IMG/VR virus record: IMGVR_UViG_3300045988_127364
Coordinates: 1-49,440 of that record
Origin: a virus
Length of the DNA: 49,440 nt
Reading direction: 5' to 3' (one strand)
Shown here: positions 1 through 49,440 of the stretch, piece by piece
Position numbering within the stretch: the stretch's first letter is position 1
Layout: each line of letters opens with the position of its first letter
Notes under the pieces: model-generated
What the model was told of the DNA's origin: nothing
The model's database searches: none
The model's input: only the letters and a program-made list of their open reading frames with translations
Position numbers and translations under genes: made by a program

Positions 1-53
1 GCTCCCGTGAGGGCACAGACCTGTTTCAGCTTGTCCTCGTCGCTAAGCATGTT

Positions 54-1091
54 CTAAGCGACGCCCGGGGTGACGAGCTTCATGAACGGGATGGCGCGGT
101 GATCGCTGTAGGCCAGCGACCAGTTGCCTGCGGTGGCGAGCTGGGCGTCGGTCGGCGAGATGACGGGGTTGCCCTTGTTCGGGTTGCTTGCGCCGGTCTC
201 CTTGGGGGCGGTGAAGTTGAAGCCGTTGGGGTGGATGGCCTCGCGCAGACGGTAGCCGAGGTAGCTGGTGCCGCCACGCTTAAGCTCGTCGCGGCCGTTG
301 AACACGGGGCGTGCGACGCCGATGTCGGCATAGCGGAATGCGCCCTCGCCGAACAGGTAGGTCGTGTAGGTCGCGGCCTTGGCGGACTCGCCGGAGGTCG
401 CGGCGGTGTGCGGCATCTCGTCGGTCACGAGGACGGTAAGGCCGTTGACCTGGTAGACGTTGAGGTCGGTGGTCACGCCGTTGGGGTCGGTGTACTTGAG
501 GTAGTCCACGCGCTCCATGTCCTCGAAGGCCTGTGCCACGGAGGAGTGCATGAGGGCGAGCTTGACGGTGGACTTGTTGTCGCCGTAGACCTTCTGGGCG
601 GCGTCGGACAGCGTGGTGGCGGTTAGCTGGTCGACGGTGACGGTGTGGTCAGCCATGCCCTTGGCGCCGATGGCGGCCTCGGCGATTCCGGCGAGGCGCT
701 TGTTGCGCTTGGTCTGGCGCCACTTCGCGGCACGGGCGGCGATGGCGGCCATGGGGTTGGCGGTGGTGAAGTCCTGCGGGAAGTCGTCGGCGTACCAGCC
801 GTGGGCGCGGCCGTAGACGTAACCGGTCTGCGAGCTGGCTCCGATGGTGGACAGGGTGATGTCGGTCACGCCATCGTAGTTCTGCTCGTCGGCCTCGTCG
901 AGGGCGTTGTAGAACGGGATGGTGAACTGGTTTCCGGCGTTGACCTTGGACTTGATAAGCGGGTCGTCGACCATGATGCCCGAGGTCACGAGGACGTTCT
1001 TGACAAGGTCAGGCTCGTCCTGGTAGTCGGCGAAGAAAATGTCCTCGTCGAACGGGAAGGTCTTGTCGGCCATGTAGAGTTTGCCAGCCAT
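54..1091 (-). CDS. major capsid protein
   Basis: 345-aa ORF immediately downstream of the scaffold gene in the terL-portal-scaffold-capsid order; product call rests on position and size. Confidence 0.65.
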   Translation of the reverse strand: MAGKLYMADKTFPFDEDIFFADYQDEPDLVKNVLVTSGIMVDDPLIKSKVNAGNQFTIPFYNALDEADEQNYDGVTDITLSTIGASSQTGYVYGRAHGWYADDFPQDFTTANPMAAIAARAAKWRQTKRNKRLAGIAEAAIGAKGMADHTVTVDQLTATTLSDAAQKVYGDNKSTVKLALMHSSVAQAFEDMERVDYLKYTDPNGVTTDLNVYQVNGLTVLVTDEMPHTAATSGESAKAATYTTYLFGEGAFRYADIGVARPVFNGRDELKRGGTSYLGYRLREAIHPNGFNFTAPKETGASNPNKGNPVISPTDAQLATAGNWSLAYSDHRAIPFMKLVTPGVA

Positions 1092-1102
1092 TTAATGCCT
1101 TT

Positions 1103-1681
1103 CTAAGAGAGGTTCTTCCATGCGTCGGGGTTCTGCTGCTTCCAAGCGATCTGCTCGGTGTCGCTCATAGCCCTGAACTGCTTCTTGGTCGTAATCGCGC
1201 CGTTGCCCTCGTTGCCGCCCTGCGGCTGCGGCATCCCAGCCAGCGCCTGCTTCTTGGCGTCGTCTGCTGCGGCCTTGGCCTTCGCGGACACGACGTCGGC
1301 GATCGCCTTTGCGGCTGCGGTCGTCTCGTCGCGGGTGCCGCCGATGACGGAGCCGATGAACGGCTTGTACTCGTCCTCGGACATGCCAGCGCCTGCGAAA
1401 ACCGCCGCTGCGGTGGCCTCGTTGAGGTCGCGGAGGGCCTGCTTCGCCGTGGCGTTTGCGGCGTCGAGCTGCTTCTGCCACTGCTCGTCTGCCGTGAGGT
1501 TCTTGTTGGCCTCGTCCTCAAGGGACGAAATCTTGCCGTTTGCCTCCTCAAGCTGGGCTTTCAGCGTTTCGATTGCGGCCTTCCCGGCGTTGACGTCCTC
1601 GCCGTTGGCCCGCATGATCGCGTCGATTACCTCCTTGGAGGCACCTTCGCCGAGCAGGGACTTGAGCTGGTCACGATTCAT
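1103..1681 (-). CDS. capsid scaffolding protein
   Basis: 192 aa, Ala/Glu/Lys-rich with coiled-coil character; sits between portal and capsid. Confidence 0.55.
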   Translation of the reverse strand: MNRDQLKSLLGEGASKEVIDAIMRANGEDVNAGKAAIETLKAQLEEANGKISSLEDEANKNLTADEQWQKQLDAANATAKQALRDLNEATAAAVFAGAGMSEDEYKPFIGSVIGGTRDETTAAAKAIADVVSAKAKAAADDAKKQALAGMPQPQGGNEGNGAITTKKQFRAMSDTEQIAWKQQNPDAWKNLS

Positions 1682-3277
1682 TTAGTTGCTTTCCTTTCCT
1701 TGGCTACGCTTTGATGACGGGGGTCGCGTCCCCTTGCCTGCGGCGCTGACGCTGCCGCCTGCGGACTCGCCGGGTTTCCCGGCATTGCTATCTGCACCGG
1801 AGTCGTCTCCGGGGTTGACCGATTTGGCCTGTGCCAGCTCCACCTGGCGCTGCGCCTGCTCGTCCGCGTAGGACTTCGACAGGTCGTATGCCGTCTCGGG
1901 GTCTGGGAACATGCCGCAGTACTCGAACGCGAGTCGCGGATGTACCTTGCCGCAGCCGAGGATGGTCGAGAGCACCTGCGCCTTGGACTGGATTGCCTCG
2001 TAATTTCGGCGCGTGAACTTGATGTCGACGTCGCGCGGCCTGAGTCCGAGGCTGATTGAGGTGTCCAGGATGGTTGCGACGGCCTGCAGGAACAGGCGCT
2101 CGCCGCGCTTGAAGTGGACCTCGGTCTCCTTGCAGCGGCTCTCGCTGTTCGACCAGCCGTCGCGCATGGTGACGGCGGCTCCAGTGTCCGAAGTGGAGCC
2201 GGAGCCGCCGACGTTGAAGGGCATACCGCAGATGGAGAGCGCGGTCTTGTAGAGCGCGTCCACGAGCGTCTGGGTCTGGTCCTGGTTGAGTTCGGAGGTC
2301 AACATCTGCACCGATGCCTTGTTCTCGTCCGTGGAGCGGATTTGCAGGCACCCCATCTCCATGAGCTTCTTGAAGCCCGTTTCGGCGTCATCGTCCTCGA
2401 ACTCGACGTTCTCCAGCACGAGCAGCGCCTGCACGAACTGGGCGATGGCGTCGACTCGGTTGGACTCGATTTCGTTGATTGCGTCCAATAGACTCAGGAC
2501 CGCCTCGAAAACACCCATGCGCTCGGAGTTGGCGTCGTACTCGATGATGGGCACCATGCCGAGCGGATTCGCGGCCGTCTTAACGGAGTCGCTGTCGACC
2601 GTGAATACGAGTCGGTCGGTGTAGACGCTGTAAATGGGTTCGTTGGTCACGTCATCGCGTACGTAAGTGACGGCGTACAGCGGCTCGTGGAACGCGTCGT
2701 TGGTGTAGACCACGAACGTCCTGCGCGGGTCGAGCGACGCGACCTTGAAGGGCTGCTCGTCGTCGATGGACTTGCCGTCTGCCGAGTTCGGGAGCACGAG
2801 CCTGTAGCCGACGCCGCACACGCACATCCACTGGACAATCTCCATGTCGCAGGCATGCTTGTCGGCGGCGATGCAGAAGTCGTTGAGCTGCTGGACCTTG
2901 TGGCTCAGCTCGTCGTTTACCTGCTCGACGTCCTCGCAGTCCTTGGAGGAGCCATGCGCACTGTAGGCGATAGGCTCCCCGGCAAGCGAGTCGGCGCGGT
3001 CCTTGGCGATCTGGTACGCCCTGTTCTCCAGGACGATGTTCTTGATTTCGGGACGGACTTCCTTCTTGCGGTCGATGACCGGCTGGTACCCGAGGAAGTA
3101 CCTCCACAGGTAGTCGATGTCGGAGGAGTTGCAGCCGTGGACCATCGTCGAGCGGTCCAGCACCTCGCGCACGTTCGCGGCGGTGATGTTCTGCTCGACG
3201 CACACGATACGGCGCCTGCCGTGGAGCAGGGTGCTCTGGATGCCCTTGTTTTCAGATTCGCTGTAGTTCTCAGCCAA
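1682..3277 (-). CDS. portal protein
   Basis: 531 aa with acidic C-terminus; directly downstream of terL and upstream of the scaffold; SPP1 gp6-like portal position. Confidence 0.75.
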   Translation of the reverse strand: MAENYSESENKGIQSTLLHGRRRIVCVEQNITAANVREVLDRSTMVHGCNSSDIDYLWRYFLGYQPVIDRKKEVRPEIKNIVLENRAYQIAKDRADSLAGEPIAYSAHGSSKDCEDVEQVNDELSHKVQQLNDFCIAADKHACDMEIVQWMCVCGVGYRLVLPNSADGKSIDDEQPFKVASLDPRRTFVVYTNDAFHEPLYAVTYVRDDVTNEPIYSVYTDRLVFTVDSDSVKTAANPLGMVPIIEYDANSERMGVFEAVLSLLDAINEIESNRVDAIAQFVQALLVLENVEFEDDDAETGFKKLMEMGCLQIRSTDENKASVQMLTSELNQDQTQTLVDALYKTALSICGMPFNVGGSGSTSDTGAAVTMRDGWSNSESRCKETEVHFKRGERLFLQAVATILDTSISLGLRPRDVDIKFTRRNYEAIQSKAQVLSTILGCGKVHPRLAFEYCGMFPDPETAYDLSKSYADEQAQRQVELAQAKSVNPGDDSGADSNAGKPGESAGGSVSAAGKGTRPPSSKRSQGKESN

Positions 3278-3411
3278 CTTATCTCCGCTTCTCGCTCGAT
3301 GCTGGCTGGCCGGAAGGAAGGAGGTGAAAACGGCCAGCCAACAGCGATTCGATGGGGATTGCGCCCCTATTGGGAGATGTTCGGTTCGGTGCCGAAAACC
3401 TTCGTGCCGGA

Positions 3412-5064
3412 TTAGAACGGCCTCTTGGTGACTCGCGCCCTCGCGCGTCGCGACTTGCTCAGGAAGTCGGCGAGCATCGACAGCGCGTCCGGCGCGTCGT
3501 CGTGCTGGTTCTTGCCGTCGAGCACGTAAGAGGTGATTTGGCCCATGGCGATCGAGTAGTCGGAACCCGGCTCATAGAGCGTCGTGTCCCTGAAAACGCA
3601 GTTGTCGATTACCCACGTCGAGCTTGCGAGGATTCGGGTCTCCTTGTTCGACCCGGTGTACTTCTTGGAGACGGCACACAGCGTTCCCTTCTCCTTGAGC
3701 ATGTCGGCGACATCCTCGGCGACCTTGCCGCCCGCCGCGTTCGACTCGAAGCGAGCCTGCTGGACGCCGTATTTGTCGATGAAGTTGACCAGACGCTGAT
3801 TCACGGTATTCGGGGCTGAGTGGTCGCACAGGAAGTCGACGATGAACCACTTATCGGAGCCACGCCACTGCGCGGCGATGGGCATGGCGCAGTAGTCCTC
3901 TCCGGCGCCCTTGGTGTCGACGACGGCCATGACACGGTCAGGCTCCCCTGCTGGCAGCTCAAGATAGCGCTCCAAAGAGTCGGGGCTGTACAGCTGCCCC
4001 TCGCGGACGAACGGCGTGCCGTCGTACTTGGCGGCATAGGTCGCGCTGTCGGTGGTGCGCTGCATGTCGAGGTAGTACTTGCGGTCGAACCCGACGCCGT
4101 ACAGGTAGTCGAAGTTGCTCTCGCCGGAGATGGGGTCGAGAGCCGGGATTGTCAGGATGTGGAACCCGCTCTCGCCCTCGTGGAGGCGCGTCATGCGGCC
4201 GATGGGGTCGTTCACGTCCCAGCGCGTGCCGACCATGAGCTGCCTGGAGCCAGTCTTGCGGCGGTCGTAGCACTGGTTGATGTAGGCATCCCACTTGCCC
4301 TGCAGTCGGCGCGGGGACATGGCCTCCTCCAGGTCCTTGACCAAGTCGTCGGCATAGAGCCAGCCGCCCTCGCCGACCTCGACGGCGCCCGTCAGGGTGC
4401 CCTCGACCGATCGGCAGGTGCATGTCGGGTAGGCCCCGTGCTTCTTGAGCGAGAAGGCCTCGTCCTCCGAGGACTGCCACACGAGCGGCGAGTCTGGGAA
4501 AACCTCTGAGAACCGGTACTCCGGGTCGATTACGAACTGGAGGCACTGCTGGTAGAAGTGCTTGGTCAGCTTGTCCGAGTGCGCCGTCATCAGGTTTGAG
4601 TGGAGCGGGTCGCGCCCGAGGTGCCAGACCATTGCCATGGAGCAGTTGGACGATTTTCCAGTACGCGGAGGCATGGACACGCTCAGGAACTCCGCGTTCG
4701 GGTCCGTCTCGAACCACTGCAGCTCCTGATAGAGACGCCACAGCTGCTTTCGCCTGGGGAGCCAGAGCCTGCTGTCCGGGGTTCGGTCGATTTCCATCGC
4801 CTGCGCGAACGAGTCGAAGTCCCACTTGCCGTCGAGCGTCAGCAGGTCGCGGTGCGCCTCCATGAGGGCCGAAATGCCATCGACGTCTGCCCAGCCGCCG
4901 CGCATTGCGGCAATCACGGCGTCGAGAGACGCTTTCAGGGCGTCGTGCTCGTCAGTCCCGTCATGCCTGCGCTGGCGCTGCATGGACACGAGGTCGCGGT
5001 AGGCGCCTATGTCCCTCGGGTTCAGTGAGATGTAGTTGAGTATGTTCCTGGTGAGTGCATCCAT
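3412..5064 (-). CDS. terminase large subunit
   Basis: Walker A-like PRTGKS in the N-terminal ATPase; C-terminal nuclease-like region (GTRWDVNDPIGRM). The ORF track extends to a GTG at 5136, but that lies inside a terminator hairpin, so the ATG at 5064 is preferred. Start is uncertain. Confidence 0.85.
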   Translation of the reverse strand: MDALTRNILNYISLNPRDIGAYRDLVSMQRQRRHDGTDEHDALKASLDAVIAAMRGGWADVDGISALMEAHRDLLTLDGKWDFDSFAQAMEIDRTPDSRLWLPRRKQLWRLYQELQWFETDPNAEFLSVSMPPRTGKSSNCSMAMVWHLGRDPLHSNLMTAHSDKLTKHFYQQCLQFVIDPEYRFSEVFPDSPLVWQSSEDEAFSLKKHGAYPTCTCRSVEGTLTGAVEVGEGGWLYADDLVKDLEEAMSPRRLQGKWDAYINQCYDRRKTGSRQLMVGTRWDVNDPIGRMTRLHEGESGFHILTIPALDPISGESNFDYLYGVGFDRKYYLDMQRTTDSATYAAKYDGTPFVREGQLYSPDSLERYLELPAGEPDRVMAVVDTKGAGEDYCAMPIAAQWRGSDKWFIVDFLCDHSAPNTVNQRLVNFIDKYGVQQARFESNAAGGKVAEDVADMLKEKGTLCAVSKKYTGSNKETRILASSTWVIDNCVFRDTTLYEPGSDYSIAMGQITSYVLDGKNQHDDAPDALSMLADFLSKSRRARARVTKRPF

Positions 5065-5114
5065 GCCGCATAGGGTCGCGGCGGCGCGGATTCCGCTCGT
5101 GCGGCAAAGAAAAA

Positions 5115-5141
5115 GCCCCGCAGGGTAAATCCCCACGGGGC
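5115..5141 (-). terminator. rho-independent terminator downstream of the recombinase gene
   Basis: Plus strand gccccg-15 nt loop-cggggc; on the minus strand it is followed by TTTTTCTTT. Confidence 0.45.
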
Positions 5142-5147
5142 TTGCGT

Positions 5148-5744
5148 CTAGACTTCAAGCTCTCCTGAATCGATCAGTCGGCGCCTTATCTTCGTGTAGG
5201 TGCTCACGCCTATGCCGAGCTGCGCGCAGGCGTCGCGCCGCTTCTCCTTCCTGGCCTTCACCAGCGCCACATGGCGCTTGAACTCGTCAACGTCCACCTC
5301 GGCGGGCGGCCTGCCCTCGCGCCAGCCCGGTTTCTGCCTGGCGACGGCCTTGCCCTCCGCCGTGCGCTGGGCGATCATATCGCGCTCGAACTCGGCCATG
5401 GCGAACATGACGGAGACCATCATCTTGCCGACGGGCGTGTTGTCCAAGGTGCCCATGTTGAGCACGCGGACAGTAACTCCCCTGTCGAGGAGCGACCTCA
5501 CGACCTCGCAGCCTCCGGTGACGGTACGCGCGATTCGGTCGAGCTTGGTCACTACCAGCGTGTCGCCGTCTTGCAGGCGCTCCAGAAGGGCGTCGAACTC
5601 CGGTCGGTCGGTCGTGGTGCCCGTGAAAGCCTCCTGCACTATCTCGGTGCAGCCAGCCTCCAACAGCGACTCATGCTGTGCGTCTAGCGAGTTTCCGTCC
5701 CTGAGCTGCCCTTTCGTTGACACTCGGGCGTAACCGTAAATCAT
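5148..5744 (-). CDS. serine recombinase (resolvase/invertase family, small)
   Basis: N-terminal GYARVSTKGQ catalytic-serine motif; 198 aa with a C-terminal HTH-like region (resolvase/invertase size). Confidence 0.85.
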   Translation of the reverse strand: MIYGYARVSTKGQLRDGNSLDAQHESLLEAGCTEIVQEAFTGTTTDRPEFDALLERLQDGDTLVVTKLDRIARTVTGGCEVVRSLLDRGVTVRVLNMGTLDNTPVGKMMVSVMFAMAEFERDMIAQRTAEGKAVARQKPGWREGRPPAEVDVDEFKRHVALVKARKEKRRDACAQLGIGVSTYTKIRRRLIDSGELEV

Positions 5745-5827
5745 CTAAAATACTCCTAGTATCAGCCACTCAGCGCAAAGAAGTGGCGGCAGGCCGTGAA
5801 CGCGAGCACGCGGCCTGCCATTCTCCC

Positions 5828-6058
5828 CTACTGACAGTCCAATACGTGAGAGCCGTCCGGCAGTCTCGACCCCACGGGCACCAGCGCCAGCTTGTATCCG
5901 AGCGGTCCCAGGTACTTCGAGGCCGTCGAGAGCGTCGGGTTGCCGTCCTTGAGCGAGCAGGACAGCGAACCCTGCGCTATGCCGATTACTGCCGCCAGCT
6001 CCCGCTGGGTGTATCCGCGCGATTTCATTATTTGCCTGTATGCGTCCGAGTAGTTCAT
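5828..6058 (-). CDS. XRE-family HTH transcriptional regulator
   Basis: 76 aa from an internal ATG with a strong GGAAGGAGA RBS; HTH segment YTQRELAAVIGIAQGSLS; directly upstream of the recombinase. Confidence 0.6.
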   Translation of the reverse strand: MNYSDAYRQIMKSRGYTQRELAAVIGIAQGSLSCSLKDGNPTLSTASKYLGPLGYKLALVPVGSRLPDGSHVLDCQ

Positions 6059-6260
6059 GGTTTCTCCTTCCGTTACCGACAATATATGGTATTCCCGTTC
6101 GTCTGTAAAGGCCTTTTTGTTTTTTTCGGCGGTCGGAGAGCTTAGTAGCGGGGTTGCCTGGGATCGGAAAAACTGCCCGGTACCCTGCTTATTGCAGGTG
6201 TTATAGTGGAACGTGTCGAGCGGCAAGCCACAAACTCAACGGTTTACAGCTCGACAACAT

Positions 6261-6378
6261 TGAACGGTTATCGCCTATATCTATAAGGAGTGAAAAACGA
6301 TAAACGGCGATGATTGAACGGCTATAGCCTATATAGCCAACGATGAACGGTTAGAGCCTATATCTATAAGGAGGATCA
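6261..6378 (+). repeat. three direct repeats sharing a TGAACGG(T/C)TA..GCCTATAT core
   Basis: A at 6261-6290 and C at 6344-6374 are near-identical 30-bp repeats. B at 6314-6337 is a partial copy with the palindrome GGCTATAGCC. C supplies the AAGGAGG RBS for the ATG at 6385. Confidence 0.6.
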
Positions 6379-6384
6379 GCAGCT

Positions 6385-6681
6385 ATGAGGTATATAGCCA
6401 GACACTTGGACGGCGAAGAGGTTACGTTTGTATCCAGGGCTACTGCTGCATATGGACTAGCTAGGGTCGGGTTGCACGCGCTCAGGGTCGATATTAACGT
6501 CGTTAGCCACTACAACGCCGCGTATATAAAGGACCTTACAAGCACGGGCATTGATAGAACTACTGCCGTTTACCTCGCGGCGATGCAGTTTGAGTGTTTG
6601 GAAGTGTACGAGTTTTCGCCGTATTTCGGCCGTTCGCCCAAGCCGATAACGTTTGAGTTTGACGCAAACGTTTTTTACTAG
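6385..6681 (+). CDS. hypothetical protein
   Basis: 98-aa ORF with a strong RBS from repeat C; first gene of the plus-strand cassette. Confidence 0.5.
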   Translation: MRYIARHLDGEEVTFVSRATAAYGLARVGLHALRVDINVVSHYNAAYIKDLTSTGIDRTTAVYLAAMQFECLEVYEFSPYFGRSPKPITFEFDANVFY

Positions 6682-6745
6682 ACATAAAAACGGCCCGCGC
6701 GACGGTACTCGCACGGGCCACGGTACAGAATGGAGAACTGATACC

Positions 6746-7144
6746 ATGAGCAACGATACCACCAACCAGCTGCAGGAGCAAACGGACCATATCGCCGATA
6801 TGCTGGTAGCAGCATACGAGGACCGTCTTTACACCGACGAGTTCGGCAACATGGAAGTGCTTGACGACGGCGACGAACTGCCGGACGACTGCGACCCCGT
6901 GGGACTCGTCGAGTACCTGGGCGACTGCTACGACGTTACTGCTACGGTAAACATGAGCGACCGCAACGTTCCAACTGGCTATCGCATTATGATAGCCTGC
7001 GGCGGTCCAAACGTATACGTCGACACAAACGACTGCGAGGTGCAAGGGTTTTGGTGGACGGACCGCGCCGTTTCGTATATCCCTAGCGAAGTATGCAGCG
7101 CTATCGACGACGAGTTTACAGAGCTTTATTGGGGGCGCTATTAA
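6746..7144 (+). CDS. hypothetical acidic protein
   Basis: 132 aa from an internal ATG with GGAGA RBS; very Asp/Glu-rich. Confidence 0.5.
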   Translation: MSNDTTNQLQEQTDHIADMLVAAYEDRLYTDEFGNMEVLDDGDELPDDCDPVGLVEYLGDCYDVTATVNMSDRNVPTGYRIMIACGGPNVYVDTNDCEVQGFWWTDRAVSYIPSEVCSAIDDEFTELYWGRY

Positions 7145-7369
7145 ATGGGCCCCGTTCACACCGTTCCACTAGTTCCCAACGTTCGCGCGGCCGTATACGC
7201 CACGGCCGCGCCCGGCCGCTACCTAATAGCCGTCCAGGAGTGCCACGGCGGTATCTGGGAGACAGCAGGCGACGCCGGTACAACGTCGGTCGACCCGTTC
7301 GACGACGTTGCAATTTACTCAATCTGTTTTTTCATGTTCTCCGGCTACTGGGAGGATCAGAATGATTAA
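7145..7369 (+). CDS. hypothetical protein
   Basis: 74-aa ORF contiguous with its neighbours. Confidence 0.35.
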   Translation: MGPVHTVPLVPNVRAAVYATAAPGRYLIAVQECHGGIWETAGDAGTTSVDPFDDVAIYSICFFMFSGYWEDQND

Positions 7370-7925
7370 CACGTATCAGCTAACGCCGTTATACCGTGTC
7401 GCCGTCGATTACGACTGCGGCCCGCAGGACCCGCCGTCGCACCTGCTGGATACCGTTTTTTATGAGGTCGCATCATGCCAAAACCTCGACATACACGAGG
7501 GCACGCCCGCCGTTATCGCCGCGCTGGAGGGCGTCGAGGGGGCCGTCAACGATTACGATTACGACAGCGCCGACAGCGTCGCCGCAGCGCTTATAAAGCA
7601 CCTGGAGCGCCACGGCTATAAGGCCGTATACCGTACGTTTGCAGGCGTTTGCCCGTCTGACTGGTGCGACGCGGTCGCAGCTGTCCGCACCAGTGAGGGC
7701 GTAGCGCTCGACGCCGCCGTTAGTGACTGGGAGCGTTGGTTCGATAACGATTATTACGTCATAACGCTGCAGCGCCGCCACGTATGGCACGACGCCGCCG
7801 GGGATACCCTCGAAACGTGGGACGACGTCGACGCGCTGTACGGCGTCGCGCTTGACGACGCGTACAACTGCGACGAGGTGGCACGCGCCGCCCGTTACTA
7901 TTTCGACGTCGAGGAGGCGGCATAA
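7362..7925 (+). CDS. hypothetical acidic protein
   Basis: 187 aa from an ATG with GGGAGG RBS; highly acidic. Confidence 0.5.
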   Translation: MINTYQLTPLYRVAVDYDCGPQDPPSHLLDTVFYEVASCQNLDIHEGTPAVIAALEGVEGAVNDYDYDSADSVAAALIKHLERHGYKAVYRTFAGVCPSDWCDAVAAVRTSEGVALDAAVSDWERWFDNDYYVITLQRRHVWHDAAGDTLETWDDVDALYGVALDDAYNCDEVARAARYYFDVEEAA

Positions 7926-8038
7926 TGCTATTTGAGCTTGCCAAAACGTCAACCTGGTACGCGTACTGGTTAGGCGTTGCCGTTGGCGTTGCAGCGTGCG
8001 CCGTTGTCGCCGTCGTTTTTTCAATCCTCAATAACTAG
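7925..8038 (+). CDS. small hydrophobic peptide (37 aa)
   Basis: TAATG stop/start overlap with the upstream gene; single predicted TM helix. Too short for the ORF track. Confidence 0.3.
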   Translation: MLFELAKTSTWYAYWLGVAVGVAACAVVAVVFSILNN

Positions 8039-8050
8039 GAGGTGTAGCCC

Positions 8051-8143
8051 GTGCGAAACGTCTTTATCTACCTGCTAGCGTTGGCGTTGGCCCCCGTTAT
8101 CCTGCCCGTTATCGTTTTGGTTTTCCTACTCAAATACAACTAG
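8051..8143 (+). CDS. small hydrophobic peptide (30 aa, GTG start)
   Basis: GGAGGTG RBS; entirely hydrophobic; followed by a terminator. Confidence 0.3.
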   Translation: MRNVFIYLLALALAPVILPVIVLVFLLKYN

Positions 8144-8148
8144 CCAAA

Positions 8149-8178
8149 CGGTCCCGGCGTTTGTCGGGGCCGTTTTTT
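8149..8178 (+). terminator. rho-independent terminator of the plus-strand cassette
   Basis: cggtcccg-8 nt loop-cggggccg (one G:U pair) followed by TTTTTT. Confidence 0.55.
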
Positions 8179-8179
8179 A

Positions 8180-8720
8180 TGCCCTTGCAACGGCTCACGG
8201 CCTACACCGTGGGCCGTTTTTCGTTTCTGATCCTCGTTACCAGTGCCACGACCGCTCCTATATCCGCGCGTCGTTTGTGTTCAACCTATGGAGGCCGTCC
8301 ATACCGGGCAACGCTCGACGCCGGGCACAACGGGCCACGTTCTAGCCCGTTTCTAGGGCGATTCTAGCCCAGTTTTTACGCCCGTGGCACTGCTACCCCG
8401 CTCGCGTTTTTACGCCCGTTTTTGGGGCATTGTAGCGCCCCGTACGGGCATACCAGACGCGGCCCGTGCGCGCTGATATAGCAGGTCAAACCACCAAAAC
8501 GCCCGCGATCGGGCCAAAACTGCGGACACGGAAAACGGCCGTTCCCCAGCCAGTTTGCGCCATAGCCAGAAAGCCAGAACCAGAAAACCCTATAGTGCAC
8601 GCGAAAGTCGTGACAGTCGCGGCGCCCAGGCGGATTTTCCTCCCTTAGTGGCTGCGAAAGTCGTGACAGCCCTATAGTGGCCGCGAAAGTCGTTAGTGGC
8701 CCCGAAAGTCGCACAAAAAA
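8180..8720. repeat. non-coding iteron-rich region (candidate cos/pac or origin)
   Basis: No credible ORF. Direct repeats TTCTAG(C/G)(C/G)C x3 near 8340-8370; GTTTTTACGCCCGT x2; CCCTATAGTG..CGCGAAAGTCGT x2 plus two more GAAAGTCG copies; palindrome GCCCGTACGGGC. Confidence 0.5.
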
Positions 8721-8751
8721 AGACCCCTCTGCGTTTATTGCAGGGGGGTCT
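8721..8751. terminator. bidirectional rho-independent terminator
   Basis: 12-bp GC-rich stem agacccctctgc/gcaggggggtct with loop gtttatt, flanked by an A-tract and a T-tract, immediately 3' of terS. Confidence 0.55.
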
Positions 8752-8759
8752 TTCGCTTT

Positions 8760-9308
8760 CTAGTCGCTCGGCGGCAGCTCCTCGACCTTCTCGATCGTCA
8801 CGTCCTCGGCTGGCAGCGCGGCCATGTACTTGGCCTCCAGCTCGGCCTTGGTAGGCCCCTGAGCTGCATCTTCGTGCTTGATGACCGTCTGGGACTCGTC
8901 CCTGTAGCCGAAATTGTTCTTACCGAGAAAGATTCCTGTTACCGGGTTGCGGTAGCCGTTATTCTGCATCGCCGATTCCCAAGAAACTTCCAAACTTTGC
9001 AAAATATTTTTGAGCACCACGGCGGATTCGGTGCTCAGCATCTTATCCAGCCTAGTCCTCTTGCCCTTCGCCCAGTCCATGACGTCACTGCGTGTCATGC
9101 CGAAGCTCTGGCACATGCCGCTCACAAGAATCTTGGAATCGTGGCGCTCGCACAGGTCGCAGTAGTCCTCGAACCTAGCCATCAGCTGCTCCGGGTCGCT
9201 CACATCGATGGTGGGCCACCTGATAAGCTCCCTGATCATGCTGATCGTCTCGCTGTTGTTCGCAGGCGTCTGCGTGTTCGGGCTGTTCCCGTACCTTCCC
9301 TGCGTCAT
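8760..9308 (-). CDS. putative terminase small subunit
   Basis: 182-aa ORF just downstream of the ArpU-like late activator, in the position where terS is expected. The call rests on position and size. Confidence 0.5.
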   Translation of the reverse strand: MTQGRYGNSPNTQTPANNSETISMIRELIRWPTIDVSDPEQLMARFEDYCDLCERHDSKILVSGMCQSFGMTRSDVMDWAKGKRTRLDKMLSTESAVVLKNILQSLEVSWESAMQNNGYRNPVTGIFLGKNNFGYRDESQTVIKHEDAAQGPTKAELEAKYMAALPAEDVTIEKVEELPPSD

Positions 9309-9667
9309 GTATCATCCTCCGTCGCTGCACCTGATGCCGAAACGTACATGCCCTTCGAGTCGCGGAGCGGCTTGGGGAACGTGTCCCTAAGCTCCGAGTA
9401 CCCCCCTGCCCCGAGCTCGGTGAGCGAGTACCTGTTGGTGCCCCTCTCACGTCTCAGGAGGCCCTTCGAGACCAGCCCGCCGCATATCTCGGCGATCCCG
9501 TCCCTGCCAATGCCACGGAACAGCTTGACGTTCTCGTCGCCGCCCCTGCGGGTGACCTCGGTGGAGCAGAACGGCTCGCCCTGCTTGTGGCGCCAGCCCA
9601 CGACCCGCAGGAACGCCAGCTCGCCGACCGTCAGGGACGCCAGTATGCCCCCGGGACGCCTAGCCAA
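9305..9667 (-). CDS. winged-helix DNA-binding protein
   Basis: 120 aa with a wHTH-like LTELGAGGY..L segment. Confidence 0.45.
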   Translation of the reverse strand: MARRPGGILASLTVGELAFLRVVGWRHKQGEPFCSTEVTRRGGDENVKLFRGIGRDGIAEICGGLVSKGLLRRERGTNRYSLTELGAGGYSELRDTFPKPLRDSKGMYVSASGAATEDDT

Positions 9668-9770
9668 TGCTCTGCCTGTAATGTAATGCTATGCTATGGC
9701 AAAGCAAGTGCATATGCATTTGCATACCTCCTATGAACGGTTATTACCTATACTTTATCGTTCCACCAAC
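9668..9770 (+). promoter_or_regulatory. AT-rich intergenic region with a fourth copy of the TGAACGGTTAT motif
   Basis: TGAACGGTTATTACCTATAC at 9735-9754 matches the 6261/6344 repeats (11/11 core); preceded by AT-rich TGCATATGCATTTGCATA. Confidence 0.4.
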
Positions 9771-10119
9771 GGACGTTGGCGGCGCGTTTCCGCTGGTCGG
9801 AGATGCTGTTATACCTCTCGACCTCCTGCTGGAACCCATAGCCTGAAACCGTTCGCTTCTCGTCGTTTTTCACCTCGAAAACGCCGCACTTCGCGGCGGT
9901 CTCGAGCACGCTTTGCGACTTTTTCCGGCTGATGCCCAAATCGCGGCTCACGGCCCTCGACAACTCGTCGAACGTCAGCTCCAGGCCCTCGGCGGCGGCG
10001 CGGTACAGCTCGCACTTGGCGGCCAGCCACACGCCTGCGCCCTCGGCACCGCACGAGTCCGTGAGCCTGCGCACCCTGGGGCTGTCCAGCTCGCCGATCG
10101 GCTGCGGGTACCACGACAT
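9748..10119 (-). CDS. HTH-containing hypothetical protein
   Basis: 124 aa from an internal ATG; overlaps the stop of the upstream gene. Confidence 0.4.
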   Translation of the reverse strand: MSWYPQPIGELDSPRVRRLTDSCGAEGAGVWLAAKCELYRAAAEGLELTFDELSRAVSRDLGISRKKSQSVLETAAKCGVFEVKNDEKRTVSGYGFQQEVERYNSISDQRKRAANVRWWNDKV

Positions 10120-10352
10120 CACGGGCAGTCGGCGTAGCGGCCGTGGACTATGTAGCGGTTGTACTGCGCGTAGCCGAACACGCTCGCCCTGCGCCTGTTG
10201 TCGGCGTGCTGGCACTCGCGGCACTTGCGCTGCAGCCCGTCGGTGTTGGCGCGGTTGCGGTTGAACTCGGACGCCTCCAGCAGCCGACCGCAGTAGTTGC
10301 ATCGCTTCACCTTCACCCCCCTATCAATAAAACCTATAATCGAGTCTCGCAT
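10119..10352 (-). CDS. zinc-finger protein
   Basis: 77 aa with CNYCG...CRECQ paired Cys. Confidence 0.45.
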   Translation of the reverse strand: MRDSIIGFIDRGVKVKRCNYCGRLLEASEFNRNRANTDGLQRKCRECQHADNRRRASVFGYAQYNRYIVHGRYADCP

Positions 10353-10359
10353 ACGGGGT

Positions 10360-10713
10360 CTAACAAACGTCTCTGGAGTCGAGAGACTTGATGGCCGCGT
10401 AGGCGATCTTCTTGGCCTTGTCGTAGGGTATGCCCATGTCGGCTGACACGTCGTGCCAGTCCTCGTCGAACAGGAAGTGGCGCACGACCAGCTTGCAGGC
10501 GGTGTCGCCGCACGTCCACTCGATTTCGGCGACGTCGTCCCACGCGCGGTCCAGAATCTCCTCGCACCTGTCGATGCACCATCCGATGCGCTCCTTGCCG
10601 ACCAGCGGCTTGGTGGTCTTGAGCTGGCGTTTCAGGCGCTCCAGAGAGCGTGCGGTGACCTGGTAGCCGCGAAAGTCGTGGAGCGACTGGCTGATTTCGC
10701 CCTGGCGCAGCAC
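10360..10713 (-). CDS. ArpU/RinA-like late transcriptional activator (sigma-70 region-4-like HTH)
   Basis: C-terminal VVRHFLFDEDWHDVSADMGIPYDKAKKIAYAAIKS. GTG start overlaps the TAG of the upstream gene (TAGTG). Sits upstream of the late (terS) operon. Confidence 0.5.
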   Translation of the reverse strand: MLRQGEISQSLHDFRGYQVTARSLERLKRQLKTTKPLVGKERIGWCIDRCEEILDRAWDDVAEIEWTCGDTACKLVVRHFLFDEDWHDVSADMGIPYDKAKKIAYAAIKSLDSRDVC

Positions 10714-10961
10714 TAGCGGCTCACGTACACCGAGATGCCGCCAGCGAGGAACACCATGAGCGCCGAGAGCGCCCAGATGTTGGCGCACTTGACGCCGAAC
10801 GCCAGCCCCAGGAGCAGCGCCGCAAGGAACCCCTGCAGCCAGAACAGGAAAACGACGGCGGCGACGGTGCATGCGAGCAGAACGAGCGCGAGTCCGACCG
10901 ACACGATGCGAGACACAACTTTCAAGCGATAGTCCTTCCGAACGAATGAGAGCCGTTTCAA
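10713..10961 (-). CDS. small membrane protein
   Basis: 82 aa with three predicted TM helices. Confidence 0.5.
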   Translation of the reverse strand: MKRLSFVRKDYRLKVVSRIVSVGLALVLLACTVAAVVFLFWLQGFLAALLLGLAFGVKCANIWALSALMVFLAGGISVYVSR

Positions 10962-11060
10962 GCCCCCGTTTTAAACAAAAAATGACACTGACTGGTTTCA
11001 AACCAGAAAGTGCCCTTAAATCAAATCCTGTGGCTCTCTAAGCCCATTTGAGCGATATGC

Positions 11061-11747
11061 TCACCAGCCGAACTCCTTGGCCATGTCCGCGTAGCGCTCT
11101 CGGGTTGAGCGTCTGCGGCCCGTGTCCACCTCCAGCGGCAGGCACATCTCCAGGACTCGGCTGTACGTCCTGCGACAGGCCATGTCGTCGGGTGCCGCCA
11201 GCTCCCTCCGCGTCAGGTTCGTGCTGATGACGGTCGGCTTTCGGCTCTGGTAGCGGGTGTCGATGACGCTGTAGACGATTTCGCGGCCGTAGTCGGTCTC
11301 GCGCTCAGCCCCGAGGTCGTCGAGCACCAGAAGCTCGGCGTGCCCCAGCTCCTCGATCGTGTCGGCCACATCGCCGTACCTGCGTCCTAGGACCCAAGGC
11401 ATCGAGCGCATCAGCACCCTCATGCCCTTCTCCAGCGCGGCGTTGGCGATGCAGCAGCTGAGGAACGTCTTGCCGCTGTCGGGAGGCCCGAACAGCAGCA
11501 GCCCCGAGTGCAGCCCCGGCAGCTTGTCGGCGTACTTCCTGCACTTCTCGACAACGTCGGAGCCGAACTTACCGTCGTCGGCGGCGAAGGTCTGGGACGC
11601 CATCTCGGGGACGGGGAAGCACTCCGACCTGCGCGAATCGAGCGTCGAGCACCTGCACTTGCAGGGAATCAGCAGCTCGCGGTTTAAGTCCCAGACCCTG
11701 CGCTCCACGGGGAAACCGCAGGTGGGACATGTCCTCGGCTCCATCAC
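11061..11747 (-). CDS. DnaC/IstB-like helicase loader ATPase
   Basis: Walker A LLLFGPPDSGKTFL and Walker B LLVLDDLG; N-terminal CPTCG zinc ribbon. Confidence 0.8.
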   Translation of the reverse strand: MMEPRTCPTCGFPVERRVWDLNRELLIPCKCRCSTLDSRRSECFPVPEMASQTFAADDGKFGSDVVEKCRKYADKLPGLHSGLLLFGPPDSGKTFLSCCIANAALEKGMRVLMRSMPWVLGRRYGDVADTIEELGHAELLVLDDLGAERETDYGREIVYSVIDTRYQSRKPTVISTNLTRRELAAPDDMACRRTYSRVLEMCLPLEVDTGRRRSTRERYADMAKEFGW

Positions 11748-12619
11748 AGCGTCCCGGCGAAGTCGAAGGCGTCGAGGGCTTTGGCGTCAGCCGACGTCGA
11801 GGCAGCGGAATCGTCCACGTAGTCCTTGAAAATCCATGTCCTGACCGCTCCCTTCCAGTCCTTCATCGGGTTCTTGCCGACTTTCCAGCCGTTGGAATCG
11901 TACCACGAGACGAACCTTTCGGCTCGGAACGTTTCCCCTGTTAATCGCAGGTTTCTTGATTTGATGAAGCCCTCGGCGTACTCGGCGACCTCCTCGACGG
12001 ATGGCTTCACGAACTTCTTCGCACGCCGTTTCTTCGGTTGTTCGGGCGCGCACGCGCCAAAACCCTTGGGATTAGGTTGAGTATCAACCCTAGAGGAGTT
12101 ACTAGTACTCTCTCCTAACCTAACCTTACCTAACCTAACCTCGGTATCCACTTTGTCTACCAACTGACAGTCAGGTGTCTCCAGTTTGTCTACCAGTTGG
12201 CTACCAAGTGTATCCACTTTGTCTACCGGCTTGAACATATCCGCAGGTAAGCCCGTGTCCCTCGTCGTGTACGATTTGTTCTCGTCAATGTAAAGCGTGG
12301 CTAACTCGTCTGGGTAGCGAGTTGCGTGGCGCCTGTCCGACCGGACGTAGTTGTTGACCCACCACGACTTGATGACCGCCGCGCCAGAGTCGAACGTCAG
12401 GATGAACTTCTTCGCCACCAGCAGCCGAAAATCGTCCTCCGACGCGCCGCACATCCTGCGGATTGAGCGCGGGTTGTTGACGAAGCCCCAGTCGTCCGCG
12501 TTCATCCCGAGGTGGATGTAGAGCGACTGTGCCGAGAGCGGCATGTCGAGAAAGGCGTCCGACTCGACGATGGTTCTGGCGAACATTCTTCGTTCCGCCA
12601 TATGGTGACCCCCTATCAA
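11744..12619 (-). CDS. replication initiation / replisome organiser protein
   Basis: 291 aa directly upstream of the DnaC-like loader; the coding sequence contains DNA iterons. Confidence 0.6.
   Translation of the reverse strand: MIGGHHMAERRMFARTIVESDAFLDMPLSAQSLYIHLGMNADDWGFVNNPRSIRRMCGASEDDFRLLVAKKFILTFDSGAAVIKSWWVNNYVRSDRRHATRYPDELATLYIDENKSYTTRDTGLPADMFKPVDKVDTLGSQLVDKLETPDCQLVDKVDTEVRLGKVRLGESTSNSSRVDTQPNPKGFGACAPEQPKKRRAKKFVKPSVEEVAEYAEGFIKSRNLRLTGETFRAERFVSWYDSNGWKVGKNPMKDWKGAVRTWIFKDYVDDSAASTSADAKALDAFDFAGTL
12130..12240. repeat. iterons inside the replication initiator gene (candidate origin)
   Basis: Three copies of a TTTGTCTACC core (ATCCACTTTGTCTACC x2, CAGTTTGTCTACC x1) within about 90 bp. 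They encode the repeated protein segment ..VDKVDT..LVDKL..LVDKVDT.. Confidence 0.5.
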
Positions 12620-12637
12620 TAAAATATATTTTTGATC

Positions 12638-12835
12638 CTATTTTGAGTAGTTCCAGGCTGCGACCAGCTCGCCCTCGGTCGGGTACAGCCCGACCACCAT
12701 CGGGCAGTTGTCCCTGTAGGCCGCATCCTCGTCGCGGTGCCTGATTTCGAACTCCTCGGTGCCGCCGATGATGATGACCTCACGGGCGTACACCTCGCCG
12801 CCGCAGAACGGGCAGCGCCTGAGAGTCGGTGCCAT
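12638..12835 (-). CDS. Lar-family restriction-alleviation-like zinc-ribbon protein
   Basis: 65 aa with N-terminal RCPFCGGE motif. Confidence 0.55.
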   Translation of the reverse strand: MAPTLRRCPFCGGEVYAREVIIIGGTEEFEIRHRDEDAAYRDNCPMVVGLYPTEGELVAAWNYSK

Positions 12836-12884
12836 GTTGCCTCCAAAGTGGAGCGCCCAGCATAGTGCCGGGCGCTCCGATCGA

Positions 12885-13304
12885 CTAGTCCTTGCTTGTG
12901 ATCTTCACGCCGGGCAGCTCTTGCGGCAGGAAGTTGAACTCATAGTTGAACTTGTCGGTCTTGGTGGAATCGACTTGCTCCACCGTGTACATAGTCCAAT
13001 CATTGAGGTAGATGAAATGCTTCTGATACTCGCCGTTGGGCAGCTCGGCAATAATGTTCAACTCGTTAGTTTCCGGGTCGGTCTTGATGGAAAGACAGCC
13101 CTCCATCTGCAACAGCACCTTGTCAGAGCGCATGTTGATAACGGTCACACGGCGGCGAACGTTGAAGTTGTCGGCATCTTGTGATAGGTTGTAGCTAACC
13201 TGACCGCGCTCGGTGCAGCCAGATAGTCCAAGCGTGGCGATGATGCCAACCACGGCCAAAATAAAGGCCACCATTGCGGCGACCCTACGCTTCGTGTTAT
13301 TCAT
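12885..13304 (-). CDS. lipoprotein (candidate superinfection-exclusion type)
   Basis: 139 aa from an internal ATG; signal peptide ending in lipobox LSGC (MNNTKRRVAAMVAFILAVVGIIATLGLSGC). Confidence 0.55.
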   Translation of the reverse strand: MNNTKRRVAAMVAFILAVVGIIATLGLSGCTERGQVSYNLSQDADNFNVRRRVTVINMRSDKVLLQMEGCLSIKTDPETNELNIIAELPNGEYQKHFIYLNDWTMYTVEQVDSTKTDKFNYEFNFLPQELPGVKITSKD

Positions 13305-13590
13305 TTTTAGTCCTTTCCTGTAACTGCTCTGCCTCGATGCCCAGCTTGCCCAAGATGAACGCGAGGGCATCGTCTGCGGATATGTCGCCGTGGACAGTCC
13401 GATCGGGCAGACGCACACACTTGTTTGCCTTGTAGTCGTAGTAGAAGTACGCGAGGCGCGACACGTCCGGGCCGTCCGGGTACACGATGCAGTCCACCAT
13501 GTACGCCATCCAGCTATCGTCGTAGATGTTCCAGCTGTAATGGACATAATTGACGGTCTTCAACGCAGACACGACCCTATACCTGCTCAT
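13297..13590 (-). CDS. hypothetical protein
   Basis: Internal ATG of a 117-aa ORF; tightly packed in the early operon. Confidence 0.4.
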   Translation of the reverse strand: MSRYRVVSALKTVNYVHYSWNIYDDSWMAYMVDCIVYPDGPDVSRLAYFYYDYKANKCVRLPDRTVHGDISADDALAFILGKLGIEAEQLQERTKNE

Positions 13591-13817
13591 TTGGCAACCT
13601 CCATGAGCACTGAGATCGGTACAACCCCGGAGAAGCTGTACTCGTCCCAAAATGTCTCAGGCCATTCTTTTCCGTCGTACCTGTTGCGCTTGCATCGCTT
13701 CTCGGCGCACACCTCGGCATCATGTTCGTTGTCGAACGCCATATAGGGAGAATCCCATTTGTCCTCCCATTCGCCGCCGTAGTCGACGACTAGGTAGACG
13801 GTGCGCTTAGCTTTCAT
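13587..13817 (-). CDS. hypothetical protein
   Basis: ORF continuing the early gene string. Confidence 0.4.
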   Translation of the reverse strand: MKAKRTVYLVVDYGGEWEDKWDSPYMAFDNEHDAEVCAEKRCKRNRYDGKEWPETFWDEYSFSGVVPISVLMEVAK

Positions 13818-14082
13818 CCTCCACCTCCACGCCACATGCTTTCAGGAAGTCGATAATCATGATGGTATAGCAGTCCATCAGCACTGAATCGCCATCATCG
13901 AAATCCATGCACTCAGCTCGGCAATTAACGCACGATGCCTTAGAAGGTATTCCATCGACTCTAACAAGTGCATCGAAGTAATAACACGGCATCGGAATGT
14001 GACCGAAATCGCATTCGTATGAATCAATGGCGGCATATCGAAGGTGGCAAATCTGCTTCTCCAGCTCGGGTTTAATCTGCAT
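13807..14082 (-). CDS. hypothetical Cys-rich protein
   Basis: ORF continuing the early gene string. Confidence 0.35.
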   Translation of the reverse strand: MQIKPELEKQICHLRYAAIDSYECDFGHIPMPCYYFDALVRVDGIPSKASCVNCRAECMDFDDGDSVLMDCYTIMIIDFLKACGVEVEDES

Positions 14083-14440
14083 CAATGACCACCGCCCCAC
14101 ACTCAGGACAGCGCTTGTACGGATACCGATCGTAGTCGGGCATGTCGAACTCGTTCATGCAATTGGAGCACTGGAATGAGTTCTCGAAATCGCCACCAAC
14201 GTTTGTCATGACGCATGTGGGAATGTCAATCAGGTCGGCAAGTCTTTCGACGATGGGGATGTAGTAGCCAGTAAAGATGTTGCTGTATTTCTCAACTGAA
14301 TCCGCGATGTTGCGGTAGGCGCTGTTACCGCATTCCACAAGGTCGAGGTCAGTTTTGTAGTACTCCCCGTTTGCTCGCATGTATGTGAGTTGGTTCCTCA
14401 GTCGCGCCGCTACTTCACGGCGCTCCTCGTCACTAATCAT
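14072..14440 (-). CDS. zinc-ribbon protein (paralog 1)
   Basis: MISDEERREVAARLRN..LADLIDIPT..CPECGAVVIDAD. Confidence 0.45.
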   Translation of the reverse strand: MISDEERREVAARLRNQLTYMRANGEYYKTDLDLVECGNSAYRNIADSVEKYSNIFTGYYIPIVERLADLIDIPTCVMTNVGGDFENSFQCSNCMNEFDMPDYDRYPYKRCPECGAVVIDAD

Positions 14441-14732
14441 CGGTAATCGCCGCCCCGCACTTGGGACAATAGTTCCACCGCATGTCGCCGATTGAGTAGC
14501 CGCAGACCTCGCAACACGGGGTCTCCCTACCATACTTGGTCTTGAACTTGCCGTGGCGCGTAGTGGTCGGACGATCGATTAGGTCGGCAAGAGTGTCCAA
14601 AACTTCGCGCCAGTTCAAATATCCGACTCCAAGGCAGTCGAGGAACGGCACTATCGCCGATTCTTTGAACCCGGAACCATCATATCCGCGCATCTTCTCG
14701 GCAACTTCGTGGCGTTTATCATCGGTAATCAT
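14433..14732 (-). CDS. zinc-ribbon protein (paralog 2)
   Basis: MITDDKRHEVAEKMRG..LADLIDRPT..CPKCGAAITDD; tandem paralog of the 14072-14440 gene. Confidence 0.45.
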   Translation of the reverse strand: MITDDKRHEVAEKMRGYDGSGFKESAIVPFLDCLGVGYLNWREVLDTLADLIDRPTTTRHGKFKTKYGRETPCCEVCGYSIGDMRWNYCPKCGAAITDD

Positions 14733-14950
14733 GCGTTCACCTTCTCTGCTTTAGCAGCGACATCGAACATGTCTGCGAGCTTGTCGAATGCCTCGTGCAC
14801 GTGCATGTCCATGTCATCCAGACCGAAGGCCATAAGCACGCTCTCGGTAAACTGGTGGTCGCTCATGTCCCAGAGCGTGTCATCGGGCAGATAGCCGCGC
14901 CATGTCTCGGCCTGACCGCGCAGACGCTCGGCAATAACCTCGGCTCTCAT
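14729..14950 (-). CDS. hypothetical protein
   Basis: 73-aa ORF. Confidence 0.4.
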   Translation of the reverse strand: MRAEVIAERLRGQAETWRGYLPDDTLWDMSDHQFTESVLMAFGLDDMDMHVHEAFDKLADMFDVAAKAEKVNA

Positions 14951-15336
14951 TTCTGCACCGCCTGAAGCATGTCGTTCAGCATGGCCGCCTCGGGCGACGC
15001 GATATGCGTCACCAGGTCACTTGCGCAGCACATGAGCGCTATGAACAGGCAAAGGACTACGATGCCGCAGGTTATGATTACAAAGATACTGTCATCTGAG
15101 TAATGGCACGTCACGTCATGGCAGTAATCCGTATCGCTGTTATCATTCGAGCTGATGGCCCACATGAGTATGCGAATCGCCACAGCGAGCGCGATCGCCA
15201 GAAAAACGCAGGCTACACCGCTCTTGGCGACCTGCATGGCCGCCCATTTCGGCGCGAACTCGGACAAGTGGTTCAGCAGGTAGTCGGCACCGACGCCCAG
15301 CTGGTTTGCTATCTCCTTGATAGCGTTGGAGTCCAT
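14947..15336 (-). CDS. membrane protein
   Basis: 129 aa with two hydrophobic helices. Confidence 0.5.
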   Translation of the reverse strand: MDSNAIKEIANQLGVGADYLLNHLSEFAPKWAAMQVAKSGVACVFLAIALAVAIRILMWAISSNDNSDTDYCHDVTCHYSDDSIFVIITCGIVVLCLFIALMCCASDLVTHIASPEAAMLNDMLQAVQK

Positions 15337-15362
15337 ATCCTCCTCCTTATTTGGTTGTATGG

Positions 15363-15581
15363 TTAGTGAAATTCCTCGTACTTGCAGTACCGGGTGCCGC
15401 GAACCTCGGAGCAGAACGCGCTCTCCAGCTCGTCACCCTCCAGTTTCTCGTACCGATCGCGATATTCCTTGCAGTCGCAGAACCCAGTACCGCGATCGCT
15501 GTCGTAGTTGATGCACGTACTGCAGGTCGGCAGCAGTAGGCGTCTGATGAAGATGATGGGGTGGCGCCAGAAGCTAAGCAT
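15363..15581 (-). CDS. hypothetical Cys-rich protein
   Basis: 72-aa ORF. Confidence 0.4.
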   Translation of the reverse strand: MLSFWRHPIIFIRRLLLPTCSTCINYDSDRGTGFCDCKEYRDRYEKLEGDELESAFCSEVRGTRYCKYEEFH

Positions 15582-15864
15582 TGCCGCTCCTAGAGTTCCA
15601 CCGCTTTACAAGCTCGTCCTTGGTGAACTGAATGACGGCATCCACGTCGTTCACATCGCCGCTATAGACGGCTTTGTCTTGATCAATACGCCAAAAGTTG
15701 CGCTCGTACAGCTCGGCAGTATGTTTGCTGATTGTGCGTATGCGCATTTCGGTTCCGCAACTGCAACAAATTACGCCCTGCCTAATCCATGAGCCTCTGC
15801 CCTGACGCGTATACGGCTTCTTGTAAACAGGCCGTCCGCAAAACGGGCAAGGTTTAAGCTCCAT
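15574..15864 (-). CDS. Lar-family-like zinc-ribbon protein
   Basis: Starts MELKPCPFCGRP. Confidence 0.55.
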   Translation of the reverse strand: MELKPCPFCGRPVYKKPYTRQGRGSWIRQGVICCSCGTEMRIRTISKHTAELYERNFWRIDQDKAVYSGDVNDVDAVIQFTKDELVKRWNSRSGNA

Positions 15865-16069
15865 TGAGTAGCCTCCTATTCCATATGGCTGCTGCCACGA
15901 TTTCCGTATCGTAGTAGTCCGTACTCGGATGAATCCAGCACGGGTTCCCGCGTGCGCAGCAAACGCTGAATGGTCCAATTCCGCATGGACTCGATGACAC
16001 GATTTCGGCTTTGCCGCCGCAGAATGGACATGGCTTAAGGTCGATTGTTTTCATCGGCCCTCCTAGCAC
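15854..16069 (-). CDS. Lar-family-like zinc-ribbon protein
   Basis: DLKPCPFCGGKAE. Confidence 0.55.
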   Translation of the reverse strand: MLGGPMKTIDLKPCPFCGGKAEIVSSSPCGIGPFSVCCARGNPCWIHPSTDYYDTEIVAAAIWNRRLLNGA

Positions 16070-16221
16070 TCCTCTACAGAATTGCAGTATGCCTCGGTTT
16101 GGAAAGCGTCGATGAAGTAGGTGAAGTCATCGTCGATTTCCGCGATCGGGTCGTCGTTCTCGTCGAACTAGTCATCGGGAACGTCGACGGTGTACTCAAC
16201 GTTGACGGTGTACTTGCTCAT
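16063..16221 (-). pseudogene. small acidic ORF interrupted by an in-frame TAG at codon 18
   Basis: AAGGAGGAAAA RBS and ATG at 16221; 17 codons, then TAG at 16168-16170, then 34 more in-frame codons before the next TAG at 16063-16065. Confidence 0.25.
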
Positions 16222-16403
16222 TTTTCCTCCTTACGAATGGACTTGATGGTGCCCTCGATGGCTCGGTAGCAGTCCTTGCAAATCTCCTTGCTGTAGACGC
16301 TGAGCAAAAGATCGCTGTCGGGCGCACCATTGCGAGTTAGAGATAAGTGCGCTGGCAGACCTTTAATCGGGCGATAGCAGAGGTCGCAGAAATGCCTAAT
16401 CAT
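16218..16403 (-). CDS. hypothetical Cys-rich protein
   Basis: Internal ATG of a 91-aa ORF. Confidence 0.3.
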   Translation of the reverse strand: MIRHFCDLCYRPIKGLPAHLSLTRNGAPDSDLLLSVYSKEICKDCYRAIEGTIKSIRKEEK

Positions 16404-16665
16404 TTCTATTTGCCCTCCCGTTCCAAAGCTCCGCAACCGTCTCTGTCGCAGAACTCGAATCATCATCACCGTAGACCTTCGGGCCTTCGGCACCGCATCT
16501 GTAGCATCTGACTGTGTAGAGATACGTGCCGGACTTCGACACGATTTCCCGTCTGAATGCGGTGCTGTACCTTCCGCAGAACGGACACGGTTTCAGTCCG
16601 TTAAGCAGCTCTACTAGCTCATTATTCACGGTCGAACATCCCTTCCATGTCGTCGCATTGCTCAT
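16396..16665 (-). CDS. Lar-family-like zinc-ribbon protein
   Basis: LKPCPFCGRYS. Confidence 0.55.
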   Translation of the reverse strand: MSNATTWKGCSTVNNELVELLNGLKPCPFCGRYSTAFRREIVSKSGTYLYTVRCYRCGAEGPKVYGDDDSSSATETVAELWNGRANRND

Positions 16666-16879
16666 TCCACTCTTTGATGGCCTCTTGGGTTAGCCGCCAA
16701 TTGCACGGCCAACGCTCTTCCTTCCACAGCCCGGTTGTCACATAATCGCGCGTCGCCTCGATGTGGCACTCCGTGCAGGCGACTTTGGCCGACAGACTGC
16801 CGTTCTGCCGGTCGTCGTTTACCTCGATGCGAAGGTGCTCGGTCGAATGACACTTCGGACACGGCTTCATGGTCGTCAT
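16622..16879 (-). CDS. Lar-family-like zinc-ribbon protein
   Basis: MTTMKPCPKCHS...CTECH. Confidence 0.5.
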   Translation of the reverse strand: MTTMKPCPKCHSTEHLRIEVNDDRQNGSLSAKVACTECHIEATRDYVTTGLWKEERWPCNWRLTQEAIKEWNEQCDDMEGMFDRE

Positions 16880-17157
16880 TCGACCACCTTCTCCTTCAGT
16901 GATCGACCGCAGAACGGGCAGAAGTTGACGCCCTCGATGAAGCCTGTAGCAGTCACGCTGACATCTTCGTAACCACTGCACGCCCCACCTACCGAGATGT
17001 CGAGCGTCACATCTGTATCCAGTTCGACCTTGACAATAGGCTCGCCATCATAACGGCGCATCAGAGTCATAGCCCCAATTGGCATGTTTGAAAATCCGCG
17101 ATGTGGAAAGTCGTGCACAGATTCAATACGAGGCCCGTCGCAGAAATAGCAACTCAT
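16876..17157 (-). CDS. zinc-ribbon protein
   Basis: C-terminal NFCPFCGRSL. Confidence 0.45.
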   Translation of the reverse strand: MSCYFCDGPRIESVHDFPHRGFSNMPIGAMTLMRRYDGEPIVKVELDTDVTLDISVGGACSGYEDVSVTATGFIEGVNFCPFCGRSLKEKVVE

Positions 17158-17561
17158 CAGTCCTTACCTCTCAGTTTGCGGATGCGCAGCGCGATGTGTT
17201 TTACCATTTGGACAACGCATTCTTTATTTGCGTCGGATAGGCATTTATCGCAATCGTCGCTTGATTTGTTGAGATACGCACAGGGTATGTACCGAGTCGA
17301 GGCACAGCAACTGTCCAAGTCATCAAGCAGCCTCTTCCAGCTGTCTGGCTGGACTAGATGCAGGAGATGCGGCAAGAAGTTGCATTTCTCCTCTTCGTCC
17401 TCGAATACACCTCTGATTGTCCAGAAACTTGTCAGTGATGATGGCAATGCGCAGAGTTTGAACTCGTCCACATTGAACTTCACGCCGTTGTTGTCATACA
17501 GAACCTCGGTATCAAGCGGAATCTCGTGGCCTTCATGGTCTTTTGGCAACTCGACACTCAT
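17157..17561 (-). CDS. hypothetical protein
   Basis: 134-aa ORF. Confidence 0.4.
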   Translation of the reverse strand: MSVELPKDHEGHEIPLDTEVLYDNNGVKFNVDEFKLCALPSSLTSFWTIRGVFEDEEEKCNFLPHLLHLVQPDSWKRLLDDLDSCCASTRYIPCAYLNKSSDDCDKCLSDANKECVVQMVKHIALRIRKLRGKD

Positions 17562-17860
17562 TCGCAGCGCTCCTTAAGCTCGGCGAAGTGGTTCTTTAGA
17601 AGATTGCGGAACTTGTCGTTTTCGACAATTGCCTCAAGAGCTTTAAAAAGCTCGTCGATGTCCTTTTCCTCGGTCGGGTTGTTCAGGTGGTACTGATCGG
17701 GGAACAGGGTTTTCCCGTCAACAGTAGTTGCGGACCACAATCCGACACGCGATACGTAGAAGAATCCAGTAAGCCCGACCACGGTTCCGTCATCGTCGTA
17801 AAGATTCCACGTGTCCAGCGGGATATAGTTCCCGTCTTTGTCTTTCAGCGGTTGAATCAT
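17558..17860 (-). CDS. hypothetical protein
   Basis: 100-aa ORF. Confidence 0.4.
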   Translation of the reverse strand: MIQPLKDKDGNYIPLDTWNLYDDDGTVVGLTGFFYVSRVGLWSATTVDGKTLFPDQYHLNNPTEEKDIDELFKALEAIVENDKFRNLLKNHFAELKERCE

Positions 17861-18105
17861 CGTCCTGACACCTCATTCAGAAACTGTCCAGTGATAAGGC
17901 GGTGCAGCCAGTCGGCGCACTTATAAAGGTCCTCGTCGTAGTCGTCCTTGAGTCCAGCGCGGTCGAAGTACTTGAGCGCGTGGGCCACGTCCGAGATATA
18001 GGCGCCGCCGACCATGTCGCTCTTGCCGAGCAGTTCGGTGACGGCCTCAATCTTGTCGGCAGTCTCGATGCTGCCATGCTTGTAATGCACTGCGTACTCG
18101 CTCAT
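17857..18105 (-). CDS. hypothetical protein
   Basis: 82-aa ORF. Confidence 0.4.
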   Translation of the reverse strand: MSEYAVHYKHGSIETADKIEAVTELLGKSDMVGGAYISDVAHALKYFDRAGLKDDYDEDLYKCADWLHRLITGQFLNEVSGR

Positions 18106-18281
18106 TCGGCCGCCCCCAATGCCGCCGAAACCTCGTTCTGGACCTCCTTGAGGAGCTTGCAGACCATGGCCCCCGAGTACTTGCTGGTCGACTTGGTGCT
18201 CAGGAACTCGATGGTCTTGGTCAGCTTGCAGACCAGGTCGCAGAGCACCTGCGTCCTAGAACGGCTATCGGTCATTTCCAT
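18102..18281 (-). CDS. hypothetical protein
   Basis: Internal ATG; about 60 aa. Confidence 0.3.
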   Translation of the reverse strand: MEMTDSRSRTQVLCDLVCKLTKTIEFLSTKSTSKYSGAMVCKLLKEVQNEVSAALGAAE

Positions 18282-18673
18282 TCCTCCCTTACGTTGCGTA
18301 TCCTTAAGTACGAATCGACTTTCGCGTTCTTGGAGACGTAGCCCGCCCTGGTGCCGACTCCGTTGCGGCACCTGCTGGACGTGTGAATCCTTCGCCTGCC
18401 CTCGTCCCTGCACTCCTGCGAGCAGTAGACGGCGTTCTTCGCTGAGCCGCCGAAAGCCTTGCCGCAAATCTTGCAGGTGCAGGCGTAGCGGCGTCCGTCC
18501 TCCTCGTAGCTGAAATAGTGGCCGCCGACCATGCTCCCGTCTCGGCAGGCTGCGCTGATGGAGGACTTAGCGGCTGCAACCGACACGGCTGCGGCAGTTA
18601 CGCTTACGTAGCGCTTGCCGTCATCGCGCAATACGGCGTGCCATTTGCCAGCTGGCTTCTTCTTGTCCGTCAT
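18272..18673 (-). CDS. Cys-rich zinc-finger protein
   Basis: 133 aa with CTCKICG...CSQEC. Confidence 0.45.
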   Translation of the reverse strand: MTDKKKPAGKWHAVLRDDGKRYVSVTAAAVSVAAAKSSISAACRDGSMVGGHYFSYEEDGRRYACTCKICGKAFGGSAKNAVYCSQECRDEGRRRIHTSSRCRNGVGTRAGYVSKNAKVDSYLRIRNVREEWK

Positions 18674-19302
18674 TTGTTGAGCCTCGCGATGCAGACGTAA
18701 CCGTTGTCCCGATATACGCGGATAATGTCGGAGAGCCCGTTTGTCCTGATGTAACTTTCGATGCAGGACTGCACGTTGTTTGATGCCTTGCGGCCAACGC
18801 GGTAGTCGGTGCTACTCGTCGTGTACTTGTGCTTGATGACTGATAGTCCGCTGTCGATAAACGCGTCGATTAGAGGCTTGTACCTGCTGTTGCCGGGGCC
18901 GGGGCGCTTTCCGGCGTAGGCTTTCTCTGGCCACAGGGACTCGTCGAAGGCCTGCTTGAAGGCCACGGACTCGGCTGCGTCATGCGACTCCTCGATAGCC
19001 GCGTCAACGAGGCAGTCGATGCGGGTGTCGCAGAACAGCTGAGCGATGGTGCGCACCGAAACGCGCGTGGTGAACGTCGGCATCGTGCGGTACGACTCCT
19101 GCGGCACGACGGCTGTGATCAAATCCTTTACGGTGGCTCCCATGTCGCGTGCGACCTTTTTGCAGATAGCCCACGACACTCCGAGGTTGATGTCGTACTC
19201 GTCTCCGGCTCTGCACTTGGTGACGGCCTTGGTGCCGTCCTCGAAAAAGACGATGGTTGCAGGTCCGCTGAACTTCACGGACTTGACCTTGATGTTATTC
19301 AT
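18670..19302 (-). CDS. hypothetical protein
   Basis: 211 aa from an ATG with GGAGA RBS; its N-terminal domain is paralogous to the C-terminus of the 26668-27084 gene. Confidence 0.5.
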   Translation of the reverse strand: MNNIKVKSVKFSGPATIVFFEDGTKAVTKCRAGDEYDINLGVSWAICKKVARDMGATVKDLITAVVPQESYRTMPTFTTRVSVRTIAQLFCDTRIDCLVDAAIEESHDAAESVAFKQAFDESLWPEKAYAGKRPGPGNSRYKPLIDAFIDSGLSVIKHKYTTSSTDYRVGRKASNNVQSCIESYIRTNGLSDIIRVYRDNGYVCIARLNK

Positions 19303-19349
19303 TTGTTCTCCAATGGTGGAGCCGCCGGGAATCCGACGGCTCTGCTGCT

Positions 19350-20747
19350 CTATAGCCTGTCGACCGCCTCGATGCGCTCTCCCAGCCAGCGCATGACCGG
19401 AACAGCCATGCTGTTGCCGCACGCCTTGTAGCGCAGTGAGTCTGGGCACTCCTCGGCAGGCTTTCCCTTCCACGGGATTCTGGTGTGGTTGTCCGGGAAA
19501 CCCTGCAGCCGCTCGCACTCCAGCGGAGTCAGGCGGCGAACTACCGAGTTGATGCCGCTTTCTGCGGTCGTATTATCATTGATGTTGTGATAACCTGCGA
19601 TCGGCTCCGATTCGTCGGCGCCGCTGCCGTTCGCCGCTCCTTGGTGGTTCTTGAAAGCGACGACTGGCGGGTCTTTGCGGGTGTGGGCGCTGATCGTTCC
19701 AGCGATTTCATCGTCCACGCTCGTGTTCTTCTGCGTGTCAGTCATGCACACCAGGCTCTGGTTGTTTACCGTGCTGAGGGTGCCGCTGATTTCGTCCTGA
19801 ATCAAAGGTCCTTTGCCCCCCCCCTGGTTTGCCTGCCCTGTCTCGGATAAGCCAGCTGTGCATGTCTCACTCTCCTCGTACATAACCGCAGGATTGTGGT
19901 AGTCGGCAGTGAGTGTCGGTGACTGCTCCACAGCGGCTCCGATGCCGCCTGCCTTTGAGCATTGGTGGTACTTGAACGCCACCGCAGGACGGTCAATCGT
20001 CGTCAGGGTGTACATAGGCTCCCCAGGTTCTTGGAACCCCCACCCATTGCCGCCGTTCTCGGGCTTGCTCCCGATGATGTTTCCGGCGATCGAGAAGGTG
20101 TCATGCTGGCTATCGGGGTTTAGGCGTCCTGTTCCGCTACCTTGCGCAACGCTGCGTCCAGAAGCGGCGGCAACGGCTTTCCTCTTTTCTCGGCTCGATG
20201 GAGTATCCCAGCACATGCTTTCTGGCTCAAAGAGTACTTCGCAGGCGCGCGCGTCTCCAAGGTGTCCGACAAGAAAGAGACGTTCGCGCCTTTGGGCCAC
20301 GCCGAAGAACTGCGCGTCCAGTACTCGCCACGCCAAACCGTACCCGAGGGCATCCATTTCTCCGAGCAGCTGTCCGAAAGCCGCCCCCCCCTCACACGAG
20401 AGCGCTCCTTTGACGTTTTCCCACAGGAACCACCGAGGCATAAGCTCTTGAACACAACGTATGTACTCGAACATGAGTCCAGAAGCTCCCTTAAGACCTT
20501 CTCGCTTTCCTGCGATGGAGAAGGACTGGCAGGGACTTCCTCCGACCACAAGGTCAACTGCTCCATGAATCTCCTTTTTCCAATCTACTTTTGTGATGTC
20601 TCCGAGGTTCGGGACGTTCGGCCAGCGCTCGGCAAGTACAGCGCTCGGGAAGTCGTCTATCTCGCAGAACGCGAGCGGTTCCCATCCGAGCGGTTCCCAA
20701 GCGAGCGTCGCCGCCTCGACTCCCGAGAAGATGCTTACATATCGCAT
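19350..20747 (-). CDS. DNA (cytosine-5)-methyltransferase
   Basis: Motifs I (SIFSGVEAA), IV (GGSPCQSFSIAG), VI (FLWENVKG), VIII (QRRERLFLVG), IX (RRLTPLECERLQGFPD) and X (GNSMAVPV), with a large target-recognition domain between VIII and IX. Confidence 0.9.
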   Translation of the reverse strand: MRYVSIFSGVEAATLAWEPLGWEPLAFCEIDDFPSAVLAERWPNVPNLGDITKVDWKKEIHGAVDLVVGGSPCQSFSIAGKREGLKGASGLMFEYIRCVQELMPRWFLWENVKGALSCEGGAAFGQLLGEMDALGYGLAWRVLDAQFFGVAQRRERLFLVGHLGDARACEVLFEPESMCWDTPSSREKRKAVAAASGRSVAQGSGTGRLNPDSQHDTFSIAGNIIGSKPENGGNGWGFQEPGEPMYTLTTIDRPAVAFKYHQCSKAGGIGAAVEQSPTLTADYHNPAVMYEESETCTAGLSETGQANQGGGKGPLIQDEISGTLSTVNNQSLVCMTDTQKNTSVDDEIAGTISAHTRKDPPVVAFKNHQGAANGSGADESEPIAGYHNINDNTTAESGINSVVRRLTPLECERLQGFPDNHTRIPWKGKPAEECPDSLRYKACGNSMAVPVMRWLGERIEAVDRL

Positions 20748-20965
20748 TTGGCACCGGCCCAGAACATGCACGATCCATCGCATGGCGTGATGCTGTCGAT
20801 GATGCAGTCGATAAACTCTCCCGTTGAGAGCTGTTTGTTCTTGATGTTCAGCAGGTAGTTGTGCTGAGCAATGCGCTCGCACACGCCGTAGTATCCGCTG
20901 CTGAAATCGTCCCACTTGGCACAGCTTTGGCAGTCGCGCTTCATTTGAACCGACCTCCGATGCAA
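20735..20965 (-). CDS. hypothetical Cys-rich protein
   Basis: 76-aa ORF; start may be the internal ATG at 20944. Confidence 0.4.
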   Translation of the reverse strand: MHRRSVQMKRDCQSCAKWDDFSSGYYGVCERIAQHNYLLNIKNKQLSTGEFIDCIIDSITPCDGSCMFWAGAKCDM

Positions 20966-21042
20966 CCGATAACGGCAATCAAGATGAACAACACGACTAC
21001 GGGGGTGGCATATGCCGTTTCACGTTTACATGGAGCGGTCAT
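20941..21042 (-). CDS. small hydrophobic peptide (33 aa)
   Basis: GAGGGGGTGG RBS; ATGA overlap with the downstream gene. Confidence 0.25.
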   Translation of the reverse strand: MTAPCKRETAYATPVVVLFILIAVIGCIGGRFK

Positions 21043-22144
21043 GTCGCCACCCCCTCATGTTGGTCGCCTTGAGGTTCCAAATCGGCTTTAGGTGATGGAT
21101 GACCTCAACTGTCGGCTCGATAAGCCGCAATATCTCGTCGGCGCTCTTATATGCCTCAGGCGATTCGTCGAGCGTCGCTTCACAGGCGCTCGGGCAGTAG
21201 ATGCCAGCCTCTTTCATCTCTGATACAAACTTCTCGGTGTCCAAGTTGGCGCGTGCCTGCGCACGACTCATGACACGACCAGCGCCGTTGGGAGCGGACT
21301 CGTTCCAATCATTGTTGCCCTTACCGACGGCGATTACTGAGCCGTCGCGCATGTTGAACGGGATAAGGACCTTCTCGCCAGTGTGTGCGCTGATTGCGCC
21401 CTTGCGGATAACGTTGTCATCGGATATGTAGTTGTGCATCGTCTCGAATCGAGCGCTCAGGTCCAGCTTGATTCCAGTGCGTTCCTTAATCTGCTTGAGA
21501 ATGTGGAAACGGTTATCAGTAGCGTATCTCTGGCAGATACGCATGTCGTTGAGATATGCGCCTGCCGCAAAGCTCACGAGGTACTTGAGATCGCGAGGAA
21601 CATCTTCCTTGCACATTTCCTGCGCCATTGCCTGGTGATACTCGGCTACCTGTTTGCCCAGATTGCGAGAACCGGTGTGCACCACAAGATATTGATACCC
21701 ATACTCGTCCTCGTCGAGTTCAACGAAGTGGTTGCCGCCGCCCAGCGTGCCCATGGAGCACTCAATCCGCTCGACCCCTTTGAGATAGGCGTCATTCACA
21801 ACACCGTAGTCATTCTCAAGGCTGCATTTCGGCTCGTTGTGAACGCTGAACCCAGTTGGTACAGCTTTCTTCACGTCGCGGTTGAATTGAATCAAATCGT
21901 AGCGGTCGATACGCTCGTCGAGAGGGGCGCAGAGCATACCGCAACCGATGTCGACTCCGACCAGATTCGGAATAACCTTGTCGCCAAGGTTCGCTGTGAA
22001 CCCGATCACGCAACCCTTTCCGGCGTGGGCGTCGGGCATGATGCGAATCGTGGCACCCTCGAAAGCCGGACACGATGCAATCTCGTCAACCTGCTTCTTG
22101 GCGCTCTCCTCAAGATTCTCAGCGAAAATCTTTACATCTGCCAT
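21026..22144 (-). CDS. rtcB: RtcB-family RNA ligase
   Basis: IMPDAHAGKG, GGGNHFVEL, HTGSRNLG and MHNY motifs of the RtcB family. Confidence 0.9.
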   Translation of the reverse strand: MADVKIFAENLEESAKKQVDEIASCPAFEGATIRIMPDAHAGKGCVIGFTANLGDKVIPNLVGVDIGCGMLCAPLDERIDRYDLIQFNRDVKKAVPTGFSVHNEPKCSLENDYGVVNDAYLKGVERIECSMGTLGGGNHFVELDEDEYGYQYLVVHTGSRNLGKQVAEYHQAMAQEMCKEDVPRDLKYLVSFAAGAYLNDMRICQRYATDNRFHILKQIKERTGIKLDLSARFETMHNYISDDNVIRKGAISAHTGEKVLIPFNMRDGSVIAVGKGNNDWNESAPNGAGRVMSRAQARANLDTEKFVSEMKEAGIYCPSACEATLDESPEAYKSADEILRLIEPTVEVIHHLKPIWNLKATNMRGWRHDRSM

Positions 22145-22169
22145 TTAACCTCCTTCTTATATAAGTGCG

Positions 22170-22610
22170 TTACTCGACTCCCGTGCTGCCATATCCGTTT
22201 GAGCCACGGTCACTGTCGGACAGCTCGTCGACGCTCAGGAAATCGACGTCCTCGCACTTGATGATCACTATCTGGCAGACACGGTCGCCCGGATACACCG
22301 TGAAGGCCTTCTCGCCCAAGTTGAGCAGCTTGGCCTTGATGGGACCACGGTATCCCGAGTCGATGATGCCGACGCCGTTCGCCAGGCAGATGCCGTAGTT
22401 GCACCCGAGTCCAGAGCGCGGGGCCTGCAGGCCGAAGTAACCCTCGGGAATCTCCATGCTCACGCCGAGGTCAATCCAGGCGGACTCCCCGACCCCGATG
22501 GTCACGGGACGCGGGATGAAGGCCCGCATGTCGGCTCCGGCGTCGCCCTTGTGCTTTCGCTCGGGCGTGTGCCCGTACTCGGCGACTGTCTTAATCTCCA
22601 TCGGTTCCAT
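22170..22610 (-). CDS. dut: dUTP diphosphatase
   Basis: IIDSGYRG dUTPase motif; 146 aa. Confidence 0.9.
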   Translation of the reverse strand: MEPMEIKTVAEYGHTPERKHKGDAGADMRAFIPRPVTIGVGESAWIDLGVSMEIPEGYFGLQAPRSGLGCNYGICLANGVGIIDSGYRGPIKAKLLNLGEKAFTVYPGDRVCQIVIIKCEDVDFLSVDELSDSDRGSNGYGSTGVE

Positions 22611-22806
22611 CTCCTTCCAGCGGGTGCGAACGACCCGCCAACGGGTAGCTGGCCTTGAACCAGTCGCATTTGCAGGGACACTCGATGCACAGCCGGAAGT
22701 CCTCCCGGTCGAAATCCGAGTCGGTAACGACGGCGCCTGTCTTGCACTCGTTCAAAAGCCACCTCCTTCCAGAAGCGGGGCGACCAGTGAAGGCCACCCC
22801 GCACAC
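22591..22806 (-). CDS. hypothetical Cys-rich protein
   Basis: 71-aa ORF. Confidence 0.35.
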   Translation of the reverse strand: MCGVAFTGRPASGRRWLLNECKTGAVVTDSDFDREDFRLCIECPCKCDWFKASYPLAGRSHPLEGDGTDGD

Positions 22807-22809
22807 AAA

Positions 22810-23037
22810 TCAGTACTCGACGAAGCCGTTACAAGGCTCGTCGCTTTCCTCGATCGCGTTCTCCTGCACCCATGCGAGCACGTCCGCAGCGCCGATGCTC
22901 TGGCGCTCGTCGTACCACTGGGCGTACTTTCTCTTGCAGAAGCCGCAGCCGCTCTCGCCGATGAACGCGAACGACTCGCATTGTCCGCACTCGTAGTTGG
23001 GTCCGGCGTCGGGTGCGCCGTCGCGCTCAAGATTCAT
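22810..23037 (-). CDS. zinc-finger protein
   Basis: 76 aa from an ATG with AGGAGG RBS; CGQC..CGFC. Confidence 0.4.
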   Translation of the reverse strand: MNLERDGAPDAGPNYECGQCESFAFIGESGCGFCKRKYAQWYDERQSIGAADVLAWVQENAIEESDEPCNGFVEY

Positions 23038-23047
23038 CTGAATCCTC

Positions 23048-23545
23048 CTAGAACGGAATGTCCTCGTCATAGACCTCGGCAGCGGCAACAGGAGCCGCCT
23101 GACGGGGCGCTGCGGGGCGAACGGGAGCAGGAGTGGGAGTGCTGATAACGGCACCGCCCTGCTCGTCTCGGCGGCTCATGAACTCAATCTCGTCCACGAT
23201 GACCTCCAGCTTGGAACGGCGCTCGCCGTCCTTCTCCCAGCTGGAGTAGCGCAGCTTGCCCTCGATGGCGACCTTGCTGCCCTTGGCGATGTAGTTGGCA
23301 ATCTTCTCGGCGCGTGTGCCGAACATGGTGCAGTCGACGAAGTTGGGATAGTCCTCCCACTCACCTGTACTCGGATTCTTTCGCCTGTCGTTGACGGCGA
23401 TTCCGAAGTTGAGCACCTGCGAACCGCTCTGGGTGGCGCGAAGCTCGGGGTCGCGGGTCAGGTTGCCCGTGACGCAAACTCGGTTGATGGACACTATTTC
23501 TTCCTCTCGTTGAGCAGCTTCACGATCTTGTCGCGCTGGCGGCAA
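23048..23545 (-). CDS. ssb: single-stranded DNA-binding protein
   Basis: OB-fold SSB signature with acidic C-terminal tail DEDIPF. Confidence 0.9.
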   Translation of the reverse strand: MPPARQDREAAQREEEIVSINRVCVTGNLTRDPELRATQSGSQVLNFGIAVNDRRKNPSTGEWEDYPNFVDCTMFGTRAEKIANYIAKGSKVAIEGKLRYSSWEKDGERRSKLEVIVDEIEFMSRRDEQGGAVISTPTPAPVRPAAPRQAAPVAAAEVYDEDIPF

Positions 23546-23808
23546 CCGAGGCTACCGAGACGTCGCTTCTCGTCGATGCCAAGCTCCTCAAGAATCTGCT
23601 TGGACTTGGTCTTGCCGACGCCCGGCAGGGACTCGATGAAGTAGCGCAGGCGCATACGCTGAGCCTCCGGGGCATCGAGCACTTCAAGCGGCTCGACCTC
23701 AATCCACTTCATCTTGCGGCGAAGCTCGGCGAGCTGCTTGCGCGCCTCGGTCGCCTTTTTTAGCGCCAGCTTGCGCTCCTCCTCAGTAAGCTCGTGGTTG
23801 ATGGGCAT
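23494..23808 (-). CDS. helix-hairpin-helix DNA-binding protein
   Basis: LPGVGKTKSKQILEELG HhH-like segment. Confidence 0.4.
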   Translation of the reverse strand: MPINHELTEEERKLALKKATEARKQLAELRRKMKWIEVEPLEVLDAPEAQRMRLRYFIESLPGVGKTKSKQILEELGIDEKRRLGSLGCRQRDKIVKLLNERKK

Positions 23809-24647
23809 TACTCGGAAACCTCCTCGATAATCTCGCCAGTCTCGGCGTCAACGTTTGCGGGTACATCGGTCGGCTCGGGAGCCAGCGGGTCCTCGAAAAG
23901 GCGGTTGCCCTCCTCGTCGAGGACGATCGGGGTACTGTCATCATCGGTAACGGCCTTTGCGACCTCGACTGAGCGCGGCAGCAGGCCACGGTTGAAGGCT
24001 CGACGGATGACCGTCTTTTCTGCCATGGCGGCGTAGTCGGACGCCCACGGTCCGAACTTGCTGGCCTTGGAGCGATCCTTCACCTCGTCGACCTCCTTCT
24101 TGCTCATTTGCAGGAACACGAAGCCGCCGTCTTTCAAATGGCAGGACAGGTAGACTAGCTTGAGCTTCTTAGCGCTGTGGTCGGCATCGAGGTTGGGCTT
24201 GAAGCTGAAATGAACGCCAGTCTCGTCCTCCCAGTACTCGAAGTCGTCGCCCTCGTAGACGCACTGCGTGCGCACGGTCTTGACTTGACCGGAGCGGCGA
24301 ACCAGTTCCAACATGCCGTTCTTGCCGAGGATGAACTGGGCCTCCTTGCGGCCAGTATGGCGATTGTTGTACGGCAGGATGTAGGCGTTGCCCATGATGT
24401 CGTTCGGCTCAAGTCCGATTTCAGCGCACTTGAGGCAGCAGCTGAGCATACTCTGTACCGAGCATTCCTTTAAGTCTGGAATCTGCTTGTATGTCGCGAT
24501 CGCCAGCTGGGTCAGGCGCTCGGGCGTGAAGCCCTTCGGCATGACCGCCTGCAGCTGCGGAGCGCAGCGCTTGATAAGTCCGGCGAAAGAGTTGTCCTGC
24601 TGCTGGGACTGCTTAATCTCCTGTTTCGCCTGCGTGATAGCTCCCAA
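23808..24647 (-). CDS. recT: RecT-family single-strand annealing protein
   Basis: 279-aa ORF immediately upstream of the YqaJ-type exonuclease, the canonical RecT/Exo pairing; the family call rests on that gene order and size. Confidence 0.8.
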   Translation of the reverse strand: MGAITQAKQEIKQSQQQDNSFAGLIKRCAPQLQAVMPKGFTPERLTQLAIATYKQIPDLKECSVQSMLSCCLKCAEIGLEPNDIMGNAYILPYNNRHTGRKEAQFILGKNGMLELVRRSGQVKTVRTQCVYEGDDFEYWEDETGVHFSFKPNLDADHSAKKLKLVYLSCHLKDGGFVFLQMSKKEVDEVKDRSKASKFGPWASDYAAMAEKTVIRRAFNRGLLPRSVEVAKAVTDDDSTPIVLDEEGNRLFEDPLAPEPTDVPANVDAETGEIIEEVSE

Positions 24648-24649
24648 AG

Positions 24650-25567
24650 TTATTCCTTCTCTTTCTTAGCGGCGGCGAACCTGATGCCGCCGTTCGTGTC
24701 TTGACCGTTCTTCTTGTAGCGCGACCAGGTGAACCTGCCGTCAGGAGTGACAATGCCTCGGTTGTCACCGATAAGCTGGCACAGCCTGTTGACGGCGCCT
24801 TGGTATTCCTTGACCGCCTTGTCTCGGGACTCCTTGGCATTCAGCCAGTCGGCGGCCTCCTTCGGAGTCTTGTCCATGTCGACAAGCTCGCCGGGTGTCC
24901 GGTGCTTTGCGAGGAGAGCCTTGATTTCAGCCCCGACCTCTCCGATCGGTGGCTCTACGTCGTCCTCTACCATCGACCAGAAGTCGTCGACCTCCTTGTT
25001 TACGGCCCGGACGTCGTCCTCGTCGCGCATGACGCGGAACTCCTTGTAAATCTGGCCGCCGATAAGAACGGCCACGTCCGCGAACTTGCGCCCAGTGACG
25101 CTCATGTAATGGGTAATCTGCGTGATGTAGTAGATGGGCACGCCCTCGTCCCAGTCGTGCTCCCTGTAGAGCGACGCGGTCTTGATTTCCAAGATGCCCC
25201 ATCCGAGTTCGGGGTCCTTGACCTCGTAGTCTAGGGACGCTTGTGCATGGGGTCGCTCGATGCTCTGGCAGACGGCGTTGACTCGTCTGACAATGCGGTC
25301 CGGGTGCTGACTGGCGTAATGACCACCCACGATGGGTTCGAGGATGTTTCCCCATTCAACAGCCTCATTGTCCGAGAGGTCTGCTGGCGGGATGTACCCG
25401 AGCTTTTCTGCCCAGACCTCGTATGGCCCGCGATAATGAGAGAGTCCCATAATGGCAGCGACATCCGAACCTCCGATTCCCTTGCGGCGCTGAGCCAACC
25501 ACGCGTCGTTGTCACCATCTGGAGTCCTGATTAGCGTGAAGTACTTGTTCTCGCCTACTATCGGCAT
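24650..25567 (-). CDS. YqaJ-type viral recombinase exonuclease
   Basis: N-terminal GIGGSDVAAIMGLSHYRGPYEVW; paired with RecT. Confidence 0.85.
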   Translation of the reverse strand: MPIVGENKYFTLIRTPDGDNDAWLAQRRKGIGGSDVAAIMGLSHYRGPYEVWAEKLGYIPPADLSDNEAVEWGNILEPIVGGHYASQHPDRIVRRVNAVCQSIERPHAQASLDYEVKDPELGWGILEIKTASLYREHDWDEGVPIYYITQITHYMSVTGRKFADVAVLIGGQIYKEFRVMRDEDDVRAVNKEVDDFWSMVEDDVEPPIGEVGAEIKALLAKHRTPGELVDMDKTPKEAADWLNAKESRDKAVKEYQGAVNRLCQLIGDNRGIVTPDGRFTWSRYKKNGQDTNGGIRFAAAKKEKE

Positions 25568-26022
25568 GGGTTCACCTCCGCGACCTCGTCCATGTTCATC
25601 AGTCCGAGCGGGATGATGGTGATGACCATGCGGTCGTTCTCAAGGCCCCTCATACGAGGCCACTTGCTTATGTCTGCCTTAACGACTTGGCAATCGTCCT
25701 TCCAAGCCAGGCCGTTGAGTGCATCGGAAACCAGCTTTCCGATGTTGTCCCAATCGGGCTTGAAGGTATCCTCCTCGCAGAGAACCTTCTTCGGGCGCGA
25801 CTTGGGGAGGGCACGGTACGCCTCGACCAGCAGGATGAAAGGCTCGCGCCCGGTCTGGTGCTCTGCCGGGAGGACGTTGCCCTCCTTGGCGATTACATCC
25901 AGATAGGCGGCGCGGATTGCCTGCTCGTCGTCGTGAGTCCGCTTGGTCGTGTAGGTTCGGCCTGTGCCAGTGAAGCGCGGCCTGTCCTTGCCCCGGACGA
26001 AATCGACTCGGAACGTCGTCAT
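25558..26022 (-). CDS. rusA: RusA-family Holliday-junction resolvase
   Basis: GKDRPRFTGTGRTYTTKRTHDDEQ RusA-like N-terminus. Confidence 0.75.
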   Translation of the reverse strand: MTTFRVDFVRGKDRPRFTGTGRTYTTKRTHDDEQAIRAAYLDVIAKEGNVLPAEHQTGREPFILLVEAYRALPKSRPKKVLCEEDTFKPDWDNIGKLVSDALNGLAWKDDCQVVKADISKWPRMRGLENDRMVITIIPLGLMNMDEVAEVNPCR

Positions 26023-26369
26023 AGCAGCGCTCCGATGTCCTTGAGATAGCGGTCAAGCTCGTAGACACTGATGCGTGCGCCGCGCTCGCCGTCAGGCTCG
26101 ATGAAGTCGATAAGGCCCTTCTCGCGGTCGCGCCGGAGCCTGTCCTTCCCGAGTCCGGTGAACTTGCCGCACTCGGCTACCGTGTAGGTAATCCTCGCAG
26201 GCAACCCGGCCGCCATTGCGATCGACAGAGTCGACTGCTGCGGATGCTCCGCTTTTGTCACGTCCTCGATGAACGCCTTGGTGGCGATGTTGATGACGCG
26301 GATAAGTTCCTTCGCGCTGTCGGACGCCAAGCCTTCATCATGCTGACTCTGCAAATCTGCTACACTCAT
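26019..26369 (-). CDS. HTH DNA-binding protein (excisionase/AlpA-like fold)
   Basis: ITYTVAECGKFTGLGKDRLRR...ISVYELDRYL. Confidence 0.4.
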   Translation of the reverse strand: MSVADLQSQHDEGLASDSAKELIRVINIATKAFIEDVTKAEHPQQSTLSIAMAAGLPARITYTVAECGKFTGLGKDRLRRDREKGLIDFIEPDGERGARISVYELDRYLKDIGALL

Positions 26370-26430
26370 GCCGACCTCCTTTCAGGTCAAAGCCCCCGCG
26401 CGGTGGAATGTGGCAGGGGCTTTTTTCGTG

Positions 26431-26664
26431 CTATTCGGTTGTGTAGTAGTCTGAATAAATATTGGTCAAACAGAGTCCGAGCGCTGCGTTCATCATGTCC
26501 TGCATGTTGTCCATTGGCTTCACCTTTGCGAGACATTCGAGTAAGGCGCCTTTTTGCTCAGGCTCGATTTTGACATAGAAGCAAATCGGGCTTTTTTCCA
26601 CTACTGACTTGTTTATCTTGACCTCAGACAGCCACTGCTCGTATGCAGCTTGGGAATCTTCCAC
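26431..26664 (-). CDS. hypothetical protein
   Basis: 77-aa ORF (GTG start in the track). Confidence 0.35.
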   Translation of the reverse strand: MEDSQAAYEQWLSEVKINKSVVEKSPICFYVKIEPEQKGALLECLAKVKPMDNMQDMMNAALGLCLTNIYSDYYTTE

Positions 26665-26667
26665 CAG

Positions 26668-27084
26668 CTACTCCTCGACGAAGCGCTTGATGATGTTGTT
26701 GAAGCTACCCTTGTTGCCGTAGACCTTCTTGGCGCTAGCTGCGAGCAAGCCCTTCTCTTTGTCGAACTTCTCGCGCTGGCACTTAAAGACGGTCTTGGTG
26801 CCGTCCTTCCAGTAGACGATCGTTGCCGGGTAATGGAAGATGACGCGGTCGATTGCGGGGACTGCGCGCCGCGTGCCCCAGTCAAGCGTGCCAATGCATT
26901 TGGGTTCACCAAGAGTACGCGTGAACATGTCATTCTTAATCGCGTTCAGAACGACGCGCTTGATGGAATCGCTCGAGTTTGACTTGCCGAGTGCATAGGC
27001 CTCGTAGCCATTGATTTCGAGCATGACCTCGGCGCTGGTATCGCCCATGTGGCTAGTAACAAGCATTTTGCCAACATTGACCAT
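26668..27084 (-). CDS. hypothetical protein
   Basis: 138 aa; C-terminal PATIVYWKDGTKTVFKC domain is paralogous to the 18670-19302 gene; first gene downstream of the tRNA array. Confidence 0.45.
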   Translation of the reverse strand: MVNVGKMLVTSHMGDTSAEVMLEINGYEAYALGKSNSSDSIKRVVLNAIKNDMFTRTLGEPKCIGTLDWGTRRAVPAIDRVIFHYPATIVYWKDGTKTVFKCQREKFDKEKGLLAASAKKVYGNKGSFNNIIKRFVEE

Positions 27085-27126
27085 CAGTTACCTCCTTCTT
27101 AGGTATTTGGTTTTGAGAAAAGTGGG

Positions 27127-27209
27127 CAGGCGCGGAGGGATTCGAACCCCCATCGGCGTTACCGCCACGGTTTTGGAGACCGCTGCTCTGCCTGTTGAGC
27201 TACACGCCT
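27127..27209 (-). tRNA. type-II-like tRNA (long variable arm) with CCA anticodon (nominally Trp), no encoded CCA end
   Basis: Manual fold: acceptor aggcgtg/cgcgcct, D arm gctc-aacaggca-gagc, anticodon loop CUCCAAA, 15-nt variable stem-loop ggcg-GTAA-cgcc, canonical T-loop TTCGAAT, discriminator G. Confidence 0.5.
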
Positions 27210-27289
27210 GTGTCTGGAGTGCTGCCCAGGAGTCGCACCTGGTTGCGCGGATTTGCACTCCGCTGCCTATCTGTTCGGCCAGCAGCACA

Positions 27290-27366
27290 TGGAGTCGCCA
27301 GAGGGAATCGAACCCACAACACGCGGTTTAGGAAACCGCCGCTCTATCCCATTGAGCTATGACGAC
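27290..27366 (-). tRNA. tRNA-Arg (CCU)
   Basis: Manual fold: anticodon loop UUCCUAA, T-loop TTCGATT, CCA encoded. Confidence 0.65.
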
Positions 27367-27461
27367 GAAAATGGTGCCGCATCTAGGTAACGCTCCCAGC
27401 CAGCCAATAGGCACCTGATTTACAGTCAGGCCCCCGTCTTTAGGGGAATACTGCGGCAGTG

Positions 27462-27552
27462 TGGAGGAGGGTGTGGGATTCGAACCCACGGATCGCTATC
27501 AACGACCTGCTGTTTTCTAGACAGCTGCAATAATCCTCTCTGCCAACCCTCC
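27462..27552 (-). tRNA. type-II tRNA with anticodon loop CUAGAAA (Ser-like, nominal anticodon AGA)
   Basis: 91 nt with long variable arm and canonical T-loop TTCGAAT, CCA encoded, discriminator U. The loop follows the tRNA-Ser CU-NGA-AA pattern with A at position 34. Confidence 0.5.
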
Positions 27553-27554
27553 GT

Positions 27555-27643
27555 TGGCGGAGCATGTAGGACTTGCACCTACGGGCCTCGTGTGAGGTCT
27601 ACGGGTTAGCAACCCGCTGCAGTAGCTACTGTGCCAATGCTCC
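27555..27643 (-). tRNA. tRNA-Ser (GCU)
   Basis: Type-II fold, anticodon loop UUGCUAA, discriminator G, CCA encoded; non-canonical T-loop TGCAAGT (G at position 55). Confidence 0.5.
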
Positions 27644-27646
27644 GAA

Positions 27647-27721
27647 TGGTTGTCGCGGTAGGTGCTGACCCTACGGCCTCCCCGTTATCAACAGGGTGCT
27701 CTACCGTTGAGCTACGCGACA
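27647..27721 (-). tRNA. tRNA-Ile (GAU)
   Basis: Anticodon loop UUGAUAA, discriminator A, CCA encoded; unusual T-loop GTCAGCA. Confidence 0.5.
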
Positions 27722-27722
27722 G

Positions 27723-27796
27723 TGGAGCCGCCTGCGGGAGTCGAACCCGCATTACCGATTTGGAGGACCGGCGCTCTACCTTTGAGCTAAGGCGGC
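27723..27796 (-). tRNA. tRNA-Gly (UCC)
   Basis: Anticodon loop CCUCCAA (C at position 33), discriminator U, canonical T-loop TTCGACT, CCA encoded. Confidence 0.55.
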
Positions 27797-27800
27797 GTGC

Positions 27801-27873
27801 CTCGCGCGGCAGGCCTCGAACCTGCGACCTCCCGGTTAACGGCCGGGCGCTCTACCAGCTGAGCTACACGCAA
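27801..27873 (-). tRNA. tRNA-Asn (GUU)
   Basis: Anticodon loop CCGUUAA (C at position 33), T-loop TTCGAGG, discriminator G, no CCA encoded. Confidence 0.55.
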
Positions 27874-27927
27874 ATGGTGGGGCAAACAATACGGAGGCAA
27901 TACATCTCCGCTGGGTTTGCCCCGTGT

Positions 27928-28002
27928 TGGTGGCGGGAGGGGGATTCGAACCCCCATGTCACGGCTTATGAGGCCGTTGAGTTACCCGTACTCTATCCCG
28001 CT
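27928..28002 (-). tRNA. tRNA-Met (CAU)
   Basis: Anticodon loop CUCAUAA, canonical T-loop TTCGAAT, A1:C72 mismatch, CCA encoded. Elongator versus initiator versus Ile2 is not resolved. Confidence 0.6.
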
Positions 28003-28003
28003 A

Positions 28004-28079
28004 TGGCTTCTCGGCAGGGAATCGAACCCTGATTGACTGAACCAGAATCAGCCGTGCTAAACCGTTACACTACCGAGAA
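28004..28079 (-). tRNA. tRNA-Gln (CUG)
   Basis: Anticodon loop UUCUGGU, T-loop TTCGATT, CCA encoded. Confidence 0.6.
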
Positions 28080-28490
28080 CGTGTTTGCCAGCGGCGACAG
28101 CAACCGACACGGCTGCTATACACATCTTCTTATGACGCGACCGCCGAAGGGCAAATGGCGGTCTGGGTTTTCAGATGCCCGTATCGGCTGCTGTCGCCGC
28201 TGGCGGCTGGGGCAAGGTCACAAAACCCCAGCGTGTCCGTGGTTACCGCGCGACGCGGTCTGGCACTCACGGCTTACCACCCGCACGGCGCGATGCCGAT
28301 TGGGTCCTACCCCTTTCGGGGCGAATATTCGGTACTCAAAGAGCGCGTCCCGTCTGGGACATTGCGCGGTTTCACGCGCGGACTCGGCTGCTAGTAGGGT
28401 GTTCAGCAAGGAGATGACACTGAACTGGCTCCGTGGTATGGGAGGAGAGAAGATGACAGTCGAGTCCGCGAGGGAAAACGCGGTTGGTGG

Positions 28491-28700
28491 CTACTGGTCT
28501 GAGTCACGCCCAGTAAGCCAGTCGAGCGAACAGCCGATAAAGTCGGCGAGGATGACGGCCTCTGATAGAGTGAACGGGCGCTCACCTGTGAGTTTTGCGT
28601 GAGTTGCGTTCCATCCGAGTCCTAGCAAATCGGCAACTTTTTGCTGCGTGATTCCCTTTGACTTGATGTACTCTGAGACATGCTTTGCGCAGGTATTCAC
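28491..28700 (-). CDS. Cro-like XRE-family HTH regulator
   Basis: 69 aa with HTH ITQQKVADLLGLGWNATHAKL; divergent from the cI-like gene. Confidence 0.65.
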   Translation of the reverse strand: MNTCAKHVSEYIKSKGITQQKVADLLGLGWNATHAKLTGERPFTLSEAVILADFIGCSLDWLTGRDSDQ

Positions 28701-28844
28701 TATCGTTACCTCCTTTCCGACTGCTTTCGTTCGCTAGCGGCTTTCGTTTGCTAGCTCGCAATTCCGTATGTTGCTTCTTGTTGACTGCTGTGTCAACAAC
28801 AATTTGGGTAAAATTACTTTCAACTAGAAGGAAAGGAGACGAAA
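28701..28844. promoter_or_regulatory. divergent switch region with candidate operators
   Basis: 16-bp direct repeats GCTTTCGTT(C/T)GCTAGC at 28723-28738 and 28740-28755; palindrome GTTGAC-TGCTGT-GTCAAC at 28780-28797; TAAAAT -10-like hexamer at 28809-28814; GAAAGGAGA RBS before the ATG at 28845. Confidence 0.5.
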
Positions 28845-29210
28845 ATGACCCTTCTAGCTGGGCTGCAAGGCATCCTCGACAGCCGAAATATGAAGCCTGC
28901 CGACTTGTGTAGGCTTTGTGGATTGAGCACTGGAGTGATGTCGAACTACATGAACGGAAAGCGTGTCCCGTCAATCGCAAACGCGATTACGATCGCCAAT
29001 GCGCTTGGCGTGACGCTCGACGAACTCGTCGGCAGGGAGCCGACGCGCTATGCGCCGCCGCCGCTGACAAAAGACGAAGAAGCGCTTCTAGACGACTACC
29101 GCAACTGCACGCCGACCTCTAAAGAGAAAATCGACGAGTACGCGGAGTTCCAGAGTGCTAAAAGCAAAGAGTCCACGCGAGATTCCAAGCGTTCTAAGAG
29201 GAGTGCGTAA
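28845..29210 (+). CDS. CI-like XRE-family HTH repressor
   Basis: 121 aa; HTH PADLCRLCGLSTGVMSNYMNGKRVPS; first gene of the lysogeny operon. Confidence 0.65.
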   Translation: MTLLAGLQGILDSRNMKPADLCRLCGLSTGVMSNYMNGKRVPSIANAITIANALGVTLDELVGREPTRYAPPPLTKDEEALLDDYRNCTPTSKEKIDEYAEFQSAKSKESTRDSKRSKRSA

Positions 29211-29761
29211 TGGCTGAAACCAAAGAGCCGCCGTTTCTGGTGGAGTTAATCGTCCTGCTGCTGGGCGGCATCGGCTTTCTCGTGACGCTGCCCGTGGCGG
29301 CGTGCACGCTTATCGTCGATGACTACAAGCCTTACGCTCCGTACTGGTGCGGAGCGTTCGCCGTCTGTCTGGTTTGCGCACTGATGCTCAGGAACACCGA
29401 GTGGGGCAGGCGCGAGCTACGGGACAACAAGAAGCCGACCTCAGCGACGAAGCCCGAAGCTGCCGAAAAGGGCTACGCTCCTGCCAACCCGAACGCAACG
29501 CTCAACCGCGCAGCGCTCGACACGACCCCGGAGAAGGTAAAGAAGGCCCAGCGTAAGGCGGGACTCCGCTGCCCGAAGTGCGGCTCCACCGACGTCACGT
29601 TCCTGAACAACACGTCGAAGTCCACAAGCGCGGGAAAGTCGCTCCTCGGGGCCGAGGTGTTCGGCCTTGAGGGAATGGTGGTAGGCGCCGCGATGGGCAG
29701 GAAGGGAAAGCGCGAGTACCTTTGCAACCACTGCGGCAAGCGGTACTCGGTCAGGAACTAG
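29210..29761 (+). CDS. membrane protein with C-terminal zinc ribbon
   Basis: Two N-terminal TM helices; CPKCGS...CNHCGK. Confidence 0.5.
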   Translation: MAETKEPPFLVELIVLLLGGIGFLVTLPVAACTLIVDDYKPYAPYWCGAFAVCLVCALMLRNTEWGRRELRDNKKPTSATKPEAAEKGYAPANPNATLNRAALDTTPEKVKKAQRKAGLRCPKCGSTDVTFLNNTSKSTSAGKSLLGAEVFGLEGMVVGAAMGRKGKREYLCNHCGKRYSVRN

Positions 29762-29844
29762 AAAGCAGGAGGCGCCGCCACCCGCCAAGATGAACGACGC
29801 CTCCAGAGGACTTATCCCACACACGGTAGGAAAGCAGGTTAATT

Positions 29845-30957
29845 ATGCCACGGAAACGCGCTGAGAGGGGTTCCATCGCCCGTTTAGACCGAAACCGTTA
29901 CAGGATTAGGTACTGGGGAGACAAGGGCGACGGAAAGGGCTACAGGCGCTTGAGCGCGAACTTCACCGGGACGCTGACAGAGGCGAGGGCAGAGCGCGAC
30001 AGGCTGATAGAGCTTCACTCGACCAGCCAGCGCACGCAGCATACGGTAAGGTACGTGTTCGACACGCTGTACTGGCCGTCATGTGAAAAGCGGCTGGCAG
30101 AGAACACGCTGAAAATGTACCGATCGACTTGGAGCAGGTACGTCAAGCCGAAGTTCGGCGGTTGCAAGCTAGGGGCAGTGAGGCCGCTGGAGATACAGAA
30201 GTGGCTCGACGGCATGACGAAGAACCAGGCGAGACGGTCGCTAAACATGCTGTCCAGTATCTACAAGACGGCAGTGAAGTACGAGCTTGCCGAGAGCGAC
30301 CCGACCTCGGTGGGCCTCACCGTTCCTGACACGATCAACGAGATGGATAAAGGAATATACGACCTCGCCGAGCTGATGCGAATGGCAGAGCTGCTGCGCG
30401 GCTCGTGCATGGAGGGCGTATTCCTTCTTTGCGCGTTCGGTTCATGCCGCCCGGGAGAGGCGCTTGCCGTTGACCCGGCGTCCGTCGAGCTGTTCAGAGC
30501 CGATAACGGGATGGCCTGCGCAGCCGTCCTCATTGAGCGTGAGGCGGTTCGCGGAATTATCGTCGATCGCACTAAGACTGACAGCAGCAAGCGCTATGTC
30601 GTCGTTCCCGGAAAGTGGGGCGAGCGTCTAGCCGAAGTCGCTGACGAGCGAATCGAGGGCGGACACAACTTGTTCATCGAGAGCATGAAGGGCGGGCCGC
30701 TGATTTCATCTAGCTTGAAGGTGAAATGGGAAAACGAGTCAAAGAGGCTCGGGTTTGCATACCACCCGCTGCGCAACCTAAGAAACTCTTGGCGAACCAG
30801 CTGGGAGTACGAAGTCAGGATACCTCCCGCAACGCTTGAAGTATTGATGGGCCACTCAGGGTCTGGAGTGTCCGCTAAGCACTATGTCCGCGCGAGTTTA
30901 ATGATGCTGGTGAACACGGTCGCCGACGCCTTCGCTTGCACCGGACTTGTTTCATAG
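29845..30957 (+). CDS. int: tyrosine integrase
   Basis: 370 aa; catalytic-region motifs HPLRNLRNSW (H-x-x-R) and MGHSGSGVSAKHY (Tyr). Confidence 0.9.
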   Translation: MPRKRAERGSIARLDRNRYRIRYWGDKGDGKGYRRLSANFTGTLTEARAERDRLIELHSTSQRTQHTVRYVFDTLYWPSCEKRLAENTLKMYRSTWSRYVKPKFGGCKLGAVRPLEIQKWLDGMTKNQARRSLNMLSSIYKTAVKYELAESDPTSVGLTVPDTINEMDKGIYDLAELMRMAELLRGSCMEGVFLLCAFGSCRPGEALAVDPASVELFRADNGMACAAVLIEREAVRGIIVDRTKTDSSKRYVVVPGKWGERLAEVADERIEGGHNLFIESMKGGPLISSSLKVKWENESKRLGFAYHPLRNLRNSWRTSWEYEVRIPPATLEVLMGHSGSGVSAKHYVRASLMMLVNTVADAFACTGLVS

Positions 30958-31150
30958 GGACTTTTAGGGACTAAGTGATTTTATGCAAGCGTTCTACCTG
31001 CTGTTTTGTCAGATTGTATAATCCACAGTAGTTTAGACGATAGGGTTATATAAGGAAACTAGGCGCACACAACAGGCATTATTCATTTTGCAAGCCGTGT
31101 AGGACCTCCCAATAAGCACCGTAGGGACCAAATTGGGACCAAAAATTAAA

Positions 31151-31180
31151 GCCGTATCCCGTGATTGGGGTACGGCTTTT
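31151..31180. terminator. bidirectional rho-independent terminator between int and the lysis cassette
   Basis: 10-bp stem gccgtatccc/ggggtacggc (one G:U) with loop gtgatt, flanked by an A-tract and TTTT. Confidence 0.6.
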
Positions 31181-31225
31181 ATAAACCCTGCGTCTCCCGA
31201 CGCTGGATTTTCGTGTGCCTTGGTT

Positions 31226-31330
31226 TTAATCGCTATCGCGGAAAGCGCCGACGACGCACAGAGCCAAGAAAAAAATCAGGCTCCCAACGGTACCGCCAAG
31301 GATAAAGGCTATGACAATAAGACCGATCAT
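31226..31330 (-). CDS. small hydrophobic peptide (34 aa) downstream of endolysin
   Basis: GAGGT RBS; MIGLIVIAFILGGTVGSLIFFLALCVVGAFRDSD. Confidence 0.3.
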   Translation of the reverse strand: MIGLIVIAFILGGTVGSLIFFLALCVVGAFRDSD

Positions 31331-31342
31331 TTCATGACCTCA

Positions 31343-32299
31343 CTACTTCGCGTAGAGCTTGCGCCTGATGGCAACGGCGACAGCCTTGTTGGTGTCTGGT
31401 CCCTGCAAGCCGTCGGCGCCGCACGATCCGACCGAGATGCCATGCTCAATGAGCCACAGCTGGTGATGGATGATTGTCCCGCTGCCCATCTGCCTGCTTT
31501 GGATTCCCTTTGGTGGATACGTCTTGAGGCCAATCTTGTGCTGCAGTGCAAGCACCATGTCTGAGCCGACGCCCTTACCGGTCTTTGTCCACTCGACGCA
31601 GCTCTCCGTTGCCCAGAAAGAGCGCTGGTTGCACTCCCACTGGCCGGAAATCACACCGTCGACGGTGGTGCCGAGCTGCTTTTGAAGCGCTCGCGTGAAC
31701 TTGGGCCCCCAGTATCGCGTGTCACCCAAGTCGGGGTCTGTGTTGTCAGCAACCTCCGTGTTGGAGCCGCCGATGGTGCCGCCATCGCCGAGCCAGTACA
31801 GGGTCCCGTCCCACGGGTAGCTGTAATACGGCTTGATGTTGCTCTCTCGTCCGGTCTGGTCGCCCTTGGCGCCCGTGATGGTGCCCTTTTCGCTGATGCT
31901 GAACTGCGCAAGCAGGTCGCCGCGAGCGGAGCCGTAGGGCGAGATGCATACGGCCGTGTGGCAGCGCTTGTTGACGTAGATGTCTCCGCGCATGGCACTT
32001 GCAACGCCCATCTTGCGCCAACCGAAAAGACCAGTCTTGAGCAGCTGTTCGATCATGTTGCCCGTGTACGTCGCGCCGTACGTGTTGACGCCGACGGCCC
32101 TCAGCGCGAGGATGACTGCGGACGAGCAGTCTCGGTCGCCGCCAGCAACCGTAACGGTCGTGCCGTCAGAGAGCTTGATTGTCTCGGTGGTGCCGTCGCC
32201 CATCCTGTTGTACTGCGAGTAGCCGTGACCGCCGTTGCCGTCGTGGGTGACCATGTGCTCGAAAACCTGCGCGAACGCCTCGCGCCTGGTGAGCGCCAT
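31343..32299 (-). CDS. endolysin (peptidoglycan hydrolase with C-terminal cell-wall-binding repeats)
   Basis: 318 aa; two C-terminal repeats (..ALQKQLGTTVDGVISGQ.. and ..VLALQHKIGLKTYPPKG..); adjacent to the holin. Confidence 0.75.
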   Translation of the reverse strand: MALTRREAFAQVFEHMVTHDGNGGHGYSQYNRMGDGTTETIKLSDGTTVTVAGGDRDCSSAVILALRAVGVNTYGATYTGNMIEQLLKTGLFGWRKMGVASAMRGDIYVNKRCHTAVCISPYGSARGDLLAQFSISEKGTITGAKGDQTGRESNIKPYYSYPWDGTLYWLGDGGTIGGSNTEVADNTDPDLGDTRYWGPKFTRALQKQLGTTVDGVISGQWECNQRSFWATESCVEWTKTGKGVGSDMVLALQHKIGLKTYPPKGIQSRQMGSGTIIHHQLWLIEHGISVGSCGADGLQGPDTNKAVAVAIRRKLYAK

Positions 32300-32300
32300 T

Positions 32301-32564
32301 CTATTTGCCCTCAGCCGTGTACGGCTCGTCGTAGCCGAGCGCTCGAGCGGAATCGGACAGGCCGCTCGTGGTCGGGTCGGTCACCACGCCGAGAGCCACG
32401 AGGATGTTGAGGACGATGCCCACGAGCTGCAGGAGCGAGTCCTGCGAGACGGGCGGGACGATGCCGAAGATGCCGCAGAGCTGGTAGGCGAACGCGAGCA
32501 CGGTGGCGGCGAGGGCCGTGAGCGTGGCCTTGTTCTGCAGGCGAAGGGTCCAGTTGATTTTCAT
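32301..32564 (-). CDS. holin (phi LC3-family-like)
   Basis: 87 aa; MKINWTLRLQNKATLTALAATVLAF...TDPTTSGLSDSARALGYDEP. Confidence 0.7.
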   Translation of the reverse strand: MKINWTLRLQNKATLTALAATVLAFAYQLCGIFGIVPPVSQDSLLQLVGIVLNILVALGVVTDPTTSGLSDSARALGYDEPYTAEGK

Positions 32565-32574
32565 GTGTTACCTC

Positions 32575-32886
32575 CTAGTCGGAGCCGCCGACGCCACGGT
32601 GCATGTCGCAGTTGCGCTCCAGGCGCTCGATGCGCGCGAAAAGCGTCGAAATCTGCTCGGTGTGCTTTGCGATAGCAATGCCGTGGTCGTCGAGCTTTCG
32701 GTTGATTTCCTTGATTCCTGACGTGACCTCGCGCATCGACTCGATAAGTGAGTCGAGCTTGTCGTCGGTGTGCTGCTCCTTCGCGGAGCGCGTCTTGGTT
32801 ACGCTGAGCCGCCCGACGCAGAACGTCACGATGACGAAGAAAGCGCTGATGATGGAGGTCGTGTCGCTGACACTCACGGGCGGCAC
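32575..32886 (-). CDS. membrane/coiled-coil protein (possible XhlA-like lysis accessory)
   Basis: 103 aa; N-terminal TM helix then coiled coil; position between the XkdX-like gene and the holin. Confidence 0.35.
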   Translation of the reverse strand: MPPVSVSDTTSIISAFFVIVTFCVGRLSVTKTRSAKEQHTDDKLDSLIESMREVTSGIKEINRKLDDHGIAIAKHTEQISTLFARIERLERNCDMHRGVGGSD

Positions 32887-32996
32887 TAATCCTCCTTGCG
32901 GTTGGCGGCGTCAAGCAGCGCCTGCACCTCTTTGCGCCAGCGCTCGGGGACGCTGTCGATGGTGCGCTTGCCTTTATTCACGGCACGGAAGAACAT
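32886..32996 (-). CDS. XkdX-like small protein (36 aa)
   Basis: MFFRAVNKGKRTIDSVPERWRKEVQALLDAANRKED; position upstream of the lysis genes; too short for the ORF track. Confidence 0.3.
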   Translation of the reverse strand: MFFRAVNKGKRTIDSVPERWRKEVQALLDAANRKED

Positions 32997-33016
32997 CTCC
33001 GCGATAGCACTAGCCA

Positions 33017-33367
33017 CTACTGCTCACCTCCCGCAATCATGTCGCAAATCTCGAGGATTGCCGCGTCATGGATGGCGCTCGTCTCCTCGCATTTCTCGAC
33101 GCGCTCGGCGATCGTCGCATCGTCGTTGACATGCGAATCCCAGAGAGCGTCGAAGCTGTCGGTGATTTCGGCCACGGACGGAGTTCCAGCGACCTTGAAG
33201 TACAGCTCCTCTGCGCTGTAGAACTCGTAACCGGACCCGAGGCCGTTGTCAGCGGTGTCCTTCACGATGTCTCGGCGAAGCCAGACGTGGGAGTAGGGAG
33301 CGCCGTCATCATGCTCGATGCTCACTGCATCGAGCGGGGTGGCAGAGATTGTTTTCACTGCGCTCAT
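33017..33367 (-). CDS. acidic hypothetical protein downstream of the DGR reverse transcriptase
   Basis: 117 aa from an ATG with AAAGGTGGA RBS. Confidence 0.45.
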   Translation of the reverse strand: MSAVKTISATPLDAVSIEHDDGAPYSHVWLRRDIVKDTADNGLGSGYEFYSAEELYFKVAGTPSVAEITDSFDALWDSHVNDDATIAERVEKCEETSAIHDAAILEICDMIAGGEQ

Positions 33368-34451
33368 GCGTCCACCTTTCTTTTCGGGTGTTGTCAGCAT
33401 GAGCATGTGCCGATACGTGTTTCCGCGCGTGCCGGAACGTGGCATCGTATCCGTTTTTCTGCCTCGCCTTGTGCGAGTCCGAGTGCTCCAGGTATCCCCA
33501 GTAGGAACAGACCCTCTTGGCTCCGCGCAGCGTCGGCCTTCGGTCGTAGTCACTGTACGCTTTCCTTATTCTGAGGTACAGGTCGGGCTTTATCGTGACC
33601 CTGCTCGGCCTTACGCTGTTGCTGAGAGCGGCACACGGCTCCTGCTCGCCAGACCTCGCCACCTTCCAGCCCTTGAACTCCAGGCCGTAACCTTCTTTGA
33701 AATACGTACCGAGCGTCCTGACCGCAAGCTCCATGTCGCGCTTGCAGTTGCCGAAGATGAAAAGGTCATCTGCGTACCAGCACTGGTGCTCGATAAGCCT
33801 GACGCTCCTGCCGCGCCTTGTCTTATGTGCGTCCTCCAGGAAGTGGTAGCCGAACGACAGCACGAGCTGTGCCATGCGCAGCGAGAAGTAGCTGCCAATT
33901 TCCAGGCACCCGTCATAGGAGTCGAGCAGGCAGTCGCACAGGTAAAGGACGTCGGCGCTCTTTATGTACTTGCGGAGTATCGACTTGACCACATCGGTCT
34001 TAATGGACGGGTAGCACTTTCGCACATCGACATGCACATGGTACTTGCTGTCGCGCAGATACATCTGGCAGGCGCCGACGAGCATCGGCTGGCCCTTGCC
34101 CATCACGCTTGCCGTCTGCCAGTAGCCCACCTTGGCATCAAGGAGAGGCGCGAGAGCCGTGACCGCGAGGTAGTCGCATGTCTGCTGCTTGACGCTCTCG
34201 ATGCCGATGATGCGCAGCTTGCCGTTGGTAGTCTCGATGTGCCTGTAGCGCCTGATCGGTACGAACGACAGCGACCTCGACTCAATCTCGAATGCGATCT
34301 CGCTGATTAACGCCGACTCGGTGCCGTATTCTTCACACACGCGCCAGCGGTTCTTCTTGCCAGCCTCTCCGCACAGCCAAGTATCGTATGCGGCATGAAT
34401 TAGGGACTCGTCTATGCGGAGTCCCTTGCAGTAGCTTTTTATATAGACCAA
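33309..34451 (-). CDS. DGR-type reverse transcriptase
   Basis: RT motifs HVHVDVRKCYPSI (motif 2, ..SI), IGSYFSLRMAQ (motif 4-like) and QCWYADDLFIFG (motif 5, YADD). TTG start with purine-rich RBS. Located 150 bp from the template repeat. Confidence 0.75.
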   Translation of the reverse strand: MVYIKSYCKGLRIDESLIHAAYDTWLCGEAGKKNRWRVCEEYGTESALISEIAFEIESRSLSFVPIRRYRHIETTNGKLRIIGIESVKQQTCDYLAVTALAPLLDAKVGYWQTASVMGKGQPMLVGACQMYLRDSKYHVHVDVRKCYPSIKTDVVKSILRKYIKSADVLYLCDCLLDSYDGCLEIGSYFSLRMAQLVLSFGYHFLEDAHKTRRGRSVRLIEHQCWYADDLFIFGNCKRDMELAVRTLGTYFKEGYGLEFKGWKVARSGEQEPCAALSNSVRPSRVTIKPDLYLRIRKAYSDYDRRPTLRGAKRVCSYWGYLEHSDSHKARQKNGYDATFRHARKHVSAHAHADNTRKERWTHERSENNLCHPARCSEHRA

Positions 34452-34604
34452 ATCTCTTTCTGGGTGTCACACGAGCAGTCGCCTTGAGGTTACTAGCCCG
34501 TCGGTCTTTTTGACGATTTCACTTAGTTAAGCTAGGCCGATGCCCATCTCGTCCCAGAAGGACGGAGGGTAGTCGCGGATGGAGAAGATGTTGAAAGAGT
34601 AGTC

Positions 34605-34705
34605 CCAGATTGACGCGAGCCGTAGTTCCACCTGGCGTTCGACAGGTCGTTGTTGCCATTGACGTAGCGAAGGCCAGCATAGCCCCTGTTCCTGAGGTTG
34701 CCGAG
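34605..34705 (-). repeat. DGR template repeat (TR)
   Basis: About 101-bp non-coding copy of the 3' end of the receptor-binding gene. It differs from the VR almost only where TR has A on the coding strand. Confidence 0.75.
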
Positions 34706-34801
34706 AAGGAAAGATACGCCCCGTATTCCGCGAATCCCTATTTTCGAGTTCCGATAGTTGCAGAGCTGATTGTAGCATGTGCTACGGACAGCCGAAGTGA
34801 G

Positions 34802-34824
34802 AAAGAGGGGGCTTTTCGCCCCCT
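34802..34824 (-). ncRNA. GC-rich hairpin immediately 3' of the VR (DGR target-recognition hairpin candidate; alternatively a weak terminator)
   Basis: Minus strand AGAGGGGGC-GAAAA-GCCCCCTCT: 9-bp stem, 5-nt loop, beginning 8 nt after the target gene stop. Confidence 0.5.
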
Positions 34825-34832
34825 CTCGACGG

Positions 34833-36413
34833 CTATGCAGCCGCCGATTCACCCCCGGACTGACCGTTGCCAGAAAGACGCGAGCCGCTGCGCCACCAGG
34901 CGTACGACAGGCCGCTGCCGCCACCGACGCAGCGAAGGCCAGCACAGCCCCCGTCCCGGAGGTCGCCGATAGTAAGGCTCTCGCGAGTTCCCGTGACCGT
35001 GTCGGCGTTCTTGTAGACGCCGTCGCACAATCCCGTGGTATCCGACGCTCCGGAGCCGACATGCACCATGGCACCGTTGACGGTCTTGTCGTACAGCGAG
35101 TACTTCCAGCCCTCGGTAGCATCGCCGGGCATATCACCGACGACGACGGCGTTCGCCGGGATGATTCCTGGCTTGTCGTCGGCAGTGCTCTTTGACGCGT
35201 AGATCTTCCAGCCGCCGCCGTCGTTCTTGTACGCGACGTCCTCGATAATCTCGTACATGCCGTGGCCAAGCTCGATACCCTGGATGGTGAACGGCTCACG
35301 GCCGCTCTTGGGGTCGGTGGGCGAGCCGTCTCCAGCGAGTCCGTCGCAGGCTCCCGTGTGCCATGGGCACGTGGAGACGATCATGCCGACCTCGGTTGTG
35401 ATTGGGCCGCAGTCGAGCGTGAGCACGCAGTTGTCCCCGTCGACGGACTTGGAGACGATTCTGGCGGCATCGACGATGTCATGCGCGTTGGTTGCGCCGC
35501 GATCGGGGCTGGCGGTCTTTACGGAGCCGACCATGACCGAGGAGCCGACGGGCCAAGCGGAGACGGAGGACGCGGCGACCGTGACCGTGCTGACGTTCTC
35601 GCCCGCGACGGTGATTGCGGGCTGCTCAGTATGCGCGGTGCATCCGGCAAAAACGCTCTGCGAGTTCTTGGTCGCGTACTTGAGGTCGAACATCCAAAGC
35701 ACGTACATGTGGTCGTAGCGCGACTTGCCGGAATACTGCGCGCCCTTCTTGCGTGTCAACGTGATGACGCTGTCATGGCTAATGAAGCGCTTGACCGGTC
35801 GCTTGGAGATGGATGCCGTGTTGCCAGCGTCATCGATTACGAGCGGGTACTTCGCTCGCAGGATGAACTGTCGCCTATGCTTTCGGTCCGTGAGTCCGTC
35901 AGGCTCAATCGTGTAGCCAGTGGTCTGCGAGTCGCTTACCCAGCGCTGGATGGTGGACTCGCCCTCGACCTCGCGCATGTAGAGCGTCGGGGTCATAATC
36001 CAGACGTCGCCGTTGGAGCCGTCTCGCGCGAAGCGTCCGTCGCCGTTGATTGCGGTGACGTGAGGCTTGCCGACTGCGTCGTAGAAGCCGTTCACCTCCC
36101 AGTAGCGGAACGGCCCGATGCCGAGGTACGGGTCGTTTCCGGCCTTGGCGAACGTGTAGGGCGTAGGCGCGTCGTACTTCGCGTTCTCGCCGAGCTTGGT
36201 TCCCTCGACGGTCTTTCCGGTGGATAACTCGACTCCGTAGGTGAGTCCGTCGCAGCCGGATTCGATCATCGCGGCAACCGATGCGTCGGTGTACCTGTCG
36301 CTGTCATCGTCGAATACGGGTCGCTTGTTGTTCGCTAGCAACTGAATCGACATGGCGATGTCGCCAAGCCCCTCCTTAAGTGTCTCGTCGCTGGCGATGT
36401 GGGTCTTTGCCAT
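34833..36413 (-). CDS. receptor-binding tail fibre protein (DGR target)
   Basis: 526 aa; last structural gene of the tail operon; C-terminal about 45 aa is the VR. Confidence 0.7.
   Translation of the reverse strand: MAKTHIASDETLKEGLGDIAMSIQLLANNKRPVFDDDSDRYTDASVAAMIESGCDGLTYGVELSTGKTVEGTKLGENAKYDAPTPYTFAKAGNDPYLGIGPFRYWEVNGFYDAVGKPHVTAINGDGRFARDGSNGDVWIMTPTLYMREVEGESTIQRWVSDSQTTGYTIEPDGLTDRKHRRQFILRAKYPLVIDDAGNTASISKRPVKRFISHDSVITLTRKKGAQYSGKSRYDHMYVLWMFDLKYATKNSQSVFAGCTAHTEQPAITVAGENVSTVTVAASSVSAWPVGSSVMVGSVKTASPDRGATNAHDIVDAARIVSKSVDGDNCVLTLDCGPITTEVGMIVSTCPWHTGACDGLAGDGSPTDPKSGREPFTIQGIELGHGMYEIIEDVAYKNDGGGWKIYASKSTADDKPGIIPANAVVVGDMPGDATEGWKYSLYDKTVNGAMVHVGSGASDTTGLCDGVYKNADTVTGTRESLTIGDLRDGGCAGLRCVGGGSGLSYAWWRSGSRLSGNGQSGGESAAA
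34870..34970 (-). repeat. DGR variable repeat (VR) at the C-terminus of the receptor-binding protein gene
   Basis: Encodes ..SLTIGDLRDGGCAGLRCVGGGSGLSYAWWRSGSRLSG..; homologous to the TR at 34605-34705. Confidence 0.75.
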
Positions 36414-37150
36414 TAGCTTTCCTCCGTGTCAACTAGGGTCAGGTACTGCGTGTCGCCGACCGTGTCGTAGGTTATGTAGATTTTCTTGTCAGCCGAGATT
36501 GAGCCGCGTGCCTCTTCGGCGGCTTTCAGCGCATCGGTCTTTGCCTGCTCGGCGCCTGCGGCGGCGTTCGATGCCGTGACGGACGAGTCGTTAGCGGAGC
36601 CAGCGGCGGCGTTCGCCTTGCCAGCTGCCTCGTTCGCCGCAGACGCGGCCTTTTCTGCCCTGTCCTTCGACGCGTCAACGGAGGCTGCAGCCGTGTTCGC
36701 CTTTGTTGCGGCGGCGTCGGCCTTCTTGACTGCGGACTCGGCGTTGGTGGCGGCAGTCTTAGACCTCTCGACCGCGTCGGCGCTCTCCTTCTTGACCTGC
36801 TCGAACTTATTGGCAATCTCAAGCTCCGAGTCGGCATAGCTCTGCCTCAGAAGCTCGAGCTGCTTATGCTCCTCGTCGACCCTTCCAATCGCGTCGTCTG
36901 CGCGCTTGGCAGCATCGGTGGCAGGCCGCATCAGGCCAGCAATCTGCTCCTCCGTGAAGTCTCCGTACACGAACGCGTCGCCCTTGAGCGCGACGATTTT
37001 CCAGCTTGCGCTGGGAGGCTGCTCGGTAGTCGGCGAGACGCACATGTAGGAGCTGCCGCCGTGGGACACGACATCGAGTTTGTCGTAGCTGTTCCCGTTC
37101 TGCCACTCGCCTCGGTGGATTACGGCGATTCGCCCAAGGTCTTTAATCAT
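36413..37150 (-). CDS. tail fibre protein with Ala-rich coiled coil
   Basis: 245 aa with a long A/K/E coiled-coil segment; directly upstream of the receptor-binding protein. Confidence 0.5.
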   Translation of the reverse strand: MIKDLGRIAVIHRGEWQNGNSYDKLDVVSHGGSSYMCVSPTTEQPPSASWKIVALKGDAFVYGDFTEEQIAGLMRPATDAAKRADDAIGRVDEEHKQLELLRQSYADSELEIANKFEQVKKESADAVERSKTAATNAESAVKKADAAATKANTAAASVDASKDRAEKAASAANEAAGKANAAAGSANDSSVTASNAAAGAEQAKTDALKAAEEARGSISADKKIYITYDTVGDTQYLTLVDTEES

Positions 37151-37617
37151 CGGTTGTCCCCGCTTTCATAGGTAACGTATCCATGCCCGTCGTCGCCGAG
37201 CGTGAAGTCGATGCTGTCCAGCATGGCCTTGCAGTCTGACCAGACCTTCTCGTACTCGCTCTGGGACGGGTCCGACGGCGCAGGCGCGGTGTCTGCCATG
37301 ACGCGCGGCTCCACAAGCAGCGGCTTGCGCATGAGCGCGTTCGCCACCACGACCGAGTCGCGAGTGCCGATGGCGGTCACATAGACCTGTCCGACCCTTG
37401 CAGTCACCTCAGATGGGACGACATACGCTCCGTCCTCTCGTGCGGCAGGCATGAACTGCTCGCCCGTGGTGCTGGTGAATATGACCCTGATGTCGAGTCC
37501 GTCCCACTCGCCGTCGAATGCAATGGAGATCGCATCTGCGTTGGCGGTGCCCTGCACCAGCCTACGGTCGTCGACGGAGAGCGTCCTGTCGAGGACGGTC
37601 GCGCTGTGGAGCTTCAC
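37147..37617 (-). CDS. tail-associated protein (DFTLGDDGH motif)
   Basis: 156 aa; C-terminal IDFTLGDDGHGYVTYESGD shared with the neighbouring 85-aa gene. Confidence 0.45.
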   Translation of the reverse strand: MKLHSATVLDRTLSVDDRRLVQGTANADAISIAFDGEWDGLDIRVIFTSTTGEQFMPAAREDGAYVVPSEVTARVGQVYVTAIGTRDSVVVANALMRKPLLVEPRVMADTAPAPSDPSQSEYEKVWSDCKAMLDSIDFTLGDDGHGYVTYESGDNR

Positions 37618-37874
37618 TAGTCCACCTCCAGCTTGAGATGCCCGTCGTCGCCGAGCGTGAAGTCAACGGTTCCGTCTCGGAAATAGTTCTTGAGGTTGTT
37701 CACGATGTCCTCGTAGGTCGCCATGCGCTTCACGGAGCCTGCGGCGAAGCAGATGTAGACGGACCTGCCGTCGCTCGCCTCGCTGTCGTCGGACACGACG
37801 ACAGCCCACTCCCCTGGCATCAGCTTTGCCTTGTTGAGGTTCGTGTATGCGCCACGGCGCATCTGGATTGCCAT
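37617..37874 (-). CDS. tail-associated protein (DFTLGDDGH motif)
   Basis: 85 aa; C-terminal VDFTLGDDGHLKLEVD. Confidence 0.45.
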   Translation of the reverse strand: MAIQMRRGAYTNLNKAKLMPGEWAVVVSDDSEASDGRSVYICFAAGSVKRMATYEDIVNNLKNYFRDGTVDFTLGDDGHLKLEVD

Positions 37875-40850
37875 TTAATACCCCCTGTATTGCGGGTCCG
37901 TTGGTGTGTAGTAGTCCCATCCGACGAGCAGCCCCTTCTCGAATGTCAGGACGTAGTCTCGTATGACGTTGTTAAATACGATTGGGATTCGGACCTGACA
38001 GGTCAGCGGGAATCGATCTGTGACTTCCTTGATGAAGTTTTCCCTGTTAAGGAACGAACCGGAACTTTTCTGCGCAATCTCGCCGCCATAGCCGGGAGAC
38101 GAATAGTAGATGTCGATTCCGTTAATGCAGACCCGAACGCCGTTGGCGAATACGCCAACACCAACCGACACGTCATAGCACGGGAGTCCATTGCTGCCAT
38201 ATTCACCAGTTTTTTTCAGCCCGCAATTGACCATGAACGGGTACCCCTGAGAGACGAGCGAGAAGCCAAGCTCACTCTTGTTCGTATCTACTTGATACTT
38301 GATCGGGTTATAGGTTTCACCGAGAACCACCCTCTTGCCGTTGGCATAAAAATCAACCCTCACTCCAATCGCCACGACGATTTTTGAAGAGTCGACGAAC
38401 GCCTGCGCTTTCTCCGTGCACGTAAAGGTATATCCAGGCGGGTTCGAAGCGTTCCCGACCGCCTCCCAGATAGGACTGCCGCCGTCGTCGCACTCGGAAT
38501 ACGTCACCATCTTGTAGTTCTTCGGCTTGATGGTCAGCGCGTCCTGGACACCGCCAGTCATGAACGAGATGCCAGAAGAAGAAACGTTCACGGAATTATC
38601 GTCGTCCCCGATGCTGAGCAGGTTCCTGATTGCGATCAGCTTTGCGTCGATTGACCCGGAGCCGATATAGTCCGCGTTAATGAAAAGCTGGCCGTCCTTT
38701 GTGAACAGACCCTTCACCTTTCCGTTGTCGGTCAACAGGTTGAAAACCTTTTTCTGGTCTAGGCTGTTGACCGTATCAATCGCCTGCTGTGCGTTCGAGC
38801 TTGCCTCAGTGAGGGCCACGTCGTAAACGGGCTGCGTGTACGATTCGCTGCCGTCGCTCCACGTGATATGCAGGCGCTGCCAGTAATAGGTCCCGCCGAC
38901 CCAGCTCGGGACTCCCGTTGACCACGAGCCGCCCGTCGGCGTGTTCGGCGCCCAGCTCAGACAGTATTCTGGCACCGATGACTTGATTCCGCGCCCGTCG
39001 GCGCCAGAGATGCACGCCGGGACTGACTCCACCTGGGAGCCGTCCTGCATCACTGTGATGATTTTGAACCAGATGAAATAGCTGGGGCTTCTCTCTGGAC
39101 ACGCGTCTATCCAGCCGGACGTCGGAGGTATCGTGTTGCTAATCGAGGTAGCGTATTTCATCAAGGTCTTTGCTGCGGCGCTATCGGTGGTCGCGATGTC
39201 CTTGCCGCCGACAGTGGACGACGCACCGAGTTCCAGATTGGCCTCGCCAGTGTCGAGGTCGATGAAGTTGCCGCCCTTCTGGGCACTGATGCGGCCAGTC
39301 TTGATGTAGTTGGCATCTATGCCGATAGCGTAAATCCTGTTGAGAATCGCGTCGCCGTCAGCCGTAAGCCCTGTCGCGTAGGTCTTGCCTGAATCCGTCG
39401 AGATTCCGATACCCTCGGCGGTTATCTTGTAGATAATCCTGGACTCGCCAGTCGTCGGCTTGTCGTGCAGGTAGTAGACGTAGCTGCCGTCGTCCTGCTT
39501 GACCTCGGTGTGGTACATACCCTTTGTGCTTGCAAGCGACTCGCCGAGATTCTTGATGGCAAGGTCCCTGGCGCTCAGCTCGCGCTGAATCTCATTCCTC
39601 GCCTTGACATAGGCAGACGTACTCGCCCCGGCGTTGTCGGCACTGTTGCGGCTGGCGCTCTTGGCTCCGCACGCCACGTCCATGCCGCCGTTGACGGTGT
39701 ACTTCACGCGAGTGACATAGGCTTTATAGACGTTCTGCTTGCGATCGACAACGTATGCGCAGTCCCCGGCCTCGATGCTCGGGACGCAGATGTGCTTGCC
39801 GCTGAACGGGCGGAACCTCATGCCGATGACCTTTTCGGCGATGCGCTCCGCGACTTTACGTCCGTCTCCAGGCAGGATTAGCGGGTTGTTGCTGATAGCC
39901 AAGACATAGCCATCGTTGCCAATCTTGACGGTTTCCCCAGCGACAGTCTCGCTATTCTCTGTGACACTGCGCTCCAACACGCTTACGCCAGTGATTACGA
40001 CGTCATCGGTATTTACAGTGATGCTGCTGAAAGCATAGAGCGTGTGCACCATTCGATTTGCGAAGAAGTCGCCACCATCGACGGAATCTCCGCTGGAGTA
40101 GTCGAGGAAATTGCCTCCGTCCTTGGAAACTCCGGTCGAATACGGGCTGTCGGAGTCGAAAACGCCGCCGTCGCAGCCGTCCTCCGACTCGAAAACCGAT
40201 GTGTCGTACCAAACGGTCCTCAAGTGGCCGTTGTACGTGGCAGATGCGTTGACACAGCAGACCTGGCAGCAGTACGCGAGAACCTGTCGGCACGTCGCGT
40301 TATTGTCGACGTAGCCGAAGTTGAACGTTTCGTCCATCGCCTTGTTGCCGTCATCGTCCCACTTCACGCCGCGATAGCGGCACATCAGGTCTATCACCTG
40401 CCGGATTTGGACGCCACTGTTGAGCCGCAGCTCAGTTGCCTCTACAAACTCGGAGAAAGGCACCTCGAACCTGGAAAGGGTGTCGAGCGCCGAGATTTCA
40501 ATGGTGCCGTTGTAGGCGTCAGGCTGGTTCGCCGTATACAGGCCGCGCTGAATCCACTCGGTTCCGGTCGACAGCTCCTTGCCGACCCACACCTTGAACT
40601 TAGAGTCCGTGAAGTCGCAGGCGTCGAACCTGCCGTCGTGGTTATTGAGCGTGATGTTCATCTGGCCGATAATCGCCGTGCCGATGTCAAACGAGCTGTC
40701 GGACGAAACCTGCTGGTCGAACGAGCAGGAAACGATGTCGTCGCCAGTCAGCTCGCGCACGGTCTTGTCGGCGAAGGCGATTTTCGCCTTGATTAGCTGG
40801 CCGGAATTATCGTTTAGCGACAGCTCGTACTCGCTGCTGATGCTGAGCAT
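37875..40850 (-). CDS. large tail protein (tip/baseplate or endopeptidase-tail type)
   Basis: 991 aa directly after the tape measure and a small tail protein. Confidence 0.6.
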   Translation of the reverse strand: MLSISSEYELSLNDNSGQLIKAKIAFADKTVRELTGDDIVSCSFDQQVSSDSSFDIGTAIIGQMNITLNNHDGRFDACDFTDSKFKVWVGKELSTGTEWIQRGLYTANQPDAYNGTIEISALDTLSRFEVPFSEFVEATELRLNSGVQIRQVIDLMCRYRGVKWDDDGNKAMDETFNFGYVDNNATCRQVLAYCCQVCCVNASATYNGHLRTVWYDTSVFESEDGCDGGVFDSDSPYSTGVSKDGGNFLDYSSGDSVDGGDFFANRMVHTLYAFSSITVNTDDVVITGVSVLERSVTENSETVAGETVKIGNDGYVLAISNNPLILPGDGRKVAERIAEKVIGMRFRPFSGKHICVPSIEAGDCAYVVDRKQNVYKAYVTRVKYTVNGGMDVACGAKSASRNSADNAGASTSAYVKARNEIQRELSARDLAIKNLGESLASTKGMYHTEVKQDDGSYVYYLHDKPTTGESRIIYKITAEGIGISTDSGKTYATGLTADGDAILNRIYAIGIDANYIKTGRISAQKGGNFIDLDTGEANLELGASSTVGGKDIATTDSAAAKTLMKYATSISNTIPPTSGWIDACPERSPSYFIWFKIITVMQDGSQVESVPACISGADGRGIKSSVPEYCLSWAPNTPTGGSWSTGVPSWVGGTYYWQRLHITWSDGSESYTQPVYDVALTEASSNAQQAIDTVNSLDQKKVFNLLTDNGKVKGLFTKDGQLFINADYIGSGSIDAKLIAIRNLLSIGDDDNSVNVSSSGISFMTGGVQDALTIKPKNYKMVTYSECDDGGSPIWEAVGNASNPPGYTFTCTEKAQAFVDSSKIVVAIGVRVDFYANGKRVVLGETYNPIKYQVDTNKSELGFSLVSQGYPFMVNCGLKKTGEYGSNGLPCYDVSVGVGVFANGVRVCINGIDIYYSSPGYGGEIAQKSSGSFLNRENFIKEVTDRFPLTCQVRIPIVFNNVIRDYVLTFEKGLLVGWDYYTPTDPQYRGY

Positions 40851-40853
40851 GGG

Positions 40854-41234
40854 CTACCTCTCGATCAAATCGAAGCTGAGTGTCTTGTATCGCGTGCCAT
40901 CTACCCAGACATACTGGAGCGGAGCTGAGCGGTCGCCGACGTAGAAGCAGCGCGTCTCCATACATCCGTCCATCGCGTCCCAGTAGCGGACGTAGATGTA
41001 CTCCGGGTTGACCGCCTGCAGGATAGCCGCCACTTGGGCGGCGGTCGGCTGTGACCACGTGCACTTGAGCTTGCGCTTCTGGCACAGTCGCTGCTTGTAC
41101 ATGGTCGCGTTCGAGTCCATGACTCGTCCGGCGTCGGAGCCGGACACGTCCTGCAAGCCCCATTCGAGCGAGGACGGGTCCGGCGAGACGGGGCGCACGC
41201 TGTCTGCGCTCGCCCCGATGCTCAGGATTGCCAA
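40854..41234 (-). CDS. tail protein (distal-tail-like small domain protein)
   Basis: 126 aa immediately after the tape measure. Confidence 0.45.
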   Translation of the reverse strand: MAILSIGASADSVRPVSPDPSSLEWGLQDVSGSDAGRVMDSNATMYKQRLCQKRKLKCTWSQPTAAQVAAILQAVNPEYIYVRYWDAMDGCMETRCFYVGDRSAPLQYVWVDGTRYKTLSFDLIER

Positions 41235-41238
41235 GAGG

Positions 41239-44200
41239 CTACTCCAAACTCACCACGCCTCGACGCGCGAGGCTTTCGTTTCCCTTGACGACAGCACGGG
41301 CAAGGTCCTCGTTGCCGACTCGCAGGACGATGGTGGTGTCTCCACCACCGTTGACCTGCTGGCCGCCGAGCTGACCCGTGGTCATCGCGGACTGCACCAT
41401 GGCCTTGGTCATGGCGCTAACCGCAGTCTCAGTCTCGAAGGTTGTCGGGTAACCCTCGTGCGAGGTATAGCGGCTGGACGAGCCGTCGAACGTCGATGCC
41501 GAGGTCGAGCGTGCAAGGTTCTCGGAGTCCTGCAGCATCGACGCCACCTTCGAGCCGTCGAAGCCGTCGCCAATCGCGTTGCCGTATGCCTTGCCGACGT
41601 TCTTTCCGAACTTGGCCGCCTCCTCGGTGGCGTCGAGGGATTCTGCGGTCATATCGGCAACAGCATTGGAAACGGACTTGGCGCTGTCTGAGATGCCGAT
41701 AGCGAAGCCCTCTCCGAAGTAGCCGCCGATTTCCATCGTCACTCGGGACGGAGAGTGGATTCGCAGCTTACGGCGCATCCTGTTGGCCGCGTTTGTCGCA
41801 ATGGCCTCTGCGGTGTTGTAGATGGTCCAGCGAGTGCTCCACAGGCCGTCGTCGAATCCGTAACCGACATACCTTCCGGCGTTCTCATACCATCCTCGGT
41901 AGTCACGCAGACCGTACTCGCCGGATGCAGCTACCGAGTGTGCCGCAGAACGTGCGTTGACTCCCCTGAGTCCGTTTACGAAACTGTTTCCGAGCGCCCT
42001 ACCAGAGCTGCTGGCCGTTCCGTTGCCGTTGCGCAAAGCGTTGGCGGCCCTGTTTGATGCGCTCGATGCCGCCGACACAGCGCCTCCGGCTGCATTTGAC
42101 AATCCGCTCCTGTAGCTGTTCATGACTGCCGTTCCGGCGCTATGGGCAGTTCCAGTGCCGGATCGGAAAGCGGACACGACCCTGCTGCTCACGCCTCGTG
42201 CTGCGTTTGCGGCAGACGCTGCTCCAGCACTGATGCCGTCGCCGTAGCCGCCGGACATGTTCTTGCCTGCGGACTTCGCCTTGGTGTAGCCAGTGCCGCC
42301 GTTGAATCCGGTGACGGCCTTGTCGCGCACGCCCTCGGCCTTCGACTTGACGTTCGCGGCACCGTCGTTGATGCCGTTGGCGAAGCTATCGACCATCGTC
42401 TTGCCGCTGGTCTTAGCCTGGTTCTTAGCGGAACCGAACTCCTTGGCCGTAGCCTCTGAGGTTTTCTTGGCCTCGGACTTGGTGTTCTCCTTCTCGGATT
42501 TCACGCCGTCCGTGGCGCCTTTGGCGTTCTTCTTACCAGCAGCGTTGGACTTGGTGGAGCCAGCACCGAGAACGTCGGCGAACGAGTCTGTACCGGAGTT
42601 CGCTGCGTCCTCGAGTTGCTGGATGAACTGCTTGGACTGCGCACTGGTCGGGTTGTTGACGACTTCCTGCAGCGCCGTCGCCATCTTCTCGGGTCCCGCG
42701 TCGCGCAGTGCCTGAACCATGGAGCTGTTCATGCTCCAGCCCGTAATGGAGCAGAGCTGAATCAGGTTGTCGGACCACTGCTGCTGCACGGCGAGGTTGT
42801 TGGCGAGGTTGTTGTTGACCGTCTCGAGCGACATGCTCGAACCGGTCTCGATGGCGTCGAAGCTGTTGATGGTTTTCTGTGAGAAGCTGTCAATCTGCTG
42901 CGCGACGTCGTCGAACGTCTGCCCGGTGTCCGCGAGGTGCTGCGCGAACTCCTGCTCGGAGAACCCGGCCATGGCGAGCGCGTCTTTCAGGTTGTTGTGC
43001 GACTTCTCGTATTCCCTGATGGAATCGACGTTGTTCTTGACCTGCTGCTCCTCCTCGGACAGGACCTCGTTGGCCTGCTTTGTGGAGTCGGTCGCCTGCC
43101 CGGTGGCGTCGTTCAGGCCGAAGAAGCCTAGTACGGCGTTTCCGATGCCGTCGATGATTGGCTGCAGCAGGGACAGGATGCCACTGAGGGCGGCGACAAA
43201 CACCATGCCTGGGAACGCGGCGATAGCGGCGTTCAGCAGGCCCTGCGCGACCGCTCCAGCCGTCTTTGCAACTGTCATCGCAGTCTCGGCTACGGTCATC
43301 GCTCCAGTTGCGACGGTGCTCGCGCCTAGCTTGGCCGTGTTCGCAGCCACCTCAGCGCCAGCCTTGAGTTCGGCGGCGGCCATCTTGCCAGCGCCCGCAA
43401 CGGTCTTGTCCTGACTGGCCGCGTAGTCCATAGCGGCCAGCTTAGCGGAGTTCAGCTTGTCCTTGGACTGCTCCAAGGCAAGATTGCTCTCAGCAGTCTT
43501 TACGCGCATCGACTGAGTCTTGACGCCAAGTTTCTCGGCGTATGTCGCATTCTCGCCGAGAGCGGAACGGGCCTCGTTCAGCTTGGTTCGCTCGTTGGCG
43601 AGCGCATCCGCGGCGTTTGCCGTAACAGTCTTGGCGTGCTCCGTCGCCTTTGCGGCGAGTTCGGTCTTGTCCCTCGAGATTCCGAGAGCGGACGCGAGCT
43701 TGCCAAGACCCTCCTTGGCACCCTCAGCGCCAGACTTGAGGTTCGACTTGAGGTCGGTCGAGAGCAACCTGACCTTACCGGAGGACTCTGCGGACTTGCC
43801 GCTGATGATTCCGGCCATGGCGCTGAAAGCGGAACCGATTCCCTGCAGCCCCTTGGCGATGCCGTTGGTGACGGCGAGCGCGGTCAGCGCGGCACCGAGC
43901 ATCGTCGCTGCGACGCGAGCGGCCTCGCTGTTGACCAGCAGCTCGAGCATCACCTGCAGGACGGCGTTGATTGCCTGGAAAGCGGCGGCGGCAGTCGTGA
44001 ACGCAACGTCGGCGACAGCCTCCGCGAGATGCAGGACGAGCGTCGCGCCGATGCCTGCGGCCTGACCGAGCTTGCCCAAGGCGTCGACGTTTCGCATGAA
44101 CCAGTCCTGCCAGCTCTGCAGTACGTCGATGCACAGGTAGATGGCTCCGCGCAGCTTGTCGCCAATCCATGCAACCAACTGGATTAGCGCTGTGTCGGTA

Positions 44201-46326
44201 AATCCCTTGATCATGGTGCCGACGCCGTTTATCGCGGAGGACAGCGTCAGGCACATCTGGGCCGCGAGGTCGAACGACAGCGCGATTGTCTCGGGGAAGT
44301 TGAACGCGACGATGAGCGGCCCGATGATTTCGATGAGCTGTCGAACCGTGTTGCTGATAAGGTTCGCCACGCCAGCTATCTCGTTCTTGACGGCGCCGAC
44401 GATGTCGAGTCCGTCGAACTGGTGCTGGATTGCCTTTGCGAGGACCTTGAAGTCGTCGACGAGCGGCTGGAAAGCCTTGCCGATGCGGTTCAGCATGTCC
44501 ATTATCTCGTCGTACAGCTTGTCGGTCAGCCCGTCGCCCAGTGCCCAGTCGTAGTCATCGAGTTTGATGTCGGAGATGTTCGGGGCCCCGCCGCCACCGC
44601 CTGCGCCGCCGCCACCGCCGCCGCCCGAGCTGCCAGTGCCGGAGCCGCTGAAGGTCTCGTTGAACTTGTTGATTTCGTCGAAGCCCATGAGCTGGCGCTT
44701 AAGTTCCTCGACCTGCTTTGCGGCCTTTCCGGCCTTATTGCCAGCGCCTCCGGCGGCGTTACCGGCGTTGCCGATGGCGTCTGCGGCGTCATCCGCTGCG
44801 GCGGCCGTGCCCTCGTATGCGCCACCGTCACCGAAGCCCATGTTGGCGATGGCGGTGCCGCCAGTCACCTTGGCGAGCAGGTTAGCGAGGGTCGCCACGG
44901 CCTTAACGACCGCGACGGCCACCGGGATGATGGCCTGCAGCATCGGCAGGAACACGTTGCCGATCGCCTGCGCGGCGGTCTGCATCTGGCTCTTGAGGAT
45001 TCGGATTTGGTTGGCGGGTGACGCTGCGGTCTTTGCGAGGTCTCCGTGTGCCCAGCTGACCTGCGACATTATCGCCTTGTAGCGCAGCATGGCCTTCTCG
45101 GCCTGCGTCATCTTCGACACCTGCCCGCTGAGGCCCATGTTGTAGGCCTCCTGCTGCAGGCGCGCGGTGGTCAGGTCGTAGCCCAGCGCTCGCAGCGGCT
45201 CAATCTCTCCGGCAAGACCGGAACGGACCTTCTCGAACGCCTCGTCGTTGCTGATGTTGAAGAAGGACGCGAGGTCGTAGGACAGCTGAGTGAGTCCCTT
45301 GGACATGGTGTACGCGTTATTGGCCGCGACGCCCATGCCCTGCGCCATGGTCATGAACGTGCCCTGGTTTTTCAGGAACTCGCCCGAGTTGATGCCTAGC
45401 GCGGCCTGCACCGCGTTTGCGTACTCGTGCGCGGTGGCGGCGTACTGGCCGAGGGACGTGTCGGCGAGGTTGATGTTTTCGATATAGCGGTTGGACTGGT
45501 CGACGCAGTAGGCGATGCCCTGCCCGACCTTGTAGAAGGTCGACGCGACGGTCGCCACGGCGCGGATGACCGATGCCGAGGTGCGCAGCTTTGAGATGAA
45601 GCTGTCAAGAGAGGACTCGGCCTGCTTGGTGCCGCTGGCCGTGCTCGCGCCGAAGCTCTTGGACGCGCTCTTTATCGTCCTGAAACCGGATGCGACGCTC
45701 GCGAACTTCTCCGGGAGCTTGCCCAGCGAGTCGTTGATCGCATCGCAGGCGGCGCGGAAGGACGTCATGTCCATCTTGTCGAGAGATGCGGCAAGCTCAG
45801 GGAGCCTCTTGAGTGCGTTTACCGTGCTGCCGAGGTTTGACCTCGGCAGTGCGCTCAGCTCCGCGAGCGAGGTATACAGGCTATGGAACTTGGTCGCGTC
45901 GAAGCTGACCTGATTCATCTCCGCGACAGAAGCGGCGATTTTCCTGATTTGGTTGGCGATGCTGGAGGACAGCTTGAGTCCGCTAAGCGAGCGGACGGAG
46001 TTGACCGTCTCGCGCACCTGAGCGGAACTGTTCATCTGCGAGGTGGCCGCCGCGATAGCGGAGACATTCTTCGCCACGGTAGATGAAATCTTGACGCCCT
46101 GCAGCTGCCGCACGGCGTCGGCGATCGCGGCGACGTTCTTGCTGTCAACGCGAGCGGACGACAGCCTTGAGATACCGTCCGCAACCTTCGACAGCGACGT
46201 GCCGACGCCGCGAGTTCCCGTCTTGAGTTCTTTTACGTCATCGGCTAGGCCTCTGACGGCGCTACGGGCGTTGTCCGCCTTGGTCTCGATAGAGATTCGC
46301 AGCTGGTCGATGCTGGCTTCTGCCAC
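41239..46326 (-). CDS. tape measure protein
   Basis: 1695 aa, Ala/Gly-rich with a Gly run GGGGGGAGGGGGAP; follows the tail chaperone genes. Confidence 0.9.
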   Translation of the reverse strand: MAEASIDQLRISIETKADNARSAVRGLADDVKELKTGTRGVGTSLSKVADGISRLSSARVDSKNVAAIADAVRQLQGVKISSTVAKNVSAIAAATSQMNSSAQVRETVNSVRSLSGLKLSSSIANQIRKIAASVAEMNQVSFDATKFHSLYTSLAELSALPRSNLGSTVNALKRLPELAASLDKMDMTSFRAACDAINDSLGKLPEKFASVASGFRTIKSASKSFGASTASGTKQAESSLDSFISKLRTSASVIRAVATVASTFYKVGQGIAYCVDQSNRYIENINLADTSLGQYAATAHEYANAVQAALGINSGEFLKNQGTFMTMAQGMGVAANNAYTMSKGLTQLSYDLASFFNISNDEAFEKVRSGLAGEIEPLRALGYDLTTARLQQEAYNMGLSGQVSKMTQAEKAMLRYKAIMSQVSWAHGDLAKTAASPANQIRILKSQMQTAAQAIGNVFLPMLQAIIPVAVAVVKAVATLANLLAKVTGGTAIANMGFGDGGAYEGTAAAADDAADAIGNAGNAAGGAGNKAGKAAKQVEELKRQLMGFDEINKFNETFSGSGTGSSGGGGGGGAGGGGGAPNISDIKLDDYDWALGDGLTDKLYDEIMDMLNRIGKAFQPLVDDFKVLAKAIQHQFDGLDIVGAVKNEIAGVANLISNTVRQLIEIIGPLIVAFNFPETIALSFDLAAQMCLTLSSAINGVGTMIKGFTDTALIQLVAWIGDKLRGAIYLCIDVLQSWQDWFMRNVDALGKLGQAAGIGATLVLHLAEAVADVAFTTAAAAFQAINAVLQVMLELLVNSEAARVAATMLGAALTALAVTNGIAKGLQGIGSAFSAMAGIISGKSAESSGKVRLLSTDLKSNLKSGAEGAKEGLGKLASALGISRDKTELAAKATEHAKTVTANAADALANERTKLNEARSALGENATYAEKLGVKTQSMRVKTAESNLALEQSKDKLNSAKLAAMDYAASQDKTVAGAGKMAAAELKAGAEVAANTAKLGASTVATGAMTVAETAMTVAKTAGAVAQGLLNAAIAAFPGMVFVAALSGILSLLQPIIDGIGNAVLGFFGLNDATGQATDSTKQANEVLSEEEQQVKNNVDSIREYEKSHNNLKDALAMAGFSEQEFAQHLADTGQTFDDVAQQIDSFSQKTINSFDAIETGSSMSLETVNNNLANNLAVQQQWSDNLIQLCSITGWSMNSSMVQALRDAGPEKMATALQEVVNNPTSAQSKQFIQQLEDAANSGTDSFADVLGAGSTKSNAAGKKNAKGATDGVKSEKENTKSEAKKTSEATAKEFGSAKNQAKTSGKTMVDSFANGINDGAANVKSKAEGVRDKAVTGFNGGTGYTKAKSAGKNMSGGYGDGISAGAASAANAARGVSSRVVSAFRSGTGTAHSAGTAVMNSYRSGLSNAAGGAVSAASSASNRAANALRNGNGTASSSGRALGNSFVNGLRGVNARSAAHSVAASGEYGLRDYRGWYENAGRYVGYGFDDGLWSTRWTIYNTAEAIATNAANRMRRKLRIHSPSRVTMEIGGYFGEGFAIGISDSAKSVSNAVADMTAESLDATEEAAKFGKNVGKAYGNAIGDGFDGSKVASMLQDSENLARSTSASTFDGSSSRYTSHEGYPTTFETETAVSAMTKAMVQSAMTTGQLGGQQVNGGGDTTIVLRVGNEDLARAVVKGNESLARRGVVSLE

Positions 46327-46367
46327 GGCTACCCCATTTCTGGGGGCGCAATCCCGCCGTGCTTACA

Positions 46368-46814
46368 CTAGGCAGGCCCATGTCCCATGAGCCATACAGC
46401 CATTTTCTCGTGCGCGGATTTCTCCTCGTGCGCCGAAGCCTCCTCGGGAGTCCTAGACGACGCGATGCCGTAAGGCTCGTCTGGGTAAGGCACAGGATCG
46501 GCCTTCTTGACGAACGGGTTGAGCGCAGGGACGAGCGAGGCAATGGAATTGTAGACGTAGAGTCCCATCTGCCAGCGCTCCCACTCTCCGCGCTCGTTGC
46601 GCTGCCGCTGGGACTCCCTGAAAGCGGCGTACAGCCAAGGGTCGCCGTCCCAGTACTGCTCGACGGTCATCCCGAATGAAATGGCAGAGGGGAGCGCCAT
46701 GTCGAACGCATGTCCCAAAGGACACTCGCCCGTATAGCGCTCCCCTCCATCGGAAGGTGTCTTATCTTCCCCGGCTAGACCAGACGGAACTTCATTCGGG
46801 ACTCGGTAGGGTTT
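46368..46814 (-). CDS. tail assembly chaperone -1 frameshift extension (G-T fusion tail)
   Basis: The -1 frame is open across the end of the upstream chaperone ORF. Candidate slippery heptamer A-AAC-CCT at 46808-46814 (minus strand), 31 nt before the G-frame stop. Confidence 0.45.
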   Translation of the reverse strand, partial: KPYRVPNEVPSGLAGEDKTPSDGGERYTGECPLGHAFDMALPSAISFGMTVEQYWDGDPWLYAAFRESQRQRNERGEWERWQMGLYVYNSIASLVPALNPFVKKADPVPYPDEPYGIASSRTPEEASAHEEKSAHEKMAVWLMGHGPA

Positions 46815-47218
46815 TCGATAAGCGCGGTCATCGGCTGGTTGAACAGCGCGACGAGCAGCGCAATCATGTACGGCTTATCCTCGATACCCTGCCAGATGCC
46901 AAGAACCTCGTTGAAGGTAATCTTGGGCTGCTCCTTCTTGAAAGCGGGCAGCACGAAGTCGCTGATGAACTTCTCAAGTGAGGTCAGGGTGCTGTGGGAG
47001 AGCATTTCGGTGGCGTACTGCGATGTGATGCCCTTCTTCTCCATGTCCTTGACCATCTTGCGGGAGTAGCACAGGGTGTACTCGGTGCCGGTCTCCTCGT
47101 CCTCAATGACGATCTTGTCGTGGCCCTTGATGTCCTCAAGCGCCTGGGCGGCGATGTTGACTTCCTCGGTGTTCTCGGTGTCCTCAGTTGCCTCGATGTT
47201 CTCGGTGTTCTCGTCCAT
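46775..47218 (-). CDS. tail assembly chaperone (gpG-like)
   Basis: 147 aa, acidic N-terminus; between the major tail protein and the tape measure. Confidence 0.65.
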   Translation of the reverse strand: MDENTENIEATEDTENTEEVNIAAQALEDIKGHDKIVIEDEETGTEYTLCYSRKMVKDMEKKGITSQYATEMLSHSTLTSLEKFISDFVLPAFKKEQPKITFNEVLGIWQGIEDKPYMIALLVALFNQPMTALIENPTESRMKFRLV

Positions 47219-47263
47219 GTCTTACCTTTCTTTCGGTTTGCAATCCCTATCGGTGGTTTATGC

Positions 47264-47743
47264 CTAGGCGGCGTCGGGCAGGAGGGTCGGTGCGGTGGCG
47301 CAGGAGACGACGATGGTGGTCTCGCGGACCTTGTCGACCTCGCCGCCGTTCTCGTAGTAACTCAGGCCGCCCTGCCAGTAGTAGATGCCGTCATGTCCGT
47401 CGGGGGTGCCATCGGCAGAGGCGCCCATGGCGATAGCCCACCACTCGCTCTCGCCGAGAGCGGAGAGGGTTGCGAGCTTGGTGGAGTCGCCCTTGGTGTA
47501 GTTGGAGGTCAGCTTGATGGCCTCGAGCTTCTGGACGCCGTTGACGGTTTTCTGCACCTTGTCGGAGAGCGTGGTCGCGTCGAGGGCGTTAGGCTCACCG
47601 CCGAGGTCGCCGTAGCTCTTGATGTCCACGACCTTCTCGGCCTTTGCAAAGTCGGCTGCGGTGGGCTTGGCGGTCAGGCTCTTGAAGTGGTAGAAGTAGG
47701 TGTTGATGGTTGCGGTGGGGGTGGTGGATGCGGCTGCTGCCAT
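47264..47743 (-). CDS. major tail protein
   Basis: 160 aa from an ATG with GAAAGGAAA RBS; the track ORF has a spurious Arg-rich N-terminal extension. Confidence 0.65.
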   Translation of the reverse strand: MAAAASTTPTATINTYFYHFKSLTAKPTAADFAKAEKVVDIKSYGDLGGEPNALDATTLSDKVQKTVNGVQKLEAIKLTSNYTKGDSTKLATLSALGESEWWAIAMGASADGTPDGHDGIYYWQGGLSYYENGGEVDKVRETTIVVSCATAPTLLPDAA

Positions 47744-47759
47744 GTAATTTCCTTTCAAG

Positions 47760-48155
47760 TTACCAAGGCGCGACGGTGCCCGACTTGTCGAGCTTTGCGC
47801 GCCAAGTCGCGGCGAGACGGCGGACGCTGGGGTCGGCATCGGCAACTTCCGTCCAATTCGACCTGCGGAAACCGCAACGGGCCAGCGCCTCGTCCGCTGC
47901 AACTAGGATGTTTCGTGCCTCGAAAACGCTCGTGCCGGAAAACGACTGGGCGTCCACTGCCGTCCGCGTCCACAGCTCAACGCCGGAGCTGTCGCGCGTG
48001 CTCTCGTCCTCTCCGGGGAACCTGAACTTGACGAGCAGGGCGGGAAGGCTTGAGTCCTTAGAGTTGATCTCGCTTGAGGTGACGGTGCATTTCGGGTACC
48101 TCTTGGTCACCTCTTGGCGCACGTAGTTGAAGATTCGTGTGGAGTGGTCGTTCAT
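47760..48155 (-). CDS. tail completion / neck protein
   Basis: 132 aa from internal ATG MNDHSTR..; the upstream part of the track ORF is an Arg-rich alternate frame. Confidence 0.45.
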   Translation of the reverse strand: MNDHSTRIFNYVRQEVTKRYPKCTVTSSEINSKDSSLPALLVKFRFPGEDESTRDSSGVELWTRTAVDAQSFSGTSVFEARNILVAADEALARCGFRRSNWTEVADADPSVRRLAATWRAKLDKSGTVAPW

Positions 48156-48643
48156 GACTTGAAAATCCTCTTGGCGGTATTGACGACCTCGGAACGCGCC
48201 TCGTCCGCTCCGGCGCCCATGAACCTGCTGGCGATGTGGCCGTGCGTGAAGCCGAAAGAGCCGTCGTCCTTCGGGTAGGTCCAGCCGGACTCTCCCCTTC
48301 CACTCTGGTTGACCGTGTAGCCGTTCTCGGAGCCGTACGCGGCGTCTCCGCGTATGCCGGAACCGAACTCCAAGATGTGGCTCAGCGGCACCTCGTATGA
48401 GCAGTCGGCAGGCGACAGGACGGGTCCGTTTGCGAAAGCCTCCGCGCCATCCGCAGTCCTGCGGTAGCCGATCGTCTCGGTAACCCGCGTCGACGGGCAC
48501 AGCTCTTTGGCCGTGTCGGCCGCAGTCTCGGCAAGCTCCTCCGCGAGCTGGCCCGACTTATCGTCGAGTCCGTCCGCGTACACACGAAGCTGCTTCTCAA
48601 GCGCCGCGAGCGAGCTGTACGACAGCCCTGCCGTGAGGTTCAT
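48152..48643 (-). CDS. HK97 gp10-like neck protein
   Basis: Internal ATG MNLTAGLSY..; ATGA overlaps with neighbours. Confidence 0.45.
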   Translation of the reverse strand: MNLTAGLSYSSLAALEKQLRVYADGLDDKSGQLAEELAETAADTAKELCPSTRVTETIGYRRTADGAEAFANGPVLSPADCSYEVPLSHILEFGSGIRGDAAYGSENGYTVNQSGRGESGWTYPKDDGSFGFTHGHIASRFMGAGADEARSEVVNTAKRIFKS

Positions 48644-49005
48644 CGGCCGTCGACCCTTGTGAGTCCGAACGCGCAATAGTTGAGCGACGGGGACACGCGC
48701 TTGACCTCGTACGCGCCGGACATTGAGGGCTGGCCGTCAGCCAGCAACTCTGGCTTGTCGCCGAGCCACATGCGGTCGCCCTCGTCGATGCCCCAGCGGT
48801 TCGACTCGGCCACCAGCTGCAGGTCGTATGCGACCTGCGTTCCGAACGGGCTTGAGGAGCTGTCGCCGCTGGGGGCGGACGCGTTCACGCGGACCTCGAC
48901 CGGGTCGGACCATCCGTTGACGTACTCGCCCGTGCCGTACTCGCCGTCCATAATTTCGGTGCGCGATGGCTTAGAGAGCCACATGGCGCGCCTGTTGCGC
49001 TCCAT
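48640..49005 (-). CDS. head closure protein
   Basis: Position between the connector and neck genes. Confidence 0.45.
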   Translation of the reverse strand: MERNRRAMWLSKPSRTEIMDGEYGTGEYVNGWSDPVEVRVNASAPSGDSSSSPFGTQVAYDLQLVAESNRWGIDEGDRMWLGDKPELLADGQPSMSGAYEVKRVSPSLNYCAFGLTRVDGR

Positions 49006-49010
49006 GCACC

Positions 49011-49349
49011 TCACTTGACTGACCTCGACTTGCATCGCGGGACGATGCGCTGCAGGAGCTGCTTGGAGACGCCTGCGTTCGATCGGGTCCTGGTGATGCC
49101 GTTCTCGACGTGCGTAATCTCGTTGTCGGCCCCGCGCCAGTTGTACATGTCAGCCGCCATCAGGCACTGCAGGGAGTCGTACCTAGGCTCCCATGCGACC
49201 GAGTCAGGGTCGTCGGCGAACGGGTTGCGCGTCTCCAGAATCAGGGAGCGGGCGGCAGACAGGTAGGCCGCGATCAGCCCGCCGTCTGCCTCCTGACCTG
49301 CTCCCGTGAGGGCACAGACCTGTTTCAGCTTGTCCTCGTCGCTAAGCAT
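49011..49349 (-). CDS. head-tail connector (gp6-like)
   Basis: 112 aa; start is 3 nt after the capsid stop across the circular junction. Confidence 0.55.
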   Translation of the reverse strand: MLSDEDKLKQVCALTGAGQEADGGLIAAYLSAARSLILETRNPFADDPDSVAWEPRYDSLQCLMAADMYNWRGADNEITHVENGITRTRSNAGVSKQLLQRIVPRCKSRSVK

Positions 49350-49440
49350 GTTCTAAGCGACGCCCGGGGTGACGAGCTTCATGAACGGGATGGCGCGGTG
49401 ATCGCTGTAGGCCAGCGACCAGTTGCCTGCGGTGGCGAGC
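49300..49440. repeat. 141-bp exact duplication of bases 1-141 (circular assembly overlap)
   Basis: Read directly from the sequence; unique genome length about 49,299 bp. Confidence 0.95.

Follow-up and report, generated by a model that had tools for sequence, protein, structure and literature searches.

The use of phage-encoded tRNAs together with an RNA ligase against tRNA-cleaving defence is an idea that has already been published, and the combination of tRNA genes with rtcB is known. In jumbo phages, RNA-repair ligases accompany tRNA sets (Iyer et al. 2021, PMC7824862). In bacteriophage T4, Pnkp and Rnl1 reseal the tRNA-Lys cleaved by PrrC, a case in which the anticodon nuclease of the host makes the cut and a phage enzyme repairs it (PMC10264068). 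Phage tRNAs that serve as replacements or decoys include the T5 tRNA-Tyr acting against Retron-Eco7, a tRNA acting against PARIS and anticodon-loop variants of mycobacteriophages (PMC10264068; PMC11555353, PMC11464382).

The window (the whole stretch of DNA analysed, 49,440 nucleotides) is a complete temperate siphovirus-like phage of the gut bacterium Collinsella, obtained as a circular assembly of 49.3 kb. Like the phages known to combine tRNAs with an RNA-repair ligase, the window phage has a set of tRNA genes alongside a ligase gene of the RtcB family; however, it is a temperate phage of 49 kb and not a jumbo phage, its rtcB cassette is facultative, and the encoded protein is missing the catalytic histidine. 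The logic proposed for its ligase is that of T4 Pnkp and Rnl1, whereas the T4 enzymes are unrelated and differ in their chemistry, an ATP-dependent sealing of 5'-P/3'-OH ends after end healing. Moreover, the window phage has no kinase-phosphatase in its scanned genes and, according to ARAGORN, no tRNA-Lys in its array. By analogy with replacement or decoy tRNAs, this array, which is likewise early, could replenish depleted host species. What the window genome adds to the known gene combination is an apparent loss-of-function allele. We consider it quite probable that an accessory gene for RNA repair, itself dispensable, has recently lost its function in this phage, which would then not possess an active repair-plus-replacement system.

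Genome setting of rtcB and the tRNA array

The 7-kb region holding rtcB and the array gave no megablast match among 50,697 GenBank phage records, and no cultured relative was therefore available for annotation transfer. The features of the region and its surroundings are the following.

19350-20783, minus strand: C5 DNA methyltransferase (PF00145), downstream of rtcB
20735-20944, minus strand: 69-aa ORF (ORF list), downstream of rtcB
20948-22148, minus strand: rtcB cassette of 1.2 kb (the ORF with a spacer of 81 nt downstream of it), found or missing as a whole between the dUTPase gene and the 69-aa ORF
21026-22144, minus strand: rtcB ORF, 372 aa, full length (PF01139 and PHROG 1075)
21287-21289, minus strand: codon AAC of Asn286, aligned with the GMP-accepting histidine (P. 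horikoshii His404, E. coli His337)
22170-22610, minus strand: dUTPase (PF00692, E 1e-24), immediately upstream of rtcB
23048-23545, minus strand: SSB (Pfam), early recombination module (23048-26022, between the array and rtcB)
23494-23808, minus strand: S13-like H2TH protein (Pfam), same module
23808-24647, minus strand: RecT (Pfam), same module
24650-25567, minus strand: YqaJ exonuclease (Pfam), same module
25558-26022, minus strand: RusA (Pfam), same module
27123-28079, minus strand: 10-tRNA array (ARAGORN; Rfam RF00005 supports 9 of 10)
28491-28700, minus strand: cro-like HTH protein (HTH_3, Pfam gene table), lysogeny switch (28491-30957)
28845-29210, plus strand: cI-like HTH repressor (HTH_3, Pfam gene table), lysogeny switch
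29210-29761, plus strand: 183-aa ORF (ORF list), lysogeny switch
29845-30957, plus strand: tyrosine integrase (Pfam Phage_int_SAM_3), lysogeny switch

Every gene from the cro-like gene to rtcB lies on the minus strand. A gap of 411 nt lies between the cro-like gene and the start of the array downstream of it, and 4,979 bases separate the end of the array from the start of rtcB, in accordance with the distance of about 5 kb given by a sequence-only reading of this DNA, which had also correctly placed a dUTPase gene next to rtcB. The same reading assigned rtcB and the array to one early transcription unit. A scan of the 19-30 kb interval for sigma-70 promoters and intrinsic terminators gave counts at or below the shuffled expectation; together with the shared strand, this is consistent with a single unit running from the cro-like gene to rtcB, and consistency is as far as the data go. 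Such an operon would open with the tRNA array, which is a conserved feature of the phage group.

As the reading had noted for Archease and polynucleotide kinase/phosphatase, no partner of the ligase was detected: these two, RtcA, RtcR and a second RNA ligase were all missing when the genes scanned across the 49-kb genome were compared with Pfam, PHROGs, NCBIfam and PADLOC. The remaining unassigned ORFs are all too small for a second ligase, and PADLOC gave no matches among the phage ORFs.

The RtcB protein and its nucleophile position

The rtcB product matched PF01139 (E 7e-63; 213.7 bits for a cut-off of 27) and PHROG 1075, 'tRNA splicing ligase' (E 1e-122). Its AlphaFold (AF2) model (pLDDT 87.9, pTM 0.89) retrieved only RtcB structures among the top 16 Foldseek matches in the PDB (probability 1.0, query TM-score 0.61-0.78). 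The protein shares the fold of P. horikoshii PH1602, E. coli RtcB and human RTCB, with a TM-score of 0.7-0.78 to solved RtcB structures, and the product of the accessory cassette is a genuine RtcB-fold protein. It belongs to a short (~360 aa) RtcB subfamily, being ~110 residues shorter than archaeal RtcB, with which it is ~22% identical, and reading IP(F/L/M)NMRDG where the characterised RtcBs read IPGSMG. The scores obtained with the NCBIfam models PRK09588 (E. coli-type; 125.2 bits, cut-off 407) and TIGR03073 (PrfH-associated RtcB; 96.1 bits, cut-off 271.8) were both below the equivalog threshold.

Active-site residues were compared in a 24-sequence RtcB alignment and in a separate alignment to the P. 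horikoshii RtcB sequence from the PDB. In the latter enzyme, the binuclear metal centre is bound by Asp95, Cys98, His203, His234 and His329 (PMC9745838), and GTP and its guanine are contacted by Asp65, Asn202, Phe204, Glu206, Asn330 and Lys480 (PMC3973293, PMC9745838). By alignment, both sets are common to the window protein: the metal ligands D65, C68, H139, H156 and H237 are kept and are invariant among the 24 sequences, and the contacts D38, N138, F140, E142, N238 and K359 are all kept in both alignments. The full-length gene and the three motifs quoted in the sequence-only reading, IMPDAHAGKG (residues 35-44), GGGNHF (135-140) and HTGSR (156-160), are also present. That reading had overlooked a fourth signature, S-A-P-H-G-A-G-R, which is SAPNGAGR in the window protein. 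The motif SxxHGAGR, STCHGAGR in P. horikoshii with H404 identified by residue count, aligns with it, and the histidine nucleophile of the characterised ligases is Asn286 in the window copy.

The codon of the relatives is CAC and that of the window phage is AAC, a single C>A change. Histidine occupies this position in the ~450 relatives examined, and asparagine was found only in identical copies of the window phage. Among the top protein matches that contain the motif, 118 of 118 have the histidine (114 with the standard pattern and four HGTGR variants). It is likewise found in each of the 21 sequences of the two 90%-identity clusters spanning this position, at 87/87 other viral loci and 81/81 genome loci, and in 147/147 full-length representatives of 50% clusters. 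The diversity of the last set ruled out a subfamily that naturally lacks the histidine. In total, three nucleotide changes are private to the window rtcB lineage, namely the C>A change, one synonymous change and D362N; with so few, the substitution is recent.

A difference of one base from all relatives could also come from sequencing or assembly, in which case the real phage would have the histidine and an active ligase. This is highly improbable, and we dismissed an assembly error: the allele occurs in at least three assemblies (MEGAHIT k141 contigs of ERZ27272119 and ERZ27272210, and a scaffold of SAMN05414994) from separate samples and two assemblers, all 100% identical over 14-18 kb, and it is found again in GenBank DAM53681.1 and in IMG. 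Its constancy across assemblies indicates a real lineage and not a read error. The variant phage, assembled as a circle in two samples, circulates in several people.

The consequences of losing this histidine are documented in two RtcB enzymes. E. coli H337A forms no RtcB-GMP and does not seal, and a basal phosphodiesterase activity stays (PMC3458531). P. horikoshii H404A has no activity, and Archease does not restore it (PMC3973293). Both are alanine and not asparagine substitutions, in enzymes ~22% identical to the window RtcB, and we predict from them that Asn286 probably abolishes ligase activity, tRNA repair being in all likelihood switched off in the window phage. [quoted passage not shown] Replacing the GMP-accepting histidine by asparagine would prevent the phosphoramidate intermediate from forming, and no RNA ligation is predicted for the N286 protein, which would at most bind GTP/Mn and RNA ends and slowly open cyclic phosphates. 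An off-pathway guanylylation of His234 has been observed crystallographically in the P. horikoshii enzyme (PMC9745838), and by analogy some residual chemistry may persist in N286 RtcB.

The ORF is otherwise intact and stands in a circular phage; the allele is thus not obviously deleterious, and the protein could have a retained role. It might be kept to cap or sequester the ends of cleaved RNA, as a GTP/Mn-bound RNA-end binder or a slow 2',3'-cyclic phosphodiesterase, or else to interfere with repair by the host RtcB. The full-length frame, the conservation of every contact to the metals, GTP and guanine, the phosphodiesterase activity left in E. coli H337A, the spread of the variant as a circular phage in several people and the presence in Collinsella chromosomes of their own ~70%-identical RtcB, adjoining a WYL regulator, all speak for such a role. 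However, we regard it as unlikely, as the change affects one lineage among ~450 sequences and nothing points to a stable subfamily, the existence of just three private substitutions leaves selection no time to become visible, and a clean deletion of the cassette in one relative (see below) points to a gene that is simply dispensable. A natural 'pseudo-ligase' in the stricter sense, which would trap RNA ends or slowly open cyclic phosphates and in this way, for example, shield or sequester the halves of cleaved tRNAs or antagonise the WYL-regulated RtcB repair of the host, is very doubtful; if true, it would be the first such RtcB in nature.

The rtcB cassette among related phages

A recent loss of function in a dispensable gene agrees with the distribution of the cassette. 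In one near-identical relative, L098, whose backbone is 96% identical, the array is present and exactly the rtcB cassette is missing, homology to the window stopping at position 22149 and resuming at 20947. Five more distant relatives (L097, L099-L101 and L114) also have the array without rtcB. The presence of the array in six relatives without rtcB indicates that rtcB is dispensable to it. The ligase and the tRNA set are therefore not inherited together as a unit, since the array occurs without rtcB in L097-L101 and L114 and, conversely, ~70%-identical RtcBs occur without tRNAs; the functional link between rtcB and the array is weak within this phage group.

Where present, the cassette is 98-99.4% identical across relatives, whereas the flanking genes there are 85-96% identical. 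This hints at recent horizontal spread, and in the His-bearing relatives rtcB looks like a recently shared module. In these sister phages the gene is under purifying selection (pN/pS 0.17). The closest non-phage homologues are chromosomal Collinsella RtcBs (68-70% identity), which belong to the same short subfamily and have the histidine. Their neighbours are a WYL regulator and a UvrD/PD-(D/E)XK helicase-nuclease, with no tRNAs within 10 kb and not one neighbour gene in common with the phage locus.

In a broader set of viral loci, tRNAs were found at 46 of 79 RtcB-anchored against 14 of 68 RecT-anchored loci, and near RtcB in 7 of 11 RtcB clusters; gut viral contigs encoding RtcB have ~4 times the tRNA genes of RecT-anchored controls. 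This enrichment favours a two-pronged counter-defence, in which an active RtcB would reseal the cuts of anticodon nucleases while the array replaces depleted tRNAs, as does the correct fold with 11 of 12 catalytic or ligand residues intact, the location of rtcB, 5 kb away from the array and on the early strand, the concept published for jumbo phages (PMC7824862) and the experimental support for replacement tRNAs (PMC10264068; PMC11555353, PMC11464382). However, the twelfth residue is the nucleophile, at which alanine mutants are dead in two RtcB enzymes, the array survives without rtcB in six relatives, and it lacks tRNA-Lys, the classic target of PrrC and PARIS. Such a system is hardly credible in the window phage. 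The disrupted catalytic residue, found in a gene whose ~450 relatives all have histidine, runs directly against the tRNA-repair and replacement counter-defence suggested by the sequence-only reading, and the occurrence of the array without rtcB weakens it further. What survives is the lineage-level form of the idea: purifying selection on the His-bearing rtcB and the tRNA enrichment in RtcB contigs make RNA repair as counter-defence plausible for the relatives, and unlikely in the window phage itself.

The tRNA array and the natural allelic series

In transcription order, the array encodes Gln(CTG), Met(CAT), Asn(GTT), Gly(TCC), Ile(GAT), Ser(GCT), Ser(AGA), Arg(CCT), Cys(GCA) and Trp(CCA), with the 3' CCA encoded in most of the genes, and an equivalent array of 9-12 genes is found at 14 related phage loci. 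Nine of the ten tRNAs reach the gathering score of RF00005 (50-66 bits); the tRNA-Cys (27215-27288) is called by ARAGORN only and is absent from the Rfam results even at E<=1. Scanned with Rfam at a low threshold, the array region yielded, besides the tRNAs, sub-threshold chance matches only. The 88-nt tRNA-Trp was considered as a tRNA-Sec or allo-tRNA-like 8/5 species and rejected, the relatives having a normal 7-bp acceptor stem with A1-U72, G73 and an inserted hairpin; the 8-bp acceptor stem of the window copy is probably incidental.

The array might be an ordinary compensation for codon usage unrelated to defence, with rtcB an unrelated moron from a Collinsella-like host. Against a small host sample of 4,119 codons, all taken from a single chromosomal island, several codons served by the phage tRNAs are 1.6-4 times commoner in phage genes, namely AGG, AAC, GGA, TCT and, among late genes, CAG, the share of AGG among Arg codons being 0.20-0.26 in the phage against 0.06 in the host. 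For several array members, this enrichment is a simpler explanation than replacement or decoy tRNAs. The nearest cellular RtcBs, found in Collinsella in a non-phage context, and the behaviour of rtcB as a discrete indel cassette fit as well. On the other hand, several tRNAs of the array read codons that are already major in the host (ATC, AGC and TGC), and the tRNA enrichment near RtcB in viral contigs hints at a shared selective pressure; on this evidence, codon compensation with an unrelated moron is a reasonable but tentative account. Under the recent loss-of-function reading that we prefer, the array would act independently of RtcB, by serving codons that the phage uses more than its host, by replacing depleted host tRNAs, or both.

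The useful results are mostly negative: the ligase arm is predicted to be inactive, and within this phage group the rtcB cassette is gained or lost irrespective of the tRNA array. These near-isogenic Collinsella phages constitute a natural allelic series of wild type (H286), point mutant (N286) and clean deletion, which could show whether phage RtcB matters for infection. The horizontal spread of the cassette, if confirmed, would point indirectly to selection acting on RNA repair among the phages of gut Actinomycetota.

Genome layout and host of the phage

The genes are arranged as in a temperate tailed phage, with the lysogeny genes, the tRNA array and rtcB placed as follows.

Main features of the window (coordinates, strand, description)
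29845-30957, plus: tyrosine integrase
28845-29210, plus: cI-like repressor
28491-28700, minus: cro-like gene, divergent from the cI-like repressor
27123-28079, minus: tRNA array
21026-22144, minus: rtcB (372 aa)

Past cro, the minus strand carries, in this order, the tRNA array, RusA, YqaJ, RecT, an H2TH protein, SSB, dUTPase, RtcB and a C5 methyltransferase, together with many small ORFs; farther along lie a DnaC-like loader, the small and large terminase, an SPP1-type portal, capsid and tail genes and an endolysin. Bases 1-141 and 49300-49440 are identical, and an exact 141-base terminal overlap of this kind is characteristic of circular MEGAHIT assembly at k=141, so that the unique genome measures 49,299 bp. 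The overlap is a circular-assembly artefact and the genes at the two ends of the window are contiguous. Two public contigs of 49,440 bases hold the window sequence, rotated differently. The host is most likely Collinsella, since WP_347492528.1, annotated from C. aerofaciens, belongs to the 90%-identity cluster of the window RtcB and the nearest genome matches are Collinsella MAGs and isolates.

Besides the tyrosine integrase, the phage encodes a serine recombinase (5148-5744, minus; Resolvase domain, E 4e-36) adjoining the large terminase. Within the cI-like gene, position 29089 (codon 82) is the sole difference between the window and the public contig L001 at the same coordinates (L-numbers denote homologous loci from viral or bacterial contigs): the window has T, giving Leu82, and L001 has A, while L002 and L003 match the window. 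A diversity-generating retroelement occupies 33309-36413, with its RT at 33309-34451 (weak RVT_1 and group-II-like RT matches) adjoining a 100-nt template repeat (34605-34704). This repeat is 80% identical to the variable repeat (34870-34969), which forms codons 482-515 of a 526-aa ORF (34833-36413), a probable tail fibre or receptor-binding protein. Template adenine to guanine is the commonest mismatch (16 of 41 in the repeat and its flanks).

The nucleophile position of the phage RtcB

The ORF at 21026-22144 is RtcB by Pfam (PF01139, E 7e-63), by PHROG (1075, E 1e-122) and by structure (AF2 model with a pLDDT of 87.9; top PDB matches all RtcB, with TM-scores of 0.7-0.78), as the sequence-only reading had proposed. 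The motifs MPDAHAGKG, GGGNHF and HTGSR cited in that reading are all present, the gene lies beside dUTPase, and the distance to the array upstream, estimated at about 5 kb, measures 4,979 bases. Among the catalytic residues, whose disruption that reading had named as refuting its proposal, the histidine is missing. In a HMMER alignment to P. horikoshii RtcB, the window segment ESAPNGAGRVMSR stands opposite GSTCHGAGRVLSR, and the GMP-accepting His404 (residues counted from the printed chain start, D370) corresponds to Asn286, encoded by AAC at 21287-21289. All remaining functional residues are aligned and conserved: Asp65, Asp95 and Cys98 of P. horikoshii correspond to D38, D65 and C68; Asn202, His203, Phe204 and Glu206 to N138, H139, F140 and E142; His234 to H156; His329 and Asn330 to H237 and N238; and Lys480 to K359.

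All relatives examined have histidine here: it is found in 114 of 114 top protein matches with an HG[AS]GR motif and in four more with HGTGR, in each of the 21 sequences of the two 90%-identity clusters covering the position, in 87/87 other viral loci, in 81/81 loci from bacterial contigs (one genome per species) and in 147/147 full-length sequences representing 50%-identity clusters. The only carriers of asparagine are L001-L003, all from the same phage as the window. Relative to seven sister phages, three nucleotide changes are private to the window rtcB: a synonymous one, one causing H286N (CAC>AAC) and one causing D362N in the variable C-terminal tail. A sequence error as the source of Asn286 was ruled out: the exact 372-aa protein is recorded in JGI/IMG, ENA and GenBank on four to five contigs (DAM53681.1 in GenBank, titled 'tRNA-splicing ligase RtcB [Caudoviricetes sp.]'), and two further samples have loci that match the window at 100% identity over 18.5 and 14.5 kb.

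A phosphoramidate cannot be made with an amide side chain. H337A in E. coli RtcB eliminates both the adduct and sealing, whether of 3'-P or of 2',3'>P ends, and all that remains is a basal cyclic phosphodiesterase activity (PMC3458531). The P. horikoshii H404A protein is inactive, and Archease, which rescues guanine-pocket mutants, does not rescue it (PMC3973293). Taken together, and by extension from these alanine mutants of other RtcBs, the N286 protein is predicted to be ligase-dead. By structure the window protein belongs to the RtcB family, within the phage group catalogued as PHROG 1075; judged by its sequence, it lacks the single feature defining a competent ligase, and the gene is apparently a recent loss-of-function allele. 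The short RtcB subfamily to which the protein belongs is not known to have a characterised member. The earlier remark that no partner was evident held up, since Pfam, PHROG, NCBIfam and PADLOC scans found no Archease, polynucleotide kinase/phosphatase, RtcA, Ro/Y-RNA or second RNA ligase.

The tRNA array and its relation to rtcB

The supplementation of phage tRNAs by RtcB or Rnl ligases is a published idea (PMC7824862). The array itself was borne out: ARAGORN calls ten genes, nine of which are confirmed by the Rfam tRNA model (50-66 bits). The tenth, tRNA-Cys(GCA) (27215-27288, minus), has a 3-bp D stem and an atypical T loop and does not match the Rfam tRNA model even at E<=1; ARAGORN calls a tRNA-Cys in every related array.

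The array is dynamic in composition and order (at 27367-27461 and 27875-27927 in the window) among L004-L010 and L095. Some relatives have the 95-nt spacer that separates Ser(AGA) from Arg(CCT), and others have only 5 nt there; Gly and Ile change places in some arrays, some have an additional tRNA-Phe(GAA), and the L095 locus also includes a tRNA-Glu(CTC). The tRNA-Ser (27462-27552, minus), conserved in all relatives, has the anticodon AGA; an A at wobble position 34 is uncommon in bacteria. The 'tRNA-Trp(CCA)' (27123-27210, minus) reaches 86-88 nt through a 12-nt hairpin in its variable region (GGCG-GUAA-CGCC), giving a class-II-like shape; across 14 relatives the stem is conserved and the loop variable, with GNRA or UUUU loops. 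In the window, one additional C at either end allows ARAGORN to draw an acceptor stem of 8 bp. This tRNA retains A1-U72 and G73, which are Trp-type identity elements; the amino acid with which it is charged is uncertain, given that the combination of G73 and a long variable arm is similar to the determinants for SerRS. Two ORFs, of 138 aa just downstream of the array (26668-27084, minus) and of 210 aa downstream of the methylase (18670-19302, minus), have in common a motif of roughly 55 aa, PATIV[YF][WF]xDGTK.V.KC, and match nothing in Pfam, PHROG, NCBIfam or PADLOC.

The array may provide replacement tRNAs against tRNA-depleting defences (PMC10264068, PMC11555353, PMC11464382). Compared with a small sample of host sequence (L251, a Collinsella chromosomal locus; 4,119 codons), phage genes are enriched in several codons read by the array: AGG (0.20-0.26 vs 0.06 of Arg codons) and, per thousand, AAC (33-41 vs 21), GGA (16-17 vs 9), CAG (34 in late genes vs 21) and TCT (4-5.5 vs 2). 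ATC and AGC, also read by array tRNAs, already rank among the major codons of the host. For part of the array, codon supply is thus a conventional explanation that suffices.

The proposed link between rtcB and the array survived as a loose statistical association across phages and not as an obligate coupling in the group of the window. Seven loci (L004-L008, L010, L171) carry a His-bearing RtcB 98-99% identical to that of the window and the same array of 10-12 tRNAs. However, a RecT-anchored search recovered phages with the same array and without RtcB. The locus L098 is near-isogenic to the window (dUTPase and the 69-aa ORF both 96% identical), and its homology ends at 22149 and restarts at 20947, so that exactly the rtcB ORF and the 81-nt spacer are missing. 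Five loci with backbones 60-77% identical to the window (L097, L099, L100, L101, L114) keep the array; nothing RtcB-like was found in the ~6-8 kb of sequence downstream of dUTPase in L099-L101 and L114, whereas the sequence of L097 stops ~0.6 kb past dUTPase.

More broadly, gut viral loci anchored on RtcB (L012-L090) are richer in tRNAs than RecT-anchored viral controls, with at least one tRNA in 46/79 vs 14/68 loci and 6.1 vs 1.5 tRNAs per 100 kb; for RtcB-anchored bacterial genomes the values are 9/79 and 1.1. The viral signal comes from seven of 11 RtcB clusters (80% identity), one of which accounts for 35 loci, most of them with just one tRNA, a tRNA-Met.

Evolution of the rtcB cassette

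Outside the phage group, the closest RtcBs are from Collinsella (68-70% identity); they have no neighbours in common with the phage and no tRNAs within 10 kb. The closest cellular copy (68%; L251, 6763-9098, probable Collinsella chromosome) is divergent from a WYL/WCX-domain regulator and adjoins a UvrD-PD-(D/E)XK protein, which indicates a cellular context. It has the appearance of a host locus for the response to RNA or DNA damage, and such a locus could render the phage copy redundant.

Among His-bearing phage copies pN/pS is 0.17, indicating that rtcB is maintained by selection. Across the sister phages, rtcB and its downstream spacer (20945-22144) are 98-99.4% identical in nucleotide sequence, whereas the flanking dUTPase, SSB, RecT, YqaJ and methylase genes are 85-96% identical, suggesting that the cassette was exchanged recently as a module. 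RecT is a mosaic too, with 85% identity in most relatives and 98% in L007. From the selection on His-bearing copies and the cassette identity, rtcB appears to be valued by the phage population, with clean loss in L098 and H286N in the window both tolerated. The main value of the finding lies in the natural allelic series that these phages provide (H286, N286 and deletion) for testing the role of phage RtcB.

Follow-up and report, generated by a model that had tools for sequence, protein, structure and literature searches.

Clusters of tRNA genes are well known in phages, and what part they play in escape from immunity directed at tRNAs is a question of current interest. One such cluster lies within the window analysed here (the whole stretch of 49,440 nucleotides from an IMG/VR virus record), and several of its members depart from positions regarded as near-universal in tRNAs. 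A sequence-only reading of the window had offered two accounts of these departures, adaptation to evade host anticodon nucleases or the presence of pseudo-tRNAs, and the question the locus raises is which account, if either, fits the odd tRNAs.

The array comprises 11 tRNA genes at 27124–28079 on the minus strand of a temperate phage of Collinsella, a human-gut bacterium. The nine tRNAs listed initially are all present in the places and on the strand assigned to them, but the total of nine does not stand, as it omits tRNA-Cys(GCA) and tRNA-Tyr(GUA). The spacers, put at 1–90 nt, are actually 1–5 nt, and two supposed spacers are occupied, one of 95 nt by a non-canonical tRNA-Tyr(GUA) and one of 53 nt by an ACCA-ended hairpin. 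ARAGORN at default settings calls ten tRNAs within 27123–28079 and none elsewhere in the 49 kb. Lowering its threshold to 90%, the relaxed search that had been proposed, confirms the array and adds a single call in the whole window, Tyr(GUA), with no false positives. A tRNA-Arg(TCG) at 28198–28284 appears only at the 80% threshold, alongside 66 other spurious calls in the window, and we reject it as a false positive; the region belongs to the long stem-loop leader, which is conserved. The elements of the locus, in minus-strand order, are as follows.

28087–28204, minus strand: leader element directly 5′ of tRNA-Gln, an inverted repeat (fold z −6.2)
28004–28079, minus strand: tRNA-Gln(CUG), called by ARAGORN and by Rfam at 57.4 bits
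27928–28002, minus strand: tRNA-Met(CAU) with an initiator-like body, Rfam 56.6 bits with the 1:72 non-pair flagged
27875–27923, minus strand: acceptor-like mini-helix ending in A-CCA (fold −26 kcal/mol, z −5.3)
27798–27873, minus strand: tRNA-Asn(GUU) with C32-C33, Rfam 57.6 bits
27723–27796, minus strand: tRNA-Gly(UCC) with C32-C33 and U73, Rfam 66.5 bits
27647–27721, minus strand: tRNA-Ile(GAU) with T-loop GUCAGCA, Rfam 56.4 bits
27555–27643, minus strand: tRNA-Ser(GCU), class II, T-loop UGCAAGU, Rfam 50.5 bits
27462–27552, minus strand: class II tRNA with anticodon AGA (A34), loop CUAGAAA and U73, nominally Ser, called by ARAGORN and by Rfam at 52.7 bits
27372–27457, minus strand: non-canonical tRNA-Tyr(GUA), ARAGORN at the 90% threshold, minimum free energy fold a cloverleaf
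27290–27366, minus strand: tRNA-Arg(CCU), Rfam 61.6 bits
27215–27288, minus strand: tRNA-Cys(GCA) with U73 and a 3-bp D-stem, called by ARAGORN at default settings and absent from the Rfam matches
27124–27209, minus strand: tRNA-Trp(CCA) with A1-U72, G73 and 3′ GCCCA, Rfam 58.2 bits with a 12-nt insertion
21026–22144, minus strand: RtcB-family RNA ligase (PHROG 1075 at 1e-122; Pfam RtcB at 7e-63)

Nine of the 11 tRNAs match Rfam RF00005 above its gathering score of 29 bits, at 50.5–66.5 bits with E-values of 6e-8 to 2e-12, and the low scores expected of pseudogenes are not found among these nine. The Cys and Tyr tRNAs give no RF00005 match in 27050–28200 even at E≤10, whereas ARAGORN calls both; the same Rfam search returns only tRNA and chance-level matches, leaving the mini-helix, Cys and Tyr without a model. 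There had been concern that the manual folds were mis-registered, but the RF00005 alignments give the same register, and canonical U33 and T-loops are not reassigned. The covariance model and ARAGORN both bear out C33 in Asn (loop CCGUUAA) and Gly (loop CCUCCAA), the odd T-loops of Ser-GCU (UGCAAGU) and Ile (GUCAGCA), and the A1:C72 mismatch in Met. The type-II tRNA with a CCA anticodon is likewise recovered by both as Trp-CCA with a long extra arm, and that with the loop CUAGAAA has the anticodon AGA in the RF00005 alignment. We also considered a suppressor or stop-recoding phage and rejected it: there is no CUA, UUA or UCA anticodon, and CUAGAAA reads AGA in the 7-nt register.

The array is not immediately downstream of the cro-like gene as had been described; that gene (28491–28700) lies upstream across a gap of 411 nt, and the minus-strand order is cro-like gene, structured leader, 11 tRNAs with the mini-helix, and recombination and replication genes. 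The leader consists of a 26-bp stem around 66 nt that hold a smaller hairpin, and both stems are preserved through many compensatory changes between clades. A consensus scan found no sigma-70-like promoter or terminator on the array strand between cro and the first open reading frame. The 49-nt mini-helix has a 9-bp outer stem, a 3x3 internal loop and a 6-bp inner hairpin followed by A-CCA. Its 31 copies fall into 11 variants, all N-CCA-ended and with two alternative inner hairpins; a G4:C to A4:U change is compensatory, and the element is duplicated in some arrays. The RtcB gene is on the array strand 5 kb downstream, associated with the array but outside it. By tblastn it is present in 8 of 21 sources, all with clade-A-type arrays, and is absent from clade-B loci that reach past the neighbouring dUTPase gene. 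Megablast of the locus against GenBank phages gave no match, and distant blastn only generic tRNA similarity; the closest terminase relatives are ~40% identical and belong to gut and Eggerthella phages.

We compared the window with a set of 32 distinct related arrays from Collinsella genomes and prophages, IMG/VR and gut metagenome contigs. None of the 33 anticodon positions varies among these relatives, 11 base pairs show compensatory double substitutions and 15 more change through one-sided G-U steps, and stem-breaking variants are mostly singletons. Compensatory changes include those in the D-stem of Gly, the D-stem and anticodon stem of Ser-GCU and the anticodon stems of Cys and Trp, and the Arg(CCU) genes form two allele groups that are three compensatory pairs apart. 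Identity of the window array to four full-length clade-B arrays is 93.5–94.4%, against 50–74% in the flanks; to an array lacking both Asn and the spacer element (L007) it is 81%. Relative to its own clade the flanks are 87–100% identical and the array only 75–79%. This mismatch between array and flank identity, together with reassorted alleles, indicates that the cassette has been exchanged between lineages. Gene content is polymorphic also, with Tyr, Phe and a canonical Ile present or absent; Tyr is in 19 of 32 arrays, Ile with the GUCAGCA T-loop in 17, and a separate canonical UUCGAAU Ile gene in 12, with both Ile genes in one array (L173). The recurrence of the array, its unchanged anticodons and compensated pairs, and an array identity exceeding that of the flanks contradict the pseudo-tRNA reading, and on these patterns the odd tRNAs look functional, as structural variants rather than products of decay.

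Identity marks match the anticodons, including Trp (A1-U72, G73), Gln (U1-A72, G73), Cys (U73), Gly (U73), Tyr (G1-C72, A73) and Asn (G73), and since these synthetase marks are kept the array tRNAs would be expected to accept their amino acids and to serve in translation. The tRNA-Gln also has an encoded CCA and the loop UUCUGGU (G37), and tRNA-Tyr an encoded CCA, a CCCC/GGGG D-stem and a short extra arm. Long arms with class II anticodons are found in Ser-GCU, the nominal Ser-AGA and Tyr. The Trp tRNA differs, as its variable region contains an inserted 4-bp GNRA-capped hairpin (GGCG-GUAA-CGCC) in combination with the CCA anticodon, A1-U72/G73 and a class-I-type D-arm, and allo-tRNA and Sec-like readings were rejected. 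The extra hairpin is kept in all arrays, with a loop of GUAA, GAAA or another sequence. Several departures are confined to the window copy: the 3′ end of tRNA-Asn is GCA in place of CCA (1 of 30 arrays), tRNA-Arg has a U50·U64 mismatch, and the Met A1·C72 is a private allele, with C1-G72 in most relatives (among ten unique alleles, seven C-G and one each of A·C, C·U and A·G). These three could reflect relaxed constraint in the window genome.

The odd T-loops fall into elbow classes with structural compensation, and the same classes turn up in unrelated phages. Three tRNAs have AG in the D-loop with G55-C56, in place of the canonical GG with U55C56: Ser-GCU (D-loop CAGUAGCUAC, with AG at the usual G18G19 site), Cys (D-loop GAACAGAUA, with AG and no GG; T-loop UGCGACU) and Tyr (D-loop UAAAGAC; T-loop AGCGUUA). 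The canonical U54:A58 is replaced by A54:U58 in Tyr and by G54:G58 in Ile, and the elbows of the other tRNAs are canonical. The T-loop is identical in all 29 copies of Ser-GCU and all 28 of Cys. Among unrelated phage tRNAs, U55 occurs with GG in 345 and without it in 21, while G55 occurs with GG in 9 and without it in 67 (p = 3e-50; p = 3e-24 without the retrieval 17-mer); A54:U58 is seen eight times and G54:G58 five times in other phage tRNAs. The Ser-GCU T-arm is also present in more than 119 viral contigs, and the Tyr T-loop in an unrelated phage tRNA-Phe (L076). The G55 class in other phages spans at least 14 specificities within ordinary tRNA arrays. Canonical anticodon loops (U33, purine 37) are kept in the G55-class tRNAs. 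Because C56 is kept, we take the D-loop G that remains to be G19 and position 18 to have changed from G to A, so that Ser-GCU, Cys and Tyr would probably have an A18/G55 elbow. Since the T-loops belong to recurrent elbow classes, evasion of anticodon nucleases does not explain them. We found no description in the literature of G55/A18 elbows, long-arm phage tRNAs or Collinsella phage tRNAs.

The anticodon loops depart in a different way. Nine of the array tRNAs have U33, and the two with C33, Asn and Gly, compare with a background of 11 in 477 phage tRNAs (p = 0.03). C33 is fixed in tRNA-Asn (30 of 30 arrays), whereas position 33 is polymorphic in Gly (19 C, 11 U) and in Ser-AGA, where the loop is CUAGAAA in 17 arrays and CCAGAAA or CCAGAUA in 13. 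Positions 32, 37 and 38 are polymorphic in Gln, Arg and Cys, with U or C at 32 and G or A at 37 in Gln. A C33 tRNA-Asn of independent origin is present in other contigs, of which two (L164 and L182) look viral. The first of these carries an mRNA capping enzyme and the second a phage-like tRNA array. Variation at positions 32, 33, 37 and 38 (8 of 44) is not in excess of that in the T-loops (13 of 77) or D-loops (11 of 92). The only host tRNAs visible, tandem tRNA-Glu(CUC) genes in one contig (L029), have canonical U33, GG and UUCGAAU. Literature searches gave no description of C33 in phage tRNAs, nor any earlier case in which it served as an escape change.

Taken together, the comparisons suggest that evasion of tRNA-targeting host factors best explains the array. 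We propose, with moderate confidence, that it is a functional tRNA operon providing a private set selected to differ from the host tRNAs. The operon would be co-transcribed at the head of the early lytic unit of this temperate Collinsella siphovirus, and RNase P and 3′ trimming would release the tRNAs, as the gaps are 1–5 nt and CCA is encoded in nearly all of them. Once induction or infection depletes or cleaves host tRNAs, the private set could sustain translation. Selection would then favour divergence on the surfaces that host enzymes read, namely positions 32, 33, 37 and 38, the elbow, the variable region and the 1:72 pair, and RtcB, in the window clade, may reseal cut tRNAs as a backup. 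Decoders for AGG and GGA, codons commoner in the phage than in the sampled host genes, would be a second benefit.

For the anticodon-loop changes specifically, evasion of anticodon nucleases is plausible, because position 33 is polymorphic in Gly and Ser-AGA, positions 32, 37 and 38 vary in Gln, Arg and Cys, and RtcB is present in the clade. Escape from VapC, PrrC, PARIS and retron effectors has been proposed or demonstrated for phage tRNAs whose anticodon loops are altered (PMC10264068). There are points on the other side. The K. lactis gamma-toxin, a well-studied anticodon nuclease, is indifferent to U33C (PMC2275089), and Cas13a cleavage is mainly at the first anticodon base. That positions 32, 33, 37 and 38 are no more variable than the T- and D-loops also counts against it, as do the equally odd arrays of clade B, which lacks RtcB, and the private defects of the window copy. 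Two related ideas were rejected. One was that the phage encodes a tRNase to which its own tRNAs are resistant; no PIN, HEPN, PrrC or RloC-type domain is present in the 45 non-structural open reading frames by Pfam or, among the matches listed, by PADLOC. The PADLOC matches listed (25 of 64 families) are nearly all DNA methyltransferase models. In tRNA-dependent lysogeny, integration inactivates a host tRNA gene and the phage carries a replacement (PMC10865867); here the prophage adjoins two intact tandem tRNA-Glu(CUC) genes (L029, L162), and there is no tRNA-Glu fragment in the window and none in the array.

A simpler explanation is that the operon boosts tRNA supply or compensates for codon usage, with the odd positions approximately neutral, tolerated under weaker and shorter-term constraint and compensated where needed. 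We regard this as somewhat unlikely. AGG is used at 13–14 per 1000 codons in the phage and at 1.7 in the host sample, which is the four genes beside the prophage (~1200 codons), and GGA at 16 and 3.3 in the same comparison; both are thus 5–8 times commoner in the phage, and both have phage tRNAs. Lustig et al., in 1993, are also said to have found that C32 in tRNA-Gly(UCC) relaxes discrimination among GGN codons, and the scatter of similar oddities over many phages, like the unremarkable variability of the anticodon-loop positions, is as neutrality would have it. However, with this four-gene sample rare-codon supply fits only Arg-CCU and Gly-UCC. The other nine tRNAs decode abundant codons preferred by both host and phage (CAG, AAC, AUC, UAC, UGC, UGG, AUG, AGC), and CGA and GCA, which are phage-enriched against the same four genes, have no phage tRNA. 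Neutrality also leaves unexplained the fixation of C33 in tRNA-Asn together with its independent origins elsewhere, and the strict coupling of G55 with the D-loop AG. A bolder form of the evasion hypothesis, which we hold only tentatively and think rather unlikely, is an ongoing arms race in the gut in which the cassette re-engineers every tRNA surface read by nucleases or toxins (U33 and its neighbours, an isosteric A18/G55, 54:58, the GNRA-capped arm, the initiator-like 1:72) and adds the NCCA mini-helix as a decoy. Alleles such as U33/C33, the 1:72 states and the presence or absence of Tyr, Phe and canonical Ile would then be kept polymorphic and shuffled by recombination.

Roles outside translation are improbable. 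The mini-helix, the G55 tRNAs and the long-arm Trp could be decoys or sponges for toxins that target tRNAs or modify CCA ends, or amino-acid donors outside translation. The mini-helix has only an acceptor-like stem and NCCA, with no conserved anticodon-like loop, and Staphylococcus aureus has non-proteinogenic tRNA-Gly species that are without G18/G19 and U55/C56 and whose binding to EF-Tu is weak (PMC4574755). Against this, the anticodon loops of the G55 tRNAs are canonical, their anticodons do not vary and their identity elements match, the class spans its many specificities in ordinary arrays of other phages, and G19:C56, the face that the ribosome and RNase P recognise, seems to be kept. 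That the non-canonical genes are decaying, nonfunctional relics is very unlikely: their T-loops are invariant, the stems of Ser-GCU and Cys are compensated, the anticodons are unchanged and conservation far exceeds that of the flanks, even though Cys and Tyr are undetected by Rfam, comparable genes of phage phi92 are marked pseudo by tRNAscan-type annotation and the window copy has the Asn GCA end and the Arg U·U pair. Recoding, with the long-arm Trp-CCA or the A34 class II tRNA mischarged (e.g. by SerRS) and the meaning of UGG or UCN altered, seems extremely unlikely. A long variable arm is the chief SerRS determinant and an A34/U73 class II tRNA is atypical for bacterial Ser, yet the Trp tRNA carries every element of the bacterial TrpRS set (A1-U72, G73, CCA), its D-arm is of class I and its geometry is 7/5, and TGG is used at an ordinary 14–17 per 1000.

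If the odd features are neutral, the locus is merely one more phage tRNA cluster. It adds a compact example from a temperate gut phage with a culturable lysogen, C. aerofaciens 1001262st2_G5, and because alleles found in nature are distinguished by one 'universal' position each (U33/C33 in Gly and Ser, 1:72 in Met) the escape hypothesis is directly testable. Moreover, the tRNAs that standard tools miss or call pseudo belong to classes that are conserved and covary in many uncultivated phages, namely the G55 T-loop with D-loop AG, A54:U58, G54:G58 and long-arm class-I types. Such classes bear on viral tRNA annotation and could yield orthogonal tRNA scaffolds, and, should the arms race be real, viral tRNAs would have two general architectures that have so far gone undescribed, the A18/G55 elbow and the class-I form with an extra arm.

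The array has partial counterparts among known systems. Its tRNA-Met resembles bacterial initiator tRNA-fMet in the CGCGGG-type acceptor start, A11:U24 (D-stem GAGU/ACUC) and A73. An unpaired 1:72, a mark of initiators, is seen in the window copy, with C1-G72 in most relatives. The tRNA differs in having C31-G39 rather than G31-C39, so that G29-C41 and G30-C40 are not extended to three consecutive G:C pairs at 29–31:39–41. Phage T4 uses Rnl to deal with PrrC damage, and the Collinsella phage similarly carries an RNA ligase (RtcB). Nematode nev-tRNAs and bacterial allo-tRNAs (PMC5389517), like Trp-CCA, have a long arm on a class-I-family anticodon, but allo-tRNAs have 8/4 or 9/3 geometry and Ser identity, whereas the array Trp has a 7-bp acceptor and 5-bp T-stem in the Rfam and ARAGORN folds and Trp identity; an 8-bp drawing by ARAGORN rests on an extra C missing in 14 of 29 copies. 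Coliphage phi92 tRNA-Asn (FR775895.2) has a GNRA-capped arm (GAAC-GAAA-GUUC) like that of the array Trp; it is annotated, and our literature searches found no discussion of it. The staphylococcal tRNA-Gly (PMC4574755) shares with the array the loss of canonical G18G19/U55C56 contacts, and is stable and aminoacylated. It has U18U19 or C18U19, is confined to Gly and is diverted from EF-Tu to cell-wall synthesis, whereas the G55 class keeps C56 and the D-loop G that we read as G19, only the 18/55 contact appears changed, and the class includes Ser, Cys and Tyr tRNAs and, in other phages, many further specificities. Phage tRNA clusters have been proposed to resist host anticodon nucleases in mycobacteriophage cluster C1 and T5-like coliphages (van den Berg et al. 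2023, PMC10264068), and T5 tRNAs are reported to give escape from PARIS and retron-Eco7. Unlike those clusters, this one is in a 49-kb temperate phage that infects a gut actinobacterium, has only 11 tRNAs and comes right after cro, and its changes at U33, the elbow (A18/G55, 54:58 swaps) and the extra arm are undescribed in the 2023 sets. It resembles the nuclease-resistant phage clusters in that its tRNAs are clustered and loop positions beyond the anticodon vary; on the four-gene host sample, most members also appear to be without a rare-codon rationale.

With default settings ARAGORN identifies ten tRNA genes at 27123-28079, all on the minus strand, and no tRNA outside this interval in the 49,440-bp window. 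Nine of the array tRNAs match the Rfam tRNA model with 50.5-66.5 bits (gathering score 29), and tRNA-Cys(GCA) has no Rfam match even at E<=10. At a 90% threshold ARAGORN adds a single match in the whole window on both strands, a tRNA-Tyr(GUA) whose sequence alone has a cloverleaf as its minimum-free-energy fold; false positives start at lower thresholds, with 15 matches at 85% and 66 at 80%. A sequence-only reading had described nine tRNAs, and its location, strand and listed genes are correct, but there are really eleven tRNAs together with a mini-helix, an acceptor-like hairpin. tRNA-Cys had been overlooked and the supposed 95-nt and 53-nt spacers hold tRNA-Tyr and the mini-helix respectively; the spacers between array genes are really 1-5 nt. 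CCA is encoded by every member except the Asn tRNA of the window copy. The features that had been missed are:

27215-27288, minus strand: tRNA-Cys(GCA), identified by ARAGORN at default settings
27372-27457, minus strand: tRNA-Tyr(GUA), identified by ARAGORN at the 90% threshold
27875-27923, minus strand: mini-helix, 49 nt

The manual folds of that reading are in the correct register, and covariance-model alignments (Rfam) use the same one. The alignments give anticodon loops of C32-C33-G-U-U-A-A in Asn and C32-C33-U-C-C-A-A in Gly, and hence the C33 claimed for both, as well as the T-loops described as aberrant in Ile (GUCAGCA) and Ser-GCU (UGCAAGU), an A1·C72 flagged as a non-pair in Met, an AGA anticodon in the class-II tRNA with the loop CUAGAAA, and a 12-nt insertion in the variable region of the CCA-anticodon tRNA. 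The Met body is initiator-like (acceptor beginning CGCGGG, A11:U24 and A73) with C31-G39 as the third anticodon-stem pair, and its 1:72 pair is hypervariable among relatives (C-G, A·C, C·U, A·G), with A1·C72 (28002/27931) private to the window copy. Also private to it are GCA instead of CCA at the 3' end of Asn (27798-27800; 1 of 30 arrays) and a U50·U64 pair in Arg (27290-27366), and these changes in Asn, Arg and Met may be either real polymorphisms or metagenome consensus errors. The AGA tRNA carries A34 and U73, which are atypical of bacterial tRNA-Ser, and an A34 Ser-AGA is absent among 477 background tRNAs.

The outer stem of the mini-helix is 9 bp long and is joined through a 3x3 internal loop to a 6-bp inner hairpin, with A-CCA following; the fold energy is -26 kcal/mol (z = -5.3), which none of 200 shuffles equals. 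There are 31 copies in 11 variants, all with an N-CCA end, including a compensatory G:C to A:U change in the outer stem and two alternative forms of the inner hairpin, and it is present twice in some arrays. Eleven relatives (L002-L006, L012, L033, L161, L162, L173 and L178) contain an extra tRNA-like gene between Asn and Ile that the window does not have (e.g. L003 3176-3255). ARAGORN names it 'Arg-ACG' at an 80% threshold; its T-arm is canonical (UUCGAUC), but the D region is atypical and the anticodon-type stem, of 7 bp, closes a 9-nt loop (AUUACGUUG).

The array is carried by twelve IMG/VR contigs, eight GTDB loci and fifteen metagenome contigs, with 32 distinct array sequences among them. 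Among unique alleles of eleven tRNA families in the first 21 sources, none of 33 anticodon positions is variable, eleven base pairs have compensatory double changes (among them pairs in Ser-GCU, Cys, Trp, Arg, Met and Gly), another fifteen change through G-U intermediates, and variants that break stems are mostly singletons. The window array is 93.5-94.4% identical to four full-length arrays of a second phage clade (clade B), whose RecE is only 73% identical, and 81% identical to that of L007, a related locus without Asn and the spacer element; in these comparisons the 300 nt upstream of the array are at 73-74% and the downstream gene at about 50%. Within the window's own clade (clade A) the flanks are 87-100% identical, whereas gene gain or loss and different alleles lower the array to 75-79%. 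Contigs also carry reassorted allele combinations. It follows that purifying selection acts on the array and that phages exchange it as a cassette. The identity elements of the array tRNAs agree with their anticodons:

Trp: A1-U72, G73
Gln: U1-A72, G73
Cys: U73
Gly: U73, C2-G71
Tyr: G1-C72, A73
Asn: G73
Ile and Met: A73

More than 119 IMG/VR contigs, of unrelated environmental origin, contain exact copies of the 17-nt T-arm of Ser-GCU (GUAGG-UGCAAGU-CCUAC), and the tRNAs concerned cover at least 14 specificities. Among 446 unique tRNAs from these unrelated contigs, D-loop type can be predicted from the base at position 55 (p = 3e-50, Fisher's test; p = 3e-24 once tRNAs with the retrieval 17-mer are left out).

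Numbers of tRNAs by position 55 and D-loop type
U55: 345 with GG in the D-loop, 21 without
G55: 9 with GG in the D-loop, 67 without

AG is present in the D-loop of 92 of 93 G55 tRNAs in the non-deduplicated set. The A18/G55 combination appears to replace the G18-U55 contact, and the D-loop G and C56 appear to be retained, which we read as a G19:C56 pair. This G55/AG rule is obeyed by the window Ser-GCU (UGCAAGU), Cys (UGCGACU) and Tyr (AGCGUUA) tRNAs. The reverse-Hoogsteen pair is inverted in Tyr (A54:U58), an arrangement seen eight times in the background, once as the identical loop in an unrelated tRNA-Phe; the cultured coliphage phi92 also has an A54:U58 tRNA-Phe, annotated as pseudo. The Ile loop GUCAGCA corresponds to G54:G58, with five background occurrences. 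To judge from these comparisons, the odd T-loops of the array are members of recurrent, compensated classes.

The G55/AG class is widespread in viruses (IMG/VR loci L036-L156, e.g. L049, L053, L055, L059 and L088), with T-loops such as UGCAAGU, UGCAAAU, UGCGAUU and similar, and its genes tend to be overlooked or labelled pseudo by standard models. About 50 of 120 UGCAAGU T-arm contexts are not called as tRNAs (L038, L043, L062, L063, L119, L142, L146, L150 and others). These resemble tRNAs: an acceptor-type helix closes them, they contain large insertions (e.g. GCUCAAGUGGCGAAAGCG...GUAGGUGCAAGUCCUACCUUGAGUACAA), and they recur across several unrelated contigs.

In the anticodon loops, C33 of Asn is fixed in 30 of 30 arrays; position 33 of Gly is C in 19 arrays and U in 11, and in the AGA class-II tRNA it is U in 17 and C in 13. 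Other polymorphic loop positions are Gln 32 and 37, Arg 32, and Cys 32 and 38, and within the array family positions 32/33/37/38 are not more variable than the T- or D-loops. Unrelated phage tRNAs have U33 in 464 of 477 cases and C33 in 11, and relative to this background C33 is modestly enriched in the window (2 of 11, p = 0.03), or by gene family (3 of 12, p = 0.004). The Asn anticodon arm with C33 also occurs independently in L182, a phage-like tRNA array from soil (U33 is present in its relatives L163 and L172), and in tRNA-Asn(GUU) of both L174, a short contig of unassigned source, and L164 (JACCEA010364602.1), whose genes for an mRNA capping enzyme and a cap methyltransferase give it a giant-virus-like appearance. 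This independent recurrence argues for selection at position 33.

The window is a temperate siphovirus-type genome that looks complete (ENA contig ERZ27272210 k141_105191), encoding a large terminase, portal, tail genes, holin/endolysin and integrase. RusA, RecE/RecT, SSB, dUTPase, RtcB and a C5 DNA methyltransferase are encoded past the array, and the genes that bear on its context are:

28845-29210, plus strand: cI-like repressor
28491-28700, minus strand: cro-like gene, divergent from the cI-like repressor
21026-22144, minus strand: RtcB RNA ligase

RtcB is present at 98-100% identity in 8 of 21 searched sources, all with clade-A-type arrays; clade-B phages lack it, despite a dUTPase at the matching place and an equally unusual array (window and loci L007-L011). 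No close phage relative was found in GenBank. An exact Ser-GCU 24-mer is present in eight GTDB genomes (six labelled Collinsella, one unnamed MAG and one bin labelled Sodaliphilus), and in one of them, the isolate C. aerofaciens 1001262st2_G5, the match falls on a contig of 243 kb, which makes the phage a prophage there. Two tandem host tRNA-Glu(CUC) genes adjoin the prophage, intact and fully canonical (L029 4156-4331, L162 6133-6310, L012 78-154; the pair differs at position 38, C/A), and the phage window contains no piece of either, so attP does not overlap the tRNA. We note a small early protein with an S13-like H2TH domain (23494-23808, minus strand; ribosomal protein S13/S18-type fold), and a serine recombinase (Resolvase domain) gene immediately upstream of the large terminase (5148-5744, minus strand).

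Immediately 5' of tRNA-Gln (28087-28204, minus strand) is a 26-bp stem, 92% complementary, around 66 nt in which lie a smaller hairpin and the conserved stretch AAGAAGAUGUGUA(U/C)AGCAGC. Across the two phage clades, many compensatory changes maintain both stems. Further upstream (28365-28482) is another 26-nt inverted repeat with the same 66-nt spacing, and the leader arm at 28182-28204 has an alternative pairing with 28517-28539, within the cro-like gene. A role as a processing stalk for RNase III, or as an attenuator at the entry to the tRNA operon, is possible for the leader.

Several explanations for the array can be weighed. The non-canonical folds had raised the possibility of pseudo-tRNAs, which runs against the purifying selection and is not tenable given the unchanged anticodons, compensated stems and array-over-flank conservation. 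Codon usage was compared between ~13,700 phage codons and ~1,200 codons in host genes adjoining the prophage. AGG (13-14 per 1000 in the phage vs 1.7 in the host genes) and GGA (16 vs 3.3) each have a phage tRNA, the other nine array tRNAs read codons preferred in both, and no phage tRNA serves CGA and GCA, although both are phage-enriched; compensation for rare codons can thus account for two array members at most. In a published model, resistant phage tRNAs substitute for host tRNAs depleted or cleaved on infection (PMC10264068), and the array tRNAs would likewise replace lost host tRNAs and themselves resist attack. Replacement with resistance fits four features: the array opens the early lytic operon, its tRNAs depart from the canonical form precisely in loops that proteins read, its alleles are polymorphic and reassorted, and the window's clade has the RtcB ligase.

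Evasion of anticodon nucleases, which the sequence-only reading had proposed, is plausible for the anticodon-loop changes and does not account for the odd T-loops. Pfam and PADLOC scans of 45 non-structural ORFs revealed, among the matches listed, no recognisable tRNase encoded by the phage itself, and we know of no tRNase from Collinsella. Cas13a cleaves mainly at the first anticodon base. The K. lactis gamma-toxin cuts U33C substrates normally (PMC2275089).

Phage tRNA clusters are a known element type, of which this locus represents a new and structurally unusual variant. Its Trp tRNA has a normal bacterial-type body that also bears a hairpin of 4 bp with a GNRA tetraloop cap (GUAA); the loop is GAAA in one relative, and another has a different loop on a 3-bp stem. 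Extra arms, often GNRA-capped, are present on class-I tRNAs of other phages (Thr, Lys, Cys, Pro, Arg, His and two Trp), and tRNA-Asn of phi92 is also long-armed (L184 1591-1675); loci with such tRNAs are L041, L054, L055, L072, L098, L136 and L184. The 7/5 geometry of the window Trp differs from the 8/4 or 9/3 of allo-tRNAs (PMC5389517). Literature searches turned up no description of the G55/AG class, and the nearest precedent, a staphylococcal non-proteinogenic tRNA-Gly, differs in lacking G18/G19 and U55/C56 (PMC4574755). The locus is chiefly of value because it offers a tractable natural system and draws attention to viral tRNA architectures that are under-annotated.

Follow-up and report, generated by a model that had tools for sequence, protein, structure and literature searches.

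The window, a stretch of 49,440 nucleotides from a viral record, very probably carries an accessory-less diversity-generating retroelement (DGR) of the active type, composed of a target gene, a TR and a reverse transcriptase (RT) in a temperate Collinsella siphophage. Adenine bias in the repeats, a DGR-type RT, VR variation among relatives and a lectin-fold target all agree with the DGR identity originally proposed for this locus. The features discussed below are as follows.

34833..36413, minus strand: target gene of the DGR (526 aa), for a distal tail protein or putative receptor-binding protein, its C-terminal half a modelled C-type-lectin fold
34870..34970, minus strand: VR, codons 482-515 of the target, placed by alignment and counts
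34869..34886, minus strand: VR 3' boundary, with the G+C-rich block GGCTCGCGTC common to TR, followed by TTTCTGGC in VR and AATCTGGG in TR
34804..34826, minus strand: hairpin AGAGGGGGC-GAAAA-GCCCCCTCT, lying about 44 nt beyond VR, 7 nt after the stop codon of the target
34727..34738, minus strand: GGGAUUCGCGGA, an RNA stretch 5' of TR with predicted pairing to the spacer at 34579-34567
34605..34705, minus strand: TR, non-coding; the VR frame reads LGNLRNRGYAGLRYVNGNNDLSNARWNYGSRQS, with many AAC codons
34452..34604, minus strand: structured spacer RNA from TR to RT, predicted from covariation
33309..34451, minus strand: DGR RT, 380 aa, TTG start; YADD at 33776-33765, IGSYFSL at 33899-33879, and CYPSI
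33017..33367, minus strand: small acidic protein, 116 aa, pI 4.17, with a 59-nt overlap onto the 3' end of the RT

The repeat pair and its target

Aligned on the minus strand with a constant 265-nt shift, TR (34705..34605) and VR (34970..34870) share 101 positions, 21 of them mismatched. Nineteen mismatches occur at TR adenines (13 A>G, 4 A>T and 2 A>C), and 19 of the 23 TR adenines are changed in VR (Fisher exact p = 1.0e-14). This minus-strand recount returned exactly the figures given in the original prediction, and the bias towards adenine held when substitutions were tabulated by TR base. Both non-adenine mismatches had been placed at the repeat edges; this is correct for 34705 (C>A, 5' edge), but 34624 (T>A) is internal. 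The core at 34704-34612 alone contains 18 mismatches, 17 of them at A, with 17 of its 21 adenines changed (p = 6e-14), and all 21 core adenines fall at codon position 1 or 2. The final two TR adenines, 34611-34610 ('CAATCTGG'), read TT in the VR of the window phage and of three relatives, and are probably outside the transferred region; the rewritten part of VR appears to span approximately 34877-34969. A search of both strands of the window with TR, using A as a wildcard, matched only TR itself and the known VR, and the candidate second VR or remote target was dropped on this result.

At the VR 3' boundary, the TT that follows the shared G+C-rich block is constant in four related VRs, while TR retains AA. 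By analogy with the Bordetella IMH, this boundary is a candidate for the IMH / IMH* distinction. The hairpin downstream of the target stop codon has a 9-bp stem and a GAAAA loop (DNA fold z = -6.0), and was not flagged in the terminator scan because it has no T-run. Most high-GC relatives have a G+C-rich hairpin in the same relative position, built from other stem sequences.

VR occupies the 3' end of the target coding gene, with 37 nt between the VR end and the stop codon of the 526-codon ORF (36413..34833). The variable domain models as a C-type-lectin fold, which is typical for DGR targets and agrees with the earlier proposal that a C-terminal ligand-binding domain is diversified. The target was originally described as a receptor-binding tail fibre; its receptor-binding role is putative, and is suggested by gene position, PHROG hits and fold. 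Sequence identity to TaqVP, the Thermus aquaticus DGR variable protein (PDB 5vf4), is just 14%. TaqVP is a cellular protein, whereas the window target belongs to a phage tail module and has an additional N-terminal domain.

Comparison of relatives bears on whether VR varies in the way that the repeats predict. In a set of 15 proteins that share 90% identity or more with the target, variation affects 17 of the 34 VR codons, with up to 8 alleles per codon, and all except two of these 17 match A-containing TR codons; outside VR, 71 of 492 codons vary in the same proteins. Near-identical relatives therefore do vary at TR-adenine codons, as originally anticipated. The TRs of relatives are nearly unchanged, with 1-3 changes each. 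In the loci L001-L003, TR differs at 4 non-A positions, and every change is also present in the phage's own VR, and the VRs being compared disagree at 18 TR-A columns. These patterns indicate that information flows from TR to VR. Megablast detected no DNA-level relatives among GenBank phages.

The reverse transcriptase and the RNA around TR

The RT begins 153 nt beyond the TR end. As had been noted originally, an RT with YADD and ..SI motifs lies directly downstream: the ORF at 34451..33309 carries YADD (RT residues 226-229) and CYPSI. In a search of PDB, the RT family profile matched 8ub7, which we take to be the Bordetella bRT, at 1.6e-15 (60 bits), compared with 35 bits for a group II maturase and 33 bits for a 'retron-type' RT chain. 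The RT also matched phrog_1423 (1.9e-35). Its match to Pfam RVT_1 scored 25 bits, under the gathering threshold of 29.6 bits, and NCBIfam retron St85 scored 15.6 bits against a cutoff of 235. By profile match, the RT is of the DGR type and not that of a group II intron or retron, the grouping against which the original prediction was to be checked.

The best NCBIfam match was a group II RT/maturase, a weak hit of 35.7 bits (cutoff 300), and this is the point in favour of reading the locus as an ordinary duplication or gene-conversion tract accompanied by an unrelated group II intron, retron or defence RT. Against it, adenine specificity (p = 1e-14) is seen independently in 72 loci, the bRT profile match is 25 bits above any group II or retron RT, Pfam and NCBIfam revealed no maturase or endonuclease domain in the RT, and the TR-spacer region matched no Rfam family at E <= 1, including group II intron and retron RNAs. 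The duplication reading is effectively refuted.

In DGR RTs, the signature motif [I/V/L]GxxxSQ stands in place of QGxxxSP (PMC7826257). The corresponding window motif is IGSYFSL; its I, G and S are invariant in 31 family members and its final residue is L or M, never Q, whereas the motif ends at Q187 in BPP-1 bRT. The bRT mutation Q187P left misincorporation frequency unchanged (PMC7826257). Residues R74 and I181 of bRT promote A-mutagenesis (PMC7826257), and they align with R80 and I185 of the window RT, both invariant in the family. The window RT is also approximately 30-50 aa longer than the BPP-1 RT, with a basic C-terminal tail.

The RNA fold was derived with RNAalifold on 12 loci, together with pair counts. 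The segment upstream of TR is predicted to pair with spacer UCCGCG..CCC (34579-34574 and 34569-34567). The 6-pair helix, joining 34732-34727 to 34579-34574, shows compensatory changes in 4 of its pairs, with 94% of cells paired. Within the spacer, a hairpin (34532-34521) and a stem-loop (34501-34471) are predicted, and the spacer segment CCCAGA (34464-34459) is predicted to pair with the TR 3'-end UCUGGG (34609-34604). In the alignment, 95.6% of cells were paired and compensatory changes occurred in 13 of 30 pairs; 500 shuffles all fell short of these figures, and controls slid along the sequence gave 36-46% paired. The helices are kept in the window's own sequence. Covariation thus supports a structured RNA around TR, resembling the Bordetella DGR RNA. 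The scan around TR found neither a sigma-70-type promoter nor a canonical terminator, and no promoter for a TR-RT transcript.

The family's ATG is ATA in the window, so the RT is assigned a TTG start. This start, the single internal non-A mismatch (34624) and the failure to find a promoter could together be read as signs of a decayed or fossil DGR, in which the TR/VR pattern records past activity of the lineage and this copy no longer diversifies. Such decay is unlikely: the RT ORF is intact and contains every family-invariant residue, TR is likewise undamaged, and the window's own sequence retains the RNA helices. The TTG-start form also recurs in P0001, P0002, P0010 and an 86-sequence cluster, whose close relatives have different VRs. 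Points that sit less comfortably with an active-type element also include the motif ending in L and the RVT_1 score below threshold.

For an active-type element, the following mechanism is proposed. A transcript of approximately 34740-34452 would fold so that the upstream:spacer duplex brackets TR; covariation backs the fold, to which the bracketing role is assigned by proposal. The TR 3' end would pair with the spacer segment adjoining the RT start. The RT would then copy TR into cDNA and misincorporate opposite adenines, as the A-specific mismatches suggest. On analogy alone, priming would start from the A at 34459, the predicted partner of U34609. By analogy with the Bordetella phage, the cDNA would take the place of its homologue VR in the 3'-terminal part of the tail-protein gene, with a 3' limit near the G+C-rich GGCTCGCGTC that may be aided by the post-stop hairpin. 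Variation would affect up to approximately 17-21 codon positions whose residues lie on the ligand-binding face of the modelled lectin fold, and would presumably change receptor specificity. No Avd would take part.

Absence of Avd and the neighbouring acidic gene

Avd is a basic, RNA-binding, four-helix-bundle protein of approximately 120-130 aa, and Avd proteins are poorly conserved. Among the 25 best of 32 Pfam families matched by 61 small ORFs of the window, none was the Avd family, presumably PF05635. The layout VR, approximately 100-230 nt, TR, approximately 150-220 nt, RT is present in 72 of the 79 related loci that have upstream DNA, and each of these 72 shows 6-21 A-mismatches and no more than 2 non-A mismatches. 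In the window, 164 nt separate VR from TR; across the family, a gap of approximately 100-230 nt leaves no room for avd. The original observation that no Avd lies between VR and RT is thus borne out in the window and extends to the family. As Avd is poorly conserved, a very divergent Avd could escape HMM searches, and a host-encoded helper is likewise possible. An Avd-dependent DGR of the BPP-1 type (Architecture B) was rejected as a candidate: no Avd family was among the 25 best Pfam matches, and the sole conserved neighbour is acidic and not a helical bundle.

That neighbour is the 116-aa protein whose gene follows the RT. The original prediction had included it in the DGR arrangement. Its position directly after the RT is confirmed, but the protein probably belongs to the tail module and is not part of the DGR, as a DGR-less relative keeps the gene after the tail gene. 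In every locus selected by its RT, a homologue of the gene follows the RT directly on its 3' side, overlapping it in most cases, and the same arrangement holds in 9 of 10 contexts reached by routes that did not involve the RT; among these are a 176-kb phage record and low-GC phages with an RT only approximately 30% identical. This linkage, and the small acidic accessory gene CH1, which Wu et al. (2018; PMC5758913) describe from Avd-less DGRs only, would fit a three-gene DGR in which the acidic protein is a new accessory that functionally replaces Avd in this lineage.

Other evidence makes such a replacement improbable. P0166, a homologue 48% identical to the L090 copy, directly follows a 769-aa tail protein that is 60% identical over its full length to the L090 DGR target, VR-like end included, and neither RT nor TR lies within 8.4 kb. 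Because P0166 follows a target-like tail gene in the absence of RT and TR, the acidic gene appears to track the tail gene and not the RT. The pI of 4.17 is unlike that of an RNA-binding Avd. The structural model combines a beta-sheet and a helix, with no relative found in PDB, and is not a four-helix bundle; the protein alignment contains no conserved stretch. CH1 is larger (160-169 aa), and was reported from Bacteroides relatives (PMC5758913). Despite perfect RT linkage, the acidic protein was downgraded as a DGR accessory on the basis of the DGR-less relatives L093-L095. An 'A-biased repeat' detected in L093-L095 was a false positive, lying within tandem coiled-coil repeats of the tail gene. 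Most likely, the acidic protein acts for the tail protein, perhaps as an assembly factor or binding partner, and not in reverse transcription.

Relation to known DGRs and significance

Set against the classes of Wu et al. (2018; PMC5758913), the element is Architecture A1: a TR-RT core with an adjacent target and no Avd, HRDC, MSL or CH1, with the caveat of the acidic neighbour gene, assigned above to the tail module. The compact Avd-less arrangement pointed out originally is therefore present but not new, being Architecture A of that study, and the window DGR is a clean if fairly ordinary example of an already-described class. The accessory-less DGRs of Architecture A1 and the Avd-lacking Lineage 3 are described there with the same TR-RT core and a target immediately upstream, and they likewise have no Avd, HRDC or MSL gene, a likeness by description and not by RT tree. 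They are also phage-associated, with a single target and one or no non-A substitution. Architecture E is distinguished by CH1 (160-169 aa, pI ~4.7), conserved beside the RT; the window's 116-aa protein is acidic too and always lies beside the RT in DGR-bearing relatives, a comparison by description only. Neither the RNA scaffold nor the IGSxFS[L/M] motif of the window's family appears to be mentioned by Wu et al. (2018; PMC5758913).

The Bordetella phage BPP-1 DGR (mtd-avd-TR-brt) differs from the window DGR in possessing avd. The upstream strand of the bracketing duplex is the avd 3' end in BPP-1 and non-coding in the window, and the spacer strand of the TR duplex is Sp 47-56 in BPP-1 and the far 3' spacer end, beside the RT start, in the window.

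The Eggerthella lenta prophage DGRs of the clade 2 configuration (PMC8778435) also come from a host in the Coriobacteriia, although the genus differs. Their TR was described as 'within the ert gene', with no avd drawn, and their VR is likewise 3'-terminal in a virion gene, a likeness by description only (PMC8778435). In P0028 and P0047, gene callers run the RT ORF through TR, the same artefact as a TR 'within the ert gene'.

Judged by an RNase J gene that flanks related prophages and is identical to Collinsella RNase J, the host is the gut genus Collinsella. The RT clade comprises at least 341 proteins from phages of Coriobacteriia and of low-GC hosts, which appear to be Firmicutes. As one more gut prophage diversifying a tail-tip lectin domain, the window phage is expected and not surprising.

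No natural system diversifies proteins more extremely than DGRs, which are being developed into directed-evolution tools; at present these tools depend on RT and Avd from Bordetella. About one DGR in four lacks Avd, which raises the question of how such elements prime and position reverse transcription. It is tentatively proposed, as a possibility somewhat short of even, that this RT clade carries out adenine-mutagenic, self-primed reverse transcription with RT and structured RNA alone, the duplexes and the basic RT tail taking over positioning like that of Avd. The window offers a compact system whose many relatives occur in a gut genus that can be cultured, with all cis elements mapped to the nucleotide and a covariation-backed RNA fold, and Avd-independent reverse transcription is thereby directly testable. 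If the proposal is true, the RT and its RNA would constitute a natural two-component minimal DGR.

The phage genome and its retroelement cassette

The window, 49,440 bp long, is the entire genome of a temperate phage in circularly permuted form. Its minus-strand head and tail genes run across the window ends (capsid, 54-1091; tail genes up to 49349), a continuity from which both its completeness and its circular permutation are deduced. Related prophages adjoin a gene for RNase J that is identical to the Collinsella one; in two of them, L001 and L002, RNase J and FtsK follow the endolysin, where the window has its integrase region. Cluster members of both the target protein and the small acidic protein are annotated as Collinsella aerofaciens, and Collinsella is among the genera with diversity-generating retroelements (DGRs) in Roux et al. 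(bioRxiv 10.1101/2020.04.01.020958).

Principal features of the window; all DGR elements lie on the minus strand
54-5136: capsid, portal and terminase genes
29845-30957: integrase gene
31343-32564: endolysin and holin genes
36413-34833, minus strand: target ORF, 526 aa
34970-34870, minus strand: variable repeat (VR), at a constant 265-nt offset from TR
34826-34804, minus strand: hairpin
34705-34605, minus strand: template repeat (TR), non-coding
34451-33309, minus strand: reverse transcriptase (RT) ORF, 380 aa
33367-33017, minus strand: acidic-protein ORF, 116 aa, overlapping the RT ORF by 59 nt

Elsewhere in the genome, an RtcB-type RNA ligase gene (PF01139, 7e-63; 21026-22144, minus strand) adjoins a C5 cytosine DNA methylase gene (PF00145, 3.5e-56; 19350-20978, minus strand), and the two could act in counter-defence through RNA repair and anti-restriction, respectively. 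A serine recombinase gene (resolvase domain plus HTH, 4e-36; 5148-5744, minus strand) lies immediately upstream of the large terminase gene. Its product may be an invertase or resemble a small terminase; a search of 4800-8600 turned up no convincing inverted repeats.

Adenine-biased variation in the target gene

The element is a real DGR, as originally predicted, on the strength of its adenine-specific TR/VR mismatches, the profile match of its RT and VR variation among relatives. At the 265-nt offset, 21 of 101 positions differ between TR and VR, 19 of them where TR has A (13 A>G, 4 A>T and 2 A>C); of the 23 adenines in TR, 19 are substituted in VR. These counts reproduce the earlier ones exactly, and the adenine bias stands when substitutions are tabulated by TR base (Fisher p = 1.0e-14). 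The two exceptions had both been placed at the repeat edges, which holds for 34705 but not for 34624 (T>A), which is internal. TR adenines 34611-34610 read TT in the VRs of the window and of three relatives, and the transferred segment probably excludes this last pair. Over the other 93 nt, A is the template base at 17 of 18 mismatches, and each of the 21 adenines occupies codon position 1 or 2. Read in the VR frame, TR is LGNLRNRGYAGLRYVNGNNDLSNARWNYGSRQS, rich in AAC codons as DGR templates typically are. The window contains no further VR.

TR and VR share a G+C-rich block, GGCTCGCGTC, after which they diverge. The hairpin (9 bp, GAAAA loop) stands 7 nt 3′ of the target stop codon, and most high-GC relatives carry a G+C-rich hairpin with a different stem sequence at the same relative position. 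It fits either a target-recognition hairpin, as known from Bordetella, or a terminator; a terminator scan flagged no canonical terminator there.

Related loci L001-L003 encode RTs 86-92% identical to that of the window and have nearly the same TR, with different VRs. The four VRs differ at 18 TR-adenine columns and at six non-A columns; at four of these six, TR itself varies between phages and the change is present in the cognate VR, the pattern expected if sequence passes from TR to VR. Among 15 target-cluster members (≥90% identity), variation affects 17 of the 34 VR codons, which have up to eight alleles, compared with 71 of 492 codons in the rest of the protein. Apart from S503 and A505, every varying VR codon corresponds to a TR codon with A in it; the sole A of the A505 codon is window-specific.

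The target ORF matches phrog_17147 and a tail PHROG, and an identical protein at NCBI is named 'tail collar fiber protein'. Its gene lies 3′ of a tape-measure-sized gene (41239-46326) and genes for a 991-aa tail protein and a fibre-like 245-aa protein, and is followed by lysis genes. Some homologues have an N-terminal PF10651 domain, which we take to be the BppU baseplate domain. The variable region is modelled within a C-type-lectin fold. A receptor-binding role, as in the original description of a receptor-binding tail fibre, is suggested by PHROG matches, gene position and fold. The 245-aa protein gene (36413-37150, minus strand) lies just upstream, its stop overlapping the target start codon; the product has a weak, sub-threshold N-terminal match to the CBM_5_12 carbohydrate-binding module (9e-5) and an alanine-rich coiled-coil matching several tail-fibre PHROGs.

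The reverse transcriptase and the acidic protein

In single-sequence searches, the RT scored 25 bits against RVT_1 (threshold 29.6) and 35.7 bits against the NCBIfam group II RT model (cutoff 300), and matched PHROG 1423, 'reverse transcriptase', at 1.9e-35. It has at least 341 relatives; the window's genome is deposited as a TPA Caudoviricetes contig, with this RT annotated 'hypothetical protein'. A family profile of 31 relatives, run against PDB, matched 8ub7 over nearly its full length (1.6e-15, 60 bits), ahead of a group II maturase (35 bits) and a 'retron-type reverse transcriptase' chain (33 bits). The 8ub7 chain, a 328-aa 'Reverse transcriptase', is taken to be the Bordetella phage enzyme bRT, judging by its length and the motifs IGSLTSQ and YMDD.

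The window RT contains YADD. Residues R80 and I185, which align with bRT R74 and I181, are invariant in the family; the bRT residues promote adenine mutagenesis (PMC7826257). The DGR RT signature is [I/V/L]GxxxSQ (PMC7826257); the window RT has IGSYFSL, and the last residue is L or M in all family members. Because a Q-to-P change in bRT leaves misincorporation frequency unaltered (PMC7826257), this motif is treated as a variant rather than a disqualifier. Most family RTs start with ATG-AAA (MKSYCK). In the window and its closest relatives ATA replaces this ATG, and the ORF begins further upstream, at TTG (MVYIKSYCK; 34437-34451, minus strand). Gene callers run some RT ORFs (P0028, P0047) upstream through spacer and TR, whose translation becomes an apparent N-terminal extension; a TR 'inside the RT gene' is an annotation artefact able to hide the architecture.

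The acidic protein (pI 4.17) has a homologue directly 3′ of RT in all 59 high-GC loci and, by HMM search, in four further loci; the low-GC subgroup encodes alignable proteins of the same size there (pI 4.1-4.6). Of ten contexts found independently of RT, nine show the same adjacency (three GenBank phage records; P0213, P0206, P0186, P0223, P0195 and P0191). This linkage first suggested a new DGR accessory protein, which is now improbable: in the tenth context the abundant homologue P0166 lies directly 3′ of a 769-aa tail protein (L093-L095, 1710-4444), with no RT or TR within 8.4 kb. Along its full length, VR-like C-terminus included, that tail protein shares 60% identity with the L090 DGR target; in L093-L095 the cassette has either been lost or not yet been inserted. 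Most likely, the function of the acidic protein is linked to the tail protein, for instance as an assembly factor or a partner.

The acidic gene is separated from the holin gene by ORFs of 43 aa (32886-33017, minus strand) and 103 aa (32575-32886, minus strand), the latter encoding a transmembrane segment and coiled-coil; the equivalent small ORF of low-GC relatives weakly matches PF23792 (CD1375-like). Their order resembles that of small genes 3′ of tail-fibre genes in Firmicutes prophages.

Avd-less architecture and the RNA around TR

An A-tolerant diagonal search covered the window and 86 related loci from IMG/VR, genome bins and metagenomes, with RT identity down to about 30%. Of the 79 loci having upstream DNA, 72 show the order VR, about 100-230 nt, TR (about 105-115 nt), about 150-220 nt, RT, with 6-21 A-mismatches and at most two non-A mismatches. 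The VR-to-TR gap is too short for a gene encoding the helper protein Avd, and the 25 Pfam families listed as matches to the 61 small ORFs of the window include no Avd family (seven weaker families lie beyond these). The lack of Avd between VR and RT, originally noted for this phage, is a property of the family. The compact design is itself known: Architecture A, with no accessory gene, makes up 29% of the set in Wu et al. 2018 (PMC5758913). The 'clade 2' configuration of E. lenta prophages, in which TR is reported to lie 'within the ert gene' (PMC8778435), appears to share this arrangement.

RNA alignments of 12-14 diverse loci, from upstream of TR to the RT start, support the following elements.

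Alignment-supported RNA elements around TR
34738-34736 and 34732-34727 with 34579-34574 and 34569-34567, minus strand: duplex of upstream segment and spacer
34609-34604 with 34464-34459, minus strand: duplex of the TR 3′ end with the segment just 5′ of the RT start, UCUGGG:CCCAGA
34532-34521, minus strand: hairpin
34501-34471, minus strand: stem-loop

The UCUGGG:CCCAGA duplex crosses the upstream:spacer duplex, and its predicted spacer strand ends 7 nt 5′ of the TTG of RT. In the 12-locus alignment, 95.6% of cells are paired, with compensatory changes at 13 of 30 pairs. These values were matched by none of 500 shuffles, and in slid controls only 36-46% of cells paired. The TR-spacer RNA had no Rfam match. 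Two comparable duplexes occur in the Bordetella ribonucleoprotein, where cryo-EM shows an avd:Sp duplex bracketing TR and a TR:Sp template:primer duplex that ends where the priming A56 pairs with U118 (bioRxiv 10.1101/2023.10.23.563531). By analogy, this likeness suggests that the window's DGR may be self-primed in the same way, without Avd. Three results appear to go beyond the accessible literature: the nucleotide map of cis elements across the family, the RNA scaffold supported by covariation, and the IGSxFS[L/M] motif. The window's DGR offers a good system in which to test Avd-independent reverse transcription.

Follow-up and report, generated by a model that had tools for sequence, protein, structure and literature searches.

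Efficient homing in phage BPP-1 depends on an inverted repeat located after the VR (PMC3240598). Hairpins of this type have a 4-nt GRNA loop and are located 4-34 bp from the VR, homing in BPP-1 is abolished when 2 nt are added to the hairpin loop, and a parallel with group IIC introns was already drawn for the BPP-1 hairpin by Guo et al. (PMC3240598). The MyDGR rule specifies a stem of 7-10 bp, a 4-nt GRNA loop and a distance of 4-34 bp from the VR (PMC6602519), and GC-rich inverted repeats, mostly without terminator signatures, were reported after the IMH in 34% of 372 DGRs (PMC5758913). The step by which DGR cDNA reaches and enters the VR has yet to be explained (PMC12875486), and target-side signals have so far been defined only from one phage, BPP-1.

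The window (the whole 49,440-nt stretch of viral DNA analysed here) contains a DGR cassette on the minus strand. TR/VR comparison identified a VR (34870-34969, minus) at the 3' end of the target gene and a TR (34605-34704, minus), which are 100-nt repeats with 80% identity and have 19 of their 20 mismatches at TR adenines. The target gene (34833-36413, minus) encodes a tail-associated protein of 526 aa that matches phrog_17147 (1.7e-75) and also the tail protein phrog_5302. The reverse transcriptase (RT) gene (33309-34451, minus; 380 aa) adjoins the TR, its ORF starting 154 nt beyond it, and was recognised by a PHROG reverse transcriptase match (E = 1.9e-35), the match to Pfam RVT_1 being weak (25 bits, under the cut-off). 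A 116-aa ORF in the gene calls overlaps the 3' end of the RT gene. No Avd-like family (Pfam, PHROGs) was found in any ORF between 31.3 and 40.9 kb, and the intervals between VR, TR and RT are too short for an additional gene. There are 340 homologues of the RT, and most of the 80 related viral loci that were retrieved by means of an alignment of these homologues have a TR/VR pair upstream. Among the VRs of five near-identical relatives, 21 of 26 variable columns fall at TR adenines. The DGR of the window is genuine, and its adenine-directed TR/VR differences indicate that it has been active in the past.

A GC-rich hairpin downstream of the VR, here called hairpin B (AGAGGGGGC-GAAAA-GCCCCCTCT; 34804-34826, minus), was delimited from sequence, folding and conservation. 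It consists of a 5' arm AGAGGGGGC (34826-34818), a 5-nt loop GAAAA (34817-34813) and a 3' arm GCCCCCTCT (34812-34804), which make nine perfect Watson-Crick pairs, seven of them G-C. Folded as DNA it has a predicted stability of -11.4 kcal/mol (z = -5.4, with 0 of 200 shuffles as good), and folded as RNA in a 91-nt context it has a z of -5.0. The initial annotation had described this 9-bp stem and GAAAA loop, which indeed lie inside the interval 34795-34835 that it gave, and it had also noted a weak U-tract, in agreement with a tail of TTCTCACTTC (CUCUUUCUC with the final stem bases) at which a terminator scan made no call. The placement that it gave needs correction: the hairpin starts 6 nt rather than 8 nt after the stop codon (TAG, 34835-34833), and it is not immediately 3' of the VR, the TR/VR homology ending at 34870, 43 nt upstream of the hairpin start at 34826.

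The 6 nt between the stop codon and hairpin B (34832-34827) form the 3' arm of another hairpin, which is absent from the initial annotation. This hairpin A (T-CGGCGGCT-GCAT-AGCCGTCG-A; 34826-34847, minus), identified by folding and by covariation in the family, has nine pairs, of which one is G.T, and A34826 is common to it and hairpin B; in the window the target stop codon lies inside hairpin A, straddling loop and 3' arm. Directly 5' of hairpin A is a conserved single-stranded motif, GGGGTGAA (34848-34855, minus), and between this motif and the end of the TR/VR homology is a VR-specific spacer, CAACGGTCAGTCCG (34856-34869, minus), in an IMH-like position according to comparison of the TR and VR flanks. 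Hairpin A is 22 nt from the homology end. The elements form a three-part module in the order GGGGTGAA, hairpin A and hairpin B, the last with the form (A)GAGGGG-loop-CCCCT(C), of which the window has one copy with a chance expectation of 0. Hairpin B is one part of a three-part module and not a stand-alone GNRA hairpin of the BPP-1 type. The flank of the TR is unrelated to that of the VR and has no counterpart of the CAACGGTCAGTCCG spacer; a different conserved motif, AGGGATTCGCGG, adjoins the TR and pairs with sequence after it.

The module was then followed through related phage DGRs. A hairpin with the arms (A)GAGGGG and CCCCT(C) is kept at this position in relatives with as little as about 30% RT identity; conservation in related phages was a check that the initial annotation had suggested. 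Of the 84 loci fetched, 67 have a single copy of the module, located in every case directly 3' of the VR; the 84 comprise 80 loci from the RT search and, for the two closest relatives, 4 duplicates. When viral contigs were scanned with the module pattern as the only query, the matches were almost all DGR VR ends among the matches listed, of which 103 loci had enough flank; 86 of these have an adenine-biased TR on the same strand, downstream of the module, and 79 have an RT. Among the same listed matches, the median spacing between homology end and GGGGTGAA is 16 nt, and hairpin B and the TR are 22 to 526 nt apart, with a median of 50 nt. Where VR and TR are widely spaced (163-526 nt), the module remains beside the VR; thus, it accompanies the VR and not the TR. 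Its orientation is fixed in viral loci, the G-rich arm always being 5' on the sense strand. In the family, the target stop codon is found before, inside or after the module, and because GGGGTGAA is not tied to one codon phase, all three being represented, and can precede or follow the stop, the constraint on the module is at the level of nucleotides and not of protein. Three loci of the scan (L099, L124 and L127) have long ORFs that end in the module, and their fetched flanks contain neither a TR nor an RT.

No real case of two modules in one locus was found, and no second VR copy was found in the TR-bearing loci of the motif scan (L085-L203). No multi-VR locus that would have allowed a check of whether each VR has its own module was found in this RT clade; the two-target phages nd4 and nd12 (PMC10743442), considered for this purpose, lack the module and differ in the order of their cassette. 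In Hankyphage p00, too, the VR is not followed by the module. Among annotated phages, a nucleotide search with the 3.1-kb cassette gave a single weak match of 82 nt and a search with the 44-nt module gave none, while tblastn of the RT against phages matched only four unannotated gut phages. No description of a conserved GGGGTGAA or double-hairpin signature was found in the DGR papers searched, and literature searches with GGGGTGAA or GGGGTGAAT returned nothing relevant.

The two hairpins are conserved in different ways. For hairpin A, a perfect stem of at least 5 bp is present in 73% of distinct modules compared with 3.4% when intervals are shuffled, and its arms occur as 51 distinct sequences. 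RNAalifold and pair counts, applied to an alignment of 66 sequences, gave compensatory changes in all six modelled pairs of hairpin A and a covariation score of 0.557 compared with 0.155 in shuffles (equalled in 0 of 500) and 0.09-0.17 in slid controls. Its loops are mostly C-GNA-G or C-GNNA-G in the family, although not in the window (GCAT). These loops belong to an extraordinarily stable DNA mini-hairpin motif (PMC13037366, PMC3201870), which points to a structure formed at the level of DNA. For hairpin B, 49 of 62 modules have a Watson-Crick match at the innermost pair that varies (20.9 expected), and the family core, GAGGGG...CCCCTC, is invariant; since this core never varies, a sequence motif and a structure are indistinguishable for most of its pairs. 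The loops of hairpin B are 3-8 nt long, mostly 4 nt, and have no consensus. Among the five near-identical relatives the stem is invariant but there are four different loops (GAAAA, GAAAAA, GGAAAA and GGCAAA), and in the four closest relatives the loop has 6 nt and differing sequences. To judge from these alignments, selection appears to keep the G-rich and C-rich stem sequence of hairpin B and not its loop.

The same module grammar was also encountered outside phages, as a multi-copy intergenic repeat of Rhodobacterales that accounts for 90 of 121 genome matches. Hairpin A has at least 5 bp in 84 of these 90 copies, with 57 distinct arm sequences. The copies occur within operons and in either orientation, and no RT was found near any of the 90 in the fetched 8-kb loci. 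This repeat behaves like a REP family. The window module is not of this repeat type, being single-copy, linked to a VR and devoid of the AAATATCC flank of the Rhodobacterales repeat, with which it has only the core grammar in common. As the Rhodobacterales copies have no RT in the loci fetched, the module is not exclusive to DGRs, and its use or its recognition may be part of something broader.

Hairpin B is probably the second, VR-distal half of a two-hairpin cis element that lies on the target side of the DGR, just 3' of the VR, and aids homing. The module would act on DNA and raise the efficiency of homing. In the mechanism envisaged, the sense strand downstream of the VR would become single-stranded or be extruded from supercoiled DNA, so that the two abutting hairpins could fold; once folded, they would mark the VR rather than the TR as recipient and prolong the accessibility of the VR, allowing adenine-mutagenised, TR-derived cDNA to anneal and be incorporated. 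Experiments on BPP-1 have demonstrated this role for the single GC hairpin that follows its VR (PMC3240598). By position and loop type, hairpin A would be the counterpart of the BPP-1 hairpin and hairpin B an extra hairpin specific to this clade.

Three other functions were weighed against this role. Hairpin B could be an intrinsic (Rho-independent) terminator of the tail/target transcript, the TR and RT then being expressed from a promoter just downstream. The GC-rich 9-bp stem, 6 nt past the stop codon (an interval filled by the hairpin A arm) and followed by TTCTCACTTC, has the appearance of one, evidence of post-VR terminators exists for a minority of DGRs (Wu et al., PMC5758913), and an extended -10-like box, TGCTACAAT (34777-34769), is upstream of the TR and invariant in five relatives. 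The combination of a partially T-rich tail and downstream TGCTACAAT is found in the window and four close relatives, but the terminator scan passed over a site with fewer than five T in an 8-nt window, a sigma-70 scan called no promoter near hairpin B (the TGCTACAAT box having been found by eye only), and a relative whose RT is 66% identical has ATATATACAT as its tail. Among the matches listed, at least five T in 8 nt were counted in only 12 of 103 tails, so termination is not the conserved role of hairpin B. In many loci no more than 22-60 nt separate hairpin B from the TR; there is then little room for a separate promoter, and expression of the TR would need read-through; moreover, holin and endolysin genes lie farther downstream on the same strand, and termination would leave the conserved stem sequence, GGGGTGAA and hairpin A unexplained. 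A terminator is thus quite improbable, and the judgement of the initial annotation that a DGR cis element fits better is upheld, the hairpin being kept at VR ends where T-rich tails are rare. A somewhat less improbable, though still unlikely, alternative is that the module acts in RNA, as a 3' stabiliser of the target mRNA or as the 5' boundary of the TR-containing DGR RNA (a cDNA stop, protection or processing site). Since hairpin B is often near the TR (median 50 nt), a role in that RNA may exist; the fixed orientation with the G-rich arm 5' on the sense strand would suit it, as would the lack of a detectable avd between VR and TR, by which the RNA upstream of the TR would begin in or near the module, and a motif upstream of the TR stops reverse transcription in BPP-1 (PMC12875486). 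Nevertheless, the module stays beside the VR when the TR is 163-526 nt away, AGGGATTCGCGG adjoining the TR is a better candidate for an RNA boundary, the C-G-closed GNA triloops favoured in hairpin A are specially stable in DNA, the Rhodobacterales copies are in either orientation relative to flanking genes, and no Rfam family matched the module in the window region or the Rhodobacterales loci. The third function would be a protein-binding RNA site with a GNRA-like pentaloop resembling lambda boxB. The GAAAA loop is identical to that of lambda nutL boxB, but it varies among near-identical relatives and has no family consensus, and the end of a late structural gene is unlike the location of a nut site; this candidate was rejected as extremely improbable.

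It is also conceivable that the module comes after target genes by chance and has no specific role in homing, being instead a mobile or REP-like repeat or a site for a general host factor. The multi-copy, intergenic Rhodobacterales repeat of the same grammar, inside operons in both orientations and with no RT in the 8-kb loci, would be in keeping with this; the viral contigs, however, have a single copy per locus, directional and at near-constant spacing to VR 3' ends, with a TR in 86 of 103 among the matches listed, and linkage to VRs across RTs only about 30% identical would be unexpected of a selfish repeat. Chance placement is therefore very unlikely. A bolder proposal, and on present evidence a rather doubtful one, is that the module is a single-stranded DNA recognition site, specific in both sequence and structure, for a putative factor common to phage DGR targets and Rhodobacterales repeats; this DGR clade would then locate or open its target by hairpin-plus-guide targeting like that of REP/RAYT and IS200/IS605. 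No transposase, RAYT or intron was found beside the module. If such a factor existed, the missing step of DGR cDNA integration would be identified.

As a target-side element that probably aids homing, the module is of practical interest. It is a nucleotide-level and easily searched marker of VR ends across a large phage DGR clade, for which a module rule improves on the BPP-1-derived rule of a 4-nt GRNA loop at 4-34 bp. It offers mutational targets in GGGGTGAA, in the stem and loop of hairpin A, and in the stem versus the loop of hairpin B, as well as an alternative minimal target tag for engineering DGRs for in vivo mutagenesis, and the unexpected Rhodobacterales repeat is a lead towards a recognition factor. 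Hairpins or inverted repeats after the VR were already known in DGRs; judged at the level of sequence, the signature of a double hairpin with GGGGTGAA appears to be new.

Compared with BPP-1, the module is similar in that a GC-rich inverted repeat comes shortly past the stop codon of the target gene and is missing after the TR. Hairpin B (9 bp, -11.4 kcal/mol) and the BPP-1 hairpin (8 bp, -12.2 kcal/mol) are alike in stem and stability, and on the sense strand both have the G-rich arm at the 5' side (GCGGGGCC-GAAA-GGCCCCGC in BPP-1, AGAGGGGGC-GAAAA-GCCCCCTCT in the window). The initial annotation had gone further, matching hairpin B to the BPP-1 geometry with a GNRA-type loop, and this part does not stand: BPP-1 has one hairpin with a strict 4-nt GRNA loop and a free stem sequence, whereas the window has two abutting hairpins after GGGGTGAA, and in hairpin B it is the loop that is free, without family consensus, and the stem sequence that is kept. 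Measured against Guo et al. (2011) and the MyDGR rule, hairpin B has the GC-rich stem of 7-10 bp and the position after the VR and not after the TR, but its 5-nt GAAAA is not an exact 4-nt GRNA loop and its 43 nt from the VR exceed 4-34 bp; the BPP-1 position is matched instead by hairpin A at 22 nt, which in relatives of the window also has a G..A loop. The GC-rich inverted repeats of the DGR surveys (PMC5758913, PMC6602519) belong to the same class of feature, although the MyDGR rule would miss hairpin B. Intrinsic terminators are alike in having a GC-rich stem-loop soon after a stop codon, and unlike in that the module has an inadequate U-tract and conserved flanking motifs. The stem-loop targets of group IIC introns and the hairpin-plus-guide sites of REP/RAYT and IS200/IS605 are similar as DNA hairpins accompanied by a single-stranded motif, and by analogy only, their strand-specific recognition, variable stem and short conserved single-stranded neighbour may be paralleled in the module at VR ends.

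On the minus strand, the sequence following the variable repeat (VR) of the diversity-generating retroelement (DGR) reads ...TCTGG CAACGGTCAGTCCG GGGGTGAA T-CGGCGGCT-GCAT-AGCCGTCG-A GAGGGGGC-GAAAA-GCCCCCTC-T TTCTCACTTC... and contains two hairpins. The hairpin reported in the initial annotation (hairpin B) consists of a 5' arm (AGAGGGGGC, 34826-34818), a loop (GAAAA, 34817-34813) and a 3' arm (GCCCCCTCT, 34812-34804), all on the minus strand; the 9-bp GC stem and 5-nt loop that had been described are present in the sequence, and all nine pairs, of which seven are G-C, are perfect. Its DNA folding energy is -11.4 kcal/mol (z = -5.4, equalled by none of 200 shuffles), and RNA folding in a 91-nt context gave z = -5.0. 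The target ORF (34833-36413, minus strand) ends in a TAG codon at 34835-34833, so that hairpin B starts 6 nt past the target stop, not 8 nt as first annotated. The tail after hairpin B is TTCTCACTTC and the site was not called by a terminator scan, in agreement with the weak U-tract initially noted. Folding placed a second hairpin (hairpin A, 34847-34826, minus strand; T-CGGCGGCT-GCAT-AGCCGTCG-A) directly against hairpin B, with the target stop codon within its loop and 3' arm, and the motif GGGGTGAA (34855-34848, minus strand) directly 5' of it. The GCAT loop of this hairpin A is atypical for its family, and its stem contains one G.T pair; at that wobble (34829) the four closest relatives have A in place of T, giving a G.A mismatch.

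The DGR context of hairpin B is real. Comparison of the two repeats placed the VR at 34870-34969 and the template repeat (TR) at 34605-34704, both on the minus strand, with 80% identity and TR adenines at 19 of the 20 mismatches. The sole non-adenine difference (VR A at 34889, TR T at 34624) falls in a TR TAC codon whose adenine is also altered. The reverse transcriptase (RT) ORF (33309-34451, minus strand) matches a PHROG reverse-transcriptase family (1.9e-35) and has hundreds of homologues; the DGR target is a tail-associated protein, and holin and endolysin genes lie further downstream on the same strand. No avd-like gene was found by Pfam or PHROGs in 31343-34451 and 34833-40850, and the VR-TR-RT intervals leave no space for an accessory gene. 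An ORF of 116 aa (approximately 33017-33367) that overlaps the RT 3' end, called as a gene in relatives and without a family match, could encode an unrecognised accessory protein. Another of 83 aa (34527-34778, minus strand), which spans the whole TR in a frame other than the VR-equivalent frame and is called as a gene, without a family match, in one relative, is probably spurious. TR/VR homology ends at 34870, directly after TCTGG, and hairpin B is therefore 43 nt from the VR end and does not adjoin it. The TR is bracketed by an inverted repeat (34727-34738 and 34568-34579; on the minus strand, GGGATTCGCGGA upstream and TCCGCGACTACC downstream), which in the DGR RNA probably pairs at long range into a helix that closes the TR; relatives with RT identities as low as approximately 53% share the TR-side motifs AGGGATTCGCGG (upstream) and CCGCGACTACCC (downstream). 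Two relatives, L205 and L206 (86% and 92% RT identity), are prophages in bacterial scaffolds of 74-91 kb, each with an RNase J gene after the endolysin gene; this gene, the Phage_holin_1 holin and the approximately 58% GC content point to a Gram-positive gut host.

Conservation of the hairpin in related phages, proposed as a check on the initial annotation, was found. From an alignment of 38 RT homologues, 80 viral loci were retrieved, and wherever TR and VR could be called, with RTs as distant as approximately 30% identity, the region after the VR was tripartite: GGGGTGAA(T), a hairpin of locus-specific stem sequence, and (A)GAGGGG-loop-CCCCT(C), the counterpart of hairpin B. A relaxed pattern of this module occurs once in the window (0 expected) and once per locus in 67 of 84 loci, always on the RT strand just 3' of the VR. 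In the reverse test, viral contigs were scanned with the motif alone; of 103 listed loci with sufficient flank, an RT is present in 79 and an adenine-biased TR, downstream and in the same orientation, in 86 (among the matches listed), which makes the module in viral sequence almost diagnostic of VR ends in DGRs. The homology end lies at a tight distance from GGGGTGAA (median 16 nt), and hairpin B at 22 to 526 nt from the TR (both among the matches listed), the module keeping to the VR where VR and TR are widely separated; the TR 3' flank is unrelated to the module, which belongs to the VR side and not the TR side. At three loci (L099, L124 and L127) long ORFs terminate in the module and no TR or RT was found in the fetched flanks. 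No multi-VR DGR of this clade was found among the fetched loci.

Hairpin A was not demanded by the motif scan of viral contigs, so its test is unbiased. Of the 104 distinct modules listed, 73% have a perfect stem of 5 bp or more, versus 3.4% of shuffled intervals, and the arms comprise 51 differing sequences. In an alignment of 66 distinct modules, nearly all TR-linked and picked regardless of hairpin A, RNAalifold recovered both hairpins; pair counts on this alignment gave 94.5% of cells paired (70.8% in shuffles) and a covariation score of 0.557 (0.155 shuffled, reached by 0 of 500; slid controls, 0.09-0.17); compensatory changes were observed at all six hairpin A pairs. The loop is GNA or GNNA closed by C-G in 49 of 85 cases, and C-G closure of any loop is found in 74 of 85 (among the matches listed).

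Hairpin B follows a different pattern. Four G-C pairs of its core are invariant in the 66-module alignment, and the first inner pair that varies is of Watson-Crick type in 49 of 62 modules (G-C 21, C-G 18, A-T 10) versus 20.9 expected, which indicates that hairpin B, too, is a structure, one whose stem sequence is conserved. The loop of hairpin B is 4 nt long in 63 of the 104 modules listed, ranges from 3 to 8 nt and has dozens of sequences, GAAA appearing twice and GAAAA once. Five near-identical relatives have the loops GAAAA, GAAAAA, GGAAAA, GGAAAA and GGCAAA on an invariant stem. Nowhere in the VR-TR spacer do these near-identical phages vary more than in this loop (34813-34817; compared with L001, L002, L205 and L206), for which the five sequences show four versions that also differ by 1 nt in length; an extruded or single-stranded state that exposes the loop may account for the variability. 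The VRs of these five differ at 26 columns, 21 of them at TR adenines, consistent with DGR activity in lineages with 5-nt and with 6-nt loops. A boxB-like reading of GAAAA was rejected, as the loop differs among near-identical relatives and has no family consensus.

We consider it fairly probable that hairpin B makes up one half of a DNA signal on the target side, in which hairpins A and B together would mark the VR as the target and raise homing efficiency. Hairpin A would fill the place of the hairpin of Bordetella phage BPP-1, the prototype, and hairpin B would be a second hairpin, particular to this clade, whose recognition depends at least in part on sequence. The module is not a coding constraint: target stops (among the matches listed) precede GGGGTGAA in 27 modules, are a TGA inside it in 6, lie in the 5' arm, loop and 3' arm of hairpin A in 1, 20 and 15, and fall in hairpin B in 2 and beyond the module in 4, and GGGGTGAA is seen in all three codon phases. 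Nor is it a conserved terminator; tails with at least 5 T in 8 nt follow hairpin B in only 12 of 103 cases (among the matches listed), and the TR often starts 22-60 nt past it. That hairpin B is purely a terminator is quite doubtful, although in this phage and its close relatives a partial T-rich tail and an invariant TGCTACAAT box leave room for a secondary role. This extended -10-like box (34777-34769, minus strand), 27 nt past hairpin B and approximately 65 nt before the TR, is unchanged in five close relatives, lies within a stretch of approximately 60 nt that is absent from more distant ones, and was not called by a promoter scan because it has no -35. Action of the module at the RNA level is unlikely.

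The remaining alternative, a repeat independent of DGRs, is very improbable for the viral modules, but a DGR-only reading is tempered by a repeat of the Rhodobacterales. Scanning bacterial and archaeal genomes with the same pattern gave at least 121 matches, and 90 of the 121 listed are one element of Rhodobacteraceae, Paracoccaceae and Roseobacteraceae with a common extra flank, ...AAATATCC(T)CG, ahead of GGGGTGAAT. Among the matches listed, the covarying hairpin A reaches 5 bp or more in 84 of these 90, with 57 distinct arms and mostly GCA or GAA loops; the GAGGGG...CCCCT hairpin comes next, and T-rich tails are nearly lacking (3 of 90). No RT was found near these elements in the fetched 8-kb loci; RT matches in the genome scan occur only at three DGR-type loci, L223 (Alistipes onderdonkii), L288 and L296 (among the matches listed). 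In annotated replicons the element occupies gaps between genes that share an operon, in both orientations, as in the iolD/iolC interval and in that separating kdgD from an aldehyde dehydrogenase gene. Several genomes carry multiple copies, and at one locus an inverted counterpart of the AAATATCC flank is present. The element was seen in genome loci (L207-L326) and plasmid loci (L327-L329), and the viral orphan loci L102, L129 and L140 are of this type. No Rfam family match and no description in the open-access literature were found for it; it behaves like REP-type repeats. Its likeness to the DGR module may stem from shared ancestry, from recognition by the same factor or from convergent evolution. 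A conserved and searchable module with such a counterpart offers a way into the problem of how DGRs recognise their targets.

Efficient homing in BPP-1 depends on a 24-bp segment that follows the VR and holds 8-bp inverted repeats; the stem can vary in sequence, and the 4-nt GAAA loop is constrained in sequence and size (PMC3240598). In related phage DGRs the stems measure 7-10 bp, the loops fit GRNA and the hairpin lies 4-34 bp from the VR (PMC3240598), a rule encoded in the annotation tool MyDGR (PMC6602519). Of 372 DGRs surveyed by Wu et al., 34% had GC-rich inverted repeats after the IMH, the site at the VR 3' end, and only a minority showed signatures of a terminator (PMC5758913). In a 2026 reconstitution, deletion of the stem-loop cut editing severely without abolishing it, and the stem-loop was proposed to prolong the single-stranded state of the target, the lagging-strand template being preferred (PMC12875486). 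No description of GGGGTGAA or of a double-hairpin signature was found in the open-access literature. The initial annotation preferred a DGR cis element to a terminator, a choice favoured by the linkage to VR ends and the scarcity of T-rich tails; the BPP-1 geometry that it proposed, with a GNRA loop immediately after the VR, does not hold for a hairpin at that distance whose 5-nt loop is free in the family. The family's C-G-closed GNA and GNNA loops of hairpin A are the GCGNAGC / GCGNNAGC motif of extraordinarily stable DNA mini-hairpins (PMC13037366, PMC3201870), from which the GCAT of the window deviates. BPP-1 itself (...CTGATTCTTGAG TAG CGGGGCC-GAAA-GGCCCCG CC...) has a single hairpin at the stop codon, approximately 25 nt past a GC-rich block and without GGGGTGAA. 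By the same measure this position is matched by hairpin A, 22 nt past the homology end, whereas the BPP-1 stem composition is resembled by hairpin B, in which the BPP-1 rule is inverted: the stem sequence is conserved and the loop is free.
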